Source: Candidatus Magasanikiibacteriota bacterium
Lineage (GTDB): Bacteria; Patescibacteriota; Patescibacteriia; Magasanikbacterales; 2-02-FULL-50-9b
NCBI GenBank assembly: GCA_903893485.1
Contig: CAITMK010000008.1
Location: 10,612 to 74,611 of the forward strand
Reading direction: 5' to 3'
DNA length: 64,000 bases
How positions within the stretch are numbered: the first letter of the stretch is position 1; each line of letters opens with the position of its first letter. The position numbers and the translations under genes are program-made. Below are positions 1 to 64,000 of this stretch, piece after piece. A model generated the notes under the pieces. It had not been told where the DNA came from, ran no database searches, and was given only the letters and a program-made list of their open reading frames with translations.

Positions 1-243
1 AAGATCTGCGCCGGAGTCATGGTGTTCACGTTGGCCGAAAGGTCCGTGGCAATCGCGGCAATCCGCTGCACCACATAACCATCTTCGGCACGATGATCAA
101 ACACCACGTGGTGAGGACTTCCCACCACGTATTGAGGTGCAGCCCACACCGCCACAAATGTAGCGGCAAAAGCGCACAGTACCATTTTGATCCAGAGCGG
201 CACACGCTGCTTTGGCTCCCTTCTGTCTTCAAACCGGTGCATG
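1..243 (-). CDS. partial CDS (N-terminal part only, runs off the window start); signal-peptide/TM-bearing hypothetical protein; GC-rich cassette-type gene
   Basis: minus-strand ATG at 243..241 preceded by AGGAGG about 6 nt upstream; reads MHRFEDRREPKQRVPLWIKMVLCAFAATFVAVWAAPQYVV... and is open to position 1; GC-rich unlike neighbouring PP2C gene. Confidence 0.4.
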
Positions 244-279
244 ACGCACCTCCTTCACCCCGATATTGCGGCTTGGCCG

Positions 280-308
280 ATGGTAGCACAAAAAACTCAC
301 TTAGTCAA
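280..308 (-). promoter_or_regulatory. sigma70-like promoter TTGACT-N17-TACCAT driving the partial GC-rich gene
   Basis: revcomp AGTCAA at 303..308, ATGGTA at 280..285, exact 17-nt spacer. Confidence 0.4.
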
Positions 309-357
309 CCATTCGAGCCAAAAATAAAATACCAACTAACGTTGAGACCTGATTCAA

Positions 358-1740
358 TTACAACCCTAATACTCGCATAAAAGCGGCATGTAGCTTTTGA
401 TTTTCTTCGCCTTCTGTAATCGTATTTACAAATTGTCGAGCACCCAAAACGTCGGCATGGATCATATCCTCAATATCCTGAAAACGTTTTTTTAAAAATT
501 CTGCTGAATAAGATCGCTGGGAGCCGTGAATCGTTTGGGCTGCATCCAGCGCATCAAATAATTCTTGTTTCGTTTGTACTTCACCAAATACCACAAGACG
601 CGAGGCACCTTTTACATTTAATTCAGTAAGTTGCTCAATTGGTACCCGAGCTTTTTTTAATTCCCCATGCACAATCTTTTGTACCAAAACTCTTTCATCT
701 GCATCCACAGCTTCCATAATGCGCCAATTTATATTCGTACCGTGATGACCCGGCAACTGAATAGTTACAAAATCCCCTATTGCATATACTGGTTCACGCT
801 TTTTCTTTTCAACAACCACTACTGAAATATTATCACCGCCATTCAGTGGTTCCATCATCACAAATCTCTGTTCATCAAAGAGAATTCTAAATTGCGTAGA
901 TGCATTATTACGTGCGTATGCTAATTTAAAAATTTTTTCTTGTAATTCATTTCCATGAAATCTCGCTGCAAGCATTTCAATTTCATATTCAGATACAACA
1001 TCCCATACCCCATCAGATGCTAACACAATTTGATCACCAGGCTGAGAGACAAAAGATTTTTTTTCGGGTGCACTATCCTTAGCACCAAATGCTCCCGTAA
1101 CTACATTATTAAATGGATGACTATAATATTCCCACGGCTTCACCAAGCCAAGTTCAATAAGCTGTTGCACTTTATTTTGCATGCGGGTCGTTCCATCTGG
1201 AAATTTTTTACCACCTCGAACAGTCATCGCCTTACTATCACCCGCAGAAAGAAGTGTTGCAGAATCACTATTCATTTCGAGCATAACACCCGTTGCATAC
1301 GATCCGGGTGCGTGCGACTGAATTGACTGAGTTACATTATCTGCATCAGCATCCAAATTAGGTGTAACCTGACGACCACCTTCCATAAATAATGCGTTTG
1401 CAATCACACTAGCTGTTCGCCCATCCTCGCTACCACCGGCACCATCAATCACGCCAACACGTAACCGATTACCGTTTGTTTGAAGTAGGATTGTATCCTC
1501 ATTTACATCCTTGTACTTCGACCCAGGGCCACCAGCGCTGGTATATGCACTAACTACCGCCCCCGGCACTTCAACAGATTTCCATTCCATTTCTGTGTGT
1601 GAACCGGACATCGTTGCTGAAGTGTATTCACCATACACCAACATATCTTCCTTGCGTGCATCGCGACGATGTGGTCGAGATTTTGAAAAAAAGTGCTCCA
1701 CGTAGCTATTTAAAACTTCGAAATATTGTCGCTCGCTCAT
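358..1740 (-). CDS. PP2C-family Ser/Thr protein phosphatase with about 150-aa C-terminal extension
   Basis: motifs VGVIDGAGG...DGRTAS and LASDGVWDVVS typical of PP2C metal-binding aspartates; start ATG overlaps stop of upstream kinase-like gene (ATGA). Confidence 0.8.
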   Translation of the reverse strand: MSERQYFEVLNSYVEHFFSKSRPHRRDARKEDMLVYGEYTSATMSGSHTEMEWKSVEVPGAVVSAYTSAGGPGSKYKDVNEDTILLQTNGNRLRVGVIDGAGGSEDGRTASVIANALFMEGGRQVTPNLDADADNVTQSIQSHAPGSYATGVMLEMNSDSATLLSAGDSKAMTVRGGKKFPDGTTRMQNKVQQLIELGLVKPWEYYSHPFNNVVTGAFGAKDSAPEKKSFVSQPGDQIVLASDGVWDVVSEYEIEMLAARFHGNELQEKIFKLAYARNNASTQFRILFDEQRFVMMEPLNGGDNISVVVVEKKKREPVYAIGDFVTIQLPGHHGTNINWRIMEAVDADERVLVQKIVHGELKKARVPIEQLTELNVKGASRLVVFGEVQTKQELFDALDAAQTIHGSQRSYSAEFLKKRFQDIEDMIHADVLGARQFVNTITEGEENQKLHAAFMRVLGL

Positions 1741-2711
1741 AGATTATTATTATACCATTGAATCCACATCGCGCGCGCCAAATCATCCCACTCCAAGAAA
1801 CGATCTACGCGTGTACTGCCTTTTAAATAATGTTCTTCCTCAACCCAAAAAGATTTGGTGCGATAAATTACAAATTCCAAAACCCCGGCACGAAATTCTT
1901 CGTCGCTCATGGGCCGCACGGCGCGATATGCTGCCAAAAAATCCCACGCGCGCGCCCATTTTTCTGGCGCGGTACCATAATCAAAACAGGTAATCGTCAT
2001 GGTGCGCACCACATCAAAAGCGGCGGGTTCAAATTGCGTTAGCTCAAAATCAAAGACTGCTTTTACCGCGCCCGCGTCATCAAAAAAAACATTGCCTGCG
2101 TGCAAATCATAGTGCACTAAAATGTTTTGCAATAGTGGCGACGATGCAAATGGCCAATGCGCTAATAAGTCACGTTTGCTTTTTGCAATGCGCAATGCCG
2201 CGCGATTAAATTCCGTTGGATTCGCTGCGCAATCTGCCTCAATAATTACAATCATTTTATCTGCATACGAAATTGCATCTGCAAAATTTACACGCGCAAA
2301 TTTTTTTTCAATGTGGCCCGGCACCGCAACCTCGCCCGCCAAATGTACGCGTGCTAACATTTGCGCAAGCGCGCGCAATTCCGCTGCGCTACAATGTTGA
2401 TCTGGAAATGTGCGGCCCGTAATAAACGGAAACAACGCGTAAAATTTTCCGTCAAATTCCGTAAATGTTTCACCACGTGAATTAACGATTGGCAACACCG
2501 CGGGAATCCCCGCGGCCGCAAAAAAGTTTTTACTTTTATGAATGTCGCTGACCCGTGCCGCATCAAGCGCGGAACGATATTGTTTCAAAAAAAATGTACC
2601 CTGCGCCGCAACAACTCTATAATTTTCACTCAAAAATCCGTGAGTAATTAACTCCACACTCGCCACTTCAATATTATACAGTGCAACAATTGCCTGAATT
2701 CGATCTTTCAT
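1737..2711 (-). CDS. phosphotransferase-family kinase (APH/choline kinase/homoserine kinase II fold)
   Basis: HYDLHAGNVFFDD catalytic-loop motif plus DFE motif of aminoglycoside-phosphotransferase-like kinases; translationally coupled to PP2C gene. Confidence 0.7.
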   Translation of the reverse strand: MKDRIQAIVALYNIEVASVELITHGFLSENYRVVAAQGTFFLKQYRSALDAARVSDIHKSKNFFAAAGIPAVLPIVNSRGETFTEFDGKFYALFPFITGRTFPDQHCSAAELRALAQMLARVHLAGEVAVPGHIEKKFARVNFADAISYADKMIVIIEADCAANPTEFNRAALRIAKSKRDLLAHWPFASSPLLQNILVHYDLHAGNVFFDDAGAVKAVFDFELTQFEPAAFDVVRTMTITCFDYGTAPEKWARAWDFLAAYRAVRPMSDEEFRAGVLEFVIYRTKSFWVEEEHYLKGSTRVDRFLEWDDLARAMWIQWYNNNL

Positions 2712-2879
2712 TCCTTAATTTAGCCACAAAAAATGATATACTGCAAGCCTATGGCCGCAATCTCACATGGGCTTGGGGCGATTCGCGCATATTTTTTCCA
2801 AATTGGATCACACTTGTTTTACTTTATATTACTTGGTTTTTTTGGCGCCGTACTTCCAAACTTCACACAACAAAAAATC

Positions 2880-2908
2880 TTGACAAATAATGCACGCTGT
2901 GATATCTT
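2880..2908 (+). promoter_or_regulatory. sigma70-like promoter TTGACA-N17-TATCTT for the GC-rich coiled-coil gene
   Basis: TTGACA 2880..2885, 17-nt spacer, TATCTT 2903..2908; followed by GGAGG at 2963..2967 and ATG 2973. Confidence 0.5.
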
Positions 2909-2972
2909 TTCAAGTCCATCATGCCAGCGCACATAGGGTGCAAAGGCAGTCCCGATGGACCGGAGGAACCCA

Positions 2973-4429
2973 TGAATGTCACTATTCAGTATTCAGGCGA
3001 TCGCGCCAAAACACGGGGAGTCCATGCGCTCTTTGTGGAACTTTTGAAAAAAGCGGGGCTGCAATCGGCCGACGCAAAATTGACGGTCACCGCAGGTGCC
3101 AAAGGTAGCTCTGAAAAACACGGTATCGCAGGCATCAGCATCGTTTCGCACGAAATCAAGACAACGCTCAAGCTCTGCTTCCAGCCGGAAGGACCCAGTA
3201 GCGCCCGCTACGGCTTTCTGAGCGTGAAAGGCGTCACGAAAAACGACCTGCAAGCGAAGCTTGAAGCGGCCATTGCGTTGGCCGGCGAAGGCACGCCACA
3301 CAAAGCGCGCAAGCGGAAAACACCGGAAGCGGTGGTTGCCATCTTGATCGCTGAGTTCAACAAATCCGGTCGTGAGCATTGGGAAGCGGCGTTCGATCTG
3401 ATCGAAGCGGCTGCCCAAGTCATGACGATCGTTGTCGGGCTGGGGCAATACCGCCACGAAGTTCGGCACGGCGATTTTCACGACTTGCTGGATGACGCGA
3501 CGGAAGTGTGTAGCTTCTTTCAAGTGCTGCACAGCGTCGGGCTCGCCGACAACGTGGATTGCGGCGAGGGCGTGAACGGCGAAAAGCCCATGCGCATCGA
3601 TCTCGACTTCTACCATGAGGTGGCGGCCGAGTTTGCAAAGCGCAAGGCCGCCGATCAGCCGAAGCCCGATGACAATCCGGCACCGACTAACACTGCACCG
3701 CCCGAGGAACCTACGCCTACGATCAGCTACGTTGCGTTCTTGTACAGGCTTTTCCAGGTTGAGCGGTTCCAGGACATGACCACTGCAGAAGTTTGGCGCG
3801 ATCACGGCACGCAACTCGGCGCCGTAAACGGCACAAACGTCCGCAATCACTTCAAAAGTGGCGTCCAAAACGGCTTGTTGATACCGACCGGCGAAGAAAG
3901 GCAGATTCCTCCACAAAACAAGAACTGCACGGTTCGCAAGTTCAATCCGGCATCCGAAATGGTGCAAGGCTGGGCGCGCGAACTGGGCGTGGAGATTCCG
4001 AAGGTGGCTGTGTTGCCGCCCAAGGAAGAACTGCCGGCGCAGGACAAGCCCATCCGCGAGCGAATTGTTGTGCTGGAACTGAGAAAGGAACGGCACTTGG
4101 CCGATGTCCATAACCTCGATGCCGAAGTGCAGAGCCTGACTCAGGCAATCCAGAACATCGAAGCCGCCAAGCAGGAGGCGCTGGCGGAATTCGCACGGCA
4201 AACGACAGAGCGCGAAGAGATGATCCGCCTTCGCATGAGTTTGCGCGCGCCGCTGCTGGAAGAGATTCCGAAGCTGCAAACGCAGATCAGTGCGTTGCAA
4301 GCGCAGGACGAGTCGGCTATCTTCGCCGCCTTGGAGGAAACCGCTCGCCGCCTCGGCATCCCGGTTGACCAGCTTCTCGCCGCCGGCATGAAACGCGTCG
4401 CCCCCGCCGCCCAAGTCCCCGCTGGCTAG
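2973..4429 (+). CDS. hypothetical protein, 485 aa, C-terminal coiled coil; GC-rich foreign-type cassette gene
   Basis: long ORF (track 2921..4429); GGAGG 5 nt before ATG 2973 supports internal start MNVTIQYSGD; C-terminal heptad-like Q/E/L/A-rich segment; no recognisable catalytic motif; both strands open (GC-rich). Confidence 0.6.
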
Positions 4430-4446
4430 CAACCGCCACCAGCAAA

Positions 4447-4506
4447 CGCACCGGAATTCAGAGACCGTACTTCATCTCTGGGTTCCGCGTGCGGTTTTTA
4501 TTTTTG
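4447..4506 (+). terminator. intrinsic terminator (GC hairpin + TTTTTATTTTT)
   Basis: GCACCGGAAT...CCGCGTGCGGTTTTTATTTTT; paralogous to the terminator after purA. Confidence 0.6.
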
Positions 4507-4529
4507 CCAGACGATCGCCCTTCGCCATC

Positions 4530-4558
4530 TTGACATGAATGCTTGTCAGGCTTAAGCT
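4530..4558 (+). promoter_or_regulatory. sigma70-like promoter TTGACA-N17-TAAGCT for purA
   Basis: TTGACA 4530..4535, 17-nt spacer, TAAGCT 4553..4558; GGAGGT 6 nt before ATG 4603. Confidence 0.5.
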
Positions 4559-4602
4559 TATACGCGGCAACACGACTTATTTTGAGTCACGGAGGTGAAG
4601 CC

Positions 4603-5928
4603 ATGCAACTTTCAAAACCAACAACATCTTTGCTCCCCCGCATCGAAAAAATGCTTACAGGCGACCGCACCATTGCAGTCGTTGGCGCGCAGTTTGGCGA
4701 TGAGGGCAAGGGCAAAATCGTCGAATTGCTTGCGCTCTGGGCAGACATCATCGTTCGTTTCAACGGCGGCAACAACGCGGGCCACACCATTTACGTGGAC
4801 AACAAGCCCGAAGTTTTGCACCTACTGCCATGCGCCATCTTCCAACGTGGCAAAATCTGCGTCGTTGGACAAGGCGTGGTCGTTGATCTGGAAGTCCTGA
4901 AAAAGGAACTCGGCCTAGCAAAAGGCCGTGGATCGATCATCCGCATTGATCGGCGAGCACCGGTGATTCTCCCCATCTACAAGCAAATTGATGGTTTGCG
5001 TGAAGCGGCCAATTCGAAAAAGCTGGGAACAACCGGGCGCGGCATCGGGCCGGCCTATGAAGCGCACGCCAGTCGGTATGCGCTGCGCATGGGTGATCTC
5101 ACGAGCGCCTCCCGCATTCGCGAGGCGCTAAATCGTGGCGGCAACTATTATGCGCAATTGTGCGCGGCTGCCAAAAGTCTCGGTGGCACGCCGCAAACAG
5201 AAGATGACCTGGTCAAAGAGCTTCTCGGTTATTCGCGTATGGTCAAAAATCTACTGTACGACACCGTGGAAATCGTGCGCAAAGCATTGGGTACCAAAAA
5301 AATCATGTTTGAGGGCGCGCAAGCCGCACTCCTAGACGTGAATCAAGGTACCACGCCGTTTGTGACATCCAGCTCATGCACCATCGCCGGTATTTACAGC
5401 ACCTTTGGGCAGCTGCCCATTGATCGGGTGTTCGGCGTGGCCAAGGCTTATGTCACTCGCGTTGGCGAGGGCCCATTCCCCTCAAAAATCGTGGGTGAAA
5501 TGGCCCATGCCCTGCGCGAAGCTGGCAACGAGTACGGCTCCACCACCAAACGTCCGCGCGACGTCGGTTGGATGGACCTGTTTGCACTGCGCTATGCGGT
5601 ACAGATGGGCGGCATCACGGACATCTGCCTCACCAAGGCGGACGTGTTGAATCTGTGGTCTCAGCTGCAAGTGTGCACCAAATACATGCACGGCAAGAAT
5701 GTGGCGAAAGAACATCGCCTCATGACCGCCGAGTATGTGAAAGAATGCACGCCAGTGTTCGAAGAAGTTGAAGGTTGGCACGGTGCAAACCTCACCGGCA
5801 TCAAACTCTTCGGGGATCTGCCGCCCGCGCTGCAACAGTACATCCGCGACATCGCTGCGTTCCTGGGTGTGCCAGTCAGTATGATCGGTATTGGCCCGTG
5901 TCACGACGACATCATCTTCCACGGCTAG
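4603..5928 (+). CDS. purA: adenylosuccinate synthetase, GC-rich
   Basis: QFGDEGKGK P-loop, GGNNAGHT, TTGRGIGP, VTSSS, LTKADVL motifs colinear with E. coli PurA; start chosen at ATG 4603 by GGAGGT RBS (track ORF starts earlier at 4543). Confidence 0.85.
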   Translation: MQLSKPTTSLLPRIEKMLTGDRTIAVVGAQFGDEGKGKIVELLALWADIIVRFNGGNNAGHTIYVDNKPEVLHLLPCAIFQRGKICVVGQGVVVDLEVLKKELGLAKGRGSIIRIDRRAPVILPIYKQIDGLREAANSKKLGTTGRGIGPAYEAHASRYALRMGDLTSASRIREALNRGGNYYAQLCAAAKSLGGTPQTEDDLVKELLGYSRMVKNLLYDTVEIVRKALGTKKIMFEGAQAALLDVNQGTTPFVTSSSCTIAGIYSTFGQLPIDRVFGVAKAYVTRVGEGPFPSKIVGEMAHALREAGNEYGSTTKRPRDVGWMDLFALRYAVQMGGITDICLTKADVLNLWSQLQVCTKYMHGKNVAKEHRLMTAEYVKECTPVFEEVEGWHGANLTGIKLFGDLPPALQQYIRDIAAFLGVPVSMIGIGPCHDDIIFHG

Positions 5929-5949
5929 GCCAACTGCCGCGTCCCAGCA

Positions 5950-6016
5950 ATCGCACCGGAATCCTCCAGACCGAACTCTCGTCTGTTGCAGGAATCCGCG
6001 TGCGATTTTTTATTTA
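5950..6016 (+). terminator. intrinsic terminator, same family as 4447..4506
   Basis: GCACCGGAATCC...GGAATCCGCGTGCGATTTTTTATTT. Confidence 0.6.
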
Positions 6017-6069
6017 CATCTTGTTATTTTTAAAAATTCGCGCTACTGTATATAAGCAATTTTGCGCAT

Positions 6070-6717
6070 ATGAATTTTCTGATAACCATTTATCACGGCA
6101 TCATAAATAACTGGGTAACCGCGTTGGCAACACCCCATTTTATTTTAAAATTAATTGCCGCAACCGCGCTTTTTTGCGTAGCACTTTTTACCGAAGTAAT
6201 CGGCGGCGCGTATACCAAAAAAAATACCACCGCACCCTCATTGCCAGATTTAATTTTAGATCGCATTCCCGTACTTAATTTAAATTTTTTATACGTCGAA
6301 ACCATGGGCGCGCTCATGACCATTTTCGGTTTATATCAATTGGCTCATGCAAAAACAGCACCGTTTGTTTTAGCGACCTTATCACTTTTTTCATTAATTC
6401 GCCGCGTGTTTTTAATTCTCACACCGCTGGGCGCACCAAAAGCAATGCCAGCAATTTTTGGATTTAAATCACATCGCACCATTGCGCACAAATTATTTCA
6501 AGGTCACGGCGACTTTTTCTTTTCCGGTCACACTGGCTTGCCATTTTTATTTTTCTTACTCACCCCATGGCCACCGCTTGCGCTGGTTTTTTTAATCGCT
6601 TCAATTGTCATGGGCGTGGCGGTACTTTTTATGCACGTACATTATTCTATCGATGTACTCGCTGCTCCATTTATCGTATACGCAATTTACGCGCTTTCGC
6701 ACGCAGTGTTTACCTAA
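6070..6717 (+). CDS. PAP2-superfamily-like integral membrane protein
   Basis: multiple TM helices; FSGHTG and HYSIDVL resemble PAP2 motifs II/III (PSGH, SRxxxxxHxxxD). Confidence 0.5.
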   Translation: MNFLITIYHGIINNWVTALATPHFILKLIAATALFCVALFTEVIGGAYTKKNTTAPSLPDLILDRIPVLNLNFLYVETMGALMTIFGLYQLAHAKTAPFVLATLSLFSLIRRVFLILTPLGAPKAMPAIFGFKSHRTIAHKLFQGHGDFFFSGHTGLPFLFFLLTPWPPLALVFLIASIVMGVAVLFMHVHYSIDVLAAPFIVYAIYALSHAVFT

Positions 6718-7447
6718 TATATTTTTCCTGTTTTTTGGTAAATGGACGTTTTAAAAATACGGTCCACAAATAATTTGCGCCGTACCGAAGCCCCATGGTT
6801 ACAATTCCCTCGCGCGCAAGGCGACGATTGGATGCGTAAATTGGCAGCGCAAAAGTAAACTTCACCGCACCAAGTGGGTGTAAGCGGCGTGCCATGGCTG
6901 CGTCTTCACCATAAAAATCATACGCAACATCAAAGCCGTCAATTTTTTCGAGCGCGCTACGGCGAATAACATAATTACCACCCTGCAACATTGATGCTTT
7001 ATTTAACAAAAAGCGATTGACCAAATACATGCAGTAACCAACGCTGTAAAAAAATCGAACCATGGCGTTGTATAAAATTGACGTGCCGATAAAAAGAAAT
7101 GGCCCGCTCAGCCCAACCAAATTTTGATCTTTGGTAAACTCTATTAAAACTGTTTCGATCCAATCTGATGGCAATTCGGTGTCGGAATCTACATTCGCAA
7201 TTAAATCGCCCGTGCTCGCCAAAAATCCAGCCTGGCGCGCACGCGAAATGCCTTTTTTTGGTTCATCCACTACACGAACGCCTGGATAGGAAAGCGCGAT
7301 TTCGCGGGTGCGATCGGTGCTTGCATTGTTCACCACAATAACTTCAGCGTCGTATTTTTTTTGATTAATGGCCGCAAAGACAGAATCAAGGCATTTTCCG
7401 AGGTAATTTTCCTCATTATATGCCGGGATGACGAAGCTGATTTTCAT
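6710..7447 (-). CDS. family 2 glycosyltransferase
   Basis: N-terminal ISFVIPAYNEENYL, DAEVIVVNNASTD and DSD motifs typical of GT2. Confidence 0.8.
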   Translation of the reverse strand: MKISFVIPAYNEENYLGKCLDSVFAAINQKKYDAEVIVVNNASTDRTREIALSYPGVRVVDEPKKGISRARQAGFLASTGDLIANVDSDTELPSDWIETVLIEFTKDQNLVGLSGPFLFIGTSILYNAMVRFFYSVGYCMYLVNRFLLNKASMLQGGNYVIRRSALEKIDGFDVAYDFYGEDAAMARRLHPLGAVKFTFALPIYASNRRLAREGIVTMGLRYGANYLWTVFLKRPFTKKQEKYIR

Positions 7448-7524
7448 AAAATATGTTGCATGTATTATACGCTTCTCGAGACCACTTTGGTGCTAAATGT
7501 CAAGCCTTGATATAATCGAGCCAT

Positions 7525-8061
7525 ATGGCTGATACACAAATCGCAGTCTTTGGCGGCGGATGCTTTTGGTGCACTGAAGCTTTTTTTAAAATGCTCCGCG
7601 GCGTTGTTTCGATTGCACCAGGTTATGCGGGCGGCACTACGCAAAATCCAACCTACGAAGAGGTTTGCACCGGCGAAACCGGCCACGTTGAAGTGATACA
7701 AATTATTTTTGACCCCGCGCAAATCACTTTTGAAAACTTATTAGATGTTTTTTTTGCAACACACGACCCAACAACAATAAACCGCCAAGGTAACGATGTG
7801 GGTACACAATATCGATCAATAATTTTTTATACCTCCCCCGCGCAACAAGTTGCTGCAGAAAAATATATTGCAGATGCAAATGCATCAAGCGCTGCAGGCC
7901 GCTCAATTATTACAGCAGTCGAGCCGCTCACCAAATTTTGGGAAGCAGAAAATTACCATCACGATTATTTTGCGCGCAATAAAGATAAACCGTATTGCCA
8001 AGTCGTAATCAATCCAAAATTACAAAAAGCAAAAGAAAATTTTGGAAAATTACTAAGATAA
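7525..8061 (+). CDS. msrA: peptide methionine sulfoxide reductase A
   Basis: GGGCFWC active-site motif near N-terminus; TATAAT 8 nt before ATG suggests leaderless transcript. Confidence 0.9.
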   Translation: MADTQIAVFGGGCFWCTEAFFKMLRGVVSIAPGYAGGTTQNPTYEEVCTGETGHVEVIQIIFDPAQITFENLLDVFFATHDPTTINRQGNDVGTQYRSIIFYTSPAQQVAAEKYIADANASSAAGRSIITAVEPLTKFWEAENYHHDYFARNKDKPYCQVVINPKLQKAKENFGKLLR

Positions 8062-8062
8062 T

Positions 8063-8593
8063 ATGATTGACGAAGTATACGATATTTTCAACGACGCCTG
8101 GGAAAAAATTGGTATGGCAACATGGACCGAAGTGCACGCGCGTGGCCTATTGCATGAAAATGCAACTATTATGATTTTTAAAGACGTCACTAAAAATGAA
8201 TTTTTGGTGCAGCATCGTGGCAGCGGCATGGCACATGATCCAGGAAAATTAACCAACAGCGCTGGTGGCCATTTACTCGCGGGTATGTCGGCTGACGAAG
8301 GTGCGCGCAAAGAACTCCAAGAAGAATTATTTGCAGGCCATGAACTACCAAATATTTCACTCACCAAAATCAAAACTTTTTTAAATGAAGACTTCCCAGG
8401 CAACCGCGAAATTTTAAATGTGTACGAAGGCGTATATCCTGGCCCGTTTTATTTCGAGGAAAAAGAATTAGAGCATCCGCCCGAATGGATGTTGTGGGAT
8501 GATTTGATCACAGACTTGCGTGCACAGCCAGAAAAATATACGCAGGTACTAAAAAATATTTTGAAAGAAGCCTATCATATTTCTCTAAACTAA
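8063..8593 (+). CDS. NUDIX hydrolase
   Basis: Nudix box GGHLLAGMSADEGARKELQEELF. Confidence 0.8.
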   Translation: MIDEVYDIFNDAWEKIGMATWTEVHARGLLHENATIMIFKDVTKNEFLVQHRGSGMAHDPGKLTNSAGGHLLAGMSADEGARKELQEELFAGHELPNISLTKIKTFLNEDFPGNREILNVYEGVYPGPFYFEEKELEHPPEWMLWDDLITDLRAQPEKYTQVLKNILKEAYHISLN

Positions 8594-8595
8594 AA

Positions 8596-8740
8596 GGACC
8601 TACTTTGAGCAGCATCTCGGAGGCGAGCCAGCCGGTTTTTGCCGAAGGCAAAATGGCTCGCCGAGAGCGAGTACCAATTTGGCGCTGGCCAAATTGAGTA
8701 CGTCTGCGAAAAGTAGGTCCTTTTAGTTTTGGGGAGTTTA
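8596..8740. repeat. about 145-bp nested inverted-repeat element at a convergent gene junction (bidirectional terminator or structured RNA/MITE)
   Basis: outer 17-bp stem CTAAAAGGACCTACTTT...AAAGTAGGTCCTTTTAG; inner palindromes GAGCCAGCC/GGCTCGCC and CCAATTTGG...CCAAATTGG; T-rich on both flanks. Confidence 0.5.
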
Positions 8741-10081
8741 CATGATCACGCGCTTGCGACGACCAGGAAAACTTGAGTTGCGACGTGGGCCATTTGAAGG
8801 GCCACCAGCTGAAGCTGGACCACCACCTCCGCCACCAAATTGGCGACGTGGCATAGCAGGGCGACCACCTGGGCGCTGCTGTGGAGGGCGATTTGAATTA
8901 CCAAATGCGCCATGTGGACGATTGCTACCGCCACCAAATCCACCAGTCACCGAAATATCTGGCACATGAGTAATTGGCAATGGCATGCGAATCAAGTTTT
9001 CGATTGCGCGCACATCAGAACGCTGATCTGGTGTTGCAAAAGAAACGGCACGACCCGTGTGACCCGCGCGGCCAGTACGGCCAATGCGATGCACGTAATC
9101 ATCAGATGAATCTGGTAAATCAAAGTTAATAACCATTTCAATTCCCTTTACATCAATACCACGCGCTGCAATATCGGTTGCAACCAAAACGCGATATTTA
9201 CCACGCTTAAAACCTTCGAGCGCTTCACGGCGCTGACCAAGTGAACGATCAGAGTGAATTTCCGCAGCAGAAATATTTTCGTTGCGAAGAGCCATGGCCA
9301 TTTTACGTGCACCATGTTTGGTACGTGAAAAAACTAACACCGCGCCAGTGGTATCAAGCAAAACTTTTCCAAGCAATTTCATTTTGTCATCTTTGTGCAC
9401 AAAAATAATTTCCTGAGAAACGCGATCTGCGGTTGTACCTGGCTGAACTACTTCAACGCGCACCGGAAGCTGCATGTAATTTGCCGCAAGCTTCATGATG
9501 TCTGGTGGCATGGTTGCCGAGAAAAGCATGGTTTGGCGTTCAGCAGCTGGTGGCATTGCCGCAAAAATTTTCTGAATTGCTGGCATGAAACCCATGTCAA
9601 ACATACGATCAGCTTCATCCAAAACAGCGATTGTTACTGTTTTTAAGCTGATGTTGCGCTGTTGCATGTGGTCCAAAAGACGACCCGGAGTTGCCACAAT
9701 TAAACGTGGGCTCTGGCGAAGACGCTGGGTCTGCATGTGCATTGAAGTGCCGCCCATAAGGACAACGCTGCGAATGCCACAACCGCGACCGATGCGTTCT
9801 GCAGTTTCTTCAACCTGGAGCGCAAGTTCACGAGTTGGTACCACCACAAGGGCAATACCGCGGTTTTGCTGCAAACGCTGCATAATTGGTACTACAAAAG
9901 CAAGGGTTTTACCCGTACCGGTTTGTGCAATACCGACCACGTCCTTACCAGTAATACCTGGTGGAATAGCCTGAAGCTGAATTGGCGTTGGGACAGTGAA
10001 CTGTGCCCGATTTAATGTATCTAAAATTGCTGGCGCGATGCCAAGACCGTCAAAAGACGGTTTTACTTCGTTAGGTGTCAT
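8738..10081 (-). CDS. DEAD-box ATP-dependent RNA helicase with Gly/Arg-rich C-terminal tail
   Basis: Q-motif TPIQ, Walker A GTGKT, DEAD, SAT, HRIGRTGR; start chosen at MTPNEV (track ORF starts at 10129). Confidence 0.9.
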   Translation of the reverse strand: MTPNEVKPSFDGLGIAPAILDTLNRAQFTVPTPIQLQAIPPGITGKDVVGIAQTGTGKTLAFVVPIMQRLQQNRGIALVVVPTRELALQVEETAERIGRGCGIRSVVLMGGTSMHMQTQRLRQSPRLIVATPGRLLDHMQQRNISLKTVTIAVLDEADRMFDMGFMPAIQKIFAAMPPAAERQTMLFSATMPPDIMKLAANYMQLPVRVEVVQPGTTADRVSQEIIFVHKDDKMKLLGKVLLDTTGAVLVFSRTKHGARKMAMALRNENISAAEIHSDRSLGQRREALEGFKRGKYRVLVATDIAARGIDVKGIEMVINFDLPDSSDDYVHRIGRTGRAGHTGRAVSFATPDQRSDVRAIENLIRMPLPITHVPDISVTGGFGGGSNRPHGAFGNSNRPPQQRPGGRPAMPRRQFGGGGGGPASAGGPSNGPRRNSSFPGRRKRVIM

Positions 10082-10236
10082 AGGTTTGTTAGTGACTCGC
10101 CTTTCACTCACGTCACTAAACCATGACAAAAAAGAGAACCGAGTCTGTGCGTGCTACGTGCCACGCATTTGTAAGATCAAAGGATACCACGGAAGGTGAA
10201 ATATGTCAATAGCTGTGGTATCATCTAGCCATCCCT

Positions 10237-11616
10237 ATGAAACCTGTCATTATTACTACAAAAGTTTTGATCGGCGTTGCCATTTTACTATGTGCGGCAC
10301 TGTTTCTAGTTAAAATTCCCCGACACCATTCTTTGATAAAACCACCTGTAAAATCGCCTGAAATCAACGTGATTTCAGCAACTTCAACTCCAGAAATCGC
10401 CATAAATGAATACTGGAATTACGCACAATTTCCCAATCGCCACATGTACATCAATAACACTGACAAAGATGTTGTATATGTATTGGATGACGCCGGGAAA
10501 AAAGTTGGCGAATTTTGGGCGAAAGATTTTGGATTTCCGGGATATTTTGAGGTTCGGCAATACAAAGATGCAGCCGGACCAATAGTAGTTCTCTCTTCGG
10601 CAACCGAAACACATGATGGCCTCATGCTTGCAATTGACCCAATTACACCAGCGGTTTTGTGGCACAAAAAAGTTTCTGGCAGTTTTGATATGCCGCAAGT
10701 TCGCGTGCTAAAAGACGGATCGATACTTTTAGAAAATTATGGCAAAGATCCGGGTGTCAACATTGCAAACATAAACATTCGCACCGGTATTTCAAAGTGG
10801 GAAATTTCTGATCCAAATTATTTTGGAATTTATTTTAATGATTACGAAATGCCACCAAATCAAATGCACGTGTTCTCGGGCGGCGTTGGTCAGGGTAACT
10901 GGCAATTTACCTATGTACTTGATACTGAGATTGGAAAAATTATTTCAGAATTTGCCTCGCTCTCAAGCCTATCTGACGGACATGCCAATGCTGATCCTAC
11001 AAAAGATTTGGTATGGCACCCAACAGAAAAGCGAATCGATTTTGTGGAGCGAAAAACTAATTCTGTTTATTGGTCAGCTACGAAAGGTAATGCTCTGTAC
11101 GATCTCTTATCAACAAACGGACCCGGGAACACACAAATATCCATCTTTCCAAATATAATCACCGCGATTCATCATGAGAATAATAAAACAACGCTGAACG
11201 TATTTTCTAATACATCAGTCAAATGGCTTTGGGCAAGAAATTTTGGGAGTGGCGGAAATGATTTAAGTTATATAGATTCTTACAAAAATTTTATTATTAC
11301 AACTGAGCAAAAACCCTCAAAATGCGCGAGCATCTGTGAGCAAAATATATGCCAAGGATTTATTTGTCTCGATGTTCCACCAAGCAATTCGTGTCTTGCG
11401 TGCCGAGCCGATGAAAAAAAAGAATTTGATCACTCAGATTATGGATATGTTGCCTATCGTCAAGACACGGGAGAAATTGTATGGAGTTACTTCACCATGC
11501 TGGACGCGGTAGACTTTGATTGGACAAATGGCATTGTGCGAATAAGCAAACAAGGTGTTGGCAATGAAGCAATGGCAAAAACACTCGACCTCAATACAGG
11601 AGCGCTCATCAAATAA
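10237..11616 (+). CDS. membrane-anchored hypothetical protein, possible beta-propeller (PQQ-like) repeats
   Basis: N-terminal TM helix; repeated WH/W-x-hydrophobic segments; no catalytic motif recognised. Confidence 0.45.
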   Translation: MKPVIITTKVLIGVAILLCAALFLVKIPRHHSLIKPPVKSPEINVISATSTPEIAINEYWNYAQFPNRHMYINNTDKDVVYVLDDAGKKVGEFWAKDFGFPGYFEVRQYKDAAGPIVVLSSATETHDGLMLAIDPITPAVLWHKKVSGSFDMPQVRVLKDGSILLENYGKDPGVNIANINIRTGISKWEISDPNYFGIYFNDYEMPPNQMHVFSGGVGQGNWQFTYVLDTEIGKIISEFASLSSLSDGHANADPTKDLVWHPTEKRIDFVERKTNSVYWSATKGNALYDLLSTNGPGNTQISIFPNIITAIHHENNKTTLNVFSNTSVKWLWARNFGSGGNDLSYIDSYKNFIITTEQKPSKCASICEQNICQGFICLDVPPSNSCLACRADEKKEFDHSDYGYVAYRQDTGEIVWSYFTMLDAVDFDWTNGIVRISKQGVGNEAMAKTLDLNTGALIK

Positions 11617-11633
11617 TCTGCTATAATGAACGC

Positions 11634-12266
11634 ATGAAAAAATTGGCAGCTGCTGTTTTTATTTTTATATTATTTGCTGGGGCAGCGCCAGCTGCTGCGG
11701 CGACTAAAATTTTACCCGTACCATTTACCACGCAAGCTCCACAAAATCAGTGGCGCGTGCAGCCTTTTCAAGACGCCTGCGAAGAAGCAAGTACCATAAT
11801 GGTTGAAGCATTTTATAACGGCACAAAATTAACGCCAGCAAATGTACAGACTAAAATTTTAGATTACGTTGCCTATGAAACCAAAAATTTTGGTTTCCAC
11901 AAAGATACAAACGCGAGCATGACCGAAAAAATGATCAACGAAAAATCTGGATTTTGGGCACATACCGTTGAAAATGCAACTCCCGAAATGATTGAAACGC
12001 AAATTGATGCAAACCATCCCGTAATTTTTCATGCATACACACCAGCGCTGCACAATCCACATTACAAACAGCCCATGAATCCTTATCATGTGTTTGTAAT
12101 TATTGGCTACGATACTGACCGCGGCGATTTCATAACAAACGATCCTGGCACCAACGCCGGAAAAAGTTATCGATACAAAATGACCACGCTCATGGATGCC
12201 AACCACGATTGGATGCAAAAAAATAATGGCACGGGCACGCACAAAGTTTTGTTTACCGAAGAATAA
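11634..12266 (+). CDS. secreted hypothetical protein, possible C39-like peptidase-fold domain
   Basis: signal peptide MKKLAAAVFIFILFAGAAPAAAA; FTTQAPQNQW...CEEAS resembles C39-like (YvpB-type) domains by memory. Confidence 0.4.
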   Translation: MKKLAAAVFIFILFAGAAPAAAATKILPVPFTTQAPQNQWRVQPFQDACEEASTIMVEAFYNGTKLTPANVQTKILDYVAYETKNFGFHKDTNASMTEKMINEKSGFWAHTVENATPEMIETQIDANHPVIFHAYTPALHNPHYKQPMNPYHVFVIIGYDTDRGDFITNDPGTNAGKSYRYKMTTLMDANHDWMQKNNGTGTHKVLFTEE

Positions 12267-12342
12267 AAAAATACCCCTTCTGACTGTCTGTCAAAATTGC
12301 CATTAAAGGCAGGGGGTACTGATAGCCGACCCGATTCGTCAG

Positions 12343-12486
12343 CTAGCGCGACGTAGTAGCTTCTACCGGCACGTGAACGGCCTGAGGCTTCCACGGCTTG
12401 CAGTAGAGAAACGATGCCAGCACAAACACCGCAAGGATAAGGTTGCCGACAGGAACTCGATTTGTAACACCACCATGAGCTCGCAT
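12343..12486 (-). CDS. small hydrophobic peptide (47 aa) with strong SD in a GC-richer mini-region
   Basis: GGAGG 5 nt before ATG (minus 12486); MRAHGGVTNRVPVGNLILAVFVLASFLYCKPWKPQAVHVPVEATTSR; flanked by terminator hairpins at 12270..12330 and 12550..12590. Confidence 0.35.
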   Translation of the reverse strand: MRAHGGVTNRVPVGNLILAVFVLASFLYCKPWKPQAVHVPVEATTSR

Positions 12487-12549
12487 GAGATCCTCCAGAG
12501 AAACGACGTTTGGGATTAAGTTCTTGTCGCAGCATAGCAACAAAAAACC

Positions 12550-12590
12550 TTTCCTCTTGATACTAAGGAAAGGCTATCACTTTTTCGTGA
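12550..12590 (-). terminator. intrinsic terminator of ABC exporter operon
   Basis: CCTTTCCTTagtatcaagAGGAAAGG followed by TTTTTTGTTG on minus strand. Confidence 0.6.
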
Positions 12591-12601
12591 TTTTGTCAAC
12601 C

Positions 12602-14356
12602 CTAGCTCGTCTTCTTCCCGCTCATCAGCATCTCCACCGCATGCTCCATGGAACCTGCCAATGTAATCGTACCGCCGTTCACAAAAAATATTTCGTCTGC
12701 ATTCGCAATCGTGTTTAAACGATGCGCAATTACCACACGCGTTGTTGCCACTGGCAATGCCTGCAAAACTTCTTGCAATAAACTTTCAGTCACCGTATCA
12801 ATGTTCGCAGTTGCTTCATCTAAAATTAAAATGTCCGGGGCACGCAACACCGCACGCATAAATGCAATGAGCTGCTTTTGACCCAAACTCATGCTGTCGC
12901 CAATACCAGAAACTTTAGTTTCCAAACCTTCATCAAATCGTTCGAGTAAATGATCAAGACTTAATTTTTTTAATTCAGCCGCAATACTTTCTTCTGATGC
13001 GCCAACAAAATTCTCGTTACCGTATAAAATATTTTGTTGCACCGTGCCGGTAAACAAAAACGGTTCTTGTAAAATAAAACCAATTTTTTGCGCGCGTTCT
13101 TCTGGCGTGTAGCTGCGAATATCGCGGCCATGCAAATACACCACGCCTTCGATCGGATCAAACAAACGCGCCATGAGCGAAGCGGTTGTTGTTTTACCGC
13201 CGCCCGTTGGCCCCACCAGCGCATAGGTTTTTCCCCGCTGTAAATCAAAATTAACATCTTGCAAAACCGCTGCACCGGTTGGATATGCAAAATGCACATG
13301 ATCAAATTTCAAAACCGATGTTCCATTTACAGCAACATCCGCCACCATAACTGGTAAATCATTTTCCATTTCCAAAATCGCGCCAATACGATCCCAGCCA
13401 GCAAGCGCAACCTGAAAGTTACTCCACAATGCCGCAATTTGACGCAGCGGATTATAGAAACTTACGGCATACGCAAAAAAACTAACAAGCAAACCAACTG
13501 TAAATGCACCGGTACTAATTAAATAAATACCATACACCAAAATTACCAGCTGCGCGAGATTAGAACACAGACCAAATACCGGCGTAAAAATATTATTCGC
13601 GACACCGGCACCAATTGCTGTTTTATAATTTTCTTCGTTCACCGTTTCAAACCGCGTTTTAAAATAATCACGGCGATTAAACGCCAGGATCACTTTAAAA
13701 TTACCAATACTTTCCTGGACTTCGGCGCTCATGAGCCCCAGCGTGGTTAAATTTTCAGAATTTTTTTGTTTCACCCATGGCGAAATTGCACGCGTAAAAA
13801 TAATAAGCACCGCCGCAGGCACCAATGTGGCCACACCAAGCAACGGATTAAGCCATACCAAAAATATACCCGCGCCAATCATGATAAATACACTCCCAAT
13901 AAATTGCATCAGCGTTTGCGCAAAAAATTGATTCAGCGTGTCAGTATCATTATTAATACGCGAAATTAAATCGCCCGCTTTATTTTGATTAAAAAACGCA
14001 ACCGGCAATTCCTGCAATTTTGCAAAAATCGCATTGCGCAAATTAAATAACGTTTCACGACCAACCGTACCCATGAGCCGTGTTTGTAAAAATCCCGCAA
14101 GATATGCACCCAAATAAATCACAAGCAAAATCCCCGACGACACAAACACCGCATGATAATTTTTTCCAACTACCGCACTATCGATGGCGCGCCCCAAAAG
14201 CAGCGGCGCAATCAAGTTCAATGATGAGTTAATAATAATCGCAATGGCACCAAGTCCAAGATTATGTTTTTCTGGCTGCACGAACGGCCAAATTTTTTTG
14301 ACCGCGCCCCACATGCTTAGTTTTGTTTTTGCGGATTCGTTAAGCGCGTAATTCAT
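12602..14356 (-). CDS. ABC transporter, fused permease/ATP-binding subunit (heterodimeric exporter half)
   Basis: six N-terminal TM helices; Walker A GPTGGGKTT, signature LSLGQKQ, Walker B ILILDEATA. Confidence 0.9.
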   Translation of the reverse strand: MNYALNESAKTKLSMWGAVKKIWPFVQPEKHNLGLGAIAIIINSSLNLIAPLLLGRAIDSAVVGKNYHAVFVSSGILLVIYLGAYLAGFLQTRLMGTVGRETLFNLRNAIFAKLQELPVAFFNQNKAGDLISRINNDTDTLNQFFAQTLMQFIGSVFIMIGAGIFLVWLNPLLGVATLVPAAVLIIFTRAISPWVKQKNSENLTTLGLMSAEVQESIGNFKVILAFNRRDYFKTRFETVNEENYKTAIGAGVANNIFTPVFGLCSNLAQLVILVYGIYLISTGAFTVGLLVSFFAYAVSFYNPLRQIAALWSNFQVALAGWDRIGAILEMENDLPVMVADVAVNGTSVLKFDHVHFAYPTGAAVLQDVNFDLQRGKTYALVGPTGGGKTTTASLMARLFDPIEGVVYLHGRDIRSYTPEERAQKIGFILQEPFLFTGTVQQNILYGNENFVGASEESIAAELKKLSLDHLLERFDEGLETKVSGIGDSMSLGQKQLIAFMRAVLRAPDILILDEATANIDTVTESLLQEVLQALPVATTRVVIAHRLNTIANADEIFFVNGGTITLAGSMEHAVEMLMSGKKTS

Positions 14357-16088
14357 ATTGATTGGTACTTTGCTGTGAATTAAAAATTTGTACGTATTCC
14401 GGAGATGTCTTCAATAACTCTGCGTGCGTGCCAATTGCCAAAACTTCGCCTTCCATTAATACAATAATCTGATCGAAATCTTCTACCGGGCCAATTTTTT
14501 GCGTTACCGAAATCAACGTAAGACCGCGATATTCATCGGCCAAGTGCGCCAAAATTTTACGCTCAGTGGAACTATCAACGCGCGCCGTAAAATCATCCAA
14601 AATTAAAATTTTTGGATCAAGTGCAAGTGCGCGCGCCAACATAATACGTTGTTTTTGCCCACCGGATAAACTAGTACCGCGTTCAGAGACCACAGTCTCT
14701 AATCCATTCGGCAACGCATGTACAAAATCAACTAACTCAGCCGCATCAATTGCACGCTCCAAATTTTTTGGCGTTACCACTTCGCTAAATGCAATATTTT
14801 CGCGCACACTCATATTAAAAAGTGCGCTGTCTTGGAACACCGACGCAATACTTTCATGTAATGTATCCGCACTGTACGCCGCAAGCGGCTGACCATCATA
14901 TAAAATAGTACCACTATCAGGAATAATTAATCCGGTAAGCAAATACAGCAATTGCGTTTTGCCTGCAGCAGTTGGCCCAATAATCGCAGTGCGCGTACCA
15001 GCTTTAATACTAAAACTTGCATCTTTTAAAACCGACTTTTCGCCATATGCCAGATTCACATTTTTAACTTCGATAGCACCCGACAACGGCCCCGCTGCAA
15101 AACCACTTGCGGGCGATTCCGGTGCATCGATCACTTCCATAATACGTTCATATGATGCACTTGCCTGCGCAATTACATTACTCATAAATCCAAGAACCAA
15201 AATTGGAAAAATAAGCATCGCAATGTAACTATTAAACGCCGCGATCTGCCCAATGGTCATGCTTCCCTGAATGACAAAGTGTCCACCAAGTGCCAAAATA
15301 GTAAGCGTTCCCAAGCTCGAGATAAACGTAATCGTCGGAATCATCATCGCAAACAATTTAAGCACCTGCATGCCAATTCTTTTTGATTCAGTATTTGCTG
15401 CCGAAAACTTTTTTGCTTCTAAATGTTGCGAATGAATCACGCGAATGAGCGCGGCGCCCAAAATACTTTCGTTAATAACTTTGTTAAGCCAATCAAGCGC
15501 CTCACGCCCTTGAATAAATAATTTGCGCACACGACTAAATACTACAAAAAACGTACCTCCAATAAGTGGAATGATAATCAACACCACGCACGCAAGCCGC
15601 CAATTGGTAATAAGCAACAAAATACTTGCGCCAACAATTAATACAAGTGATGACACAATCGAAACCACGGCTTGTGAAATATATAATTTAATTGAATCAA
15701 CGTCAGCAGTAATATTGGTCAGCAATTTTGCCGAACTTGCACGCTGAATAAATAAATAACTTTGACGAGAAATTTTTGCGGTTACTTGATTGCGCAAATC
15801 ACGCGCTGCTCGTTCTGAAACATACACCTGCGCAATACTTTGCAGCGTCGCAAAAATAAAAACCGCCACCGAAACACTGACAAAAATAATAACTGTGTTG
15901 TACATTTGAAACGTACCCGCCCCATACGCATCAATTGCACGCGCAATTAATTTTGGCAGTGCCAAGTTAATCGCATTTGCAAAAAATGCCAACACAACTA
16001 ACAAAATAATCTGTTTTTTGTAGGGCTTCAGCAACGCGCCCAAATTTGGTTTCGATTTTGGTTTATTCATACAATCTTTTGTCTTCAT
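14340..16088 (-). CDS. ABC transporter, fused permease/ATP-binding subunit (partner half)
   Basis: TM domain + GPTAAGKTQ, LSGGQKQR, ILILDD; 17-nt overlap with downstream partner. Confidence 0.9.
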   Translation of the reverse strand: MKTKDCMNKPKSKPNLGALLKPYKKQIILLVVLAFFANAINLALPKLIARAIDAYGAGTFQMYNTVIIFVSVSVAVFIFATLQSIAQVYVSERAARDLRNQVTAKISRQSYLFIQRASSAKLLTNITADVDSIKLYISQAVVSIVSSLVLIVGASILLLITNWRLACVVLIIIPLIGGTFFVVFSRVRKLFIQGREALDWLNKVINESILGAALIRVIHSQHLEAKKFSAANTESKRIGMQVLKLFAMMIPTITFISSLGTLTILALGGHFVIQGSMTIGQIAAFNSYIAMLIFPILVLGFMSNVIAQASASYERIMEVIDAPESPASGFAAGPLSGAIEVKNVNLAYGEKSVLKDASFSIKAGTRTAIIGPTAAGKTQLLYLLTGLIIPDSGTILYDGQPLAAYSADTLHESIASVFQDSALFNMSVRENIAFSEVVTPKNLERAIDAAELVDFVHALPNGLETVVSERGTSLSGGQKQRIMLARALALDPKILILDDFTARVDSSTERKILAHLADEYRGLTLISVTQKIGPVEDFDQIIVLMEGEVLAIGTHAELLKTSPEYVQIFNSQQSTNQYELRA

Positions 16089-16109
16089 ACGATAGGTTAA
16101 AATAGGCTT

Positions 16110-16160
16110 TTTGTCAATAAAAAAGCGGTACTCATTTCTGGTTCCAGAAACTTTCCCGCT
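16110..16160 (-). terminator. intrinsic terminator after FGase-like gene
   Basis: minus: GCGGGAAAGTTTCTGGAACCAGAAATGAGTACCGCTTTTTTATTG. Confidence 0.5.
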
Positions 16161-16166
16161 TGCACG

Positions 16167-16895
16167 TTACCTCCGATATTGTTGCTCCAAAAACGCCGCA
16201 AGATCCGCCGACAAGCGCGTACCAATCACCGCTGCATCACGCACCCGAAACCGCCGTGCGATTTCAACTTGAATCGCGTTCACGCCAAGTTCACGCGCCA
16301 CGGTGCGCACCGTAAAATTCCCATTCAACCAATCATCTTGTGCTGTTTGCGCCTGTGTTTTGGGCAAAAACACAGAGTAGCCACGCTGCCGAAAAAATTC
16401 TGCAAACGCTTCATCCGGCGCGCCGTGCAAAATCGTTTCACGATTCCCCGTGCCCAGAATCAAATCATATCCATCCCGCGGCGCATACGGCGGCTGATTC
16501 GAAAACCCGTGCACATCAAGCAAAAGCAGTTCCTCCTGCGCCGAGTGACGGAGCATTTGCTGCAAATGCACATAGATTGCACCATGATATTTTTGATACA
16601 ACGCCTCAAACTGGGGCAGCTCAAACGCATCTTCCGGCGCGCGATTGTAATCCAGAAACCTGCGCGACATGAGCCCACGCACCACATTCACCGGATACGT
16701 ACCAATCGCATCGCGCACAATCGGCCACACCGCTCTATCGTGCAAAACAGTTCCGTTAATGCGACGCGGCACAAACGGCTCAAGCTCCAAACCGTGCACA
16801 CCATCGTGCGGCACCGTGATGAGCACCCGCGACGGCGACCGCGCCGCCAGCGTTTGCACATAATTATCAACGCCCACTGCAAAATCCTTACACAT
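16167..16895 (-). CDS. N-formylglutamate amidohydrolase-family (FGase-like) zinc hydrolase, GC-rich
   Basis: VPHDGVHG and LDVHGFS metal-ligand-like motifs; GGAGGT 4 nt before ATG at 16895 (track ORF extends to 16997); antisense ORF 16179..17084 open because of GC. Confidence 0.55.
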   Translation of the reverse strand: MCKDFAVGVDNYVQTLAARSPSRVLITVPHDGVHGLELEPFVPRRINGTVLHDRAVWPIVRDAIGTYPVNVVRGLMSRRFLDYNRAPEDAFELPQFEALYQKYHGAIYVHLQQMLRHSAQEELLLLDVHGFSNQPPYAPRDGYDLILGTGNRETILHGAPDEAFAEFFRQRGYSVFLPKTQAQTAQDDWLNGNFTVRTVARELGVNAIQVEIARRFRVRDAAVIGTRLSADLAAFLEQQYRR

Positions 16896-16934
16896 GCTAA
16901 CCTCCGAAAAGTTGAGAAACAAAAAACGCCCCGC

Positions 16935-16985
16935 AGGGCGCTGAATATCAAAAGCCCTGCGCGTTATTTCGCGCCGGCGTGTGCA
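16935..16985 (-). terminator. terminator-like hairpin in 5' leader of FGase-like gene (possible attenuator)
   Basis: minus: GCGCAGGGCttttgatattcaGCGCCCTGCGGGGCGTTTTTTG located between candidate promoter (17034..17062) and RBS. Confidence 0.4.
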
Positions 16986-17033
16986 AATCCTGACCAAGTT
17001 TTAAAAGTTGCGGTCATTAACATAATTAATGAC

Positions 17034-17062
17034 AGAATAATCTTAAATTGTTCAGCTGTCAA
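17034..17062 (-). promoter_or_regulatory. candidate promoter TTGACA-N17-TATTCT
   Basis: revcomp TGTCAA 17057..17062 and AGAATA 17034..17039 with 17-nt spacer. Confidence 0.35.
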
Positions 17063-17155
17063 ATCATGTTCTATTTGGATATAAATTTAATGCTAAATTA
17101 AATTTTAATTAATTAAATAAAAACGCGCCCCCGACCGTTACAATCGAGGACGACT

Positions 17156-17686
17156 TTACACTGCGCGCGGCCACTCGCCAAATTGCACCCACACCTTTTC
17201 GGCATCCAGCGGTGGTGGGTAATAAAAGCGGCTGCTCAAAGAAATTGTACGCGCAAAACCTTCGTTCACCAGAACCGGCAGCGTGATGTCATCACCAAAC
17301 CGCGGCTCTCGGCTGATGTGACCGATAAGTCGCACGCCGCGCATGGTCTGCACCACAGACTCCAGAAGTGCGGCTTGGATCCCACGACCTGCATACCCAG
17401 ACGCGATCGGCGACCAAACGAGGTGATGTATCGCGGATTGATCTTCGATACGAAAGTACCCGCGCACTATGCCAAATTCAAAAGCATCCATGTTGCGCTC
17501 AAGCAGCGAAAACTTCAAAACAGCGCAGGCTGCGACAAGCACACCGCCCGCATCATGGACCGCATACACTTGCGCATGCGAATTCTGAAAATCGTTGTGA
17601 GGAAAGCCGATGCACAGCTCCGCACACGCATTCCTACCAGCCCACGCACCAACGCGTGAAATCGTAAAACCTTGTGGCATCGCCAT
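17156..17686 (-). CDS. GNAT-family N-acetyltransferase, GC-rich
   Basis: acetyl-CoA binding-type motif VWSPIASGYAGRGIQAALLESVV; GGAGG 5 nt before ATG. Confidence 0.7.
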   Translation of the reverse strand: MAMPQGFTISRVGAWAGRNACAELCIGFPHNDFQNSHAQVYAVHDAGGVLVAACAVLKFSLLERNMDAFEFGIVRGYFRIEDQSAIHHLVWSPIASGYAGRGIQAALLESVVQTMRGVRLIGHISREPRFGDDITLPVLVNEGFARTISLSSRFYYPPPLDAEKVWVQFGEWPRAV

Positions 17687-17785
17687 GTCATCCTCCGTTG
17701 TATCGAACCAATTGGTACGATGCCCTCATAATGCCGTGTTATAAGGGCTCTGTCAACCTATCCACAATTTATAAACACCCAAGGC

Positions 17786-17833
17786 TTGACGATAGAACAA
17801 ACGTTCTCTATAGTAGCTATAGAACATTCGTTC
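17786..17833 (+). promoter_or_regulatory. lexA promoter (TTGACG-N17-TATAGT) with two Cheo-type LexA boxes
   Basis: GAACAAACGTTC 17795..17806 and GAACATTCGTTC 17822..17833 (GAAC-N4-GTTC); -35 17786..17791, -10 17809..17814. Confidence 0.7.
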
Positions 17834-17851
17834 TCTTTTCAAACCCGACCT

Positions 17852-18433
17852 ATGTCAGAAACTTTATTCGATGACCGCAAAAAGTCCCTTATTCAATATT
17901 ACCGCAAACATCATCGTCTCCCCACATACGATGAATTGGTAAACTTATTCGGTGTAGAATCAAAGGGATCTGTACATAAATACGTAGAAAAATTTGTCGA
18001 AGAGGGTTTAGTCGGCAAATCAGAAGGTGGCAAGCTCATCCCAACTACTAAGCTTTACGGTATACGTGTGCTCGGTACGGTTCAAGCGGGTTTCCCTTCT
18101 GCAGCTGAAGAAGAATTAGTTGATACACTAAGTTTAGATCAATTTTTAATTCACCGCCCCGACGCCAGCTATATGCTTACCGTATCTGGTGAATCCATGA
18201 TCGACGCCGGCATCATGCCAGGTGACATGGTAATTGTTGAACGTGGCCGCACGGTGCGCCCTGGTGATATTGTAGTTGCCGAAGTCGACCACGAATGGAC
18301 CATGAAATATTATTTGCGTCGTGGCGACGAAGTTATTTTGCGGCCCGCAAATAAAAAATTTACTGACATTCGCCCACGCGCAGAATTAAATATTGCAGGT
18401 GTTGTCACCAGCGTCATCCGCAAATACAAATAA
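17852..18433 (+). CDS. lexA: LexA repressor (S24 peptidase)
   Basis: N-terminal wHTH; Ser/Lys dyad context GESMIDAGI...RPANKKF; autoregulatory SOS boxes upstream. Confidence 0.9.
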   Translation: MSETLFDDRKKSLIQYYRKHHRLPTYDELVNLFGVESKGSVHKYVEKFVEEGLVGKSEGGKLIPTTKLYGIRVLGTVQAGFPSAAEEELVDTLSLDQFLIHRPDASYMLTVSGESMIDAGIMPGDMVIVERGRTVRPGDIVVAEVDHEWTMKYYLRRGDEVILRPANKKFTDIRPRAELNIAGVVTSVIRKYK

Positions 18434-18434
18434 T

Positions 18435-19757
18435 ATGATTGGCGCATGGGAAACATCCCCACAAATCCAGTCATTTCCTCAAGCAATTTTACATGTCGAC
18501 GGCGATGCTTTTTTTGCCAGCTGTGAAGTTGCACTTCATCCGGATCTACGCGGCCGCCCTGTAATTACTGGCAAAGAACGCGGCATAGTTTCATCACTCT
18601 CCTACGAAGCAAAGGCGCGTGGAATTATTCGTGGTATGACACTTTATGAAGTTAAAAAAATTTGCCCCGACGCAGTCATACTCGCCAGCGACTATGAAAC
18701 TTATTCTCTGTTTTCTAAACGCATGTTTTCAATCATGCGTCGCTTCACCACACAAGTCGAAGAATATGGAATCGATGAAGGTTTTGCAGACATTACCGGC
18801 ATGCGTGGCCCACTTCATATGGACTACGAAGAAATTGCCCGCACCATGAAAAAAACAATCGATACCGAATTAGGGCTAACGGTTTCCATCGGCCTCGCAC
18901 CCACAAAATCACTTGCAAAAATGGCATCAAAGTGGCAAAAGCCGAATGGCTTTACCAGTGTTCCCGGCCGAGCCATCAATGGCTATTTAAGTGTTTTACC
19001 AATCGATAAATTGTGGGGTGTTGGCAAAAATACTGCTGCACACATGTATAAATTAAATATTAATACGGCACTTGATTTTATTAAAAAACCAATAGAATAC
19101 ATCACACAAAATTTTACCAAACCCCATCAGGAAATGTGGCACGAACTACGCGGCACACAAATCTGGCCCGTAGTCACCGAAGAAAAAAATACCTATGCGT
19201 CAATTTCAAAAACAAAGACATTTACCCCAGCATCAGATGATGCCCGTATTTTACTCGCCCAACTTACCCGCAATTTAGAAAATGCTTGCATCAAAGCACG
19301 TCGCCATAATTTAGTCGCCAAACGTTTTACTATTTATTTACGTACACAAGATTTCAAGAGCAGCGCACTTGAATGTAAACTTACGCGCGCAACAAATTTC
19401 CCGCATGATCTACTCCCATACTTACAAAAATTAGCGGCAGATCTCATCAATAAAAATATAAAATATCGCGCAACTGGAATTATTTTATCAGAACTTACTC
19501 CAGAATCAAATATCCAAACCACACTTTTTGAGTTGCCAACCACCATAGAAAAAATGCAACGTATTTATGCTGCCGTTGATCAACTTAGCGCAGATTTTGG
19601 CAAACATGTTGTGCATCTTGGCGGTTCTCAACTTTCATTTACGCGCCCACAATATGCGCCCGGCCGCACACGCGAAACTGCGCGCTCTACCGCACCATTT
19701 CACGGCGAAACTGCTCGTCAACATTTACGTATTCCCCGATTAGCAATCATCGTATAA
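18435..19757 (+). CDS. dinB: Y-family DNA polymerase (DinB/Pol IV-like)
   Basis: ILHVDGDAFFASCE and GIDEGFADITG motifs; starts 2 nt after lexA stop. Confidence 0.85.
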   Translation: MIGAWETSPQIQSFPQAILHVDGDAFFASCEVALHPDLRGRPVITGKERGIVSSLSYEAKARGIIRGMTLYEVKKICPDAVILASDYETYSLFSKRMFSIMRRFTTQVEEYGIDEGFADITGMRGPLHMDYEEIARTMKKTIDTELGLTVSIGLAPTKSLAKMASKWQKPNGFTSVPGRAINGYLSVLPIDKLWGVGKNTAAHMYKLNINTALDFIKKPIEYITQNFTKPHQEMWHELRGTQIWPVVTEEKNTYASISKTKTFTPASDDARILLAQLTRNLENACIKARRHNLVAKRFTIYLRTQDFKSSALECKLTRATNFPHDLLPYLQKLAADLINKNIKYRATGIILSELTPESNIQTTLFELPTTIEKMQRIYAAVDQLSADFGKHVVHLGGSQLSFTRPQYAPGRTRETARSTAPFHGETARQHLRIPRLAIIV

Positions 19758-19766
19758 TAAACCTAT

Positions 19767-20156
19767 ATGCAAAACCTTACCGATGCAGAGTGGAAACAAA
19801 AATTAACACCCGAAGAATACTCAGTGCTTCGCGAAAAAAGTACTGAAGCACCATTTACTGGCGAATATTGGAACACCCGAGAACCCGGCACATACCTATG
19901 TCGCGCATGTGGTGCAGAACTATTCGATGCTGAAACAAAATTTGACGCACATTGCGGTTGGCCAAGTTTCTTCACAGCCAAAGCCGCTGACAAAATTAAA
20001 CTAACACCCGACAACAGTCATGACATGCACCGCACCGAAGTGACTTGCGCCAACTGTGGCAGCCACCTTGGTCATCTCTTCAACGATGGCCCTGAACCAA
20101 CTGGCGAGCGCTACTGTATTAACTCAATCTCACTAAAATTAAAAAAGAGCCCGTAG
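19767..20156 (+). CDS. msrB: peptide methionine sulfoxide reductase B
   Basis: two CxxC pairs (CRACGAELF; CANCGSHLGHLF) and HCGWPSF. Confidence 0.9.
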   Translation: MQNLTDAEWKQKLTPEEYSVLREKSTEAPFTGEYWNTREPGTYLCRACGAELFDAETKFDAHCGWPSFFTAKAADKIKLTPDNSHDMHRTEVTCANCGSHLGHLFNDGPEPTGERYCINSISLKLKKSP

Positions 20157-20172
20157 GCTCTTTTTTAAAAAT
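20145..20172. terminator. bidirectional intrinsic terminator
   Basis: AAGAGCCCGTAGGCTCTTTTTTAAAAA between convergent msrB and nrdA. Confidence 0.6.
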
Positions 20173-20173
20173 C

Positions 20174-22084
20174 TTATTGGCAAACCGCGCATTCCTCATT
20201 CGCAAAATCTCTTTGCACTGCCCGGTTACCATCCACGCGTTCAGCTTCAATTGGCGCCGCACTACGCAGATAGTACAAAGTCTTTACGCCCGCTTTCCAT
20301 GCCAAAAAGTGCACCTCATTCAAATACTTACCACTAATTGGCGTTGGGAAAAACACATTCAGCGACTGCGCCTGATCAATATATGGTTGGCGATCAGCTG
20401 CTTGCTGCACAATTTCGCGCATATTCATTTCGTATGCTGTACGAAAAACCGCTTTTTCTTCATCACTCAAACAATCTAATCCCTGCACACTCCCCTTCAT
20501 TGCAATAACCTCCTTCCAAATTTCTTGATTATTCAATCCCTTTTTTTCAAGCAACTGTTCCAAATATTTATTTTTCACCAAGAAACTGCCCGACAAAGTT
20601 TTTTGCAAATAAGCATTTCCAGAAATTGGTTCAACGCATGGCGTTGTCTCACCACAAATAAATGCAGTACTTGCCGTTGGTTGCACTGACGTAACATAGG
20701 AATTGCGCTGTGTGCCGCCATCAAGTGGCAACCCGCGTTCTTCACCCAACTTTTTCGATGCTGCGCGCGCACTTTCACCAAACTTTTTGAAAATTTCCTT
20801 GTTCACATTACGTGCCAACAAACTTTCAAATGGCAAATTGCGTTTCATGAGAAGTCCATGATATCCCATAACGCCCAAACCAATTGAACGTTCGTGCTTC
20901 ACAGAATTAATCGCTTTTTGATATTCTTTGCTTGGCGCCATTTCGCAAAAAGAATCCAAATTATTATCCAACGCCTTCGCACAAATGTATGTGATGTGAT
21001 CAATCTGATCATTCCATTCGTCCCACTTCTCTAAATTCAAATTACCCAAACAGCAAACCGCGGTGCGCTCCTCATTAGTTGGCAAAACAATTTCGGTACA
21101 CAAATTACTTTGGCGAACAAACAATCCCAAATCTTTGTGATGCTGTGGTACCTCTTTATTCACGGTATCAATAAACACCATGTATGGCTCACCGGTTTCC
21201 GCGCGCGTCGTTAATAATTTACGCCACACATCAACCGCGTTCAAACGGCCGGCAACTGTTTTGTAGTGTGGATCAATCAAATCATATTCGCGATTTTCTT
21301 CAACCGCTTTCATGAATTCATCGGTGATCACGACACCATTATTAATATTCAAACATTTGCGATCTTGATCCGCGCCCGTTGGCTTGCGAACTTCAATAAA
21401 ATCTTCAATATCTGGATGATCAACACGTAAATACGCCGCCGCAGCACCACGACGAATACCGTTGCGCGAAATCGCAATAGTTTCTGAATCCATGATTTTC
21501 AAAAATGGAATCACGCCAGAAGATTTCAAACCACTTGCCTGCAACGGTGCGTTTGAACCGCGCAAAGCTGACCAATCAGTCCCAATACCGCCACCATATT
21601 TTGCCAAAAACGCATTCTCGCGATAAATATCAAAAATGCCTTCCAATGTATCTGGCACCATGTTAAGAAAACATGAAATTGGTAAACCTTTGCTTGTACC
21701 AATATTCATCAAAACCGGCGTCGATGGTGTAAACCACTGACGACTCATAATATCGTACAATTCCTGTGCCAATGCCAAGTCACCGCGACACATACCCGTT
21801 GCAACGCGCGCAAAAAATGTTTGTACATTTTCACAAATCGCATCATTTGCATCGTGCAAAAAATAACGATCGCGTAAATTTTCCAAACCAAAATAAGTCA
21901 TGATGCCATCGCGGCTATGATCAATTACGATTTTTTCTTGCAGCGCACGATCCGCCGTGTAGTGTGGGCAATCCCAACTTCCTTTTCCTTTTGTGGTTTC
22001 CATGATTTCTGCAAGCAGTAAATCGCGAGCCGAACCTAAATCGTTGTGAGACAATGCATCAATGACCGAAGAATAGTTTGCCAT
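20174..22084 (-). CDS. nrdA: ribonucleoside-diphosphate reductase, alpha subunit (class I)
   Basis: NLCTEI active-site motif, YYLRS, C-terminal CxxC tail. Confidence 0.9.
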   Translation of the reverse strand: MANYSSVIDALSHNDLGSARDLLLAEIMETTKGKGSWDCPHYTADRALQEKIVIDHSRDGIMTYFGLENLRDRYFLHDANDAICENVQTFFARVATGMCRGDLALAQELYDIMSRQWFTPSTPVLMNIGTSKGLPISCFLNMVPDTLEGIFDIYRENAFLAKYGGGIGTDWSALRGSNAPLQASGLKSSGVIPFLKIMDSETIAISRNGIRRGAAAAYLRVDHPDIEDFIEVRKPTGADQDRKCLNINNGVVITDEFMKAVEENREYDLIDPHYKTVAGRLNAVDVWRKLLTTRAETGEPYMVFIDTVNKEVPQHHKDLGLFVRQSNLCTEIVLPTNEERTAVCCLGNLNLEKWDEWNDQIDHITYICAKALDNNLDSFCEMAPSKEYQKAINSVKHERSIGLGVMGYHGLLMKRNLPFESLLARNVNKEIFKKFGESARAASKKLGEERGLPLDGGTQRNSYVTSVQPTASTAFICGETTPCVEPISGNAYLQKTLSGSFLVKNKYLEQLLEKKGLNNQEIWKEVIAMKGSVQGLDCLSDEEKAVFRTAYEMNMREIVQQAADRQPYIDQAQSLNVFFPTPISGKYLNEVHFLAWKAGVKTLYYLRSAAPIEAERVDGNRAVQRDFANEECAVCQ

Positions 22085-22096
22085 ATTTTAATTTAA

Positions 22097-23068
22097 TTAT
22101 GCCCAATCATTTACAATAGCGCCTTTTGAATATTCCGTAGCACGGTTTTCAAAGAAGTTTGCGTGTTCTTTTGCATTTACCATTACGTCGAGCCATTCTA
22201 ATGGATTTTTCTGTACGTGATAAATTGGGTCCAAACCCAGATCACCTAATTTACGATCTGCAATATATCGAATATAACCCTTCACCTCTTCTGGATCTAA
22301 GCCAGGAACCGCGCCCATCGAAAAACAGGTGTCGATAAACGCATCTTCCAGACGAACCATCTCGCGACAAGCCTCAACCAATTTTGCGCGCAGCTCTGGT
22401 GTCCACAATGATTTATTTTCAGAAATATAATCGCGGAACAACTGACACACACCACGGCTATGTAACGTCTCATCGCGAATTGACCAGGTAACAATTTGGC
22501 CAACGCCACGAAGCTTGCCCAAACGTGGAAAATTCATGAGAATTGCAAACGAAGAAAATAAACTTACCCCTTCCATGAACCCGCCAAACACTGCCAAGTT
22601 CATCGCTAATTCTTCTGGATGCGTAATATCAAAGTTCTGCAGATACTGATATTTGTTGCGCATGGATTCGTACTGCAAAAACGCAGAATACTCTTGCTCT
22701 GGCAACCCAAGCGAATCATTCAAATATGAATATGCCCACACATGAATACTTTCCATGGCAGCAAACGCCGATAGCATCATTTTAATTTCTGGTTTTGGAA
22801 ACGCAGGAATTAAACGTGTGTTGTAATTATTATTAACCTCCAAATCGCCCTGCGTAAAAAAACGTAAAATCTGAATAATCAGATTTTTTTCTGGTTCAGA
22901 CAATCGAAAACGATAATCATTAATATCTGACTCCATTGGAACTTCTGTTGGCATCCAATGTGCTTGATTTTGTTTTTTGAACAATTCAAAGTACTGCGGA
23001 TATTCAAATGGGCGGTAGACAGCGCGCGGTGTTAAGAGCGAGCAGCTGTTCAATAAGGTGCTATTCAT
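22097..23068 (-). CDS. nrdB: ribonucleoside-diphosphate reductase, beta subunit
   Basis: di-iron/tyrosyl-radical region FAAMESIHVWAYSY; start chosen at MNSTLL (track ORF to 23134). Confidence 0.85.
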   Translation of the reverse strand: MNSTLLNSCSLLTPRAVYRPFEYPQYFELFKKQNQAHWMPTEVPMESDINDYRFRLSEPEKNLIIQILRFFTQGDLEVNNNYNTRLIPAFPKPEIKMMLSAFAAMESIHVWAYSYLNDSLGLPEQEYSAFLQYESMRNKYQYLQNFDITHPEELAMNLAVFGGFMEGVSLFSSFAILMNFPRLGKLRGVGQIVTWSIRDETLHSRGVCQLFRDYISENKSLWTPELRAKLVEACREMVRLEDAFIDTCFSMGAVPGLDPEEVKGYIRYIADRKLGDLGLDPIYHVQKNPLEWLDVMVNAKEHANFFENRATEYSKGAIVNDWA

Positions 23069-23118
23069 ATTTGGAGGAGTGCACGAGCAATTATACGTTG
23101 CAATTGCCAATCTGTGAA

Positions 23119-23158
23119 TGTGGATAAATGGCACATGTTGTGCACAGGTTTATCCACA
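23119..23158. promoter_or_regulatory. inverted pair of perfect DnaA boxes upstream of nrdB
   Basis: TGTGGATAA (23119..23127) and TTATCCACA (23150..23158) flanking a palindromic TGTGCACA core. Confidence 0.5.
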
Positions 23159-23232
23159 TACCACTATATGTAGTGTTTCGACCAAAATTATTGCTTTTGT
23201 CAAAAAAGGGCGTATACTAAAAAAACTCTCTT

Positions 23233-24351
23233 ATGAAAATAAAATTTTTAGCAGTTTTGATAGGCCTTTTTGTGTGGGCAGCGCCCGTTTCAATCGCACA
23301 CGCAGCAACTTCAGTCGCCGCACCAAGCCCAGATGAATACTATAAAGGTACGGTCGTGCACATTATCAAAGAAATCAAAAAACCAGGCACCGAATTATAC
23401 TCTCAAGATGTTGAGGTACGCCTAACCACAGGCCCTGAAACCGACAAACTAGTGCCGCTCAATTACGGCGGTTCAGATGCAATAACAGCCAAACAAAAGG
23501 TAGTCGTTGGCGACAAAGTCGTCATTATTCGTGTGTTAGATGCCACAACCAATGCACCAACCTACTATTTATCCGATTTTGATCGTCTCCCCTGGCTTTA
23601 TGGGTTTATTATTTTCTTTTTTGTAATAGCTTGTATCTTTGGTGGTCGTCGCGGCATCACCTCTTTGGGTGGATTAGTCTCAACGGTCGCAATTTTGCTC
23701 CTATATATTGTACCTCGCATTATTGCGGGCGATTCCCCAGTTACCACAGTACTCATTGGATCAGCTGCGATTATTCTGTTTTCGATGTTTTTTGCACATG
23801 GAATTAACCGCCAAACGGCGGTGGCTGTTGTCAGCACATTTGGCACCATCATTTTCGCAATTGGCTTTGCAGCACTTGCCATTAAACTAGCCCACATGTT
23901 TGGAACCGGCAGCGAAGAGGCTATGTATATCCAGCTTAATAATGCTGGCACGCTCGATGTGCGGGGCGTGCTGCTCGGCGGCATGATTATTGGTACGATT
24001 GGCGTACTCGATGATGTTACGACCGCCCAGACGGCCGCAGCAGCCGAAATTCACGATGCAAAACCAGGCATGCACTTTACCGAACTCTTCACCCGCGTTA
24101 TGCGCGTTGGCCGCGAGCACATTGCATCGCTGGTAAACACTCTTGTTTTAGCATACGCTGGCGCATCATTCCCACTTTTCTTACTTCTTTACTCCACCCG
24201 CGATGCGCAACCACTTTGGGTAGTCTTTAACAGTCAGCAGTTGGCCGAAGAAATCACTAGAACCGTTGTAGGCAGCGTAACTTTAGTCTTGGCCGTGCCG
24301 CTTTCCAGTGCCCTGGCCGCATGGTACTATACACGCCACAACAAAACCTAA
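23233..24351 (+). CDS. YibE/F-family membrane protein
   Basis: signal peptide, soluble N-domain then about 8 TM helices; resembles YibE/F family by memory. Confidence 0.7.
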   Translation: MKIKFLAVLIGLFVWAAPVSIAHAATSVAAPSPDEYYKGTVVHIIKEIKKPGTELYSQDVEVRLTTGPETDKLVPLNYGGSDAITAKQKVVVGDKVVIIRVLDATTNAPTYYLSDFDRLPWLYGFIIFFFVIACIFGGRRGITSLGGLVSTVAILLLYIVPRIIAGDSPVTTVLIGSAAIILFSMFFAHGINRQTAVAVVSTFGTIIFAIGFAALAIKLAHMFGTGSEEAMYIQLNNAGTLDVRGVLLGGMIIGTIGVLDDVTTAQTAAAAEIHDAKPGMHFTELFTRVMRVGREHIASLVNTLVLAYAGASFPLFLLLYSTRDAQPLWVVFNSQQLAEEITRTVVGSVTLVLAVPLSSALAAWYYTRHNKT

Positions 24352-24352
24352 T

Positions 24353-25486
24353 ATGTCTGTATTTGATGAATCAGTCGCATTGCACGAAAAGTTTCATGGA
24401 AAAATTGAACTAACAACAAAGGTTCCGCTTGAAAACATGCACGACTTGTCATTGGCCTACACACCGGGCGTGGCGCAAGTGTGCCGCGAAATTGCCGCAG
24501 ACCCAGAAAAAGCTTACGTGCTTACCCCAAAATCAAACTTAGTCGCAGTTGTTTCCGACGGATCCGCGATTTTGGGCCTTGGTAATTTGGGCGCCGCAGC
24601 TGCAATCCCTGTTATGGAAGGCAAAGCCGCACTTTTCAAAAAATTTGCAGAAATTGATGCGTTTCCAATTTGCTTGGACACACAAAACGTCGATGAAATT
24701 GTTGAAACCGTGGTACACATTGCACCAGTTTTTGGCGGTATCAACCTAGAAGATATTTCTGCGCCCCGATGCTTTGAAGTCGAACGTCGCTTAAAGGCAC
24801 TTTTGCAAATTCCCGTGATGCACGATGATCAACATGGCACCGCAACGGTTGTTTTAGCAGCACTTATTAATGCGCTCACGCTGCGTGACATTACCGCTGC
24901 AGAAACTCGCGTGGTAATTAGTGGCGCAGGTGCGGCTGGCACTGCAATTGCAGAACTGCTTTTGGCGTATGGCGTACAAAATATTATTGTATGCGATAGC
25001 AAAGGAATTATTAGTATTGATCGTACTGATTTAAACGAAGAAAAAATTAGTTTAGCAAAAATTACCAACGCTGAAAAATTATCTGGCGGGCTTGCAGAAG
25101 CTTTACGGGGCGCACACGTATTTATCGGCGTAAGCGCTGCGGGTGCTTTATCCGCTTCACTTATTCCAACCATGGCCGAGCGCCCGATCATCATGGCAAT
25201 GGCAAATCCAGTTCCTGAAATTATGCCAGACGAAGCGCTTGCTGCTGGCGCATTCATTGTTGCCACAGGCCGCTCGGATTTTCCAAATCAAATTAACAAT
25301 GTACTAGCATTTCCGGGCATTTTCCGTGGTGCACTTGATCATCGCGTACGTGATATTACCAACGCAATGCTTGTGCAAGCTGCAAAAAATATTGCGGCTT
25401 GTGTTGCGAATCCAACAACCGAAGAAATTATTCCATCGGCGTTTGATATGTCAGTGGTTCCAGCGGTTGCAATTGCAATTAAATAG
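24353..25486 (+). CDS. NAD(P)-dependent malic enzyme (short form)
   Basis: LAYTPGVA, VVSDGSAILGLGNLG, GINLEDI, Rossmann GAGAAG. Confidence 0.85.
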   Translation: MSVFDESVALHEKFHGKIELTTKVPLENMHDLSLAYTPGVAQVCREIAADPEKAYVLTPKSNLVAVVSDGSAILGLGNLGAAAAIPVMEGKAALFKKFAEIDAFPICLDTQNVDEIVETVVHIAPVFGGINLEDISAPRCFEVERRLKALLQIPVMHDDQHGTATVVLAALINALTLRDITAAETRVVISGAGAAGTAIAELLLAYGVQNIIVCDSKGIISIDRTDLNEEKISLAKITNAEKLSGGLAEALRGAHVFIGVSAAGALSASLIPTMAERPIIMAMANPVPEIMPDEALAAGAFIVATGRSDFPNQINNVLAFPGIFRGALDHRVRDITNAMLVQAAKNIAACVANPTTEEIIPSAFDMSVVPAVAIAIK

Positions 25487-27122
25487 ACTTAACGGCCGTT
25501 TGTAGGCGAGCATTTACACGATCAGCCCCCATAACAGTCATCATTTCATACAAATCAGGCGTATTTGTGCGCTTTGTAAGCGCCATACGCAAAACTCCCG
25601 CGACATCACCAATATGACCGCGATACTTTTCTGGAGCCGCCTTAAAAGTTTTGGTATCAGCAGCAAAACCTTGTACTTCTGCAAATACGCGTAAATTTTC
25701 GAGCCATTTTTCTGCTCCCACGGACAAATCGGGTGCATAATTTTCCAAAACTGATTTTGCAACTTCTGACGATTTCCATTCATATGCATCGGCTACATAT
25801 AATTCGTCAAAGAAAAATGCAAGTTGCGCTGGTGCATCAGACCATTTTGCCAAATCCTTACGACGCTTTTCGTTGTCACGCTCGATTCCCAAAATCGCTT
25901 TAACATATTCTGGTGCCGCTTCAAGGCGCGCACTAAAATCCAAATCAAATTCTGCTGCCCATTTTTGTAGCGCTTCAAAAATTTCATCAACGCTCATGCG
26001 CGCAACGATGCGTTTGCTAATGTCATTTAATTTAACCAAATCAAACAGCGCGCCACTGGTATTTGCTTTTGATAAATCAATTTTAAAATCTGCGTATGGC
26101 GCATCAGGGTTCGCAGCGCGCCAATCTTCAAAACTCGAATTCGCCAAATTTAATAAATATTCCACGACCGCATCTTTTGGATAACCAGCGGCAACGTAAA
26201 AAGCAACATTTGCTTCGGGATCTTTGCGCTTACTCAGTTTGCGGCGGCTTGCGCCATCAACTTTAGTGATTGGCGCGATATGCGCATATTTTGGCAACGT
26301 CCATCCCATACGTGCAAATAATTCTACGTGCAATGGTGCCGACGGCAACCATTCATCACCGCGAATTACCATGGTGGTTTTCATGAAGGTGTCGTCCACC
26401 GCATGCGCCCAATGATAGGTTGGATATCCATCTGACTTGAGCAACACCGCATCCTGATCATTTTCAGTTAACATGAGCTTGCCTTTGATTTCGTCAACAA
26501 ACTGAAATTTCTTAAGCCCATCACCGTTGGCGCGCAAACGAATCGCAAAGGTTTTGCCCGCGGCCAAAGCAGCCGCAACATCATCCGCAGACATGTCGCG
26601 ATGTTTTGCCCAAGCGCCATAATAGCCAGTTTTAATTTTTTGTAGTTCCTGTTGCTCACGAGCTGCAGATAATTCTTCGCCTGTACAAAAACATGGATAT
26701 GCAAAACCCCGGCGCACTAATTCTTTTATGCACGCACGATAAAGTGATAATCGCTGGCTCTGGATATAAGGACCGTATTCTCCAACCTGGGTCATGTCTG
26801 GTAAAACACCTTCATCAACATGCAAACCAAACTTTGCCAAACCTTGAGCGATCAACTCAACGCCGTTTTCAATTTCGCGTTCTTTATCGGTGTCTTCGAT
26901 ACGCAAAATAAAAGTTCCACGGGTTTGATGTGCGATGCGCTCTGAAAAAAGCGCTGCATAAATTGCGCCAATATGTAAAAATCCTGTTGGACTTGGAGCA
27001 TAGCGAGTTACTTCGCAGCCCGCTGCTAATGCGCGTGCTGGCACTGTTGCAAGTAAATTTTCAGGCAATTCCGTAACGTCAGGAAATAAAAGATTGGCCA
27101 ATTGTTCGCTCATATAGGCCAA
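25479..27122 (-). CDS. gltX: glutamate--tRNA ligase
   Basis: class I HIGA (HIGH) and KLSKR (KMSKS) motifs; PSPTGFLHIG. Confidence 0.85.
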   Translation of the reverse strand: MAYMSEQLANLLFPDVTELPENLLATVPARALAAGCEVTRYAPSPTGFLHIGAIYAALFSERIAHQTRGTFILRIEDTDKEREIENGVELIAQGLAKFGLHVDEGVLPDMTQVGEYGPYIQSQRLSLYRACIKELVRRGFAYPCFCTGEELSAAREQQELQKIKTGYYGAWAKHRDMSADDVAAALAAGKTFAIRLRANGDGLKKFQFVDEIKGKLMLTENDQDAVLLKSDGYPTYHWAHAVDDTFMKTTMVIRGDEWLPSAPLHVELFARMGWTLPKYAHIAPITKVDGASRRKLSKRKDPEANVAFYVAAGYPKDAVVEYLLNLANSSFEDWRAANPDAPYADFKIDLSKANTSGALFDLVKLNDISKRIVARMSVDEIFEALQKWAAEFDLDFSARLEAAPEYVKAILGIERDNEKRRKDLAKWSDAPAQLAFFFDELYVADAYEWKSSEVAKSVLENYAPDLSVGAEKWLENLRVFAEVQGFAADTKTFKAAPEKYRGHIGDVAGVLRMALTKRTNTPDLYEMMTVMGADRVNARLQTAVKSI

Positions 27123-27133
27123 TACTACCTGTT

Positions 27134-27517
27134 TTAGGCTGTTTTTACAAGTCTCTTAAAGGTAAGCGGCAAATGCAAAACGTAAGCCAGTAACAACGCA
27201 TTGGTTAAAAACACCAAAACCTCTAAAAATGGAACAGTTTCGCGTAAAATACTGATGAATTGTATAAAAAAATCACCAGTTAATTCAAAATTTTCCCAAA
27301 CAATATTCATGAGCGTTAAAAATTCAGCTTCACTGAGCTTGGTCCAAACACGCATGCCGGTAAAAATTAAATTTATGGACAAAAGCAAAATCACCACCAC
27401 AAAAGGTGTACGAAACTTCAAAAAAACCAGCTGCTTCATGATTTTACCATGTAAGCCTGGCGGGAATTTGATGTTAGCTATTTCATCTATGACCGTGCTC
27501 AATTCCTTTTCTGACAT
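27134..27517 (-). CDS. small membrane protein, possible anti-sigma factor
   Basis: 1-2 TM helices, immediately downstream of ECF sigma gene. Confidence 0.35.
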   Translation of the reverse strand: MSEKELSTVIDEIANIKFPPGLHGKIMKQLVFLKFRTPFVVVILLLSINLIFTGMRVWTKLSEAEFLTLMNIVWENFELTGDFFIQFISILRETVPFLEVLVFLTNALLLAYVLHLPLTFKRLVKTA

Positions 27518-27518
27518 A

Positions 27519-28079
27519 TTATTTATTTTCTATGGCCATTTTTAAAGCCTCGCGCGCGCGCCGTAATTGCGTTTTCACTGTATTTTCGGGCACCTGAAGC
27601 GTTTCCGATATCTCTTCGCAACTAAGTTCTTCCTTGTAAAAAAGTAAAAGCACGTTGCGGTAAGCCGGCTTTATTTTTGCCAGTGCCGCGTTCACATCAA
27701 CTCCTGCCTCTATACTTATATACGTATTCTTTTCATCTTTCGTTTCAAAATTACTTTCTGGATCATCGATGATTGTCATTTCCTTGGCGCCAATGCTTCG
27801 TTTGTGGCGCAAATAATCATAAACGGTGTTGGTGGCAATGGTAAAAAGCCATGTTTTAAATCCACGACCCGCCTCATACTTTGGCAAATTCTTATATAAT
27901 TTAATAAAAATTTCCTGCGTTAAATCCTCAGCATCGTCACCATTTCCAACCATTTGAACAACATATCTAAAAATTTGCTTTTCAAAAAGGGTGAGCAGCT
28001 GTTCAAAAGCCAAAAGGTCGCCCCCGCGGGCGACCTCCAAGATTTTCTCTAATTCGGTCTGAGAAGACTCTTGTTTCAT
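27519..28079 (-). CDS. ECF-type sigma-70 factor
   Basis: region 2 (DLTQEIFIKLY) and region 4 HTH (LSCEEISETLQVPENTVKTQLRRARE). Confidence 0.85.
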   Translation of the reverse strand: MKQESSQTELEKILEVARGGDLLAFEQLLTLFEKQIFRYVVQMVGNGDDAEDLTQEIFIKLYKNLPKYEAGRGFKTWLFTIATNTVYDYLRHKRSIGAKEMTIIDDPESNFETKDEKNTYISIEAGVDVNAALAKIKPAYRNVLLLFYKEELSCEEISETLQVPENTVKTQLRRAREALKMAIENK

Positions 28080-28498
28080 TATGGAGCGGTTGTTGCAGAC
28101 AAAATTGATGTAACCGCAAAGCTACTAATTGCGTACGCAGCAGCAATTACAACTAAACCAATAACTGCATTTTTGATGATATCTTTTGCGGTTTGAACCT
28201 GTTTGCTGTCGCCTTGTGCGGTCATCCATTCAAAACCACCATAAACAGCGAGAGCCAAGAAAATAACACCGAGGAAGCCCAATACGATGTTAATAATACG
28301 ACCGACTAATTCTGGTAACGTAATTGTAGTTGCAACACCTGCCTGACCACCTGCAGCAGCCAAATTATTTTGAGCAGCAGTAACCGGTGAAGTTGGTGCT
28401 GTTGCAGCCTGTGCAAAAGTTGTGCTAACGCTTACTAACATGGTTGCTGCTACGGCTGCAGCTGAAACACCGTATGAAATTTTTTGGATGAGTGTCAT
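28079..28498 (-). CDS. T4SS-type pilin-like protein (TrbC/VirB2-like small secreted membrane protein)
   Basis: signal peptide, two hydrophobic helices, core YGGFEWMTAQGD; family assigned from motif by memory, not computed. Confidence 0.6.
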   Translation of the reverse strand: MTLIQKISYGVSAAAVAATMLVSVSTTFAQAATAPTSPVTAAQNNLAAAGGQAGVATTITLPELVGRIINIVLGFLGVIFLALAVYGGFEWMTAQGDSKQVQTAKDIIKNAVIGLVVIAAAYAISSFAVTSILSATTAP

Positions 28499-28562
28499 AG
28501 CATTTAAATATGAAATTATTATAGCACAATTTTTTGTCCTGTGGATACTATTTTGTCAAACC

Positions 28563-28883
28563 TTAGGGCTGCGGATTCGTAGCGCCCATAATCGCGGTGA
28601 GAATAAAGGTACTGATCGCATACGCTGCCCCAACGATAACCAAACCAATAATAACATTCTGTAATGTTTCTTTGGCCTGCGTCACTTGCTTTGCGTCACC
28701 GCGCGCCGTGAGCCATAAAAAACCTGCATATATGCCATACCCAAAAACGATGAGGCCAATTAAACCCAGAGCAAGACTAATAATATTACCCGCAAGTACC
28801 GGCAAAGCAACGGCAGGTGTGCCATAGCCTCTTGTGCCGGCGGTGTTTACTGATGCTCCTACGTCAGACCAGGATGATGCCAT
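28563..28883 (-). CDS. T4SS-type pilin-like protein (no obvious signal peptide)
   Basis: core YAGFLWLTARGDAKQV plus hydrophobic helices. Confidence 0.5.
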   Translation of the reverse strand: MASSWSDVGASVNTAGTRGYGTPAVALPVLAGNIISLALGLIGLIVFGYGIYAGFLWLTARGDAKQVTQAKETLQNVIIGLVIVGAAYAISTFILTAIMGATNPQP

Positions 28884-28893
28884 ACAGAAATAA

Positions 28894-30303
28894 TTAGCCT
28901 GCCAAACAAGCAGATTTGGTATACCGCCACGATGTCAGTGGGCAATTTTCTTTCGGAACAGGAATTGTACATGAACCAACGCCATTTGGTGTGGTTATGT
29001 GACAAAATATTTTATCCTGACAAAGCGCCGATGTTAATGCAATTGTGTTTGCACCACAAGACGAAGACGCTGCAGCTTTAGTCATGCTTGCACAATTATC
29101 TCCAGTAGGACTAAAAATAACCTGCGTTGAATCATTACTCATACAGTAATAGCCGGTTCCACTAAACTGACAATCTTGTGGACATGTCGCATTTGATTCA
29201 CTTGCACTACACGTGCCATCGCCACACGTATTCGCTGGAACTTGTATAACACCTCCGGTATCTGCATTACACACACTCTGTATCGAGTGTGGAACACCTC
29301 CAGCGGCTGCACAGGCTGATTTAGATACATACATACTGCATCCAACATAACTGCCAACCTGTTTTGTGCAATAGGTAAGATTCAAACAATCTAGCGTTGG
29401 CATTGTTTTGCCAGCAAGATCAGCCGAAACCTGAGCGTCACATTTTGTCTGCGCATCTGCAACGCTTACCGCATTAACCGGCTGTGTACCATACGCATAA
29501 CATGTCGCGGTAAAATCACCAAAAGTTTTTTCTTTGCAGAAGTATGTTGATGATCCGCCACTCCCTGTACCCGAACAATCGCTTGGGCAGCTAGTTACTG
29601 TTTCCGTAGCATCACACGTACCATTATTATTGCAAGTACCGTTTGCTGGTGGTGGAGTTAATACATTACCAGTGCCGGTGCCGGTTAAATCACACTTGCC
29701 GGCAACACCAGCCGCATCAACACCACAATTTGCATCTACACTACATGATTGTCCAGGTTTTTCCCCACCAATACAAGTTGGAAAAGGATTTGCATTTGTC
29801 TGACAATCAACCGGACAACTATCGACAGTTTCCCCGGTATCGCAAGTACCATTACCACAAACCGCTCCTGCGGCAACCGTTGTGGCGGTAGTATTACTAC
29901 TCGCCGTTCCCGAATTAATCGCTGGCGCGACCGTTGAAAATAAAAAGTTAGTAATAACATATGCCGCCATGACCAAAATAATACCGATTGTTGCGTCGAT
30001 AAGCGTATCACGACCTTCGCTAACCGATTTGGTATCGCCGTGTGCGGTCATCCAACGGAACCCACCATACACTGCAAAACCCAAAAACACCAAGCCGGTT
30101 AAACTAAGCGCGATGCCTAAAATATCACCGACCAAGGTTGGCAATGTTTTTTTGGTTGTAACAGCAGTGCTAAAAACGGTCGTGCTCTTAGCGGTTTCAT
30201 CGAGACCAAATGCATCTGCATGTGCCACAATCGGCATTGCGAAAGAAAACATGGTTAATGAAATTGCCAAGGGCGCCAAAATTTTTGCAAATAAACGTTT
30301 CAT
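28894..30303 (-). CDS. pilin-like N-domain fused to a large Cys-rich extracellular repeat region (469 aa)
   Basis: N-terminal 135 aa paralogous to 30383..30817; three copies of C-G-[ND]-G-T-C-[DS]-x2-E-[ST]-x2-[ST]-C-P-x-D-C; many additional Cys. Confidence 0.65.
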   Translation of the reverse strand: MKRLFAKILAPLAISLTMFSFAMPIVAHADAFGLDETAKSTTVFSTAVTTKKTLPTLVGDILGIALSLTGLVFLGFAVYGGFRWMTAHGDTKSVSEGRDTLIDATIGIILVMAAYVITNFLFSTVAPAINSGTASSNTTATTVAAGAVCGNGTCDTGETVDSCPVDCQTNANPFPTCIGGEKPGQSCSVDANCGVDAAGVAGKCDLTGTGTGNVLTPPPANGTCNNNGTCDATETVTSCPSDCSGTGSGGSSTYFCKEKTFGDFTATCYAYGTQPVNAVSVADAQTKCDAQVSADLAGKTMPTLDCLNLTYCTKQVGSYVGCSMYVSKSACAAAGGVPHSIQSVCNADTGGVIQVPANTCGDGTCSASESNATCPQDCQFSGTGYYCMSNDSTQVIFSPTGDNCASMTKAAASSSCGANTIALTSALCQDKIFCHITTPNGVGSCTIPVPKENCPLTSWRYTKSACLAG

Positions 30304-30382
30304 AGAAAAAAATCATCCGGAAGTTTTGCTTCCGGATGATAGTATATCAAACTTTTTCGCTTTTTGACGAGACTTATACACC

Positions 30383-30817
30383 TTATGGTGTTGATGAGGC
30401 GGCAGCTCCGGGCGCAGCAGTATTAAGCGCGGGTGTGATGGTTGTAAAAAGATAATTCGTAACAATATAGGCGGACAAAACCAAAACGATACCAATCGAC
30501 GCATCGATCAATGTTTCGCGTCCTTCAGTGACTGATTTTGAATCGCCACGTGCAGTCATCCAGCGGAAGCCGCCGTATACCGCATAACCTAAAAATACCA
30601 AACCAACTAAACTTAAGGCAACACCTAAAATATCACCAACCAATGTTGGCAAAGATTTTTTAACCGTAACATCTTGTTTAAAAACACCCGAAGCATTTGC
30701 AGTTTGGTCTAAACCGTACGTATCGGCCTGCGCATGTGCCACCAGTGGTGCTGCCATTGTAAAAAATGTTAATGAAATTGCCAAGGGCGCCAAAATTTTT
30801 GCAGATAAACGTTTCAT
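30383..30817 (-). CDS. T4SS-type pilin-like protein
   Basis: MKRLSAKILAPLAISLT signal; YGGFRWMTARGD core; close paralog of N-domain of 28894..30303. Confidence 0.6.
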   Translation of the reverse strand: MKRLSAKILAPLAISLTFFTMAAPLVAHAQADTYGLDQTANASGVFKQDVTVKKSLPTLVGDILGVALSLVGLVFLGYAVYGGFRWMTARGDSKSVTEGRETLIDASIGIVLVLSAYIVTNYLFTTITPALNTAAPGAAASSTP

Positions 30818-30886
30818 AGAAAAAAATCATCCGGAAGGGATCGCCTTCCGGATGATAGTATAGCAAACTGATTTGCTGTGGGGAAA

Positions 30887-31300
30887 TTAAACGCCTGTAA
30901 AACCCGTTGCGCCTGTAACATTCAAGAGTGAACCGATCACAAATGATGAAAGTGCGTAAGCAGACAAGATAATTACAAAGCCGATAACACCAGAAAGCAA
31001 AATGCCTTTTGCAGCATCTACATCCTTTTCGCTACCACCTGAGGTCATCCATTTAAAACCACCATAAATAACCAAAACGATTGCTACAACACCAAGAAGT
31101 GACAAGATAATCTTAATAACAGAACCAACGGTCTGGTATAAGTTGTTCTGACCAAGACCTGCATTCTGTGCGATGGTGTTAAGACCAAGATCGCCAGGAG
31201 CTGGTTGGCCGGTGCTCTGAGCAAAGGCTGGAGTAACAAATGCAGTTGCCATCATGGTAGCTGCGGTAATAAACGATGCGTATTTTGCAATGTGCTTCAT
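30887..31300 (-). CDS. T4SS-type pilin-like protein
   Basis: signal peptide, YGGFKWMTSGGSEKD core. Confidence 0.6.
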   Translation of the reverse strand: MKHIAKYASFITAATMMATAFVTPAFAQSTGQPAPGDLGLNTIAQNAGLGQNNLYQTVGSVIKIILSLLGVVAIVLVIYGGFKWMTSGGSEKDVDAAKGILLSGVIGFVIILSAYALSSFVIGSLLNVTGATGFTGV

Positions 31301-31338
31301 AAGAATAAATTAGATTGATGAAAGTATATCACAGATTA

Positions 31339-32184
31339 TCACTTGGGGATACAACATTTGCGATTTGGGCCACCAGAACACAAACCCGATTTGATAGTTG
31401 AGCTATTTGGACAATCAGCTTTTTGCATACATACGCCTGCCTTACCAGACGCTGGCTGATTACATTTTGAATCATCACCTGAGACGATCAACTTACATTC
31501 TGCGGTATTCAGTGCATATTTAGCGAGCGTACAATTTGTTTTTAAAATTTGAACACCGCAGTTAATACCATCCGCACAATAAATAAGATCATCACACTTG
31601 CCCACAGTTACCTGTCCACTATCAATGCCCGGCCACGCGGAGCATTGTGTTGCCGCATCATTATCATCAACGGCCGTAAGATTTGCTTCTTTAGAACCAT
31701 CATAACAACAATATGCAACTTTTGTAGGGCCGGTCGGCGCTGGCGTTACCGGTGGCGTTGGCAATCCAGTTGCCGCAGGTGGTGGAGCTGCTGCGGTGCC
31801 CGTTCCCGTGGTGTCACCTCCGGCCGTAAGATTCGTAAACAAAAAATTCAAAACCACGTACGCCGAGAACATGACCAAAATACCAACGGTAGACCAAATA
31901 AAAACCTGTTTTCCCTGCTCTACCTGTTTAGAATTACCCATGGAAGTCGTCCACAAAAAACCACCCCATACAAACATTGCAAGTGCAACTGAACCAACAA
32001 TACCAAATAAAGTGTTGATAATTATTTTTGCAATCGATTGCACCGGCGTCTTTTCGCTAACAGTATTGAGCAGCGGATTATAAAGTTTAACCGATGTGGC
32101 ATCCGCCGCATGAGCCAACATTGGCGTGCTTAATAATAAAAAAGCTCCGAAGGTAAGTAATATAAAGGAACGAAAAAATCGCAT
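31339..32184 (-). CDS. pilin-like N-domain fused to Thr/Pro linker and Cys-rich C-domain
   Basis: WGGFLWTTSMGNSKQV core, TGTGTAAAPPPAATGLPTPPVTPAPTGP linker, 12 Cys in C-domain. Confidence 0.6.
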   Translation of the reverse strand: MRFFRSFILLTFGAFLLLSTPMLAHAADATSVKLYNPLLNTVSEKTPVQSIAKIIINTLFGIVGSVALAMFVWGGFLWTTSMGNSKQVEQGKQVFIWSTVGILVMFSAYVVLNFLFTNLTAGGDTTGTGTAAAPPPAATGLPTPPVTPAPTGPTKVAYCCYDGSKEANLTAVDDNDAATQCSAWPGIDSGQVTVGKCDDLIYCADGINCGVQILKTNCTLAKYALNTAECKLIVSGDDSKCNQPASGKAGVCMQKADCPNSSTIKSGLCSGGPNRKCCIPK

Positions 32185-32188
32185 AGCC

Positions 32189-32551
32189 TTATGATAAACT
32201 TCCGAACAAAAAGTTCAGAATAATATATGAAGAGAACATGACCACAACACCGACGGATGCCCAAATAAAAATATGCTTTGCTTTATCCACTTGTTTGGAG
32301 TTGCCCATGGCGGTCATCCAAAAAAACCCAGCCACCACATACATAATCAAAGCGGCCGACCCGGTCAGACTAAAAATTACATTGATCACCATTTTTGAAA
32401 CAGACTGAACGGGTTTATCCAAAGAAACTGTTTTTGCAAGTGGGTTTTGAAGCGGTTCAACGACTTCACCCGCAGCGTGAACAAATAGTGGCGTACCAAA
32501 AAGTAGCAAAGTGCCAAAACTAAGTGCAGCGATATACTGAAAAAAACGCAT
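32189..32551 (-). CDS. T4SS-type pilin-like protein
   Basis: paralog of N-domain of 31339..32184 (AGFFWMTAMGNSKQV). Confidence 0.6.
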   Translation of the reverse strand: MRFFQYIAALSFGTLLLFGTPLFVHAAGEVVEPLQNPLAKTVSLDKPVQSVSKMVINVIFSLTGSAALIMYVVAGFFWMTAMGNSKQVDKAKHIFIWASVGVVVMFSSYIILNFLFGSLS

Positions 32552-32590
32552 AGTAAAATCAGTATATCTTTTTTTTTAGAAATTGACTAC

Positions 32591-33400
32591 TTACTGAGCA
32601 GGCAAACAACACTGCACCGTCGCAGCTCCCGGACAAAGTCCAGATGCAAAGGCGCCATTGCCTCCATTACATGGGGAGCTATTGGATGTACAAGTTCCGC
32701 CAAGTTTTCCGCAAAGCGTGGTTTGTGCCGCAGCCTTTGTTGGAAAACAACATTTTTTACCAGTTGCACACGCGCCATCAATCAAAGTACCAGGACATGT
32801 TGCCGTTGAAACACAATTATTATCAGTTCCCGTAAGAAAACTACATTGCGCGTCGGCAGTGACGCCTGTCATTGGAACAGAAATTGCATAAGATTGTGCG
32901 GCACCTCCACCCGCAGCACCGGCCGCAGCTGCAGGACCAGATGCTTTCGGCAAAAATTGATCCCCTTCTGAACCGACAAATGTTTTTATACCGTATGCAA
33001 TTATTGTATAGGAAGAAAACAAAATAATTAAACCAATAACGCCAGAAACCATTAAATCTATACCCTTTGAAACCATTTTCGAATTACCAGCAGACATTAC
33101 AAAATAAAAACCGCCAACCACAAAGACAACTAATGCCACCGCACCGGAAATGCCAAGCATAAAATTGCCAATGCGCGCCATAACTGATTTCACATCGCCG
33201 AGCGAATAGTCGCGGCTTGCACCATCCTTACATGGTTGCCCAAGCGGCGTGGTTACCGTAGTGCCAGATGCATAATCTTCGGGGCAACGACCAGTTGGAT
33301 CAGGAATTAAACCTGCAGCATGAACAGGCGTTGCGTAAAGCAAGCCGCCCATACAAGCCAATATCGCATAAGTTGCAAAAATCAATTTGGCGCGGATCAT
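32591..33400 (-). CDS. pilin-like domain fused to Cys-rich C-domain
   Basis: VGGFYFVMSAGNSKMV core, Ala/Gly linker, Cys-rich tail ending CCLPAQ (compare CCIPK in 31339..32184). Confidence 0.55.
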   Translation of the reverse strand: MIRAKLIFATYAILACMGGLLYATPVHAAGLIPDPTGRCPEDYASGTTVTTPLGQPCKDGASRDYSLGDVKSVMARIGNFMLGISGAVALVVFVVGGFYFVMSAGNSKMVSKGIDLMVSGVIGLIILFSSYTIIAYGIKTFVGSEGDQFLPKASGPAAAAGAAGGGAAQSYAISVPMTGVTADAQCSFLTGTDNNCVSTATCPGTLIDGACATGKKCCFPTKAAAQTTLCGKLGGTCTSNSSPCNGGNGAFASGLCPGAATVQCCLPAQ

Positions 33401-34827
33401 AGCGTGTCATTTAATCGCACCTGCGCACGATTTACCGCTTTCTGATAAATATCAGTTTCGGTTACGTTTGGATCTGGGTTTGCAAGCTGCGCACGAGCTT
33501 CTTCGATCATATCCGTTAAAATGGTTTGGGCTGCCGCGCTATTTTTACCGTGATACCAAGAGCGCGCCGTAAGATTTTGTTTTGCAAAAGCGCCGAGCTC
33601 AATATCATCTTGCTGTGTTTGAATAATTTCATTCAACGCTGATGTGCGATGCGTTGCGGCCAAATATTTAGTCAACGCGTCTTTATTAGTCGCGGTCTCC
33701 AAAATAAATAACCAAGCGGCATCAGCATTTTTTGATTTTTTAGAAACACCTTCCATCCAATAATTTGCAAGATTAAGCGGCGTGTCACCAACACGTGGAG
33801 TTGGCAGTAGAGCAACTTCAAAATTTAAACGTGGATTTTGAGCCTTAACTGTTGCCATGTCATATGAATAGCCTAGGTAATATGCAACGCGGCCCTGAGT
33901 AAATGCCGCAAGCCCATCACCCATAGTCGGATTCCAGGTGTATGCCTTTTTTGCAGGATTGCCAAAATCCATATAAAAGTGAAGTGCGGCGCCCGCTGGC
34001 GTTTCTTCTTGTGGATTTTGATTTGCTGGAGCAGCGGCAAAAGTAATATTATGTGCGGCGTCAGAAAGTTGCGCACCATTTTGCATCATAAGCGCCAAAA
34101 CAATATCACCCGCAACATGCACGTTTGTGCCAGTTCCCATCGGAATGATCGATTGGGTAATTTTATTATCCGTTGCGCTGATCTTAGTAAGTTTTTCAGC
34201 TTGCGCACGAATCGTTCCCCAATCGGCAGCTGGAGCAGTTACTCCATTTTGTGCAAGCAAGTCGCGATTGAAATACAACGCGAGCGTGTCTACATAAAAT
34301 GGAAGGGCAAAAATACTTTTTTGCGTTGAGGTTGCCGCGGTGGGCAGTGCCATTGAGTCATCTTCAACAACGCGCACAAACTGATCACGCATTTGTTTTA
34401 AGGTAAGCCCTGGGCGTGACTGCATGGAAACCTGTGTTGATGCATTAATACCGCTACCCGTTGTTGTGAAAACGGGATACGAAAGTGTTGTTGGCATTGG
34501 CGCTAAGCGCAACTTATATCCTTCGACCCAATCATTGTGAATGGTGAATAAATCTGGGCCGCGATCTTCTGCGAATGCTTGAAGCAATGCCTGTTCATAT
34601 TCTTCAGGGCGAAACTTACGATATTGAATCGTAATGTTTGGGTGTTTCGCCTGAAACGCTTTAATCAAAATTTGCATCTGGTCCGAGTCAGTAAACACGC
34701 CCCAATATTGGAGCGTGATTGGTTTAGCCTGAGCTGCTGGAACCGCAGGAGCAGAACTTGAACAACCAAGACCAGTTAATGTAAGCATCGCACCAAGTAC
34801 AAAGATCGAAAAAACGCGTTTAAACAT
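33397..34827 (-). CDS. ABC transporter extracellular solute-binding lipoprotein (family 1, carbohydrate-type)
   Basis: lipobox LTLTGLGCSSS; size and aromatic-rich pattern of sugar-binding proteins; start chosen at MFKRVF. Confidence 0.75.
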   Translation of the reverse strand: MFKRVFSIFVLGAMLTLTGLGCSSSAPAVPAAQAKPITLQYWGVFTDSDQMQILIKAFQAKHPNITIQYRKFRPEEYEQALLQAFAEDRGPDLFTIHNDWVEGYKLRLAPMPTTLSYPVFTTTGSGINASTQVSMQSRPGLTLKQMRDQFVRVVEDDSMALPTAATSTQKSIFALPFYVDTLALYFNRDLLAQNGVTAPAADWGTIRAQAEKLTKISATDNKITQSIIPMGTGTNVHVAGDIVLALMMQNGAQLSDAAHNITFAAAPANQNPQEETPAGAALHFYMDFGNPAKKAYTWNPTMGDGLAAFTQGRVAYYLGYSYDMATVKAQNPRLNFEVALLPTPRVGDTPLNLANYWMEGVSKKSKNADAAWLFILETATNKDALTKYLAATHRTSALNEIIQTQQDDIELGAFAKQNLTARSWYHGKNSAAAQTILTDMIEEARAQLANPDPNVTETDIYQKAVNRAQVRLNDTL

Positions 34828-34828
34828 A

Positions 34829-35713
34829 TTAGATTTTGAGATCTCGCAAATATTTTGCAAAATCGGCACCAACTTTTGGATGTTTTAAGCCAAAAGCGAT
34901 GGTGGTTTTAAGATAGTTGAGCGGATCACCTGTAGTATACCAGGTTCCATCGATTGCTTTCGCATACACTGGTTTCTTTTTGGCAATAGTCATGAGCGCG
35001 TCCGTAAGCCAAAGTTCATTATCTTTACCCAAAGACTGTTTTGCCAAAATATCTACAACTTCTGGAGTCAAAACAAAACGGCCAAACTGTGCCAAGTTGC
35101 TTGGAGCGGTACCTGGATTTGGTTTTTCAATAACGGTTTCCAAACGCATTGCGCCATGTAGCATTTTTGCTCCCTTTTTTGGTTTTACCACACCGTACAA
35201 GTGCAAAACTTCCGGTGGCATTTCTTGAACGCCAATAATTGCTGCTGGATGACCTAATTTTTCGTAGGTTTGGATGAGCTGTTTGGTTGCACTTACCTTT
35301 GAATCAACCACGTCATCAGGAAAAACGTACACAAATGGTTCATCGCCAATCAAATTGCGCGCCGCCAAAAGTGGCGTACCGTTGCCGTATGGCATGTCGC
35401 GCGTTTGGCGCACATAATAAAAATGGGCCAAATTGTTGATGTCTTTAAGAAGTTGGAGTTTGTCTTTTTTGCCGGTAGCTTCGAGCTGGCGTTCAAGGTT
35501 TACATTACTATCGAAGTGGTCCTCAATCATGTGATTGCCCTGGCGCGTCACAAAAATAATATCTGTAATACCAGCTGCAACTAATTCTTCCACAACATAT
35601 TGCACCGTTGGCTTGTCCACGATTGGCAACATTTCCTTTGGCTGAGCCTTTGTCGCAGGCAAAAAACGGGTTCCGTATCCGGCAACCGGGATAATAGCTT
35701 TAGTAATTTTCAT
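34829..35713 (-). CDS. galU: UTP--glucose-1-phosphate uridylyltransferase
   Basis: AIIPVAGYGTRFLPATKAQPKEMLPIVDKP N-terminal signature. Confidence 0.9.
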   Translation of the reverse strand: MKITKAIIPVAGYGTRFLPATKAQPKEMLPIVDKPTVQYVVEELVAAGITDIIFVTRQGNHMIEDHFDSNVNLERQLEATGKKDKLQLLKDINNLAHFYYVRQTRDMPYGNGTPLLAARNLIGDEPFVYVFPDDVVDSKVSATKQLIQTYEKLGHPAAIIGVQEMPPEVLHLYGVVKPKKGAKMLHGAMRLETVIEKPNPGTAPSNLAQFGRFVLTPEVVDILAKQSLGKDNELWLTDALMTIAKKKPVYAKAIDGTWYTTGDPLNYLKTTIAFGLKHPKVGADFAKYLRDLKI

Positions 35714-35728
35714 AGCGACGCCAGTATA

Positions 35729-36679
35729 TCACTGGTTGCCGCGACTGTGAAATTTGTCATGAATCTTCTTCAACTGCGGATCCGTCACGTGCGTATACAC
35801 CTGCGTCGTGGTAATTGAAGCATGTCCAAGCATCACCTGCACCGAACGAATGTCTGCGCCGTTGTGTAATAAATCAGTTGCAAATGAATGGCGCAAAACG
35901 TGCGGCGTAATTTTTTTCATGATGCCGGCAACGTGCGCATATTTTTCTACCATGCGTTGCACGCTACGCGGCGTTAATCCTTCCATCACTTTTTTACTCG
36001 TTTTTTCTTTTTCACGGCTCGCGTGCGCGCGATCATGATTCGCAAATAAAAATGGCGACATATCGCGGCGCAACTGCAAATATTTTTTCACCCAATCGCG
36101 CGCTTCAGGTGATACAAAAACCACGCGACGTTTTTTTCCTTTACCAAGCACACCAATTTCTCCACGCGTTAATTCCACGTCATCGCGACGCAACCCCGTT
36201 AATTCTGAAACACGAAGTCCAGTTGAAAATAACAATTCAATTATTGCCCGATCGCGCGCCGCAATTAAATCCGATTCTCCACTTTGCTGTGGCGCCGCCA
36301 AAAATCGTTTTAATTCATCACCCGACAAAAAAGAAACCGTGCGCTGCGGCATTTTACCAAGTTCAACTCGCTCTGCAGCAAGCGTCACAATTTCACGCTT
36401 CGATAAATATTTTAAAAAACTACGTACGGCAATTAAATGATAATTTTGCGTTGATGCGCCAAGTGACTGCCCCTGTTCATCGGTATATCGATGCAACCAC
36501 AAACGAAATTGACGCACCCCTTCGTAAGTAATCTGATCGACATTCGGCCGTTTGTTGGTGACAAAAAATTTTGTAAAGCGGCGCAAATATAATTCGTAAT
36601 TTCGGCGCGTCAGAAGTGATCGATTTTTTTCAATTTCCAAATAATCTAAAAAATCATGCACCGCGATTTCAATGCGCAT
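35729..36679 (-). CDS. xerD: tyrosine recombinase, XerC/XerD-like
   Basis: C-terminal HVLRHSFATDLLHNGADIRSVQVMLGHASITTTQVYTHV (R-H-R-Y catalytic region). Confidence 0.75.
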   Translation of the reverse strand: MRIEIAVHDFLDYLEIEKNRSLLTRRNYELYLRRFTKFFVTNKRPNVDQITYEGVRQFRLWLHRYTDEQGQSLGASTQNYHLIAVRSFLKYLSKREIVTLAAERVELGKMPQRTVSFLSGDELKRFLAAPQQSGESDLIAARDRAIIELLFSTGLRVSELTGLRRDDVELTRGEIGVLGKGKKRRVVFVSPEARDWVKKYLQLRRDMSPFLFANHDRAHASREKEKTSKKVMEGLTPRSVQRMVEKYAHVAGIMKKITPHVLRHSFATDLLHNGADIRSVQVMLGHASITTTQVYTHVTDPQLKKIHDKFHSRGNQ

Positions 36680-37763
36680 ATGCCATTTCAGATTCATCAA
36701 TGAGCGCCGCAAGCGCGCGATGTGGATCTTCTATTGCGCCATCAATCCATGCACGAATAAATTCTGCATTGATAACGGTATGGGGTGTCGCATCAATAAT
36801 TTTTTCAAATTCTGCAGCCGCAATCCAAACACGTATTTCGAGCGCACTATGCGCCGCAACTAATAATGAATATTTTTCGCCCGCATTTTTTTGCGCATCA
36901 TGCATCGCGCGCGTTACCAGCGCCAACTGAAAAGCCGCTTTTTCTAAATTTCGAAGCGCGACTTCCCCGCGCTGCGCACCAGTTGTATAACCTATTTCTG
37001 GCGCATTACGTTGAACAAAAGGATGCCGTCCCGAAATAATTGGTAACGGCCCATCGAAAAGCGCTGCATGATTTGGATGTAAAATTTTAGCACTAAATTC
37101 ATTATTTTTTCTACTCAGGGCAATCAAATCATCAGAAAAATCTACATCTTTTTTTTCAAAATTTTCAGTATGTATATAAGGAAGCAATTTCCCTACCGTT
37201 TTTAAACCTGAACTTGTACTTACAAAAACAGAACCGTCCAAATTTATTAAAATATCTTTTTCACCTGGTTGCAATGTTCGCACACCACTCGGTGTAGCGT
37301 ATTGAAATGGCTGTTCTGCAGAAAATTTTTTAAGTCTTCCGACATATTGCGCACGCGCCTTCCAAAAAATGCCTGCACTACGCAAAAGTTTTACTACAAA
37401 GCCCGCGGGCGTAATAAAAATATTTTTTTCTTGCGGCATTATTTTTTCTCGCCCTACCGCATCAAGCATGGTCCGATCAAAAATTTCTTCTTGTATAATC
37501 TCACCTGCTGAATTAATTTTTCCCGCATATTCAAAATTAAATCCGTTCCAATTGTGGATTGCTTGCGGTATCGCCTCTTTGTACGCAACACGGCAAGTAG
37601 GAATACCCGCATCATCATAACAAATAACCGCATCGATGCGTCCATGCTGAGGCGAAAAAATAAATCGATGTTTTGCATCAGATTGTTCTAAAAGGCCAGG
37701 CTGTGGCCCATCCCATTTAGTTTGTGGAGGTTGTAAAGCAACTGTTGAAAGCATGTCATGCAT
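36669..37763 (-). CDS. hypothetical protein (364 aa)
   Basis: long ORF without recognised motif; overlaps xerD start by about 11 nt. Confidence 0.45.
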   Translation of the reverse strand: MHDMLSTVALQPPQTKWDGPQPGLLEQSDAKHRFIFSPQHGRIDAVICYDDAGIPTCRVAYKEAIPQAIHNWNGFNFEYAGKINSAGEIIQEEIFDRTMLDAVGREKIMPQEKNIFITPAGFVVKLLRSAGIFWKARAQYVGRLKKFSAEQPFQYATPSGVRTLQPGEKDILINLDGSVFVSTSSGLKTVGKLLPYIHTENFEKKDVDFSDDLIALSRKNNEFSAKILHPNHAALFDGPLPIISGRHPFVQRNAPEIGYTTGAQRGEVALRNLEKAAFQLALVTRAMHDAQKNAGEKYSLLVAAHSALEIRVWIAAAEFEKIIDATPHTVINAEFIRAWIDGAIEDPHRALAALIDESEMAYAH

Positions 37764-37937
37764 TATAGCAAGAAATACTTTTTACGCCCATGAAATAAAA
37801 AACGATGGTGGACCTCACCGGACCAAGTTCGGACTCTGATTGAGAAGGCGGTACTGTTCGGACTAGATGAGAAGTGGAAGAAAAGAGCTAACTCTAGGCT
37901 AGGAATATTCAAAAAGCAGAGAAGAAAATGACCCTAA

Positions 37938-38010
37938 TCCGGCAATATGGACCCTACCGGAATTGAACCGGTCGCCTCTTCCATGCCATGGAAGCGCTCT
38001 ACCAAATGAG
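37938..38010 (-). tRNA. tRNA-Ala (anticodon GGC)
   Basis: cloverleaf GGGCCCTTAGCTCATTTGGTAGAGCGCTTCCATGGCATGGAAGAGGCGACCGGTTCAATTCCGGTAGGGTCCA with G3:U70; CCA not encoded. Confidence 0.85.
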
Positions 38011-38505
38011 CTAAGGGCCCAAGAACGCAAAAATAATAACATTCACTTTTTAAAATGTAAAGAAATTATTGTTTGGGAGCACCGCTTATGCGTATTGCTC
38101 GTCGATCAAGAGATAAGATTTGATCTTCAGCATCTTGATATGGTTCTTTTTTTATTAAGAATTTATTCGCAATACGTTCAGCCTTTACCGATTGAGAGGC
38201 GTGCCCCGTATTACTTATCTGTTTTTTATACTTTTTATTTGAAAATTGAAATGGAGCAAGCAAATGAATCGCAAGCCTGCTTAGAAAGCTGTTTTCAACT
38301 TTATTCAGCTGTTTTAATGTGCATTTTTCTTTCATGAAGTTCAGTATAGCATTTGTGCATAACTGTTGATAACTTTGGGGATAAAGCTGTGATTTCTGTG
38401 TGTAAATACTGTTGAAAGTGTGATATAGTTCTATTTGATAACAATAATATATACATTTTTACTTTATGTTTCACGTGAAACATAAGAAAAAATGGTCGAA
38501 AATCT

Positions 38506-38853
38506 ATGGTTTCACGTGAAACATCCCATAACCTATCTGACGATTTTATAGCTGGAATAATTTCGGTTTCAGGTAGTTTTCTTCATACAAAAACTGCACG
38601 CGTAGAACAATTTGGTTTTCAAATAAAAACACCAAAAGAAAACTTTGCGCTTCTTGAAATGATACGACTCAGACTTGGCTTAAAAGGATCCGTAAAAATC
38701 TATTCGGCAGATGGATCAGAATATGCATTACTTATTACAAGATCAAAAAAAGAGCTTTTGAACAAAATAATTCCATTTGTTGAACATAAACTACTTGGAA
38801 TTAAGCTAAATCAATATTTAAATTGGAAAGATAAACTCCAATCTATTTTATAG
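38506..38853 (+). CDS. LAGLIDADG-family homing-endonuclease-like protein, motif acidic residues replaced by Ser (likely degenerate)
   Basis: DDFIAGIISVSGSF aligns to LAGLIDGDGSF motif; downstream FQIKTPKEN...LLITRSKKELLNKIIPF typical of LAGLIDADG fold; sits between two tRNAs. Confidence 0.5.
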   Translation: MVSRETSHNLSDDFIAGIISVSGSFLHTKTARVEQFGFQIKTPKENFALLEMIRLRLGLKGSVKIYSADGSEYALLITRSKKELLNKIIPFVEHKLLGIKLNQYLNWKDKLQSIL

Positions 38854-38962
38854 TTCTGTATAGAACTATAAAATATTCAGGTACAAAATTACTTCTTTAG
38901 CAGATAACGAAAGTTGGACGATGATGTCGTCCAACTTTGGCAAACTATTAAAGAAGTATTTT

Positions 38963-39038
38963 TGGTGCCCCCGAGAGGATTTGAACCTCTATTAACCCCT
39001 TAGGACGGGGCAGTTCTATCCAGTTGAACTACAGGGAC
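38963..39038 (-). tRNA. tRNA-Arg (anticodon CCT), CCA encoded
   Basis: GTCCCTGTAGTTCAACTGGATAGAACTGCCCCGTCCTAAGGGGTTAATAGAGGTTCAAATCCTCTCGGGGGCACCA. Confidence 0.8.
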
Positions 39039-39121
39039 GTGTGGATAACTCTGTGGATTGGGTGTTGATAACCGAACAAAAACCAAACGAAAAACTTTTT
39101 TGTGCTATACTTGTATATACT

Positions 39122-40186
39122 ATGTTGGAAACCGCACTTCTCATCGTTTTTGCCTTACTCATCACTGTTTTGCTTGCACTACTATATCGTTTATACCAGA
39201 AAAATCAAGAGGCTGGATCAGCGCAGACAAATAATCTAGAGCACCGTTTTGAACAGACCATGAGTACCGTATTACAACAACTTAATGCGACAACTCGCCA
39301 AGTAAATGACCGCTTAAAGGAAAATTCAGAGGTCTTACATCGTTCACAGCAAACAATCGGCGAACGCTTAGACAACAGCCAACGTGCATATGCGGCTGTT
39401 ACCAACAAATTATCAGAACTTCAGGAAGCAAACAAACGAATTTACGACGTGGGTAAAGATATTTCATCCCTTCAGGAAATTTTGCGTTCGCCAAAGCTTC
39501 GTGGAACAATTGGTGAATTATTTTTAGGCAACTTACTCGCTCAAATCCTGCCACCAGATCATTACACTGAACAACATCGGTTTCAGAGCGGCGAAGTTGT
39601 GGATGCCGTCGTTAAACTGCGCGACAACATGTTAGTTCCAGTAGATTCAAAATTTCCACTCGAAAATTTTCAAAAAATGTTATCGGCGCCAGAGGATGAC
39701 AAAGAATCCTTCCGCAAAATGTTTGTAAACGACGTAAAAAAACACATCGATAAAATTGCAAAACAATATATTTTGCCGGACGAGGGCACGCTGAATATTG
39801 CGCTCATGTATATTCCTGCGGAAAATGTGTACTACGAAACGATCGTGAAGGGAATTGAGGAAAATGATTTGGTGCATTATGCGCATGCAAAAAACGTAAT
39901 TCCAGTTTCCCCAAACAGCCTTTATGTATACCTGCAAACTATTTTGCTTGGCTTGCGCGGTATGCAAATCGAACAATCAGCACGCGAGATGATGCAAAAT
40001 CTGTCACGTTTGAAAGGCGATCTTGAACGATTCAACGGTGACTATATGCTTGTTGGAAAACATCTGACCAATGCTGGTCGCGCATTCGATGACTCACGAA
40101 AACGCTTGGAAAAATTTGATACGAAATTTGAAAAAGTTGCACAAGTGGAATTAGCAGAGACGCCGATCGTACTAATCGAGGAATAA
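39122..40186 (+). CDS. rmuC: DNA recombination protein RmuC
   Basis: N-terminal TM helix, long coiled coil, C-terminal RmuC-type nuclease-like domain (LNIALMYIPAENVYYE); start chosen after tRNA. Confidence 0.8.
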   Translation: MLETALLIVFALLITVLLALLYRLYQKNQEAGSAQTNNLEHRFEQTMSTVLQQLNATTRQVNDRLKENSEVLHRSQQTIGERLDNSQRAYAAVTNKLSELQEANKRIYDVGKDISSLQEILRSPKLRGTIGELFLGNLLAQILPPDHYTEQHRFQSGEVVDAVVKLRDNMLVPVDSKFPLENFQKMLSAPEDDKESFRKMFVNDVKKHIDKIAKQYILPDEGTLNIALMYIPAENVYYETIVKGIEENDLVHYAHAKNVIPVSPNSLYVYLQTILLGLRGMQIEQSAREMMQNLSRLKGDLERFNGDYMLVGKHLTNAGRAFDDSRKRLEKFDTKFEKVAQVELAETPIVLIEE

Positions 40187-40190
40187 AAAA

Positions 40191-40350
40191 GTTCTGATAC
40201 TGACCACTCATGTGTTGACCTCAGTGCGCACATCGCACACTCCGATGCAATATCCCAGAAAGACCGGGGTGCAAACATGGTTTGGAGTGATTGAGTTAGC
40301 GGTTCCCTTAGGTTAAAAGGCCCGGACAGCTTGTGATCAGTATCAGAACA
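40191..40350. repeat. about 160-bp element bounded by 17-bp terminal inverted repeats (MITE-like or structured ncRNA)
   Basis: GTTCTGATACTGACCAC (40191..40207) vs GTGATCAGTATCAGAAC (40334..40350), 16/17 complementary; GC-richer interior with TTGAC...TGCAATAT. Confidence 0.4.
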
Positions 40351-40400
40351 AATAATAATATCATAAAAAAGAGGCCTTGTCAATATGCGCAAACAAAAAA

Positions 40401-40432
40401 TCCCGGACGCTAGCCCGGGATTTTTCTTTTCG
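40401..40432. terminator. bidirectional intrinsic terminator
   Basis: AATCCCGGacgctagcCCGGGATTTTTCTTTT. Confidence 0.6.
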
Positions 40433-40434
40433 CT

Positions 40435-40695
40435 TTAAAGTGATTTCAACTTTTTAGCTAAGCGTGATTTTAAGCGCGCTGCTTTGTTGGCGTGGATTAC
40501 GCCGCGCTTTGCGGCCTTGTCCAATGCCTGCTGCAAACTACGAGCTGCTGATGATGCTTCAATTTTGTTTTTAGCATCTACTGCAACGCGAGCTGCTTTT
40601 TTCAATTTACGAACACCGTCACGAATTGCTTCGTTGCGGATGAACGCTTTTTTTGACTTACGTAACGCTTTTTTTGCTTGTTCAAGATTTGGCAT
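40435..40695 (-). CDS. rpsT: 30S ribosomal protein S20
   Basis: MPNLEQAKKALRKSKKAFIRNEAIR... typical S20. Confidence 0.95.
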   Translation of the reverse strand: MPNLEQAKKALRKSKKAFIRNEAIRDGVRKLKKAARVAVDAKNKIEASSAARSLQQALDKAAKRGVIHANKAARLKSRLAKKLKSL

Positions 40696-40744
40696 AATTA
40701 TTCAATGGAGAGCATGGAATATGTTTTTGCGTGAGGGAAGCATA

Positions 40745-41707
40745 TCACGCAGCCACAAACTTGTCAATTAGCATGCGAGGGTCCGCGGAACCGTGTTTGA
40801 TGGCGTAATCAATGTCGATCAGCCGATCGTACCACAAAACCAAATCGGCGCGAGCGGCCCGGCGGGCAGCACCAATAATTTTTTTGCCCACAAACGGATG
40901 CACGCCCATTTTTGCGGCGGCGGTTTCTTCGTGCAGGGCGGGGTTATCGGCGATTAAATCATGGGCCTCGAACATGAGCCGCGCCTGACGATGCAACATT
41001 GCAAACACATATACAGGATCATTATCCACGTACCAAACCTGGGCTAACAATTCCATGGCATGCTTTTTTTTGCCCTGAGCCAACTCATCCATGGCGGCAA
41101 AAATTGTGTTTTCAATATCAGGCGTTAAAAAAATATCTAAATCTTTGTCATTGATTGGCCGCGCGGCACCAACATATGCGGTTAGCATTTCAATCAAATT
41201 TGAAAGCTCAAAATTGTTTGCAACGCGGCGAGATAGGGAATCGGCCGCTGAGTTAGTAATTGTCGCACCGCGCGCCGCAACCTCGCGCACAATAAAATCA
41301 ACGCGGTTTTTCCCTTCGAATGCTGCAAATTCCTGAGCAAACTTGCCTTGAGTCAGACGCGCATGCAGCGCTTCGTTAGAATTCTTAGATTTTTTAACTG
41401 GTTCTTCCTCCCACAAAACAATAATTGTGTCTTCCGGCGGTTCATTGTCCAAAAATCGTACGGCAAACCAGGTCAATAATTCTGCATCGCCCAATTCGAG
41501 CATGCGCTCGACCACCACCATGCGCTTAGGAGCCAGAAATGGCGCTGTGAGAAGTTCTGAGCGAATATCCGTCGACTCATTCGCACCCACCACAACTCGC
41601 TTCACGTTGAGGCGCTGAGGGTCTCGCTCGCGATAAAATTTCTCGATGAGTTTATCGAGATGCTCGCGCGAGCGTTTGGTATCGGTACCGTATAAATACA
41701 AAATCAT
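40745..41707 (-). CDS. holA: DNA polymerase III delta subunit
   Basis: MILYLYGTD... N-terminal clamp-loader delta pattern; size 320 aa. Confidence 0.75.
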   Translation of the reverse strand: MILYLYGTDTKRSREHLDKLIEKFYRERDPQRLNVKRVVVGANESTDIRSELLTAPFLAPKRMVVVERMLELGDAELLTWFAVRFLDNEPPEDTIIVLWEEEPVKKSKNSNEALHARLTQGKFAQEFAAFEGKNRVDFIVREVAARGATITNSAADSLSRRVANNFELSNLIEMLTAYVGAARPINDKDLDIFLTPDIENTIFAAMDELAQGKKKHAMELLAQVWYVDNDPVYVFAMLHRQARLMFEAHDLIADNPALHEETAAAKMGVHPFVGKKIIGAARRAARADLVLWYDRLIDIDYAIKHGSADPRMLIDKFVAA

Positions 41708-41735
41708 GGTGGCATCTTACAACATGGGGCGGGGA

Positions 41736-41764
41736 TTGACAAAAAGCCGAATTTCTAATAGTCT
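41736..41764 (+). promoter_or_regulatory. promoter TTGACA-N17-TAGTCT
   Basis: TTGACA 41736..41741, TAGTCT 41759..41764; AAGGAG 8 nt before ATG 41797. Confidence 0.5.
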
Positions 41765-41796
41765 TGCCTCCAGGCATCACACAAGGAGATATTGCC

Positions 41797-42378
41797 ATGA
41801 CAGCAGAACACAATTTCGCAGGCGCATCGAGCGCATACTCACTTGTGGGACGTATCGTCGATATGCTTCACACATGCGCGCAAGGTAGAAAGGCTGCCAC
41901 GCTCATCGAGAGAAACCTCGATCTAATCCACCGTCTACTGCGGACAATCCGCGCGGTTGCCGAACTCGAAGCCGTCGGACCGAACTACGGTAACGATCCG
42001 ATGGAGGTATCGTACACGAGCGCCACCGGCGAGTCTGTGAAAGAACGTGTTTGGCTCGGCGCCATCCGGCTCAGTGACGTTTACAGCGATGCTGGGCGTG
42101 GCCGTTCACTCGACGAATTTAATCCAGAACAAACGCGCACGATGCTGCAATTGCTCGATGTCCGATTCGCAAACGAGCACCACTGGAAAGCGCTCGCGAA
42201 CGAAACGAGCGAGCCGTGGCGTTGGCAACAATACCTGATCTTCGACGACGCACGCATCCTCGTGCCGATGAAGCAGGAAGTCCCCGCGCTGCAAGCACAC
42301 CCATGTACCAACAACACCGTGCCGAACATCGACTTTTACCCCTGCATCATCATCGTGCTGAAGTTGGAGCCGATGTAG
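41797..42378 (+). CDS. hypothetical protein (193 aa), GC-rich cassette gene E1
   Basis: ORF with SD-supported start MTAEHNFAG; no recognised domain. Confidence 0.55.
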   Translation: MTAEHNFAGASSAYSLVGRIVDMLHTCAQGRKAATLIERNLDLIHRLLRTIRAVAELEAVGPNYGNDPMEVSYTSATGESVKERVWLGAIRLSDVYSDAGRGRSLDEFNPEQTRTMLQLLDVRFANEHHWKALANETSEPWRWQQYLIFDDARILVPMKQEVPALQAHPCTNNTVPNIDFYPCIIIVLKLEPM

Positions 42379-42395
42379 CTAGCAGCGAAACATGC

Positions 42396-42452
42396 GGTCC
42401 GTCCGGATCTGAGTCCATCACTTGGGGCTCTCCGGACGGCGTTTTTATTTTG
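42396..42452 (+). terminator. intrinsic terminator, family shared with 43202..43256
   Basis: GGTCCGTCCGGATCTGAGTCCATCACTTGGGGCTCTCCGGACGGCGTTTTTATTTTG. Confidence 0.65.
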
Positions 42453-42466
42453 ACAAGCTATGAGGA

Positions 42467-42495
42467 TTGACAGAAACTGTATTTTGCAGTAGTCT
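42467..42495 (+). promoter_or_regulatory. promoter TTGACA-N17-TAGTCT (paralog of 41736..41764)
   Basis: TTGACA 42467..42472, TAGTCT 42490..42495, both preceded by GATTGACA. Confidence 0.5.
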
Positions 42496-42551
42496 TTTCC
42501 CATGCCTGTAGCAAATTGCTGCACACATCCCAACATCGCGTGAGGCTATCA

Positions 42552-43193
42552 ATGAGCAATCCTGTTTGGCTTTTTCTTCACCACATTCGCCCTTATCTGT
42601 TCGAGGTCGAGACGCTTGATCCGAAAAACCTGAAATCAGTCGCGGCGGCGCTGAACCTTGTCGATCGGTTCAATCAGATCAGTGAGCACGCGCTGCACGA
42701 GCATTTCAGCACCGTCGATCCGAGCGCCAACGATTCGCAGGAATTGCGGATGTTCCACAACTTGTTGAAGTCGCTGCTCGAAGTGATGCCGCGGCACCCT
42801 GAACTGACCGCGACCTACAACAAAGTGTTTGGCGTTTACGTGATGCTGTTCGAACACCAGCACGACGAATACGGCAAGCGCGGCGCTGAGCGGATCGTCG
42901 AGATGCTGAAACCTGAGAACTTTCAACACAACATCGAGGCTTGGCCGATTTACCACAAAGCGATCATCCTCGCCGTGTGGGCATTCGTGAGGCGTGCAAA
43001 GACAACCCTGAGTCCGCACAACGATGATACCATTCCGCTGAAAATCACGGCGGTGGAACTTGTGCTGAGAACGATCGATCCCGACATGTCAGCTGCCGCA
43101 AAGATGAGGCGTATGAGCGAATATGGCCTGGATCATACGTACCGGCTCTACCAGTTTCACCACCATGAATCGGCGAGCACGACGCCGCAGTAG
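42552..43193 (+). CDS. hypothetical protein (213 aa), GC-rich cassette gene E2
   Basis: SD-like GAGG 6 nt before ATG (MSNPVWLF); His-rich C-terminus YQFHHHES; no recognised domain. Confidence 0.55.
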   Translation: MSNPVWLFLHHIRPYLFEVETLDPKNLKSVAAALNLVDRFNQISEHALHEHFSTVDPSANDSQELRMFHNLLKSLLEVMPRHPELTATYNKVFGVYVMLFEHQHDEYGKRGAERIVEMLKPENFQHNIEAWPIYHKAIILAVWAFVRRAKTTLSPHNDDTIPLKITAVELVLRTIDPDMSAAAKMRRMSEYGLDHTYRLYQFHHHESASTTPQ

Positions 43194-43201
43194 TCGAACT
43201 A

Positions 43202-43256
43202 GTCCGTCCGGATTTGAGCCCAGCATTTGGGGCTCTCCGGACGGCGTTTTATTTTA
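43202..43256 (+). terminator. intrinsic terminator; U-tract contains polA stop codon on opposite strand
   Basis: GTCCGTCCGGATTTGAGCCCAGCATTTGGGGCTCTCCGGACGGCGTTTTATTTTAATCC. Confidence 0.65.
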
Positions 43257-45965
43257 ATCCAAATCTGCCCAACTGTTTCCAATCGCACTATCAACTTTCA
43301 GTGGCACGCTCAATTTCGCAACGCCATTCATAATTTCAACAATCTTTGGCGCCAAATCTTTAACCAACTTTTCTTCAATCTCAAAAATCAATTCATCATG
43401 TACCTGCAAAATCATGCGAGCAGGGCAGGCGCGTTCCGCAGCGGTTAGGCTAAACCCAAATCCATATTCGCGCACCAAAAATTCATCAACCGCAATCATC
43501 GCTTTTTTCACAATGTCAGCTTGCGTTCCTTGAATTGGCATGTTCACTGCCATGCGATCTGCGGCGGCGCGCACACCAGCCACGCCGGAATGCATTTCTG
43601 GCATATAGCGACGGCGACCAAACATGGTTTCAACGTATCCATTCTCACGCGCAAATTTTTTAATGCCTTCGACGTACGCTGCAACACCAGTAAACGTTGC
43701 AAAATATTTTTCAATAAACGCGCGTGCCTCACTTTGTGAAATACCCGTGCGCTCTGCCAAACCCCACGCACCCATTCCATACAAAACACCAAAGTTAACT
43801 TCCTTTGCGGAAAAACGCATTTCTTTAGTCACCTGATCGAGCGGCACACCATGAATTTCTGCGGCCGTTGCTTTATGAACGTCTTCGCCTTTTTCAAAAA
43901 TTTCAATTAATTTTTTATCCTGTGCTAAGTGTGCAACAATGCGCAATTCAATTTGCGAATAATCGCACGACAACAATTTGTATCCATCGGCTGCAATAAA
44001 CGCACGACGAATATCGCGGCCCAATTCACTACGCACCGGAATGTTTTGCAAATTTGGATTCGATGATGACAAGCGACCAGTTGCAACAACAACTTGATTG
44101 TAACTGGTATGCACACGACCGTCTTGCGCAATTAATTTTGGCAACGCGTCGACATAGGTCGATAATAATTTTGCAACTTCACGATGTTCCAAAATCGCAT
44201 CAATAATTTCGTGCGTGCCTTTTAATTTTTCAAGTTCGCCGGCGGCGGTTGAAATTCCAGTTTTTCCGCGCTTAATTCCAAATGTTGATAATTTTAATTC
44301 TTCAAATAAAACTTCGGAAACTTGTTGTGGCGATGCAATGTTAAATTCATGGCCTGCGAATCCATACACGCGCGCGGTAATTTTTTCTTGGCGCGCGGTT
44401 AAGTCAACATGTAATTTTTCCAAATATTTTGGATCAACTAAAACGCCATAACGTTCCATGCGCGTGAGTGGTGCAACGAGTGGCATTTCAATATCCGTAA
44501 ATAATGCCATCTGATTTTTTTCTTCCATGTCCGCACCTAATTTTTCTGCGATACGTGCAACACGTGCTGCAGCACGCGCAACAGTTGCACCATCCGCAGT
44601 TGTCCATTCAGCCACCGGCACGTCTTCGCCTAAAATTGTAATCACCAAATTTGGTAAATCATGTGCGCGTGTTCCGGCTTGCAATAAATATGCCGCAACC
44701 ATAATGTCAAAAAACTTTCCCGCAACGGTGATGCCATGCATCGCAAGTTCGTGCATTAATTGTTTAACATCGTGGGCCACAACACCAACGCGCTTATCCA
44801 TAAACAATGGACCGAGCGCATCCCACTGCGATTCCTCGCGCACTTCAACTGCAGCCTGATTGTCGCCATACGAAAATCCAAAGAACGCAACTGATCCTGC
44901 AAACAAATCTTGTTGCGCAACGCGCATAAAATGCACTGCAATTTTTGGTTGGTCTTGAAGTTTTGCAACCAACGCATGTGTGCTTGCTGCATCGCGTGCA
45001 ACAACTATTTTTTTTGCGGGTGTAGATTTTTTTGGTGCTTCTGCAGCTGGCGCATCTTTGCTTCCTGGTAATCGATTTAACAAAGATAAAAATTCAAACT
45101 TTTGCAAAACAGGAAAAATTTCATCGCGTGTAATTCCATCGAATGCGCATTCATCAAAATTAAAATCAATTGGCACATTGCGTACAATCGTAACCAACTC
45201 CTTACTAAGGAGTGCATCTGATTTGTGCTCGAGTAAAACTTTTTGCACACGCGCACTCAATCCTTCTGCAACTTTTTCATGTGCAGCAGCCAACTCCAAT
45301 TTCTCGTATAAATTTTCAATGGTCCCAAAATATTTAATAAGTTCCATGCCTGTTTTTTCGCCAATACCTTTTACGCCTTTAATATTATCAGACGTATCAC
45401 CACGAAGTGCTTTGTAATCGATCATCTGAGGTGGTTCAAAACCAAAACGTTCGTGCACCGCTGCCGCGTCGTAAGTTACGGTGTCATTAATACCTTTGCG
45501 CATGGTGTACACCACGGTATTTTTGTCTACCAACTGAAGTGTATCCATATCACCAGTCACAATAACTTTTTTTGCGTGAGGCGCTTCGGTTACAATCGTA
45601 CCGATCACATCATCAGCCTCAAAACCTTTTTTTTCGTACACCGGAATTTTTGCAGCTGCTAAAAATTCTTTGATAAAAGGAATTTGCGCATACAATTCAT
45701 CCGGTGCTTTTGTACGCGTTGCTTTATATTCTGCATACGCTTCATTGCGAAATGTCCCACCAGCCACATCAAAGGTAACTACCACGTGCGTTGGTTTAAC
45801 ATCTTTTATCGCTTTAAAAAGTGTGGTGATAAAGCCGTACACTGCATTTACCAAAACCCCGTCTTTCGTTGCCAAAGGAGGAATTGCATGAAAACATCGA
45901 TGTACCATTGCGTTCCCATCGATAATCATGAGCTTATTTTCTGAGGTTTTTGGAGTTTGAGCCAT
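43254..45965 (-). CDS. polA: DNA polymerase I (5'-3' exonuclease + 3'-5' exo-like + polymerase domains)
   Basis: N-terminal FEN motifs, Klenow motifs DYSQIELR, RRxAKxxNFGxxYG, QVHDELIFE. Confidence 0.95.
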   Translation of the reverse strand: MAQTPKTSENKLMIIDGNAMVHRCFHAIPPLATKDGVLVNAVYGFITTLFKAIKDVKPTHVVVTFDVAGGTFRNEAYAEYKATRTKAPDELYAQIPFIKEFLAAAKIPVYEKKGFEADDVIGTIVTEAPHAKKVIVTGDMDTLQLVDKNTVVYTMRKGINDTVTYDAAAVHERFGFEPPQMIDYKALRGDTSDNIKGVKGIGEKTGMELIKYFGTIENLYEKLELAAAHEKVAEGLSARVQKVLLEHKSDALLSKELVTIVRNVPIDFNFDECAFDGITRDEIFPVLQKFEFLSLLNRLPGSKDAPAAEAPKKSTPAKKIVVARDAASTHALVAKLQDQPKIAVHFMRVAQQDLFAGSVAFFGFSYGDNQAAVEVREESQWDALGPLFMDKRVGVVAHDVKQLMHELAMHGITVAGKFFDIMVAAYLLQAGTRAHDLPNLVITILGEDVPVAEWTTADGATVARAAARVARIAEKLGADMEEKNQMALFTDIEMPLVAPLTRMERYGVLVDPKYLEKLHVDLTARQEKITARVYGFAGHEFNIASPQQVSEVLFEELKLSTFGIKRGKTGISTAAGELEKLKGTHEIIDAILEHREVAKLLSTYVDALPKLIAQDGRVHTSYNQVVVATGRLSSSNPNLQNIPVRSELGRDIRRAFIAADGYKLLSCDYSQIELRIVAHLAQDKKLIEIFEKGEDVHKATAAEIHGVPLDQVTKEMRFSAKEVNFGVLYGMGAWGLAERTGISQSEARAFIEKYFATFTGVAAYVEGIKKFARENGYVETMFGRRRYMPEMHSGVAGVRAAADRMAVNMPIQGTQADIVKKAMIAVDEFLVREYGFGFSLTAAERACPARMILQVHDELIFEIEEKLVKDLAPKIVEIMNGVAKLSVPLKVDSAIGNSWADLD

Positions 45966-46064
45966 AGTAATGGGTAGTGTAGCAGCTCTTCAGGTATAAA
46001 AAAAGCCCTCAGACCGCCACGGTATTATGGCAGTCCAAGGGGAAGAAAACGTCTGCTGATTGGT

Positions 46065-46859
46065 TCACGAAGCTTCGGGATTCGGCAATTCTTTGTAAAT
46101 CACCCGGACATCATCACGGTCTGCGCCGACAACGTGATATATGGCTTTCAATTGGCCGTCTTTAGCCGAGCAGTACCCACGCAAAATGCCGGTGAGCGTC
46201 TTTGCAGAATCTTCGACTGGCTCAAAAGCAAACTCGGTACCGTATATATTAGACTGCGTAACACGGCCAAAAATGGTTTCACCCTCCGCATTTGAACAAG
46301 CCAAGATTTCGGATCCGTCTTTGCAGGGAACCGTGGCCAAAAATCCGCGCTTAGCGAGCCGCTTGCCCGTTTCTGCCGAATATTTGAGCGCCATCCATGC
46401 GCCTTCAAAACGCCAGAACAGCCGGGTACTCGTTGAACGGATCACCATGCCGTTCACCAGCGTGTAGTCGATCGCCGGCTCATCCCACTTGAGCGGATGA
46501 TGTACGCCCGGTTCGTAACACCGCCTCGCCGACGTATAAGTTCCCAGTCCGGCATACACACGCGGCAAGGCCTGATTACTCAAATCACCAAGAGCGCCAA
46601 CAAGATCGCGCCACACAAGAATGGCTGGCAAGTGATTAGCCTGCACCTTTCCTGAGAGTGTCACGAAAATTTCTGGCGAAAACTCTCCCTTTTGCGGTGA
46701 AATTACAAGCCGAGAAAGTGTCGTACCGGCAAATCCGCGGGGAAGTGCGGTCTCGATAAGCGGCAACAATTGCAACGTCTCCAAACCATCTCCAGGCACA
46801 TTCAAATACAGGCCATGAGCACTCCGCAATAGAGTACCGCCAAATTTTTCCGCTGTCAT
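46065..46859 (-). CDS. hypothetical protein (265 aa), GC-rich cassette gene
   Basis: GGAGG 5 nt before ATG (MTAEKFGG); promoter TTGACG-N17-TATACT at 46901..46929 and 5'-UTR hairpin CCCTACgtgatGTAGGG. Confidence 0.55.
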   Translation of the reverse strand: MTAEKFGGTLLRSAHGLYLNVPGDGLETLQLLPLIETALPRGFAGTTLSRLVISPQKGEFSPEIFVTLSGKVQANHLPAILVWRDLVGALGDLSNQALPRVYAGLGTYTSARRCYEPGVHHPLKWDEPAIDYTLVNGMVIRSTSTRLFWRFEGAWMALKYSAETGKRLAKRGFLATVPCKDGSEILACSNAEGETIFGRVTQSNIYGTEFAFEPVEDSAKTLTGILRGYCSAKDGQLKAIYHVVGADRDDVRVIYKELPNPEAS

Positions 46860-46900
46860 GAATCCTCCAAAAGTGAGCCCTACATCACGTAGGGTCAAAA

Positions 46901-46929
46901 AGTATATCGTTAATTTGCAAATTCGTCAA
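46901..46929 (-). promoter_or_regulatory. promoter TTGACG-N17-TATACT
   Basis: revcomp CGTCAA 46924..46929, AGTATA 46901..46906. Confidence 0.5.
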
Positions 46930-46932
46930 TCA

Positions 46933-47715
46933 TCACAAACCAATTTGCTTTGAAACAGCCCACAAAGAATTAAACATTGCCTGCATTAATTCAAAATGCT
47001 CACGCGACTTAACCACCAAAACAAAACCCGTGTCGCGACTAGAAATATACATAACTTCTTGGTCATATAAAAATACTGTGGTGCGAAAATGTCCAATCAT
47101 TTCTTTTGGAAGTAAACGCACTTCTGCCAAACCCTTGTACGAATTTGCTAAAATTTTTGGTTCCAATTCTTTTTCCCACAAATGGCGCGTGGTAATTCGA
47201 CGCCCCACACGCTCTGCAACATAGCTCGCAGAAAAAGCCTGTCCAACTTGCCAAAAAAAATTATCGTGTGGCGCAATGGAATCAATGTGCCCACTTTTGC
47301 AATAGAGCGTATCCATGATCGCGCGCTTCATTGCATCTTCACCTTGATAATACAAAACGCCCGGCGCACCTTCATGCGCAATATTATTTTTTTTCAGCGC
47401 CGGAATAAGTGCGGTAACTTCATCTGCAAGCGCTGCTAATTCTTGCTGGCGAATTTTCACCATCGCGGACAACGCCTCTGGCGCTTCTGCTTGAAAACGT
47501 TCTGTGCCCTGTGCCATTTGTTTTGTTATAAGTCCACGATCCAATAATTGGCGGAGTGCATAATACACAGTCGGACGTTTTGCTTTCGTGAGCGTAGTTA
47601 ATTCGCGCGGCGTGAGTGCGCCACGTTCCACCAACATTAAATAAAGCTGAACTTCAGAATCTGAAAGACCGAGGTGTAATAAAACTTCGCGATTATTTTT
47701 ATCTAAATTTTGCAT
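46933..47715 (-). CDS. TrmB-family transcriptional regulator
   Basis: N-terminal wHTH LGLSDSEVQLYLMLVERGALTPRELTTLTKAKRPTVYYALRQLLDRGLI; low-GC native. Confidence 0.65.
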   Translation of the reverse strand: MQNLDKNNREVLLHLGLSDSEVQLYLMLVERGALTPRELTTLTKAKRPTVYYALRQLLDRGLITKQMAQGTERFQAEAPEALSAMVKIRQQELAALADEVTALIPALKKNNIAHEGAPGVLYYQGEDAMKRAIMDTLYCKSGHIDSIAPHDNFFWQVGQAFSASYVAERVGRRITTRHLWEKELEPKILANSYKGLAEVRLLPKEMIGHFRTTVFLYDQEVMYISSRDTGFVLVVKSREHFELMQAMFNSLWAVSKQIGL

Positions 47716-47758
47716 AATGAGTGATTGAGTGGTGTTGTCTAAGCATTATTAAAACACA

Positions 47759-47787
47759 TTGTACGGCTTAGGACAACCCGGTATGCT
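47759..47787 (+). promoter_or_regulatory. candidate promoter TTGTAC-N17-TATGCT
   Basis: 17-nt spacer; weaker -35 than other cassettes. Confidence 0.3.
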
Positions 47788-47847
47788 GTGGATATGTGAT
47801 GAGAAAGGCTCATCGCACGAAGAGGAGACAAGCGGTAAAGAGGAACC

Positions 47848-48729
47848 ATGTTCTGTACAAATCAAAAAATCTGGATGAAGCTGTGGGGCGTGCGGGGGTC
47901 GCGCGCGACGGATGACCAAGAAGTCGGTGGCGCTACCACGTGCATCGAAATGCGGGCTGGCAGCAGCACGCGGCTGGTGTTCGACGGCGGTACGGGTATC
48001 ATCGCCTTCGGCAATACGCTGTTTGCAGAGCTTGCCAAGGGTCCGGTGACGGTTCACCTGTTCCTGACCCATCTGCACACGGATCACTGGGAAGGCCTGC
48101 GGTTCTTTGATCCGCTGCATCACCCAAACCTGAAGCTGGTCATTTGGGGCCGAAAAGGGTTGGTGCGGATGCTGCGCAAGCAGATGTTCGACGGCAACTC
48201 CTTTCCGGTCACACCGGATATGCTGAAGGCGGACATCACGTGCATGCTTGTGGAAGATGATGGCGTGTATGTGATTCCGACACCTGAAGGCAAAAACGTC
48301 GTGGTTCACGCGCGTAGCCTGAATCATCCGGGTGGATGCTTCGGCTACCGCGTTGAATACGACGGCGCGAGCGCAGCGATCATCCAAGACCACGAGGAGC
48401 AAATCGAGGATACGCCCGAAGCGGCGCAGCTCGAACGCAACCTGGTGGAATTGGTGAGCGGTGTTGATCTGGTGGCCTTCGAGGTTCAGTACTCCGACGA
48501 CATGTACTTTGGTCGTGATGGTCCGAGCCGCAAGGGTTGGGGTCACGATCGCGTGGGACATGCGGCAAAGGTGCTGGAACTCGCAGCGCCCAAAGCGGTG
48601 AAGATCGTCCACGCCGACCCGGACCGCGGCAACCTGGCGTTCGTTACCACGATCGCCAGCGCGGTGCAAAAAGCCACAGGCATTCCAACCACTCCTGGTA
48701 TCCAGGGTGAAGAGGTGACCTGTGGCTAG
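47848..48729 (+). CDS. metallo-beta-lactamase-fold hydrolase, GC-rich cassette gene
   Basis: LTHLHTDHWEGL (HxHxDH) plus downstream His/Asp ligands; antisense ORF 47749..48669 is GC-driven. Confidence 0.75.
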   Translation: MFCTNQKIWMKLWGVRGSRATDDQEVGGATTCIEMRAGSSTRLVFDGGTGIIAFGNTLFAELAKGPVTVHLFLTHLHTDHWEGLRFFDPLHHPNLKLVIWGRKGLVRMLRKQMFDGNSFPVTPDMLKADITCMLVEDDGVYVIPTPEGKNVVVHARSLNHPGGCFGYRVEYDGASAAIIQDHEEQIEDTPEAAQLERNLVELVSGVDLVAFEVQYSDDMYFGRDGPSRKGWGHDRVGHAAKVLELAAPKAVKIVHADPDRGNLAFVTTIASAVQKATGIPTTPGIQGEEVTCG

Positions 48730-48740
48730 ATGCTCCAGCT

Positions 48741-48798
48741 AAAACCCACGATTAACTACGCATGAAGAATGTAAGTTAATCGTGGGTGTTTTTTATTT
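48741..48798 (+). terminator. intrinsic terminator; T-tract abuts stop codon of SPFH gene
   Basis: AAAACCCACGATTAAC...GTTAATCGTGGGTGTTTTTTATTTAC. Confidence 0.65.
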
Positions 48799-49552
48799 AC
48801 GCGTTATGCTCCTGCTGCATGAAAGTTTTAATATCCTGAATTGTTCCCATGAACTGAGATGGGAAAATAATCGTTGAATTTTTTTCAACGGAAATTTCGG
48901 CAAGTGTTTGCAAGTTGCGAAGCTGCAATGCAATTGGATGCGCCATCATGATGTCCGCAGTTTCAGCAAGTTTTTGTGCAGCAAGCGCTTCACCTTCAGC
49001 GGCAATAATTTTTGCACGCTTTTCACGTTCTGCTTCTGCTTGTTTCGCCATGGCGCGCTGCATTGAATCGGGCAACTGAATATCTTTAATTTCAACGGTA
49101 ATAACTTTTACACCCCAAGGAGTTGTGTGGGTATCAATAAGTGTGCGAATTTCTTCGTTGATTTGTTGCATTTCGGAAAGCACTTCGTCGAGTGCAAATT
49201 TACCAACAATGTTACGCACAGTTGTTTGTGCAATTTGATTAATTGCAGAAGAAACATTTTCGATCACGATAATGCTACGTGGTGCATCAACAATTTGATA
49301 ATACGCAACAGCCGAAACATCGATTGAAACATTGTCGCGAGAAATAATTTTTTGTGGCTGGACCGGCATGGTCATGACACGCATATCAACGCGGCGCATT
49401 TGATCGATGAAAGGCCAAACCATGCGAAGACCCGGCTGTTTTTCGTGGCTAAAACGGCCAAGACGAAAAATAACGCCCCGCTCGTACTGCCGAATAACCG
49501 AAAAGGTGCTGACGATGAGTAAAAAAATGATGATGCCAAAAATATAAAACAT
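48797..49552 (-). CDS. SPFH/band-7 (stomatin/prohibitin-like) membrane protein
   Basis: N-terminal TM, YERGVIFRLGRF, coiled-coil AEAEREKRAKIIAAEGE. Confidence 0.9.
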   Translation of the reverse strand: MFYIFGIIIFLLIVSTFSVIRQYERGVIFRLGRFSHEKQPGLRMVWPFIDQMRRVDMRVMTMPVQPQKIISRDNVSIDVSAVAYYQIVDAPRSIIVIENVSSAINQIAQTTVRNIVGKFALDEVLSEMQQINEEIRTLIDTHTTPWGVKVITVEIKDIQLPDSMQRAMAKQAEAEREKRAKIIAAEGEALAAQKLAETADIMMAHPIALQLRNLQTLAEISVEKNSTIIFPSQFMGTIQDIKTFMQQEHNA

Positions 49553-49604
49553 AGTGCGCCGATTATGGCGCAGCTTTAATAAGCTGTCAAACGCTAAAAT
49601 AAAA

Positions 49605-49680
49605 AAGCGGCCGAAGCGACTCGTTGAAGGTGGGCGTGTTTTGCCTCTTCAGTGAATCGCTTCGGCCTTGGCCAGCTTGG
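49605..49680 (-). terminator. intrinsic terminator of GC-rich gene 49683..50600
   Basis: minus: GGCCGAAGCGATTCACTGAAGAGGCAAAACACGCCCACCTTCAACGAGTCGCTTCGGCCGCTTTTTTATTTTAG. Confidence 0.6.
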
Positions 49681-49682
49681 GG

Positions 49683-50600
49683 CTAGGCCGCGGTCGCGTA
49701 CAGCTGGAGCTCGTCGCGCAGCTTGCCCGACTGCTCCACGCTCAGCACTTCAGCCACGTTGTTGCCGTCGCCGTCGTCCAGGAAGCACGCGATGTTGCCT
49801 TCCGGGCCCGTGGCGCCGATGACCGCGCGAACCGTGCGCTGCTTCTGCTGGTTGTCCAGGATCTTCAGCTCGCCGGCGAGGATGGCCTGCGGCATGACGG
49901 AGAACTCGCCGGCGTCGTTGTACTTGACGAGGACAAAATCACCGGTGTCCGAGTTCAAGCACAGCAGCTTGTCGCCGGTATCGCGCGAGATGCTGGAAAG
50001 CTTGAACTGGCTCGCGGGCGACGGGATCGCGCTGCCGACCAGGTCGATCGACATGAGGATGCTCTCGGCGTCCAGCAGGCTGAGCAGCGGCTCGCCCTCT
50101 TTCGGGCTCTTGTGCAGCAGGACCAGGACGTTGGCGTTGCCGATCTTGAAGACGGCCGCGTCGACGAACTTGTTGTTGACCTCGGGCAAGCCCGGGATCC
50201 AGGACACTTCCTGCACGTTGGCGCCGACGAGGTGCTTGCCGGTGAAGCGGTCGCCGTCGACATTCTTCATGATCTGCTCGACCGCCGCCTTGTCGCCTTC
50301 GACGAAGTGGAAGTTCTTGCCCGCCGTCACGACGTACGAGGACTTGGCCTCTTCGCCGTCGGCGCTCGCGATGAACTGCGAGGACATGACGCACGCCTCG
50401 TCGTCGGCCAGCTTGTATTTCTTGGCTTCCGCGGCGTCGATCAGCTTGACTTCAAACTTGCCGATTTCGTCGCCGACCGCGCGCTTCAGCACGACGGCGC
50501 CGGTGTTCTCGGACTTGGCTTTGACGATGCCGTCGCTGCCGATGTAGGCAAGGCCCATCGTGGTGATGAGCTGGATCATAATCGTACGATTGCTGTTCAT
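49683..50600 (-). CDS. hypothetical protein (305 aa), very GC-rich cassette gene
   Basis: protein-like composition on minus strand whereas the 3-4 overlapping ORFs on other frames are Arg/Ala/Gly-rich GC artefacts; GAGG 4 nt before ATG. Confidence 0.55.
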   Translation of the reverse strand: MNSNRTIMIQLITTMGLAYIGSDGIVKAKSENTGAVVLKRAVGDEIGKFEVKLIDAAEAKKYKLADDEACVMSSQFIASADGEEAKSSYVVTAGKNFHFVEGDKAAVEQIMKNVDGDRFTGKHLVGANVQEVSWIPGLPEVNNKFVDAAVFKIGNANVLVLLHKSPKEGEPLLSLLDAESILMSIDLVGSAIPSPASQFKLSSISRDTGDKLLCLNSDTGDFVLVKYNDAGEFSVMPQAILAGELKILDNQQKQRTVRAVIGATGPEGNIACFLDDGDGNNVAEVLSVEQSGKLRDELQLYATAA

Positions 50601-50700
50601 GATGCCTCGTAACCAGTGGATGCGGCCCTTTCTGAGCCAACATCGGTTTCCCTTATTAGCAATGACGGCCTATCCGCCATCGCCAATCTGAGTGAAAGTG

Positions 50701-50729
50701 ATATTAACGGATTTTCAAAAAAATGTCAA
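50701..50729 (-). promoter_or_regulatory. consensus promoter TTGACA-N17-TAATAT
   Basis: revcomp TGTCAA 50724..50729, ATATTA 50701..50706. Confidence 0.55.
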
Positions 50730-50797
50730 GAGGTGACCGACCCCAGACAAAGCAAACAAAAAACCCACCTTTCGGCGGGCTACATTTATTGGCTATA

Positions 50798-50868
50798 AGG
50801 TGCGAGTGAGAATCGAACTCACGATAGGGGTTTTGCAGACCCCGGCCTTACCACTTGGCGATCGCACC
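50798..50868 (-). tRNA. tRNA-Cys (anticodon GCA)
   Basis: GGTGCGATCGCCAAGTGGTAAGGCCGGGGTCTGCAAAACCCCTATCGTGAGTTCGATTCTCACTCGCACCT; U73 discriminator; followed by terminator GCCCGCCgaaaGGTGGGTTTTTTG. Confidence 0.8.
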
Positions 50869-50895
50869 ATAGCCAACATTCTACCGCAACCGGTT

Positions 50896-53391
50896 TTATT
50901 GGGCAACCCCCGCACCAGCGGTAAATGTAATTTGCTGCGAAGTGGTATTTTGTACAGAATCAACCACCGTCACTTGCAAAGTATGCGCACCTTTTGTTAA
51001 TTCATTTTGCGGAACAGAAATTCCAAATGGGAAAGATGCTGCCGAACCAACCAAATTTCCATCCAACCGATAATCAACATGTGCAACTCCATGTGCGCCA
51101 CCAACATTTACTTGCGCATTTAAATCGCCCGTTATCACATCGCCGTTTTTTGGAGCGGTAACTTCAAGTGTTGGCTTATCACCCGCAACATGCACATCAT
51201 CAAATTGCGTTGGCGGATTTTCAAAACTCAATGCAGTGCCCGTGGCTTTTTGTTTTGCGATCCAATTTTGTACACCTGTTTCCCATGCGGCATATTCTGG
51301 ATTTTGAGTCGGGTCAGCTGGCGGTGGACCTAATGGATTTTCTGGATCCACATAAAACAGAATGTCATGTGGTGGTACAAAAAATTTCTGAACAGTTGTT
51401 TCTGGTGGCGTATTTGGCGTTGCTAATTTTCCAGAAACCGTGTCGATACGAACCGCAAGCGCACCATTCGTTAAACCTTGTAACATTGGATTTGTTGCAG
51501 TGCTTGGTGGTGGCAATGGAAAATCTACCGCGGGTAATTTTTTTGTTACCGCCATCATAATTTGCTGCCAAATTGGTGCCGCAACAATTGACCCGTCTGC
51601 ACCACGCTTCATTGAGGTGTTGTCATTGTTACCAACCCAAACCGCCGCAACAACTTGCGGCGTATAACCAATGGTCCAGGCATCTTTATAATCGTTGGTG
51701 GTACCTGTTTTTACCGCAACCTGACGATCAGGTAATGTTAAAAAGTTCTTAAGTCCAAAAATATATGCGCGAGCTGGATTGTCGGAAAGAACATTAGAGA
51801 TCGTTGCTGCAATTTCTGGTGCGAGCACCTGTTTTGTCGATGAATCGATTTGTGGTGTAACATCATTTCCATTTTTATCTTCAATTTTCAAGATGCCAAT
51901 TGGCTGAACCAAATTTCCACCATTTGCAAATGCAGCATATGCACGTGCATGATCAATCATTTTTACTCCTCCACCACCAAGCACAATTGATGGACCAAAT
52001 TGAGACCGATCTTTAAATGTGCTATATCCAAGACGTTGCGCAAAATCCAACGCACGATCAACACCAACTAAGAAAATTGTTTTAACCGCAGGAATATTAA
52101 GCGAGCCCTGAAGCGCTTGGCGCATGGTCACCGGACCATGTTCTTTTGAATCGTAATTTTGTGGAGAATACGTTTGTGTATCATAAGGGAAATCTGTTTT
52201 TGTGTCATACAAAACAGTTTCGGTTGGAAATCCTTTTTCAAATGCCGCACTATACACAATTGGTTTAAATGATGAACCCGGTTGGCGAATACCTTGAGTT
52301 ACCACATTAAATTGTCCGCCTTGTTTTGGATCAGAAAAATTTCGCGAACCTACCATTGCCAGAATCTGTCCATTTGATGGATCAAGCACTAACGCAGCAC
52401 CATTACTTGCTCCATATTTTTTTTCAGCATTCGCAACACCATTTGCAATTGCTGTATTGGCAGCAACTTGCGCGTCGTAATCCAGTGTTGTAATAACTTT
52501 TAAACCACCTTGATCAACTGTTTGCTCACCGAAAGAATTTACAAGCTGATCTTTGATATACATTACAAAATGTGGTGCCACCGAAGAATCTGTTGCGACT
52601 TTAATATTACTTGTTTGTGCCTTAGCCTGATCACGTTGCGCCGCGGTAATATATTTATCAGCAAACATGCGATCTAAAATATAATCGCGGCGTCCTTTTA
52701 ATAAATCAGGATTTTGCATGTATCGCGTTGGCGCTTGAGGCATTGCCGCAAGCGTTGCAGCTTCTGCAAGTGTTAAATCCTTTGCGGACTTTCCAAAATA
52801 AGCTTGCGCAGCAGATTCAATGCCATAATTTGTTGAGCCGTATGGAATTTCATTGAAATACAATTTCAGGATTTGATCTTTGGTATATACGCGCTCAATT
52901 TGTAATGCCAAAACAGCTTCTTTAATTTTACGAGTAAAAGAATGTTCATCAGTTAAGATCGCATTTTTAACCAACTGTTGTGTAAGTGTTGAGGCACCAC
53001 CCTGACCACTTGAAAGATGCAAAGTGTCCGCAATGATTGCACGTAAAATACTTGTCCAACGAACACCGCTGTGTTCATAAAAATGTTCGTCCTCGATTGC
53101 GATTGTTGATTGCGCTACATAGGGGGGAAGTGTGGCGATATCAACAACGGTACGTTTTTTTTGATCATACACTTCGTAAAGCAAGTGGGTGCCAGTACGA
53201 TCAAACATTTTTGTACTTTCAGCAATCACGCGATCTTGTAAACGTTCAGGGTCTGGTAAGTCGCTTGTGATCCAAGCGGCAAAAATGGTTAATAAAAAAA
53301 AGCCAAAAACTGCAGCTGCGGCTACGGTGCCTAAAATTCGCTTCCAGCCAAAGTGAGCTTTTTTTTGTTTGTTTAAAGGAGTCGTTTTCAT
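50896..53391 (-). CDS. bifunctional penicillin-binding protein 1A (transglycosylase/transpeptidase) with C-terminal Ig-like extension
   Basis: GT51 motifs (EDEHFYEHSGV, QQLVKN), SXXK-type transpeptidase region, N-terminal TM. Confidence 0.9.
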   Translation of the reverse strand: MKTTPLNKQKKAHFGWKRILGTVAAAAVFGFFLLTIFAAWITSDLPDPERLQDRVIAESTKMFDRTGTHLLYEVYDQKKRTVVDIATLPPYVAQSTIAIEDEHFYEHSGVRWTSILRAIIADTLHLSSGQGGASTLTQQLVKNAILTDEHSFTRKIKEAVLALQIERVYTKDQILKLYFNEIPYGSTNYGIESAAQAYFGKSAKDLTLAEAATLAAMPQAPTRYMQNPDLLKGRRDYILDRMFADKYITAAQRDQAKAQTSNIKVATDSSVAPHFVMYIKDQLVNSFGEQTVDQGGLKVITTLDYDAQVAANTAIANGVANAEKKYGASNGAALVLDPSNGQILAMVGSRNFSDPKQGGQFNVVTQGIRQPGSSFKPIVYSAAFEKGFPTETVLYDTKTDFPYDTQTYSPQNYDSKEHGPVTMRQALQGSLNIPAVKTIFLVGVDRALDFAQRLGYSTFKDRSQFGPSIVLGGGGVKMIDHARAYAAFANGGNLVQPIGILKIEDKNGNDVTPQIDSSTKQVLAPEIAATISNVLSDNPARAYIFGLKNFLTLPDRQVAVKTGTTNDYKDAWTIGYTPQVVAAVWVGNNDNTSMKRGADGSIVAAPIWQQIMMAVTKKLPAVDFPLPPPSTATNPMLQGLTNGALAVRIDTVSGKLATPNTPPETTVQKFFVPPHDILFYVDPENPLGPPPADPTQNPEYAAWETGVQNWIAKQKATGTALSFENPPTQFDDVHVAGDKPTLEVTAPKNGDVITGDLNAQVNVGGAHGVAHVDYRLDGNLVGSAASFPFGISVPQNELTKGAHTLQVTVVDSVQNTTSQQITFTAGAGVAQ

Positions 53392-53429
53392 GAAATTTTA
53401 AGAAAGGTGCGCTAGAGCGCAAATACATA

Positions 53430-53458
53430 GTACCAGGAAGGTAGGGGGGTTGACAAAA
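53430..53458 (+). promoter_or_regulatory. native promoter TTGACA-N17-TAATGT for 3D-domain gene
   Basis: GGGTTGACAaaaaggcccatttatggTAATGT about 10 nt before ATG, no SD. Confidence 0.45.
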
Positions 53459-53488
53459 AGGCCCATTTATGGTAATGTATAGACCCTT

Positions 53489-53986
53489 ATGAAACAAACA
53501 CAAATCGGATTGAAACAGCTTAAGTTAGCTGAAAAATTCGTTCTTTGCGCTGTTTTCGCTGCTATCCTCACGATTTCGGGTAAACCAACGGTTGCACGTG
53601 CCGATAGCCTCTTTATTCCATCATTTGAATCAGACACTGCAGCTGCAGCAGAATTGCCAGTGGTTAAGCCACAGGTTGTGACTGTCAAAAAGACAATTAC
53701 CTCTGTTGCAACTGCTTATTCTTCAGATGTTGCTCAAACTGATAGTTCTCCTTTTACCACGTCAAATGGTAAACAGGTATACGACGGTCTTGTTGCAGCT
53801 AATTGGTTGCCATACAACACCAAAATTCGTATGCCTGATTTATTTGGTGATAAGATCTTTACCGTAAACGATCGTATGAATCCACGTTACGACACCGGAC
53901 GCCTTGATGTCTGGATGAAATCTCGTGGTGAAGCTATGGACTTTGGCTTACGCCACGTTCGTATTCAAATCGTTGAAGTTGAATAA
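53489..53986 (+). CDS. secreted 3D-domain protein (lytic transglycosylase-like)
   Basis: signal/TM, C-terminal ATAYSS...DRMNPRYDTGRLDVWM resembling 3D (Asp-Asp-Asp) domain. Confidence 0.65.
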   Translation: MKQTQIGLKQLKLAEKFVLCAVFAAILTISGKPTVARADSLFIPSFESDTAAAAELPVVKPQVVTVKKTITSVATAYSSDVAQTDSSPFTTSNGKQVYDGLVAANWLPYNTKIRMPDLFGDKIFTVNDRMNPRYDTGRLDVWMKSRGEAMDFGLRHVRIQIVEVE

Positions 53987-53995
53987 TTGTAAAAT

Positions 53996-54030
53996 TAAAA
54001 GCACCCCTTTCCGGGGCGCTTTTTTGTTTC
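53996..54030. terminator. bidirectional intrinsic terminator
   Basis: AAAAGCACCCCTTTCCGGGGCGCTTTTTTGTTTC. Confidence 0.65.
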
Positions 54031-54037
54031 AACCTTT

Positions 54038-55156
54038 TTATTGGCGAATAGGCATGATGATATATAAATAATCATCAGCATTTTCTGGCTGAAGCACGCA
54101 TGGCGCCTCACCACTTACAATTTTCAATTTAGCAAAAGGTTCGTCGATTGCCTGAAGACCGTCAACTAAAAATTTATGGTTCAAAATGACGGTATTTTCT
54201 TCGCCCAAACCTTCGACAGCAATATCTGCCGAATGCTCGCCGGCCTGAGAAGAAGCGGAGGTAATATTTAACACCTCTTCTTTTGGATTTACCCGAAGTG
54301 AAACAGCGCTCACACCTTGTGCAGAAAAAAGTGAAGCAGCTTTAATAACTTTTTGTGTTTCTTCTGTGGGTAACTTAACCTCAGCTGTGTGTGTTTTGGG
54401 GATAATTTGTCGGTAGTCAGGATAATTTCCCTCGATAAGACGAGAGAGTAGTGTAGCGTCGCCAATGATGCAAGAAATTTGACCCTCACCGAATGCAATT
54501 GTCACAGGATCATTACCATTTGGAAGTAATCTAAATAATTCTTGCGCGGTGCGTTGTGGAATAATTACACGTACGCTTGGTTGATTACCCCCGTTTAATA
54601 CTTCTACAAGTGCTTCTGATAAACGATAACTGTCGGTTGATGCAAAAATTGCGCGCATTTGATCTGTTGGTTCTGTAAATAAAAGTACGCCCTGGAGTTC
54701 GGGACGAACCTCACTGTGTGAAACCGAAACAAGTACGCGAGACAAAGCCCGTTTTAATCGATCTGAAGGAAAAGTTAATTCAGTTGTTTTTTCAACCAAA
54801 GGAATACTTGGAAAATCCGTGGCGGGAGTGCCCTTCATTTTTGTGCGCTGACGACCAGATTTTAAAATCAGCTCATTACCCTCAAGTTCAAAATCAATTC
54901 GAGCCTCGGCTGGTAATAAAGCAATATACTCAACGAGCGTTTTTGCAGGAACCGTAAAAGCTCCTTCCATTTCAACTTTGCCTCTAATAGATGATACAAC
55001 CGACAATTCCAAATTTGTACCAATTGCTTTGATCCCTGTAAGTTCCGCTACCAACTGAACATTATTAAGAATAGGTAAATGCACTTGCTTACCGGTGATT
55101 GCAGAAACAGCTTGAAGTCCTGTAAGTATGTTTTCTTTTGTACAAGTGAATTTCAT
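54038..55156 (-). CDS. dnaN: DNA polymerase III beta sliding clamp
   Basis: MKFTCTKENILTGLQAVSAITGK start typical of DnaN; directly downstream of dnaA. Confidence 0.9.
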   Translation of the reverse strand: MKFTCTKENILTGLQAVSAITGKQVHLPILNNVQLVAELTGIKAIGTNLELSVVSSIRGKVEMEGAFTVPAKTLVEYIALLPAEARIDFELEGNELILKSGRQRTKMKGTPATDFPSIPLVEKTTELTFPSDRLKRALSRVLVSVSHSEVRPELQGVLLFTEPTDQMRAIFASTDSYRLSEALVEVLNGGNQPSVRVIIPQRTAQELFRLLPNGNDPVTIAFGEGQISCIIGDATLLSRLIEGNYPDYRQIIPKTHTAEVKLPTEETQKVIKAASLFSAQGVSAVSLRVNPKEEVLNITSASSQAGEHSADIAVEGLGEENTVILNHKFLVDGLQAIDEPFAKLKIVSGEAPCVLQPENADDYLYIIMPIRQ

Positions 55157-55240
55157 ATTTGTATATGTATTAAAAGATAGTAGTAATAGTAGGTGTGGTG
55201 CAAAAGTGGATAAGCCCTTTTTGGCCGCAGAGCTTAGCAC

Positions 55241-55416
55241 TTATACCACATTTCCACAGGGGCGTAATTGGTGTGTGTGGATTCTGTAAGGAACGGGGAT
55301 AACTTATTTTTTTGTAAAACCCTGTGGAGTAAGTGTGTGTAAGTCTGAACTTCTCAACATACTGTCCCCAGGCTTTTCCACTGCGAAAACTGCGTTGTGC
55401 ACAGTTTATCCAAAAC
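55241..55416. promoter_or_regulatory. dnaA-dnaN intergenic DnaA-box cluster (oriC part)
   Basis: TGGATAAG 55207..55214, GGGATAAC 55296..55303, TTATCCAAA 55406..55414 and further degenerate boxes. Confidence 0.55.
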
Positions 55417-56868
55417 TTATCCCTGAGTGATGGAATAAAGGCGTTGGCGGATGGCTGCAATATCTTGCTTCAACTTCATATTATTCTCAACCTCTTTAGA
55501 GATTTTTTCGTAGGCATGCATTGCAGTGGTATGGTCGCGGCCGCCAAGCTCCTGGCCAATGGATGGAAATGAGCATTTCAATTCTTCGCGCAAAAGATAC
55601 ATGATAATTTGGCGAGGAAATGAAAGGCGCTTTTCACGGTTGGCACTCATGATTTCGTCAATGCTGATGTCAAAATACTGCGAAATCACCACCACCAAAT
55701 CTTTTGGTGTAAGAGATTTTTTGTAAGATTGATCTTCGTAACCAGTAAGTAATCCCTTTACTGATTCTACAGTCGCCATTTCGTGGCGTAAATCCTGATG
55801 AGCTAAAATTTTGTTAAGCGCACCTTCGAGTTCGCGAATGTTACTTTTAACCAGGGTTGCAACGGTTTGCAAAACGTCTTTGCTAAGCGTGCATTTTTTT
55901 TCCAAACACTTTGATTCAAGGATGGCCACGCGAGTTTCAAGGTCTGGTGATGCAACATCTACGATCATGCCCCACTCAAAGCGCGAGCGAAGACGGTCTT
56001 CAAGGCCTGGAATTGCCTTTGGAGGGCGATCTGAAGTCATTACAATTTGGCGATTAGCCTGGTGCAGCTCGTTAAAAGTGTGAAAAAACTCTTCCTGGGT
56101 TTCTGTTTTGCCTGCAATAAACTGAATGTCGTCTATAAGGAGTAGATCAATATTGCGATAAGTTTCTTTAAATTGTTTGATGCTACCAGAGCGAATTGCG
56201 GCAACAAACTCGTTAGTAAAGCGCTCTGATGAAATATATAAAATACGGACATCAGGGTTATTTGCAGAAATACGATTACCAATTGCCTGTATTAAATGAG
56301 TTTTGCCAAGACCAACGCCACCATATACGAAGAGTGGGTTATAAACCTCACCAGGACGGTTTGCGGCGGCCTGAGCTGCTGCATGAGCCAGCTCGTTTGT
56401 TTTACCTACAATAAAGGAATCAAAAGTATAGCGGGGGTTTAAACCAAATTTGTTTTTAGCTTCAATACGATCTGTAACGCTTGTTTGGCCGTTATGCGTT
56501 GTTGGCATATTACGCATTGGCGTTGGTTGGCGTGGGGCGGAAGAAATATTTGGATTTGCTTGTTGTACGCTTTGCTGATGATTGATAACGCTCTGTGGAA
56601 CCGAAACCTGTGGCTTATTGGTTGTGTCTACGGTAAAAATAATACGCTGAACCGCTTGACCCATGATACGTTCTAAAGAACTGATAATATCTTTGCGATA
56701 TTTATCATCAAGCCATTTTTGAGCCATGGTATTTGGCACTACAATAGTAACCACACCATTTTCTGCGCTTGAAAGGCGGGTTTGACCAAACCACGTTTGA
56801 AAATTGGCTTTACTGATGGAAATTTCGAGCTCGCCAAGTACGGCGCGCCACAGTTCTTGCGGGTTCAT
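55417..56868 (-). CDS. dnaA: chromosomal replication initiator protein DnaA
   Basis: AAA+ Walker A GGVGLGKTHL, Walker B LLLIDDIQF, C-terminal DNA-binding signature. Confidence 0.95.
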   Translation of the reverse strand: MNPQELWRAVLGELEISISKANFQTWFGQTRLSSAENGVVTIVVPNTMAQKWLDDKYRKDIISSLERIMGQAVQRIIFTVDTTNKPQVSVPQSVINHQQSVQQANPNISSAPRQPTPMRNMPTTHNGQTSVTDRIEAKNKFGLNPRYTFDSFIVGKTNELAHAAAQAAANRPGEVYNPLFVYGGVGLGKTHLIQAIGNRISANNPDVRILYISSERFTNEFVAAIRSGSIKQFKETYRNIDLLLIDDIQFIAGKTETQEEFFHTFNELHQANRQIVMTSDRPPKAIPGLEDRLRSRFEWGMIVDVASPDLETRVAILESKCLEKKCTLSKDVLQTVATLVKSNIRELEGALNKILAHQDLRHEMATVESVKGLLTGYEDQSYKKSLTPKDLVVVISQYFDISIDEIMSANREKRLSFPRQIIMYLLREELKCSFPSIGQELGGRDHTTAMHAYEKISKEVENNMKLKQDIAAIRQRLYSITQG

Positions 56869-57036
56869 AGGAGAAGGAGTTACAAAGTGGTGGTACTATA
56901 ACATGAATGCTGCTTGTGGATAAGTGCCTCAAAACGGCAAAAAATGTGTATAACCTGTGGAAAATCTGTTGATAACTTGTGTATGGGTGAGGATTGGACA
57001 AAAAAAAGCTTTTGATGTATGATAAGCCAACTTGAA
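56869..57036. promoter_or_regulatory. dnaA upstream region with DnaA boxes (oriC part)
   Basis: perfect TGTGGATAA 56914..56922; TGTGTATAA 56945..56953; TGTTGATAA 56967..56975. Confidence 0.6.
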
Positions 57037-57186
57037 TATGCCAAAACGCACGTATCAACCTAAAAAACGCAAGCGCGCTAAGACGCACGGCTTTCGCTCA
57101 CGCATGAGCACTAAGACTGGCCGCGCCGTATTGGCTCGTCGCCGCGTAAAGGGTCGCAAGAAACTTACGGTTTCAGAAGAAGCATA
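57037..57186 (+). CDS. rpmH: 50S ribosomal protein L34
   Basis: [49 protein letters not shown]. Confidence 0.9.
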
Positions 57187-57188
57187 AT

Positions 57189-57533
57189 GTGATTACGCGG
57201 GTTTTTCGCGTTACCACAGATAAAGACATCAAACGGGTGTTAAAACTCGGGCGTAGATTTTCTGCGCCCGAGTTTTCGTTACACACTCTTCAAAACACAT
57301 TAAATCACCCACGAATGTGTGTTATTGTAGCTTCGGGGGTTTCCAAAAAGGCGGTGGTGCGTAATCGGCTAAAGCGTCAGGTGCGCGAATCGCTGCGTCT
57401 TTTAATAAAAGAGGGTAAAATTGGGTATACCATTGATATGGTGGTGGTTGTTCGACCAGGTTTTATAAAAGTTGAAGACTCGACACGGCAACAATTTTTT
57501 TCTGATTTTCTCAAAAAAATCGGACTTATATGA
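57189..57533 (+). CDS. rnpA: ribonuclease P protein component
   Basis: position after rpmH, basic 114-aa protein with RNase P motif-like KRLKRQVRE; coordinates from ORF track (GTG-type start). Confidence 0.8.
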   Translation: MITRVFRVTTDKDIKRVLKLGRRFSAPEFSLHTLQNTLNHPRMCVIVASGVSKKAVVRNRLKRQVRESLRLLIKEGKIGYTIDMVVVVRPGFIKVEDSTRQQFFSDFLKKIGLI

Positions 57534-57814
57534 AAGTCTGGGGGCATATAGTCTTTTTTCCACGCGCCGTGGGCATGTTGGCAATTCGTGCGTACCAAAA
57601 AACAATTTCGCCTGATCACGGTTTATTTAAGGCAATGTTTCCTTACGGCTACTGCAAGTTTTCTCCATCATGTAGCCAATATGGATATGAGGCGCTAGAA
57701 AAAAACGGACTTTTGCTAGGAAGTTTGCAGGCACTGTGGCGTATTTTGCGGTGTAATCCATTTTCTAGGGGCGGGGAGGATCAAGTAAAAAAGCTAAAGA
57801 TCAATTTCAAATAA
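57530..57814 (+). CDS. yidD: membrane protein insertion efficiency factor YidD
   Basis: CKFSPSCSQYGYEAL matches YidD CxFxPSCSxY signature. Confidence 0.85.
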   Translation: MKVWGHIVFFPRAVGMLAIRAYQKTISPDHGLFKAMFPYGYCKFSPSCSQYGYEALEKNGLLLGSLQALWRILRCNPFSRGGEDQVKKLKINFK

Positions 57815-58015
57815 TTTTGTGCGGCTTGTTGCGCCACGAACTAAAGTAATACGTTGTTTTGCAATTTTATAATGGGCAGCCAATAGAGCAACAACTTTTT
57901 TTGTAGCCTCACCATCTTCGGGTATCGCGGTCGTATAAGCCTTGAGCTCTGTTGGGCTAATTACAATTATTTTATTTTGCTTTGCACGTGGTGTTGCCTG
58001 CACAGTGATGCGCAT
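57794..58015 (-). CDS. DUF167/YggU-family small protein
   Basis: 73 aa, MRITVQATPRAKQNKII... pattern of UPF0235. Confidence 0.6.
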   Translation of the reverse strand: MRITVQATPRAKQNKIIVISPTELKAYTTAIPEDGEATKKVVALLAAHYKIAKQRITLVRGATSRTKLFEIDL

Positions 58016-58016
58016 A

Positions 58017-58865
58017 TTATTTCTGGTCGCGAATTTTTTTCAGTAAGGCAATATCAGCAGCGATTTTTTCAGGCTCAGTTTCGCAGTACCAATTAATATG
58101 GGCTAACTTTGGGTGATGAACGAGCGCCTTAAACCCAGGTTTTCCAATAAAACCATCGCCTAAGTGTTCGTGACGATCTTTGTGGCCGCCTAATTCAATT
58201 TTTGAATCATTGCAGTGAGACATTTTTAAGCGTTTTATGCCAATAATTTTGTCAAAATCTGAAATTGTTTTTTCAACGGCTTCGGGAGTATGCAAATCAT
58301 AGCCTGAACCAAAAGCGTGCTGCGTATCAAAACAAACATTCATTTTTTGTGATAAAGATTTATCGGAATCGGTGCCATCTAAAATCTCAGCAATTTCTTC
58401 AAAAGTATCACCGATTACCTCGCCGGCACCGGCAGAAATTTCGAGTAATAATTCTGCGCTGCCGGTATAGCCATCCAAAATGCTGCGGCAGCACTCAATA
58501 ACTGAGGCAATTCCAACTTCGCGGCCAACTTCGCGCGCAGAACCTGGGTGAAACATGATATATGAAGCACCAAGCATGCTCGCACGCGACAACTCTTCTT
58601 TTAAAATCCTAACCGAGTTTTTGCGTAGGGCAACTTTGCCTGATGCCAAATTGATGTAATATGGTGCGTGTACCACCCATTCCGAAATTTTATTTTTTTT
58701 GCAACTTGTTTTAAACTGCTCAATTTGATCAGGAAGTAGTTTTGGTGCAGGGCCGCCCTGAGGAGATCTTGAAAAGATCTGAAAGCACTCAGCACCAATT
58801 GCGGCTGCGCGTTCTGGTGCATTTTCGACTCCGCCTGCAATTGATACATGAGCCCCGAACTTCAT
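58017..58865 (-). CDS. nfo: endonuclease IV (AP endonuclease, TIM barrel)
   Basis: MKFGAHVSIAGG N-terminus, HAPYYINLAS, FHPGS, His/Asp/Glu metal ligands; start overlaps NUDIX stop (ATGA). Confidence 0.85.
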   Translation of the reverse strand: MKFGAHVSIAGGVENAPERAAAIGAECFQIFSRSPQGGPAPKLLPDQIEQFKTSCKKNKISEWVVHAPYYINLASGKVALRKNSVRILKEELSRASMLGASYIMFHPGSAREVGREVGIASVIECCRSILDGYTGSAELLLEISAGAGEVIGDTFEEIAEILDGTDSDKSLSQKMNVCFDTQHAFGSGYDLHTPEAVEKTISDFDKIIGIKRLKMSHCNDSKIELGGHKDRHEHLGDGFIGKPGFKALVHHPKLAHINWYCETEPEKIAADIALLKKIRDQK

Positions 58866-59353
58866 AGATCGTAATAGGTTATATAGGGTGATGCCGCAAT
58901 GTTTTCTGCGTATTTTGTAAGGTAAATTTGTGCGCAACGTGGTTGGATGGTGACCAATGAAATGTCAGTGATATCAAGAAGTACGGGGGTGTGCGTGCCA
59001 AACTCTGCTTGCCACTCAGGTGAACTCTCAATACCGTTACCAGCCATAAGTTCGCCCGAGATAACCCCGCACTCATAAAAAAGCTGCGTATGAGTTGCTT
59101 CGGTACCTTTATAGATGGCAGTAAACAAGAGTCGCTGCGGCGTAATAACCAGATTAACTTCTTCTTCAGCTTCGCGCAAAAGAGCAATTTCAGGTGTTTC
59201 ACCATCATCAACACCGCCACCAGGCAAAACATAGTAGCCCTCTGGGTGGTTTTTGGTAATGCGATGAATAAAAAGAATCTTTCCTTCAATAAAAGTAATA
59301 AAACGGACGCGCAAGTCCGTAGCCAGGGCAAGGGAGGTTTCCATAGTGTGCAC
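58862..59353 (-). CDS. NUDIX hydrolase
   Basis: Nudix box GGGVDDGETPEIALLREAEEEV. Confidence 0.8.
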   Translation of the reverse strand: MHTMETSLALATDLRVRFITFIEGKILFIHRITKNHPEGYYVLPGGGVDDGETPEIALLREAEEEVNLVITPQRLLFTAIYKGTEATHTQLFYECGVISGELMAGNGIESSPEWQAEFGTHTPVLLDITDISLVTIQPRCAQIYLTKYAENIAASPYITYYDL

Positions 59354-59401
59354 AGTATAACAAACCTTGATTTATTGCGGAAATTTGGCTATGCTAGACG
59401 C

Positions 59402-60409
59402 ATGAAGATACTTATTGCCACTGGCATTTATCCTCCCGCAACAAGTGGGCCCGCTCAATATGCTGCGGCAATGGAAGACGAGTTTAAAGCGCGTGGCAAC
59501 TCAGTAACTGTTGCTACATTTAGTATTGAGCACAAACTACCAACGGGTTTGCGCCACGTGGTGTATTTTTTTAAAATTTTAAAATCCGCTTACTGCGCGG
59601 ATTTTATTTTAGCGCTTGATACCTTTAGTACCGGATTCCCGGCGGTGCTTGCGGGCAAATTATTTGGAACGCCGGTATTGCTTCGTACTGGCGGCGATTT
59701 TTTATATGAACAATATGTCGAGCGCACAAATGAACCGATAGTGCTTTCGCAATTTTATCTTGCGCCAAAATTAAATAAGAAGGAAAAAATTATTTTAAAA
59801 ATAATTCGTTGGACACTACAAAATGTTTCCGCACTCATTTTTTCTACGGAGTGGCAGCGTGATATTTTTATGAAGCCGTACGCACTTAAAAAACAAAGGA
59901 TTTTTGTGGTGCAAAATAGATTTGATAAAAAAATTTCAAATCTGCCGGCAACTCAGAAAAATTTTATTTTTGCGACCAGAAATATCGCATATAAAAATAT
60001 TTCTAATTTTAAAAAAGCATTTATTGCTGCACAAAAAAAATATCCTGAAATTACACTCGAGATAATTCACGACATGCCGCATGAAAAACTGATGGAAAAA
60101 ATGAAAACTTGTTATGTGGTTGTGATGCCGTCGCTCGGGGAAATTAGCCCCCACGTTATTTTAGATGCGGTACGTGTAAATAAACCATTTATTTTAACGC
60201 GTGAATCAGGCTATGCAGCGCTTTTTCAGGATGTTGGTATTCTGGTTGATCCGCAAGATTGTGTGAGTATGCAGCAAGGCATTGAATTTTTAGCAGAGGA
60301 TACTGCGTATGAAGCCGCGGTACTTAAGGTACAAAATTTTAATGTAATACATACGTGGAGGCAGATTGCCGATGAAATTTTAGATATATACAAAAAAATT
60401 TCAGTATGA
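59402..60409 (+). CDS. family 1 (GT4-type) glycosyltransferase
   Basis: MKILIATGIYPPATSGPAQYA N-terminus and C-terminal GT-B fold; start by in-frame ATG after promoter-like ATGCTAGAC. Confidence 0.75.
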   Translation: MKILIATGIYPPATSGPAQYAAAMEDEFKARGNSVTVATFSIEHKLPTGLRHVVYFFKILKSAYCADFILALDTFSTGFPAVLAGKLFGTPVLLRTGGDFLYEQYVERTNEPIVLSQFYLAPKLNKKEKIILKIIRWTLQNVSALIFSTEWQRDIFMKPYALKKQRIFVVQNRFDKKISNLPATQKNFIFATRNIAYKNISNFKKAFIAAQKKYPEITLEIIHDMPHEKLMEKMKTCYVVVMPSLGEISPHVILDAVRVNKPFILTRESGYAALFQDVGILVDPQDCVSMQQGIEFLAEDTAYEAAVLKVQNFNVIHTWRQIADEILDIYKKISV

Positions 60410-61491
60410 AAGTTTTCATGATTAGTTCCGATGCTTCTATTTTTGATTCGCAAAGTGATGCGCGCTTACGCATGCGAGCTTTGTCTCAAGGGCTTGAAAA
60501 CTTAACGATCGTTGTTTCGACAAAACAAAAATATAAGTCCGTAACTGATGGAGTGGTGCAGATTGTCGCAGCCGCTGGCAGTAACAAATTTTTACGTTTT
60601 GTAAAACTGTGTTTTGTTGCGCATGCTCAATTTAATAAAATCTACGAATTTGGTAATACCGTAATTACCGCGCAAGATCCATTTGAACACGGGTTAGTGG
60701 CAGCACTGCTCGCGATGATAAAAAATGCACCCGTGGAAATTCAAGTTCACACGGACGTCGCAAGCCCGTATTTTAAAAATGAAAATCTATTAAATCAGTT
60801 ACGTGCGTGGTTGGCAAAAATTATTTTGTCGCGCGCAACATATATTCGCGTGGTCAGCGAGTCGTTAAAAAAATCTTTAATAAATGGTAATTTTTTACAA
60901 CTTCCTGAAAATAAAATAAAAATAATACCTATTTTTGTTGATACGAAAAAAATTCAAGCCGCAGTGCCACTAAATTTACAGAATTTTGGACACCCAATTA
61001 TTTATATGGCTTCGCGGCTTACTGCAGAAAAACAAGTAGTACAGGCCGCACGAGTTATTCAAAAAATGAAAGCCCAATTTCCAGATATTGTACTGCTTAT
61101 TAGTGGTGATGGTCCATTAAAAAATGAATTAATGAAATTTTCTTGTGTTACGCTTACTGGCTTTGTGCCAAATGTTGAATCATATATGAAAGGTTCTGAT
61201 ATTTATCTGCTTAATTCATTGTACGAGGGATATGGCCGCACTTTAAAAATGGCATCGGCGGCAGAGGTGCCAATTGTAAGTACGCCGGTTGGAATTGCTC
61301 CAGAAATTATTACAGGAGAAAACGGAATTTTGATTGCAAAAATTGCAAATGATGAGGCGTTGGAACAGGCGCTTATGAATGCACTTCAAAGAAAAACTCC
61401 TTGGATATTTCAAGAAATTATACACGCAGAAGCAGAAGATACTATTACGAAACAGCAATCGCTTTGGCGCGAATGTTTAAATTTACAATAA
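60406..61491 (+). CDS. family 1 (GT4-type) glycosyltransferase
   Basis: E-x7-E-like C-terminal motif region (LYEGYGRTLKMASAAEVPIVSTPVG); overlaps previous GT stop. Confidence 0.75.
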   Translation: MKVFMISSDASIFDSQSDARLRMRALSQGLENLTIVVSTKQKYKSVTDGVVQIVAAAGSNKFLRFVKLCFVAHAQFNKIYEFGNTVITAQDPFEHGLVAALLAMIKNAPVEIQVHTDVASPYFKNENLLNQLRAWLAKIILSRATYIRVVSESLKKSLINGNFLQLPENKIKIIPIFVDTKKIQAAVPLNLQNFGHPIIYMASRLTAEKQVVQAARVIQKMKAQFPDIVLLISGDGPLKNELMKFSCVTLTGFVPNVESYMKGSDIYLLNSLYEGYGRTLKMASAAEVPIVSTPVGIAPEIITGENGILIAKIANDEALEQALMNALQRKTPWIFQEIIHAEAEDTITKQQSLWRECLNLQ

Positions 61492-62640
61492 AATTTCTTT
61501 TGGCTTTGGGCGTGAATTATATTCAGAGGCCATTGAAAATCCATAGGCGCCCGCGTTTAAAATCGCTAAAATATTTCCTTCCTGAATCGGTGGCATTGAT
61601 CTGTTACGTGCAAATAAATCGCCGGATTCGCAAATATTTCCCGCAATTGAAACTACTGTTTCAGGACCTCCAGACACTTGCGACGCATTTACTATTGGAT
61701 GATAGGATCCATACATCGCGGGTCGTACTAAATGATTAAAGCCAGAATTTACGCCAACAAAAATTTTGTATGGCGTTTTTTTAATGTCAGTAACCGTAAC
61801 TAAAAGTGTTCCCGATTCACAAACTAGATAGCGGCCTGATTCAAAAATAATTTCTGGTCGTGAACCATAACTCGCGACAAAATTTTCAAGCGACGCATCA
61901 ATACGTTTGCCAAGTTGTTTCATGTCGAGTGCTATTTCGGTGGGCTGATACGGCACACCAAATCCTCCACCACAATCGATATATTGAAGAGCGGGGAACT
62001 GATGAGCTGTTTCAAGAAGTGTATCGATTGCGCGCATAAAAATATCAGCATCTAAAATGTTTGATCCAATGTGTTGATGTAAACCAATAATTTTTAAGTT
62101 ATTTTTAGCAGCCGCCGCATGAAGTTCATCGAGCTGTGCAATATCAATACCAAATTTACTATCGGGCCCCCCGGTAATCACATGATCGTGATGACCCGCA
62201 CCAATGCCTTGATTTAATCGAACGCCAATTTCTGATCCAGGCTTGATGCGGCCCCATTTTTCAACTTGCCCCAATGAGTCCAAATTTACACGAATATTTC
62301 GATTTGCCAACCACTGAAGTTCAGCCAAAGTGAGATTGCTACAGGTAAAAATAATCTCTTCCGGCTTAAAGCCAGCTGTAAAAGCACGCTCGACTTCGCC
62401 AGGGCTAACTGCTTCTATGCGGGCACCTTCGCCGTGTAATATGCGCATTACGCCATCATGCGTATTTGCTTTACAAGCAAAATGGACATGCATTGGTTTG
62501 TAGGAAATTGAATCCGTAATTGCGTGATACGCGCTGCGAATTTTTGATGCCTCATATACATAAAGTGGCGAGCCATGCGTTGCAACCAAATCGTCTGCAG
62601 ATATATTTCCAAAATAAAGTTTATTTTCGCGGGTTTCCAT
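61483..62640 (-). CDS. lysA: PLP-dependent Orn/DAP/Arg decarboxylase family 2 enzyme (diaminopimelate decarboxylase-like)
   Basis: FACKAN PLP-lysine motif, GGGFG, C-terminal EPGR-like region. Confidence 0.75.
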   Translation of the reverse strand: METRENKLYFGNISADDLVATHGSPLYVYEASKIRSAYHAITDSISYKPMHVHFACKANTHDGVMRILHGEGARIEAVSPGEVERAFTAGFKPEEIIFTCSNLTLAELQWLANRNIRVNLDSLGQVEKWGRIKPGSEIGVRLNQGIGAGHHDHVITGGPDSKFGIDIAQLDELHAAAAKNNLKIIGLHQHIGSNILDADIFMRAIDTLLETAHQFPALQYIDCGGGFGVPYQPTEIALDMKQLGKRIDASLENFVASYGSRPEIIFESGRYLVCESGTLLVTVTDIKKTPYKIFVGVNSGFNHLVRPAMYGSYHPIVNASQVSGGPETVVSIAGNICESGDLFARNRSMPPIQEGNILAILNAGAYGFSMASEYNSRPKPKEILL

Positions 62641-62659
62641 AGTTAATACACTGTATCAC

Positions 62660-62700
62660 AAATTAGAAATAAAAAAATCAGGCCAAGGCCTGATTTTTTG
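62660..62700 (-). terminator. intrinsic terminator
   Basis: AAATCAGGCCAAGGCCTGATTTTTTG. Confidence 0.6.
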
Positions 62701-62710
62701 TGAAAACCAA

Positions 62711-63307
62711 TTAAGCGGCGTTAACTTTTTGTGCTGCAGGACGTGAAAGAATTGGTGTAAGCCAAGCAGTAATTGCAGGATATTCGCTAAGCGAAATTCC
62801 AATCACATCGGCGCGCATTACAATAGATGCGGCCGTAATATCAGCAAGGGTAAATTTCTCTGCAACCAAATATGTTTTGTTTTCAAGCGCCGCATTTAAA
62901 ATACCAAGCCAACGAGGGATTTCTGTGTGTGCGGCAGCAGTCGCATCGTTGTCTGGGGTGTTGCGCCACTTTTGCATAAACAATACCGAGAAAGAATGAT
63001 ACAGGTGAATCACGGACCACAAAGTCCACTGATTAATTAATGCGCGCTCTTCAACAGTTGATCCACCAAGTTGTGGCGCATATTTTTCTACAATGTAATT
63101 CATGATCGCAATAGATTCCCAAAGCACAAAATCACCATCAACTAATGTTGGGACTTTCCCATTTGGATTAAGTGCTAAATATTCAGCAGTTTTGTGACCG
63201 CCCGATGCCATGTCAACGTGAATGTTTTCATATGCAACACCAGCTTCTTCAAGAAGCCACATGCAACGCGCCGCACTCGATTGTTTTGGTCCGTAAATTT
63301 TGATCAT
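62711..63307 (-). CDS. glutathione S-transferase family protein
   Basis: N-terminal thioredoxin-like domain with KVPTLVDGDFVLWESIAIMNYI. Confidence 0.75.
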   Translation of the reverse strand: MIKIYGPKQSSAARCMWLLEEAGVAYENIHVDMASGGHKTAEYLALNPNGKVPTLVDGDFVLWESIAIMNYIVEKYAPQLGGSTVEERALINQWTLWSVIHLYHSFSVLFMQKWRNTPDNDATAAAHTEIPRWLGILNAALENKTYLVAEKFTLADITAASIVMRADVIGISLSEYPAITAWLTPILSRPAAQKVNAA

Positions 63308-63317
63308 ATATTTTTTA

Positions 63318-63971
63318 TTAAACGCGTAAATTTTTTCTGGTGACAAACTGCATGATACCAAAGAACAGGGCTGATACGCCAATAACCACCACTAATGAAA
63401 TAAATGGGTTTGTATCGCTGTATCCGGTGACGGCATAACGAATAATATTTATGTTATGGTGAATTGGATTAAATTGACTTAGAACCGCCCATTTGCCAGG
63501 CAGTGTTGAGATCGGATAAAAAACACCAGCCAAAAAAATCATTGGTTGCATCACGAAAGTGGTCATGAAAGTAAGAGTTTCAAAGTTTTTTGCCCAAAAA
63601 CCAAAACTCACGCCAAGCATACCAAACTCAATACCCGTGAGCCCGATGCCCGCAATTAAATAAGGCCAACTGTGAATTCCAAGACCTGGAATAAACCAAA
63701 CTGTTGCTAAAACCGCAACAAGCAGTGTTAAAAAACCGCGAGTCAATGCAGCGAGCGCATAAGCGACACCAATCTTCCAAGCTTTAATTGGCACCAATTG
63801 CAAATCAATTATGTTTCCAACATTTTTTGAAATGATAAGCGCAAATGAGGGGTTTGAAAAACTACTATTAACCATCATCATGCCGAGCAGACCCACATAT
63901 ACAAAAGTAATATAGGGAAGTGAGTGCGCGCCGTCGGTAATGGTGCGCCCGCCCGCAACGACACCAAACAC
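63318..63971 (-). CDS. ABC-2 type transporter permease (may extend beyond window end)
   Basis: six TM helices, typical ABC-2 membrane pattern. Confidence 0.6.
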   Translation of the reverse strand: MFGVVAGGRTITDGAHSLPYITFVYVGLLGMMMVNSSFSNPSFALIISKNVGNIIDLQLVPIKAWKIGVAYALAALTRGFLTLLVAVLATVWFIPGLGIHSWPYLIAGIGLTGIEFGMLGVSFGFWAKNFETLTFMTTFVMQPMIFLAGVFYPISTLPGKWAVLSQFNPIHHNINIIRYAVTGYSDTNPFISLVVVIGVSALFFGIMQFVTRKNLRV

Positions 63972-64000
63972 GCCTAAATATAGAGCAACTGAAACAATCG

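Follow-up and report, generated by a model that had tools for sequence, protein, structure and literature searches.

A single GC-rich gene on the minus strand of a Patescibacterium chromosome (a host of ~45% GC, close to Magasanikbacteria) is best explained as a laterally acquired, self-contained accessory transcription unit that resembles a phage moron and sits in the chromosome, not in a prophage. We give this explanation a probability of about one half. The unit, here called the cassette, lies between a tRNA-Cys gene and a Band_7 gene, ~5 kb from dnaA, in a window of 64,000 nucleotides (the whole stretch of DNA analysed). A sequence-only reading had described it as an unknown protein in a foreign-looking promoter-to-terminator cassette. 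That description is supported: every feature was found where it had been placed, and searches with the encoded 305-aa protein found no homology of any kind.

As read from the DNA, the unit would consist of a sigma-70-type promoter, a 5' UTR of ~94 nt with two stem-loops, a Shine-Dalgarno site and ATG, a frame of 305 codons and a strong terminator:

50868-50798, minus strand: tRNA-Cys(GCA), upstream boundary (context)
50781-50762, minus strand: terminator hairpin of tRNA-Cys, upstream boundary (context)
50729-50701, minus strand: predicted sigma-70-type promoter, TTGACA-N17-TAATAT (consensus scan, sequence)
50694-50601, minus strand: 5' UTR of ~94 nt, start inferred (sequence, RNA fold)
50692-50650, minus strand: leader stem-loop 1 (RNA fold)
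50648-50611, minus strand: leader stem-loop 2 (RNA fold)
50608-50605, minus strand: Shine-Dalgarno GAGG within ACGAGG (sequence)
50600-49683, minus strand: CDS of the 305-aa orphan acidic protein (ORF list, composition)
49667-49609, minus strand: nested terminator hairpin, 59 nt (RNA fold)
49606-49596, minus strand: T6-A-T4 tract completing the predicted intrinsic terminator (sequence)
49590-49562, minus strand: Band_7 promoter, TTGACA-N17-CATAAT, downstream boundary (context)
49552-48797, minus strand: Band_7/slipin gene of native GC, downstream neighbour of the cassette

Anatomy and setting of the cassette

The promoter lies directly downstream of the tRNA-Cys terminator, as had been noted, but it is not the perfect consensus that was claimed. 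The -35 box and the 17-nt spacer are ideal, whereas the -10 box TAATAT matches TATAAT at four of six positions (10/12 overall in the consensus scan). The Band_7 promoter scores higher (11/12). With a GC of 21%, the predicted cassette promoter is good, not perfect, and typical of neighbouring native genes. The leader, previously put at 80 nt, measures ~94 nt from the inferred start; counted from the -10 box, the ATG is 100 nt away. It has a GC of 54%, begins with CACTTTCAC, and runs from stem-loop 1 through GAAACC to stem-loop 2 (fold -42.3 kcal/mol, z -3.6). These stem-loops would act as mRNA stabilisers. The GAGG ribosome-binding site, also seen earlier, ends 4 nt before the ATG at 50600. At the other end, GGCCGAAGCGA...TCGCTTCGGCC forms a nested hairpin (14 bp, internal loop, 5 bp, bulge, 3 bp, apical loop AAAACAC) followed by GC-T6-A-T4. 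The 96-nt stretch that contains it (49685-49590) folds at -40.9 kcal/mol (z = -5.7 vs shuffles), in agreement with the strong terminator of the sequence-only reading. No Rfam family matches the leader or the terminator. A T5-6 A/G T3-5 tail also ends most terminators in the window. The flanks of the cassette look native, with an AT-rich promoter and a T5-6AT4 terminator tail as in neighbouring genes.

The moron concept is reportedly due to Hendrix and Juhala. Phage morons are defined by having their own promoter and terminator and a GC unlike that of their neighbours (PMC3594210). The cassette is like them in being a single ORF preceded by its own sigma-70 promoter (by consensus match only) and followed by a factor-independent terminator, with a GC sharply unlike its neighbours. 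Morons are present or absent between otherwise syntenic genomes, as the cassette may be, and they, too, often encode orphan proteins. Unlike morons, it lies outside any prophage or phage genome, with no phage genes within about 10 kb, and it resides in a CPR bacterium. Its neighbours are dnaA, dnaN, PBP1a, tRNA-Cys, Band_7, an MBL-fold protein, TrmB and PolA. Among the Pfam annotations of ~+/-10 kb, none is a phage or integrase domain. The surroundings of the cassette contain neither an integrase nor a transposase, neither phage genes nor flanking direct repeats, and a search for att-like direct repeats on its two sides found none.

Related CPR keep the order SecE-NusG-L11-Band_7-DUF5671-LemA, unlike the window, where PBP1a, tRNA-Cys and the cassette come before Band_7. 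The relatives show only this different Band_7 neighbourhood, and no empty site for the window locus was recovered among them. We regard the unit as an insertion-type accessory gene. Six further public contigs (L001-L003 and L067-L069; ENA and Logan assemblies) show the very same cassette junctions, so an assembly chimera is unlikely. The public copies of the locus are 99.99-100% identical to one another, which ruled out an estimate of dN/dS from population variation.

The coding frame and its orphan product

Judged from its composition, the 305-aa frame is real: it combines the classic GC1>GC2<<GC3 pattern with a Shine-Dalgarno site and an ATG. The GC-rich CDS of the sequence-only reading is confirmed at 50600-49683, with a GC of 0.63 and codon-position values of 0.60/0.36/0.92, a pattern seen in this frame only. 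Across 55 other ORFs of the window, GC3 has a median of 0.38 and a maximum of 0.70 (z = 4.9 for the 305-aa ORF); it is 0.39 in Band_7 and 0.28 in PBP1a. The three to four overlapping artefactual ORFs mentioned earlier are indeed there, with 314 and 274 aa on the plus strand and 151 and 102 aa on the minus strand. The antisense 314-aa ORF shares its codon register with the 305-aa ORF and stays open because the latter lacks TTA, CTA and TCA codons. It is annotated instead of the 305-aa frame in three of the seven gene-called public copies, from three assemblies, which makes the locus an annotation trap. Given that high-GC DNA yields long accidental ORFs, one might suspect a non-coding GC-rich segment with an accidental ORF, or a chimeric assembly. 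We consider an artefact of either kind extremely improbable: the codon-position signal is confined to the 305-aa frame, the Shine-Dalgarno site, ATG, promoter and terminator all fit that frame, the junctions recur in the other contigs, and a sister cassette (below) holds a second intact ORF of equal size.

In the codon use of the ORF, Arg is encoded only by CGC/CGT and Gly by GGC, CTG exceeds CTC, and GAA makes up about 40%. This would be the style of a highly expressed gene of a high-GC bacterium or its phage, and it may therefore point to recent arrival from a high-GC source, or to movement among related CPR genomes as a unit.

The protein (32.5 kDa, pI 4.82, net charge -12) has no strongly hydrophobic segment, consistent with the acidic protein without TM helices described before. 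It is rich in Ala/Gly/Asp/Asn/Thr and low in Arg/Cys/Trp/His, a composition typical of extracellular or structural proteins. Internal repeats or periodicity did not rise above shuffled controls. In the N-terminus, as in that of the sister protein, a single Arg precedes 14-16 residues of moderate hydrophobicity (mean Kyte-Doolittle hydropathy 1.4-1.5), and neither protein shows a canonical signal peptide, a clear cleavage site, a lipobox, an LPXTG motif or an SLH domain.

No placeable motif had been seen in the protein, and none emerged from Pfam, NCBIfam or PDB sequences, nor any homology to a housekeeping family native to the host lineage. Both a word-indexed search of 5.8 billion proteins and an exhaustive phmmer (HMMER) scan of 1.84 billion representatives recovered the query alone, and the other Pfam-less GC-rich ORFs of the window show no similarity to it. 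Defence and phage profiles, suggested as a check by the sequence-only reading, returned 0 families at E <= 10 (PADLOC-DB 2.0) and at best phrog_14483 with E = 0.07 over 27 residues (PHROGs v4). Structure prediction and Foldseek, suggested likewise, were carried out and gave nothing usable. The AlphaFold2 prediction failed (pLDDT 34.9 with the sequence alone and 38.6 with a two-sequence alignment, i.e. 35-39), and Foldseek against the PDB found nothing at E <= 0.001 (TM <= 0.14); we draw no inference from the latter because the model is poor.

These searches bear on two further explanations. The gene could derive from a phage of a high-GC bacterium (as a capsid, tail or superinfection-exclusion gene), left as a solitary remnant or domesticated as a moron. 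Its moron anatomy would fit, a tRNA gene adjoins it, and phage structural genes, too, are typically orphans that diverge fast and have optimised codons. Yet PHROGs gave nothing beyond the hit above, tblastn against 50,697 phage records found no real match, only chance matches came from tblastn/blastn searches of phage and plasmid records and from scanning IMG/VR for peptide patterns, and other phage genes, an integrase and att repeats are absent within about 10 kb. We hold a phage gene to be quite unlikely. A single-gene anti-phage defence or toxin-like module is less probable still. In its favour, the gene is accessory, atypical in composition, rapidly diverging and, as predicted from its signals, independently expressed; on the other hand, PADLOC, Pfam and NCBIfam are without a match, nuclease, NTPase, TIR, Sir2 and transmembrane signatures were not seen, no partner gene accompanies it, and its composition is unlike that of an enzyme.

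As to function, the product would most likely be a non-enzymatic protein, abundant and quick to diversify, that serves in structure, at the surface or in host/phage interaction; less likely candidates are an enzyme and a known defence module. Like genes of the S-layer/flagellin/pilin type, the gene would form a monocistronic unit, in which a strong promoter and a 5' UTR that is both long and structured precede the frame and a strong terminator follows it, and its product is acidic, poor in Cys and Arg and rich in Ala/Gly/Asn/Asp/Thr. Unlike their products, the protein shows neither a canonical signal peptide nor an anchoring domain or assembly motif and, at 32 kDa, is small. The lack of a canonical signal peptide or anchor makes the surface role a guess. 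We found nothing relevant in the literature on GC3 or S-layers in CPR.

A sister cassette with conserved flanks

A second cassette (L004/L070) occurs in a Magasanikbacteria MAG from Lake Pavin, at a different locus. Its product, P0002, is a 306-aa orphan (32.6 kDa, pI 4.6, GC3 0.88) with near-identical composition and the same codon style. P0002 has no match in PHROGs, and P0002 together with a two-sequence profile found nothing in Pfam, PHROGs, PADLOC, NCBIfam or PDB sequences. The kinship is clearest in the UTRs. The two terminators align with a mean column identity of 83% (51 of 77 columns invariant), and the structure is kept (95.5% of cells paired), with 6 of 22 pairs changed on both sides. 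By these alignments the terminators are homologous, and six of the pair changes between them are compensatory. In length and two-hairpin layout the L004 leader equals that of the window cassette, and both contain CTTTCAC, GAAACC and ACGAGRG (the ribosome-site equivalent in L004 is ACGAGAG). Four-fold sites between the two genomes are 37% identical, close to the 25% expected at saturation. On sequence criteria, the cassettes form a family of so far two members, defined by homologous UTRs. A terminator covariance model run over 204 kb of CPR loci found the two known copies and generic terminators only, scans of IMG/VR and one metagenome for the terminator loop motif gave unrelated sequences only, and contigs of close Band_7 homologues held no further member. 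A 305-aa gene after gyrB in the relative L063 was considered as a member and rejected, being an unrelated membrane protein of native GC.

The sister cassette and a second GC-rich ORF lie between gyrB and a membrane-protein gene that lacks its first ~64 codons compared with L063, where gyrB directly adjoins the intact gene. The cassette in L070 is thus an insertion relative to L063. Elsewhere on this backbone, in a different intergenic site, L063 has a GC-rich insert of its own.

The proteins are another matter. P0002 and the 305-aa protein share ~20% identity; BLASTP and unconstrained alignment are not significant, while a banded global alignment reaches z 2.2-2.8 (1 of 150 shuffles as good) and the best of 201 ungapped diagonals is -2. 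Recognisable similarity is limited to the first ~22 residues, beside the conserved 5' flank. They are probably very remote homologues, a relation that is only marginally supported. In this the family resembles hypervariable surface genes, whose flanks and N-terminus are conserved and the rest diverged beyond recognition, and it differs from phage morons in that UTRs are conserved between members whose proteins are mutually unrecognisable.

Similar flanks also surround unrelated ORFs elsewhere in the window. In the pair 41764-42378 and 42516-43193 the promoters are 86% and the terminators 87% identical, with no protein or DNA similarity between the ORFs; 2921-4429 (an unknown protein) and 4543-5928 (PurA) have terminators that are 85% identical. 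Because of such pairs, two further readings are possible. The first is an expression slot native to these CPR, with flanks reused and unrelated GC-rich ORFs swapped by flank recombination, so that the 305- and 306-aa proteins would not be homologous. The pairs (85-87% identical flanks around unrelated ORFs), the failure of standard pairwise tests, the confinement of similarity to the residues beside the 5' flank, and the chance 305-aa gyrB neighbour in L063 (i.e. equal length can be coincidence) all favour it. Against it, the match in length, mass, pI, composition and codon style plus the weak collinear alignment exceeds what unrelated cargo would lead one to expect, no recombinase or core-site motif was seen, and the pairs are adjacent genes, so local duplication or terminator gene conversion could explain them. 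Such a slot is conceivable, if rather unlikely.

Chromosomal integron arrays (e.g. Vibrio VCR) offer a comparison here. Like integron cassettes, ours pairs an orphan ORF, atypical in composition, with a long imperfect palindrome behind it, and this palindrome is conserved between cassettes with unrelated ORFs. Unlike them, the hairpin (base GGCCGAAG/CTTCGGCC) and T-tract would act as a terminator, the 3' end read by eye contains no AAC/GTT cores (RYYYAAC/GTTRRRY, R''/R'), and the ORF has its own strong promoter where integron ORFs are promoterless. The cassettes are also dispersed, with no integrase among annotated neighbours, unlike arrays beside intI/attI.

The second reading holds that the gene is hypervariable and resident in CPR, and that its extreme GC3 is kept up actively (by mRNA/codon selection, or by biased recombination/mutation) and is no leftover of recent import. 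Several observations agree with it: GC3 of 0.88-0.92 in two genomes nearly saturated at neutral sites, homologous and selectively conserved UTRs, the absence of a high-GC donor from databases, native-like GC1, GC2 (0.60 and 0.36-0.43 in the cassette ORFs) and Lys/Arg ratio, and avoidance of CGG, AGR and GGG in both cassette ORFs as in native genes. Others disagree. The two cassettes occupy different, insertion-like loci; A-ending codons are wholly missing from their 4-fold boxes, against the tRNA-driven native preference for GCA, CCA and ACA; and the native highly expressed genes S20 and L34 have an ordinary GC3 of 0.36-0.50. Moreover, we know of no mechanism that keeps a single bacterial gene at a GC3 some 50 points above that of its genome. 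We find maintained GC3 doubtful.

Origin of the cassette and implications for CPR bacteria

Un-ameliorated ORFan islets of horizontal transfer, as framed by Lawrence and Ochman's amelioration framework, are a further counterpart. The cassette is like them in its large GC3 excess over the host, the adjacent tRNA gene and a patchy distribution. It is unlike them in having no detectable donor lineage and in its regulatory flanks, which are host-like and conserved across genomes near neutral-site saturation. Simple independent imports do not easily explain such flanks. With a GC3 so far from that of the host, the transfer would have to be very recent, and a high-GC copy of near-identical sequence would be expected; none exists among billions of proteins, those from assemblies of the same samples included.

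A broader and more speculative view, which we think unlikely, is that Magasanikbacteria-type CPR carry undescribed cassettes bounded by promoter and terminator, in which structured UTRs are conserved while the ORF is swapped or hyper-diversified and held at an extreme codon composition foreign to the host (GC3 of about 0.9). If true, such genomes would exchange or diversify cassettes by a system that has no recognisable integrase and may be tied to the interface between symbiont and host.

CPR bacteria have tiny genomes, depend on other cells and possess lineage-specific genes that are mostly uncharacterised. In this context, the 305-aa gene is a clean, apparently expression-ready true orphan, with no relative found among billions of proteins and a codon composition opposite to that of its host, and its cassette kin was recognised only via UTR RNA structure, not protein sequence. 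If the wider pattern holds, UTR covariance searching could link orphan genes beyond the reach of protein searches. If the pattern of conserved flanks around unrelated or hyperdivergent GC-rich ORFs holds, CPR would have a way of acquiring or diversifying genes that has so far escaped notice.

Anatomy and coding frame of the cassette

The cassette is a unit of promoter, leader, ORF and terminator on the minus strand, located between tRNA-Cys and a Band_7/slipin gene:

50868-50798, minus strand: tRNA-Cys(GCA), upstream neighbour of the cassette
50781-50762, minus strand: short terminator of the tRNA-Cys itself
50729-50701, minus strand: sigma-70-type promoter TTGACA-N17-TAATAT (consensus scan)
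Between promoter and ATG, minus strand: cassette 5' UTR, about 94 nt
4 nt upstream of the ATG at 50600, minus strand: GAGG ribosome site
50600 (ATG) to 49683, minus strand: cassette ORF, 305 codons
49667-49609, minus strand: cassette terminator, a nested hairpin of 59 nt, then GC-T6-A-T4

The 96 nt at 49685-49590, which include the terminator hairpin, fold at -40.9 kcal/mol (z = -5.7). The promoter (21% GC) had been described from the sequence alone as a perfect consensus, which overstates it: it matches 10/12 only and, since the adjacent native Band_7 promoter scores 11/12, is good yet ordinary for this genome. The leader also holds a 27-codon upstream ORF (ATGGCGGAT..., 50598-50677, minus strand), without an obvious SD and ending in a TGA that shares bases with the main start codon (ATGA); the sister cassette described below does not keep it.

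The 305-aa ORF is 63% GC in a window of 44.7% GC, and its GC1/2/3 pattern (0.60/0.36/0.92) marks this frame as the coding one. The GC3 of the window's 55 other ORFs has a median of 0.38 and a maximum of 0.70. A 314-aa antisense ORF uses the same codon register and is kept open solely by the lack of TTA, CTA and TCA codons, and it is the ORF annotated in three public assemblies. The cassette junctions recur in six further public contigs (99.99-100% identical), which makes an assembly chimera unlikely, and we give very little credence to the cassette being an artefact. The earlier observation was thus of something real: promoter, SD, true coding frame and terminator can all be located in the sequence, from which an insertion-type distribution is also apparent.

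A sister cassette related through its RNA

The window's Band_7/slipin protein is 87% identical to its counterpart in a Lake Pavin Candidatus Magasanikiibacteriota MAG (contigs L004 and L070) and 61-75% identical to those of many other Patescibacteria. In that MAG, a 65% GC islet 3.8 kb from the Band_7 gene carries a sister cassette, in the order TTGACA-N17-TATTAT, ~92-nt leader, ACGAGAG, 306-codon ORF, long hairpin and T6AT6. Its product, P0002 (GC3 0.88), is an orphan too. The two terminators (mean column identity 83%, with 51/77 columns invariant) fold alike into a nested hairpin of 14 bp, 5 bp and 3 bp with the apical loop AAAACAC; 95.5% of paired cells in their alignment are paired, and both sides have changed in 6/22 pairs. 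The leaders have in common their first bases (C-CTTTCAC), hairpin 1, GAAACC, hairpin 2 and an ACGAGRG ribosome site. As far as can be read from these alignments, the kinship is seen through the RNA (UTR structure) and not the protein. A terminator covariance model run on 204 kb of CPR (candidate-phyla bacteria) sequence recovered the window and sister copies only, and motif scans of IMG/VR and a metagenome collection found no further copy. The gyrB terminator of L063, a contig of a related CPR (4503-4577, minus strand; AAAACACGCACC...GGTGCGTGTTTT), and the cassette terminators, in their apical part (GCAAAACACGCCCACC and GCAAAACACGCTTACC), have the string AAAACACGC-ACC in common; this may be chance.

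BLASTP and unconstrained alignment of the 305-aa protein with P0002 gave no homology. The two have lengths of 305/306 aa, masses of 32.5/32.6 kDa, pI of 4.8/4.6, nearly equal composition (W 1/1, H 3/3, M 7/7, L 29/29) and the same codon style. Their best ungapped diagonal is -2 (n=201), and a narrow-band alignment on the main diagonal reaches z = 2.2-2.8 (equalled in 1/150 shuffles), at about 19-21% identity and with the greatest similarity in the first ~22 residues. Altogether, size, composition, diagonal and banded alignment weakly favour homology, which we judge fairly probable. Equal length alone is weak evidence, because in L063 gyrB is followed by a native gene that also encodes 305 aa and is unrelated.

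Insertion-type loci, similar flanks and GC-rich DNA

dnaN and dnaA are about 5 kb away from the cassette, and just past dnaA come rpmH and rnpA. No integrase, transposase or phage domains are recorded within about 10 kb, and no att-like repeats were found flanking it. Related CPR conserve the order SecE-NusG-L11-Band_7-DUF5671-LemA, out of which the window's Band_7 gene has moved: PBP1a, tRNA-Cys and the cassette precede it and a GC-rich MBL-fold gene follows. These differing neighbours indicate that the region has been remodelled. A near-consensus promoter, TTGACA-N17-CATAAT, precedes the Band_7 gene (48797-49590, minus strand); with only about 9 nt between it and the ATG, the transcript probably has no leader or hardly any.

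L063 and L070 have a common backbone: gyrB - membrane protein - FtsW - small protein - L25 - PrmC. In L070, the sister cassette and a second GC-rich ORF separate gyrB from the membrane-protein gene, which aligns only with residues 65 onward of its L063 counterpart (60% identity); its first ~64 codons, TM helix included, are missing. The second ORF (in the region L070 11111-12416, = L004 445-1137 region; GC3 0.67) is Pfam-less, measures 197 aa as called in L070 and 230 aa from a TTG start in L004, and overlaps the start of the membrane-protein gene. L063 carries another GC-rich insert, this one placed between the genes for FtsW and the small protein (conserved, 123 aa) and made up of small ORFs with a TTGACA-N17-TATCCT promoter and a terminator that forms a long hairpin (1447-2480, plus strand); the same L070 site is without insert. 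The window cassette occupies a third kind of locus. By gene order, these units appear to be lineage-specific additions to a conserved backbone.

Further stand-alone units of higher GC occur in the window, and several are Pfam-less. Two adjacent pairs have non-coding flanks 85-87% identical around unrelated ORFs:

41764-42378 with 42516-43193, plus strand: flank-sharing pair 1
2921-4429 with PurA 4543-5928, plus strand: flank-sharing pair 2

Flank similarity alone is therefore no proof of ORF homology. These pairs also speak for an alternative in which the flanks form an expression slot that is reused with different cargo, which we consider possible but unlikely. The first pair (41734-43258, plus strand) consists of tandem units with TTGACA-N17-TAGTCT promoters 86% identical and long terminators 87% identical; their Pfam-less ORFs (41798-42378 and 42553-43193) have no protein or DNA similarity. 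The second, a GC-rich block (2921-6016, plus strand), encodes a Pfam-less 502-aa ORF (GC3 0.69) and adenylosuccinate synthetase (GC3 0.63), unrelated proteins followed by long hairpin terminators (4430-4506 and 5929-6016) 85% identical. GC-richer genes (GC3 0.52-0.70 in a 45% GC genome) also occur at 47848-48729 (plus), 46065-46898 (minus) and 16167-17686 (minus), with MBL-fold (Lactamase_B_2), Pfam-less 277-aa, FGase-like and Pfam-less 176-aa products; of these, at least the 277-aa gene (46065-46898) comes with a TTGAC-type promoter and a long terminator of its own. The GC-richer genes of the window suggest repeated import of GC-rich DNA. In L007, a Vogelbacteria MAG contig, a DUF5701 gene (105-1000, minus strand; E = 9e-10, GC3 0.82) with a TTGACA-N17-TACATT promoter and ~110-nt leader upstream would be another such import with CPR-style signals.

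Two native-GC terminators about 500 nt apart (30260-30860, minus strand) have the stem TCATCCGGAAG...CTTCCGGATGA in common, and both CCGGAA-type stems and T5-6 A/G T3-5 tails are repeated in many terminators of this genome. In the 32% GC stretch that separates tRNA-Ala(GGC) from tRNA-Arg(CCT) there is a free-standing 115-aa ORF (38506-38853, plus strand), which public gene calls label LAGLIDADG_1.

At four-fold sites, identity between the two Band_7 orthologues is 37% (25% expected at saturation), so a foreign gene passed on vertically would be expected to have ameliorated long since. The cassette ORF has zero A-ending codons in any four-fold box, only CGC/CGT for Arg, GGC for Gly, CTG>CTC and about 40% GAA, a usage we take to resemble that of strongly expressed genes in a high-GC proteobacterium. 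Native preference (GCA, CCA, ACA, AAA, GAA) is the opposite and the native S20 and L34 genes have ordinary GC3, which favours recent import. On the other hand, no donor copy was found in the databases searched, the flanks look host-like (21% GC promoter; T5-6AT4 tail, as in other terminators of the window) and they are conserved between the window and Lake Pavin genomes. Alternatively, a hypervariable gene resident in CPR could have its GC3 actively maintained, which we regard as doubtful.

An orphan protein and a moron-like unit

The 305-aa protein (32.5 kDa, pI 4.82) is a true orphan. It had no match in Pfam, PADLOC, NCBIfam, PDB sequences or PHROGs (best E = 0.07 over 27 residues), returned only itself from 5.8 billion clustered proteins and, by exhaustive phmmer, from 1.84 billion representatives, and found nothing in phage records, plasmid records or IMG/VR. 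The sequence-only reading, which saw an unknown protein without a placeable motif in an extremely GC-rich cassette, is supported overall. The profile searches it proposed gave no defence hit and, for phage proteins, that short PHROGs alignment alone; a solitary gene of phage origin is improbable, and a defence or toxin module decidedly more so. The proposed structure prediction yielded poor AlphaFold2 models (pLDDT 34.9 for the single sequence and 38.6 when a two-sequence alignment was supplied), and Foldseek with the low-confidence model gave no match at E <= 0.001; tentatively, the secondary structure is mostly beta. The protein is enriched in Ala, Leu, Val, Gly, Ser, Lys, Asp and Asn and scarce in Arg, Cys, His and Trp, and neither a strongly hydrophobic segment nor a significant internal repeat was found.

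We favour, with a probability of about 0.5, the cassette being an independently transcribed, laterally acquired accessory unit. Its source would be high-GC, its 5' hairpins may be stabilising, and its protein might play a non-enzymatic structural or surface role while diverging fast. Such a role is suggested by the composition, by the monocistronic design with its strong signals, by conservation of the N-terminus and by the lack of an enzymatic or defence signature. Phage morons have their own promoter, their own terminator and deviant GC (PMC3594210); the cassette resembles them in all three but lies outside any prophage. It would thus be a moron-like orphan in a CPR chromosome, unusual for its extreme GC3 without a donor and a kinship visible only in UTR structure. 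If the pattern of conserved flanks and variable ORFs proves general, the interest of the cassette would be markedly higher.
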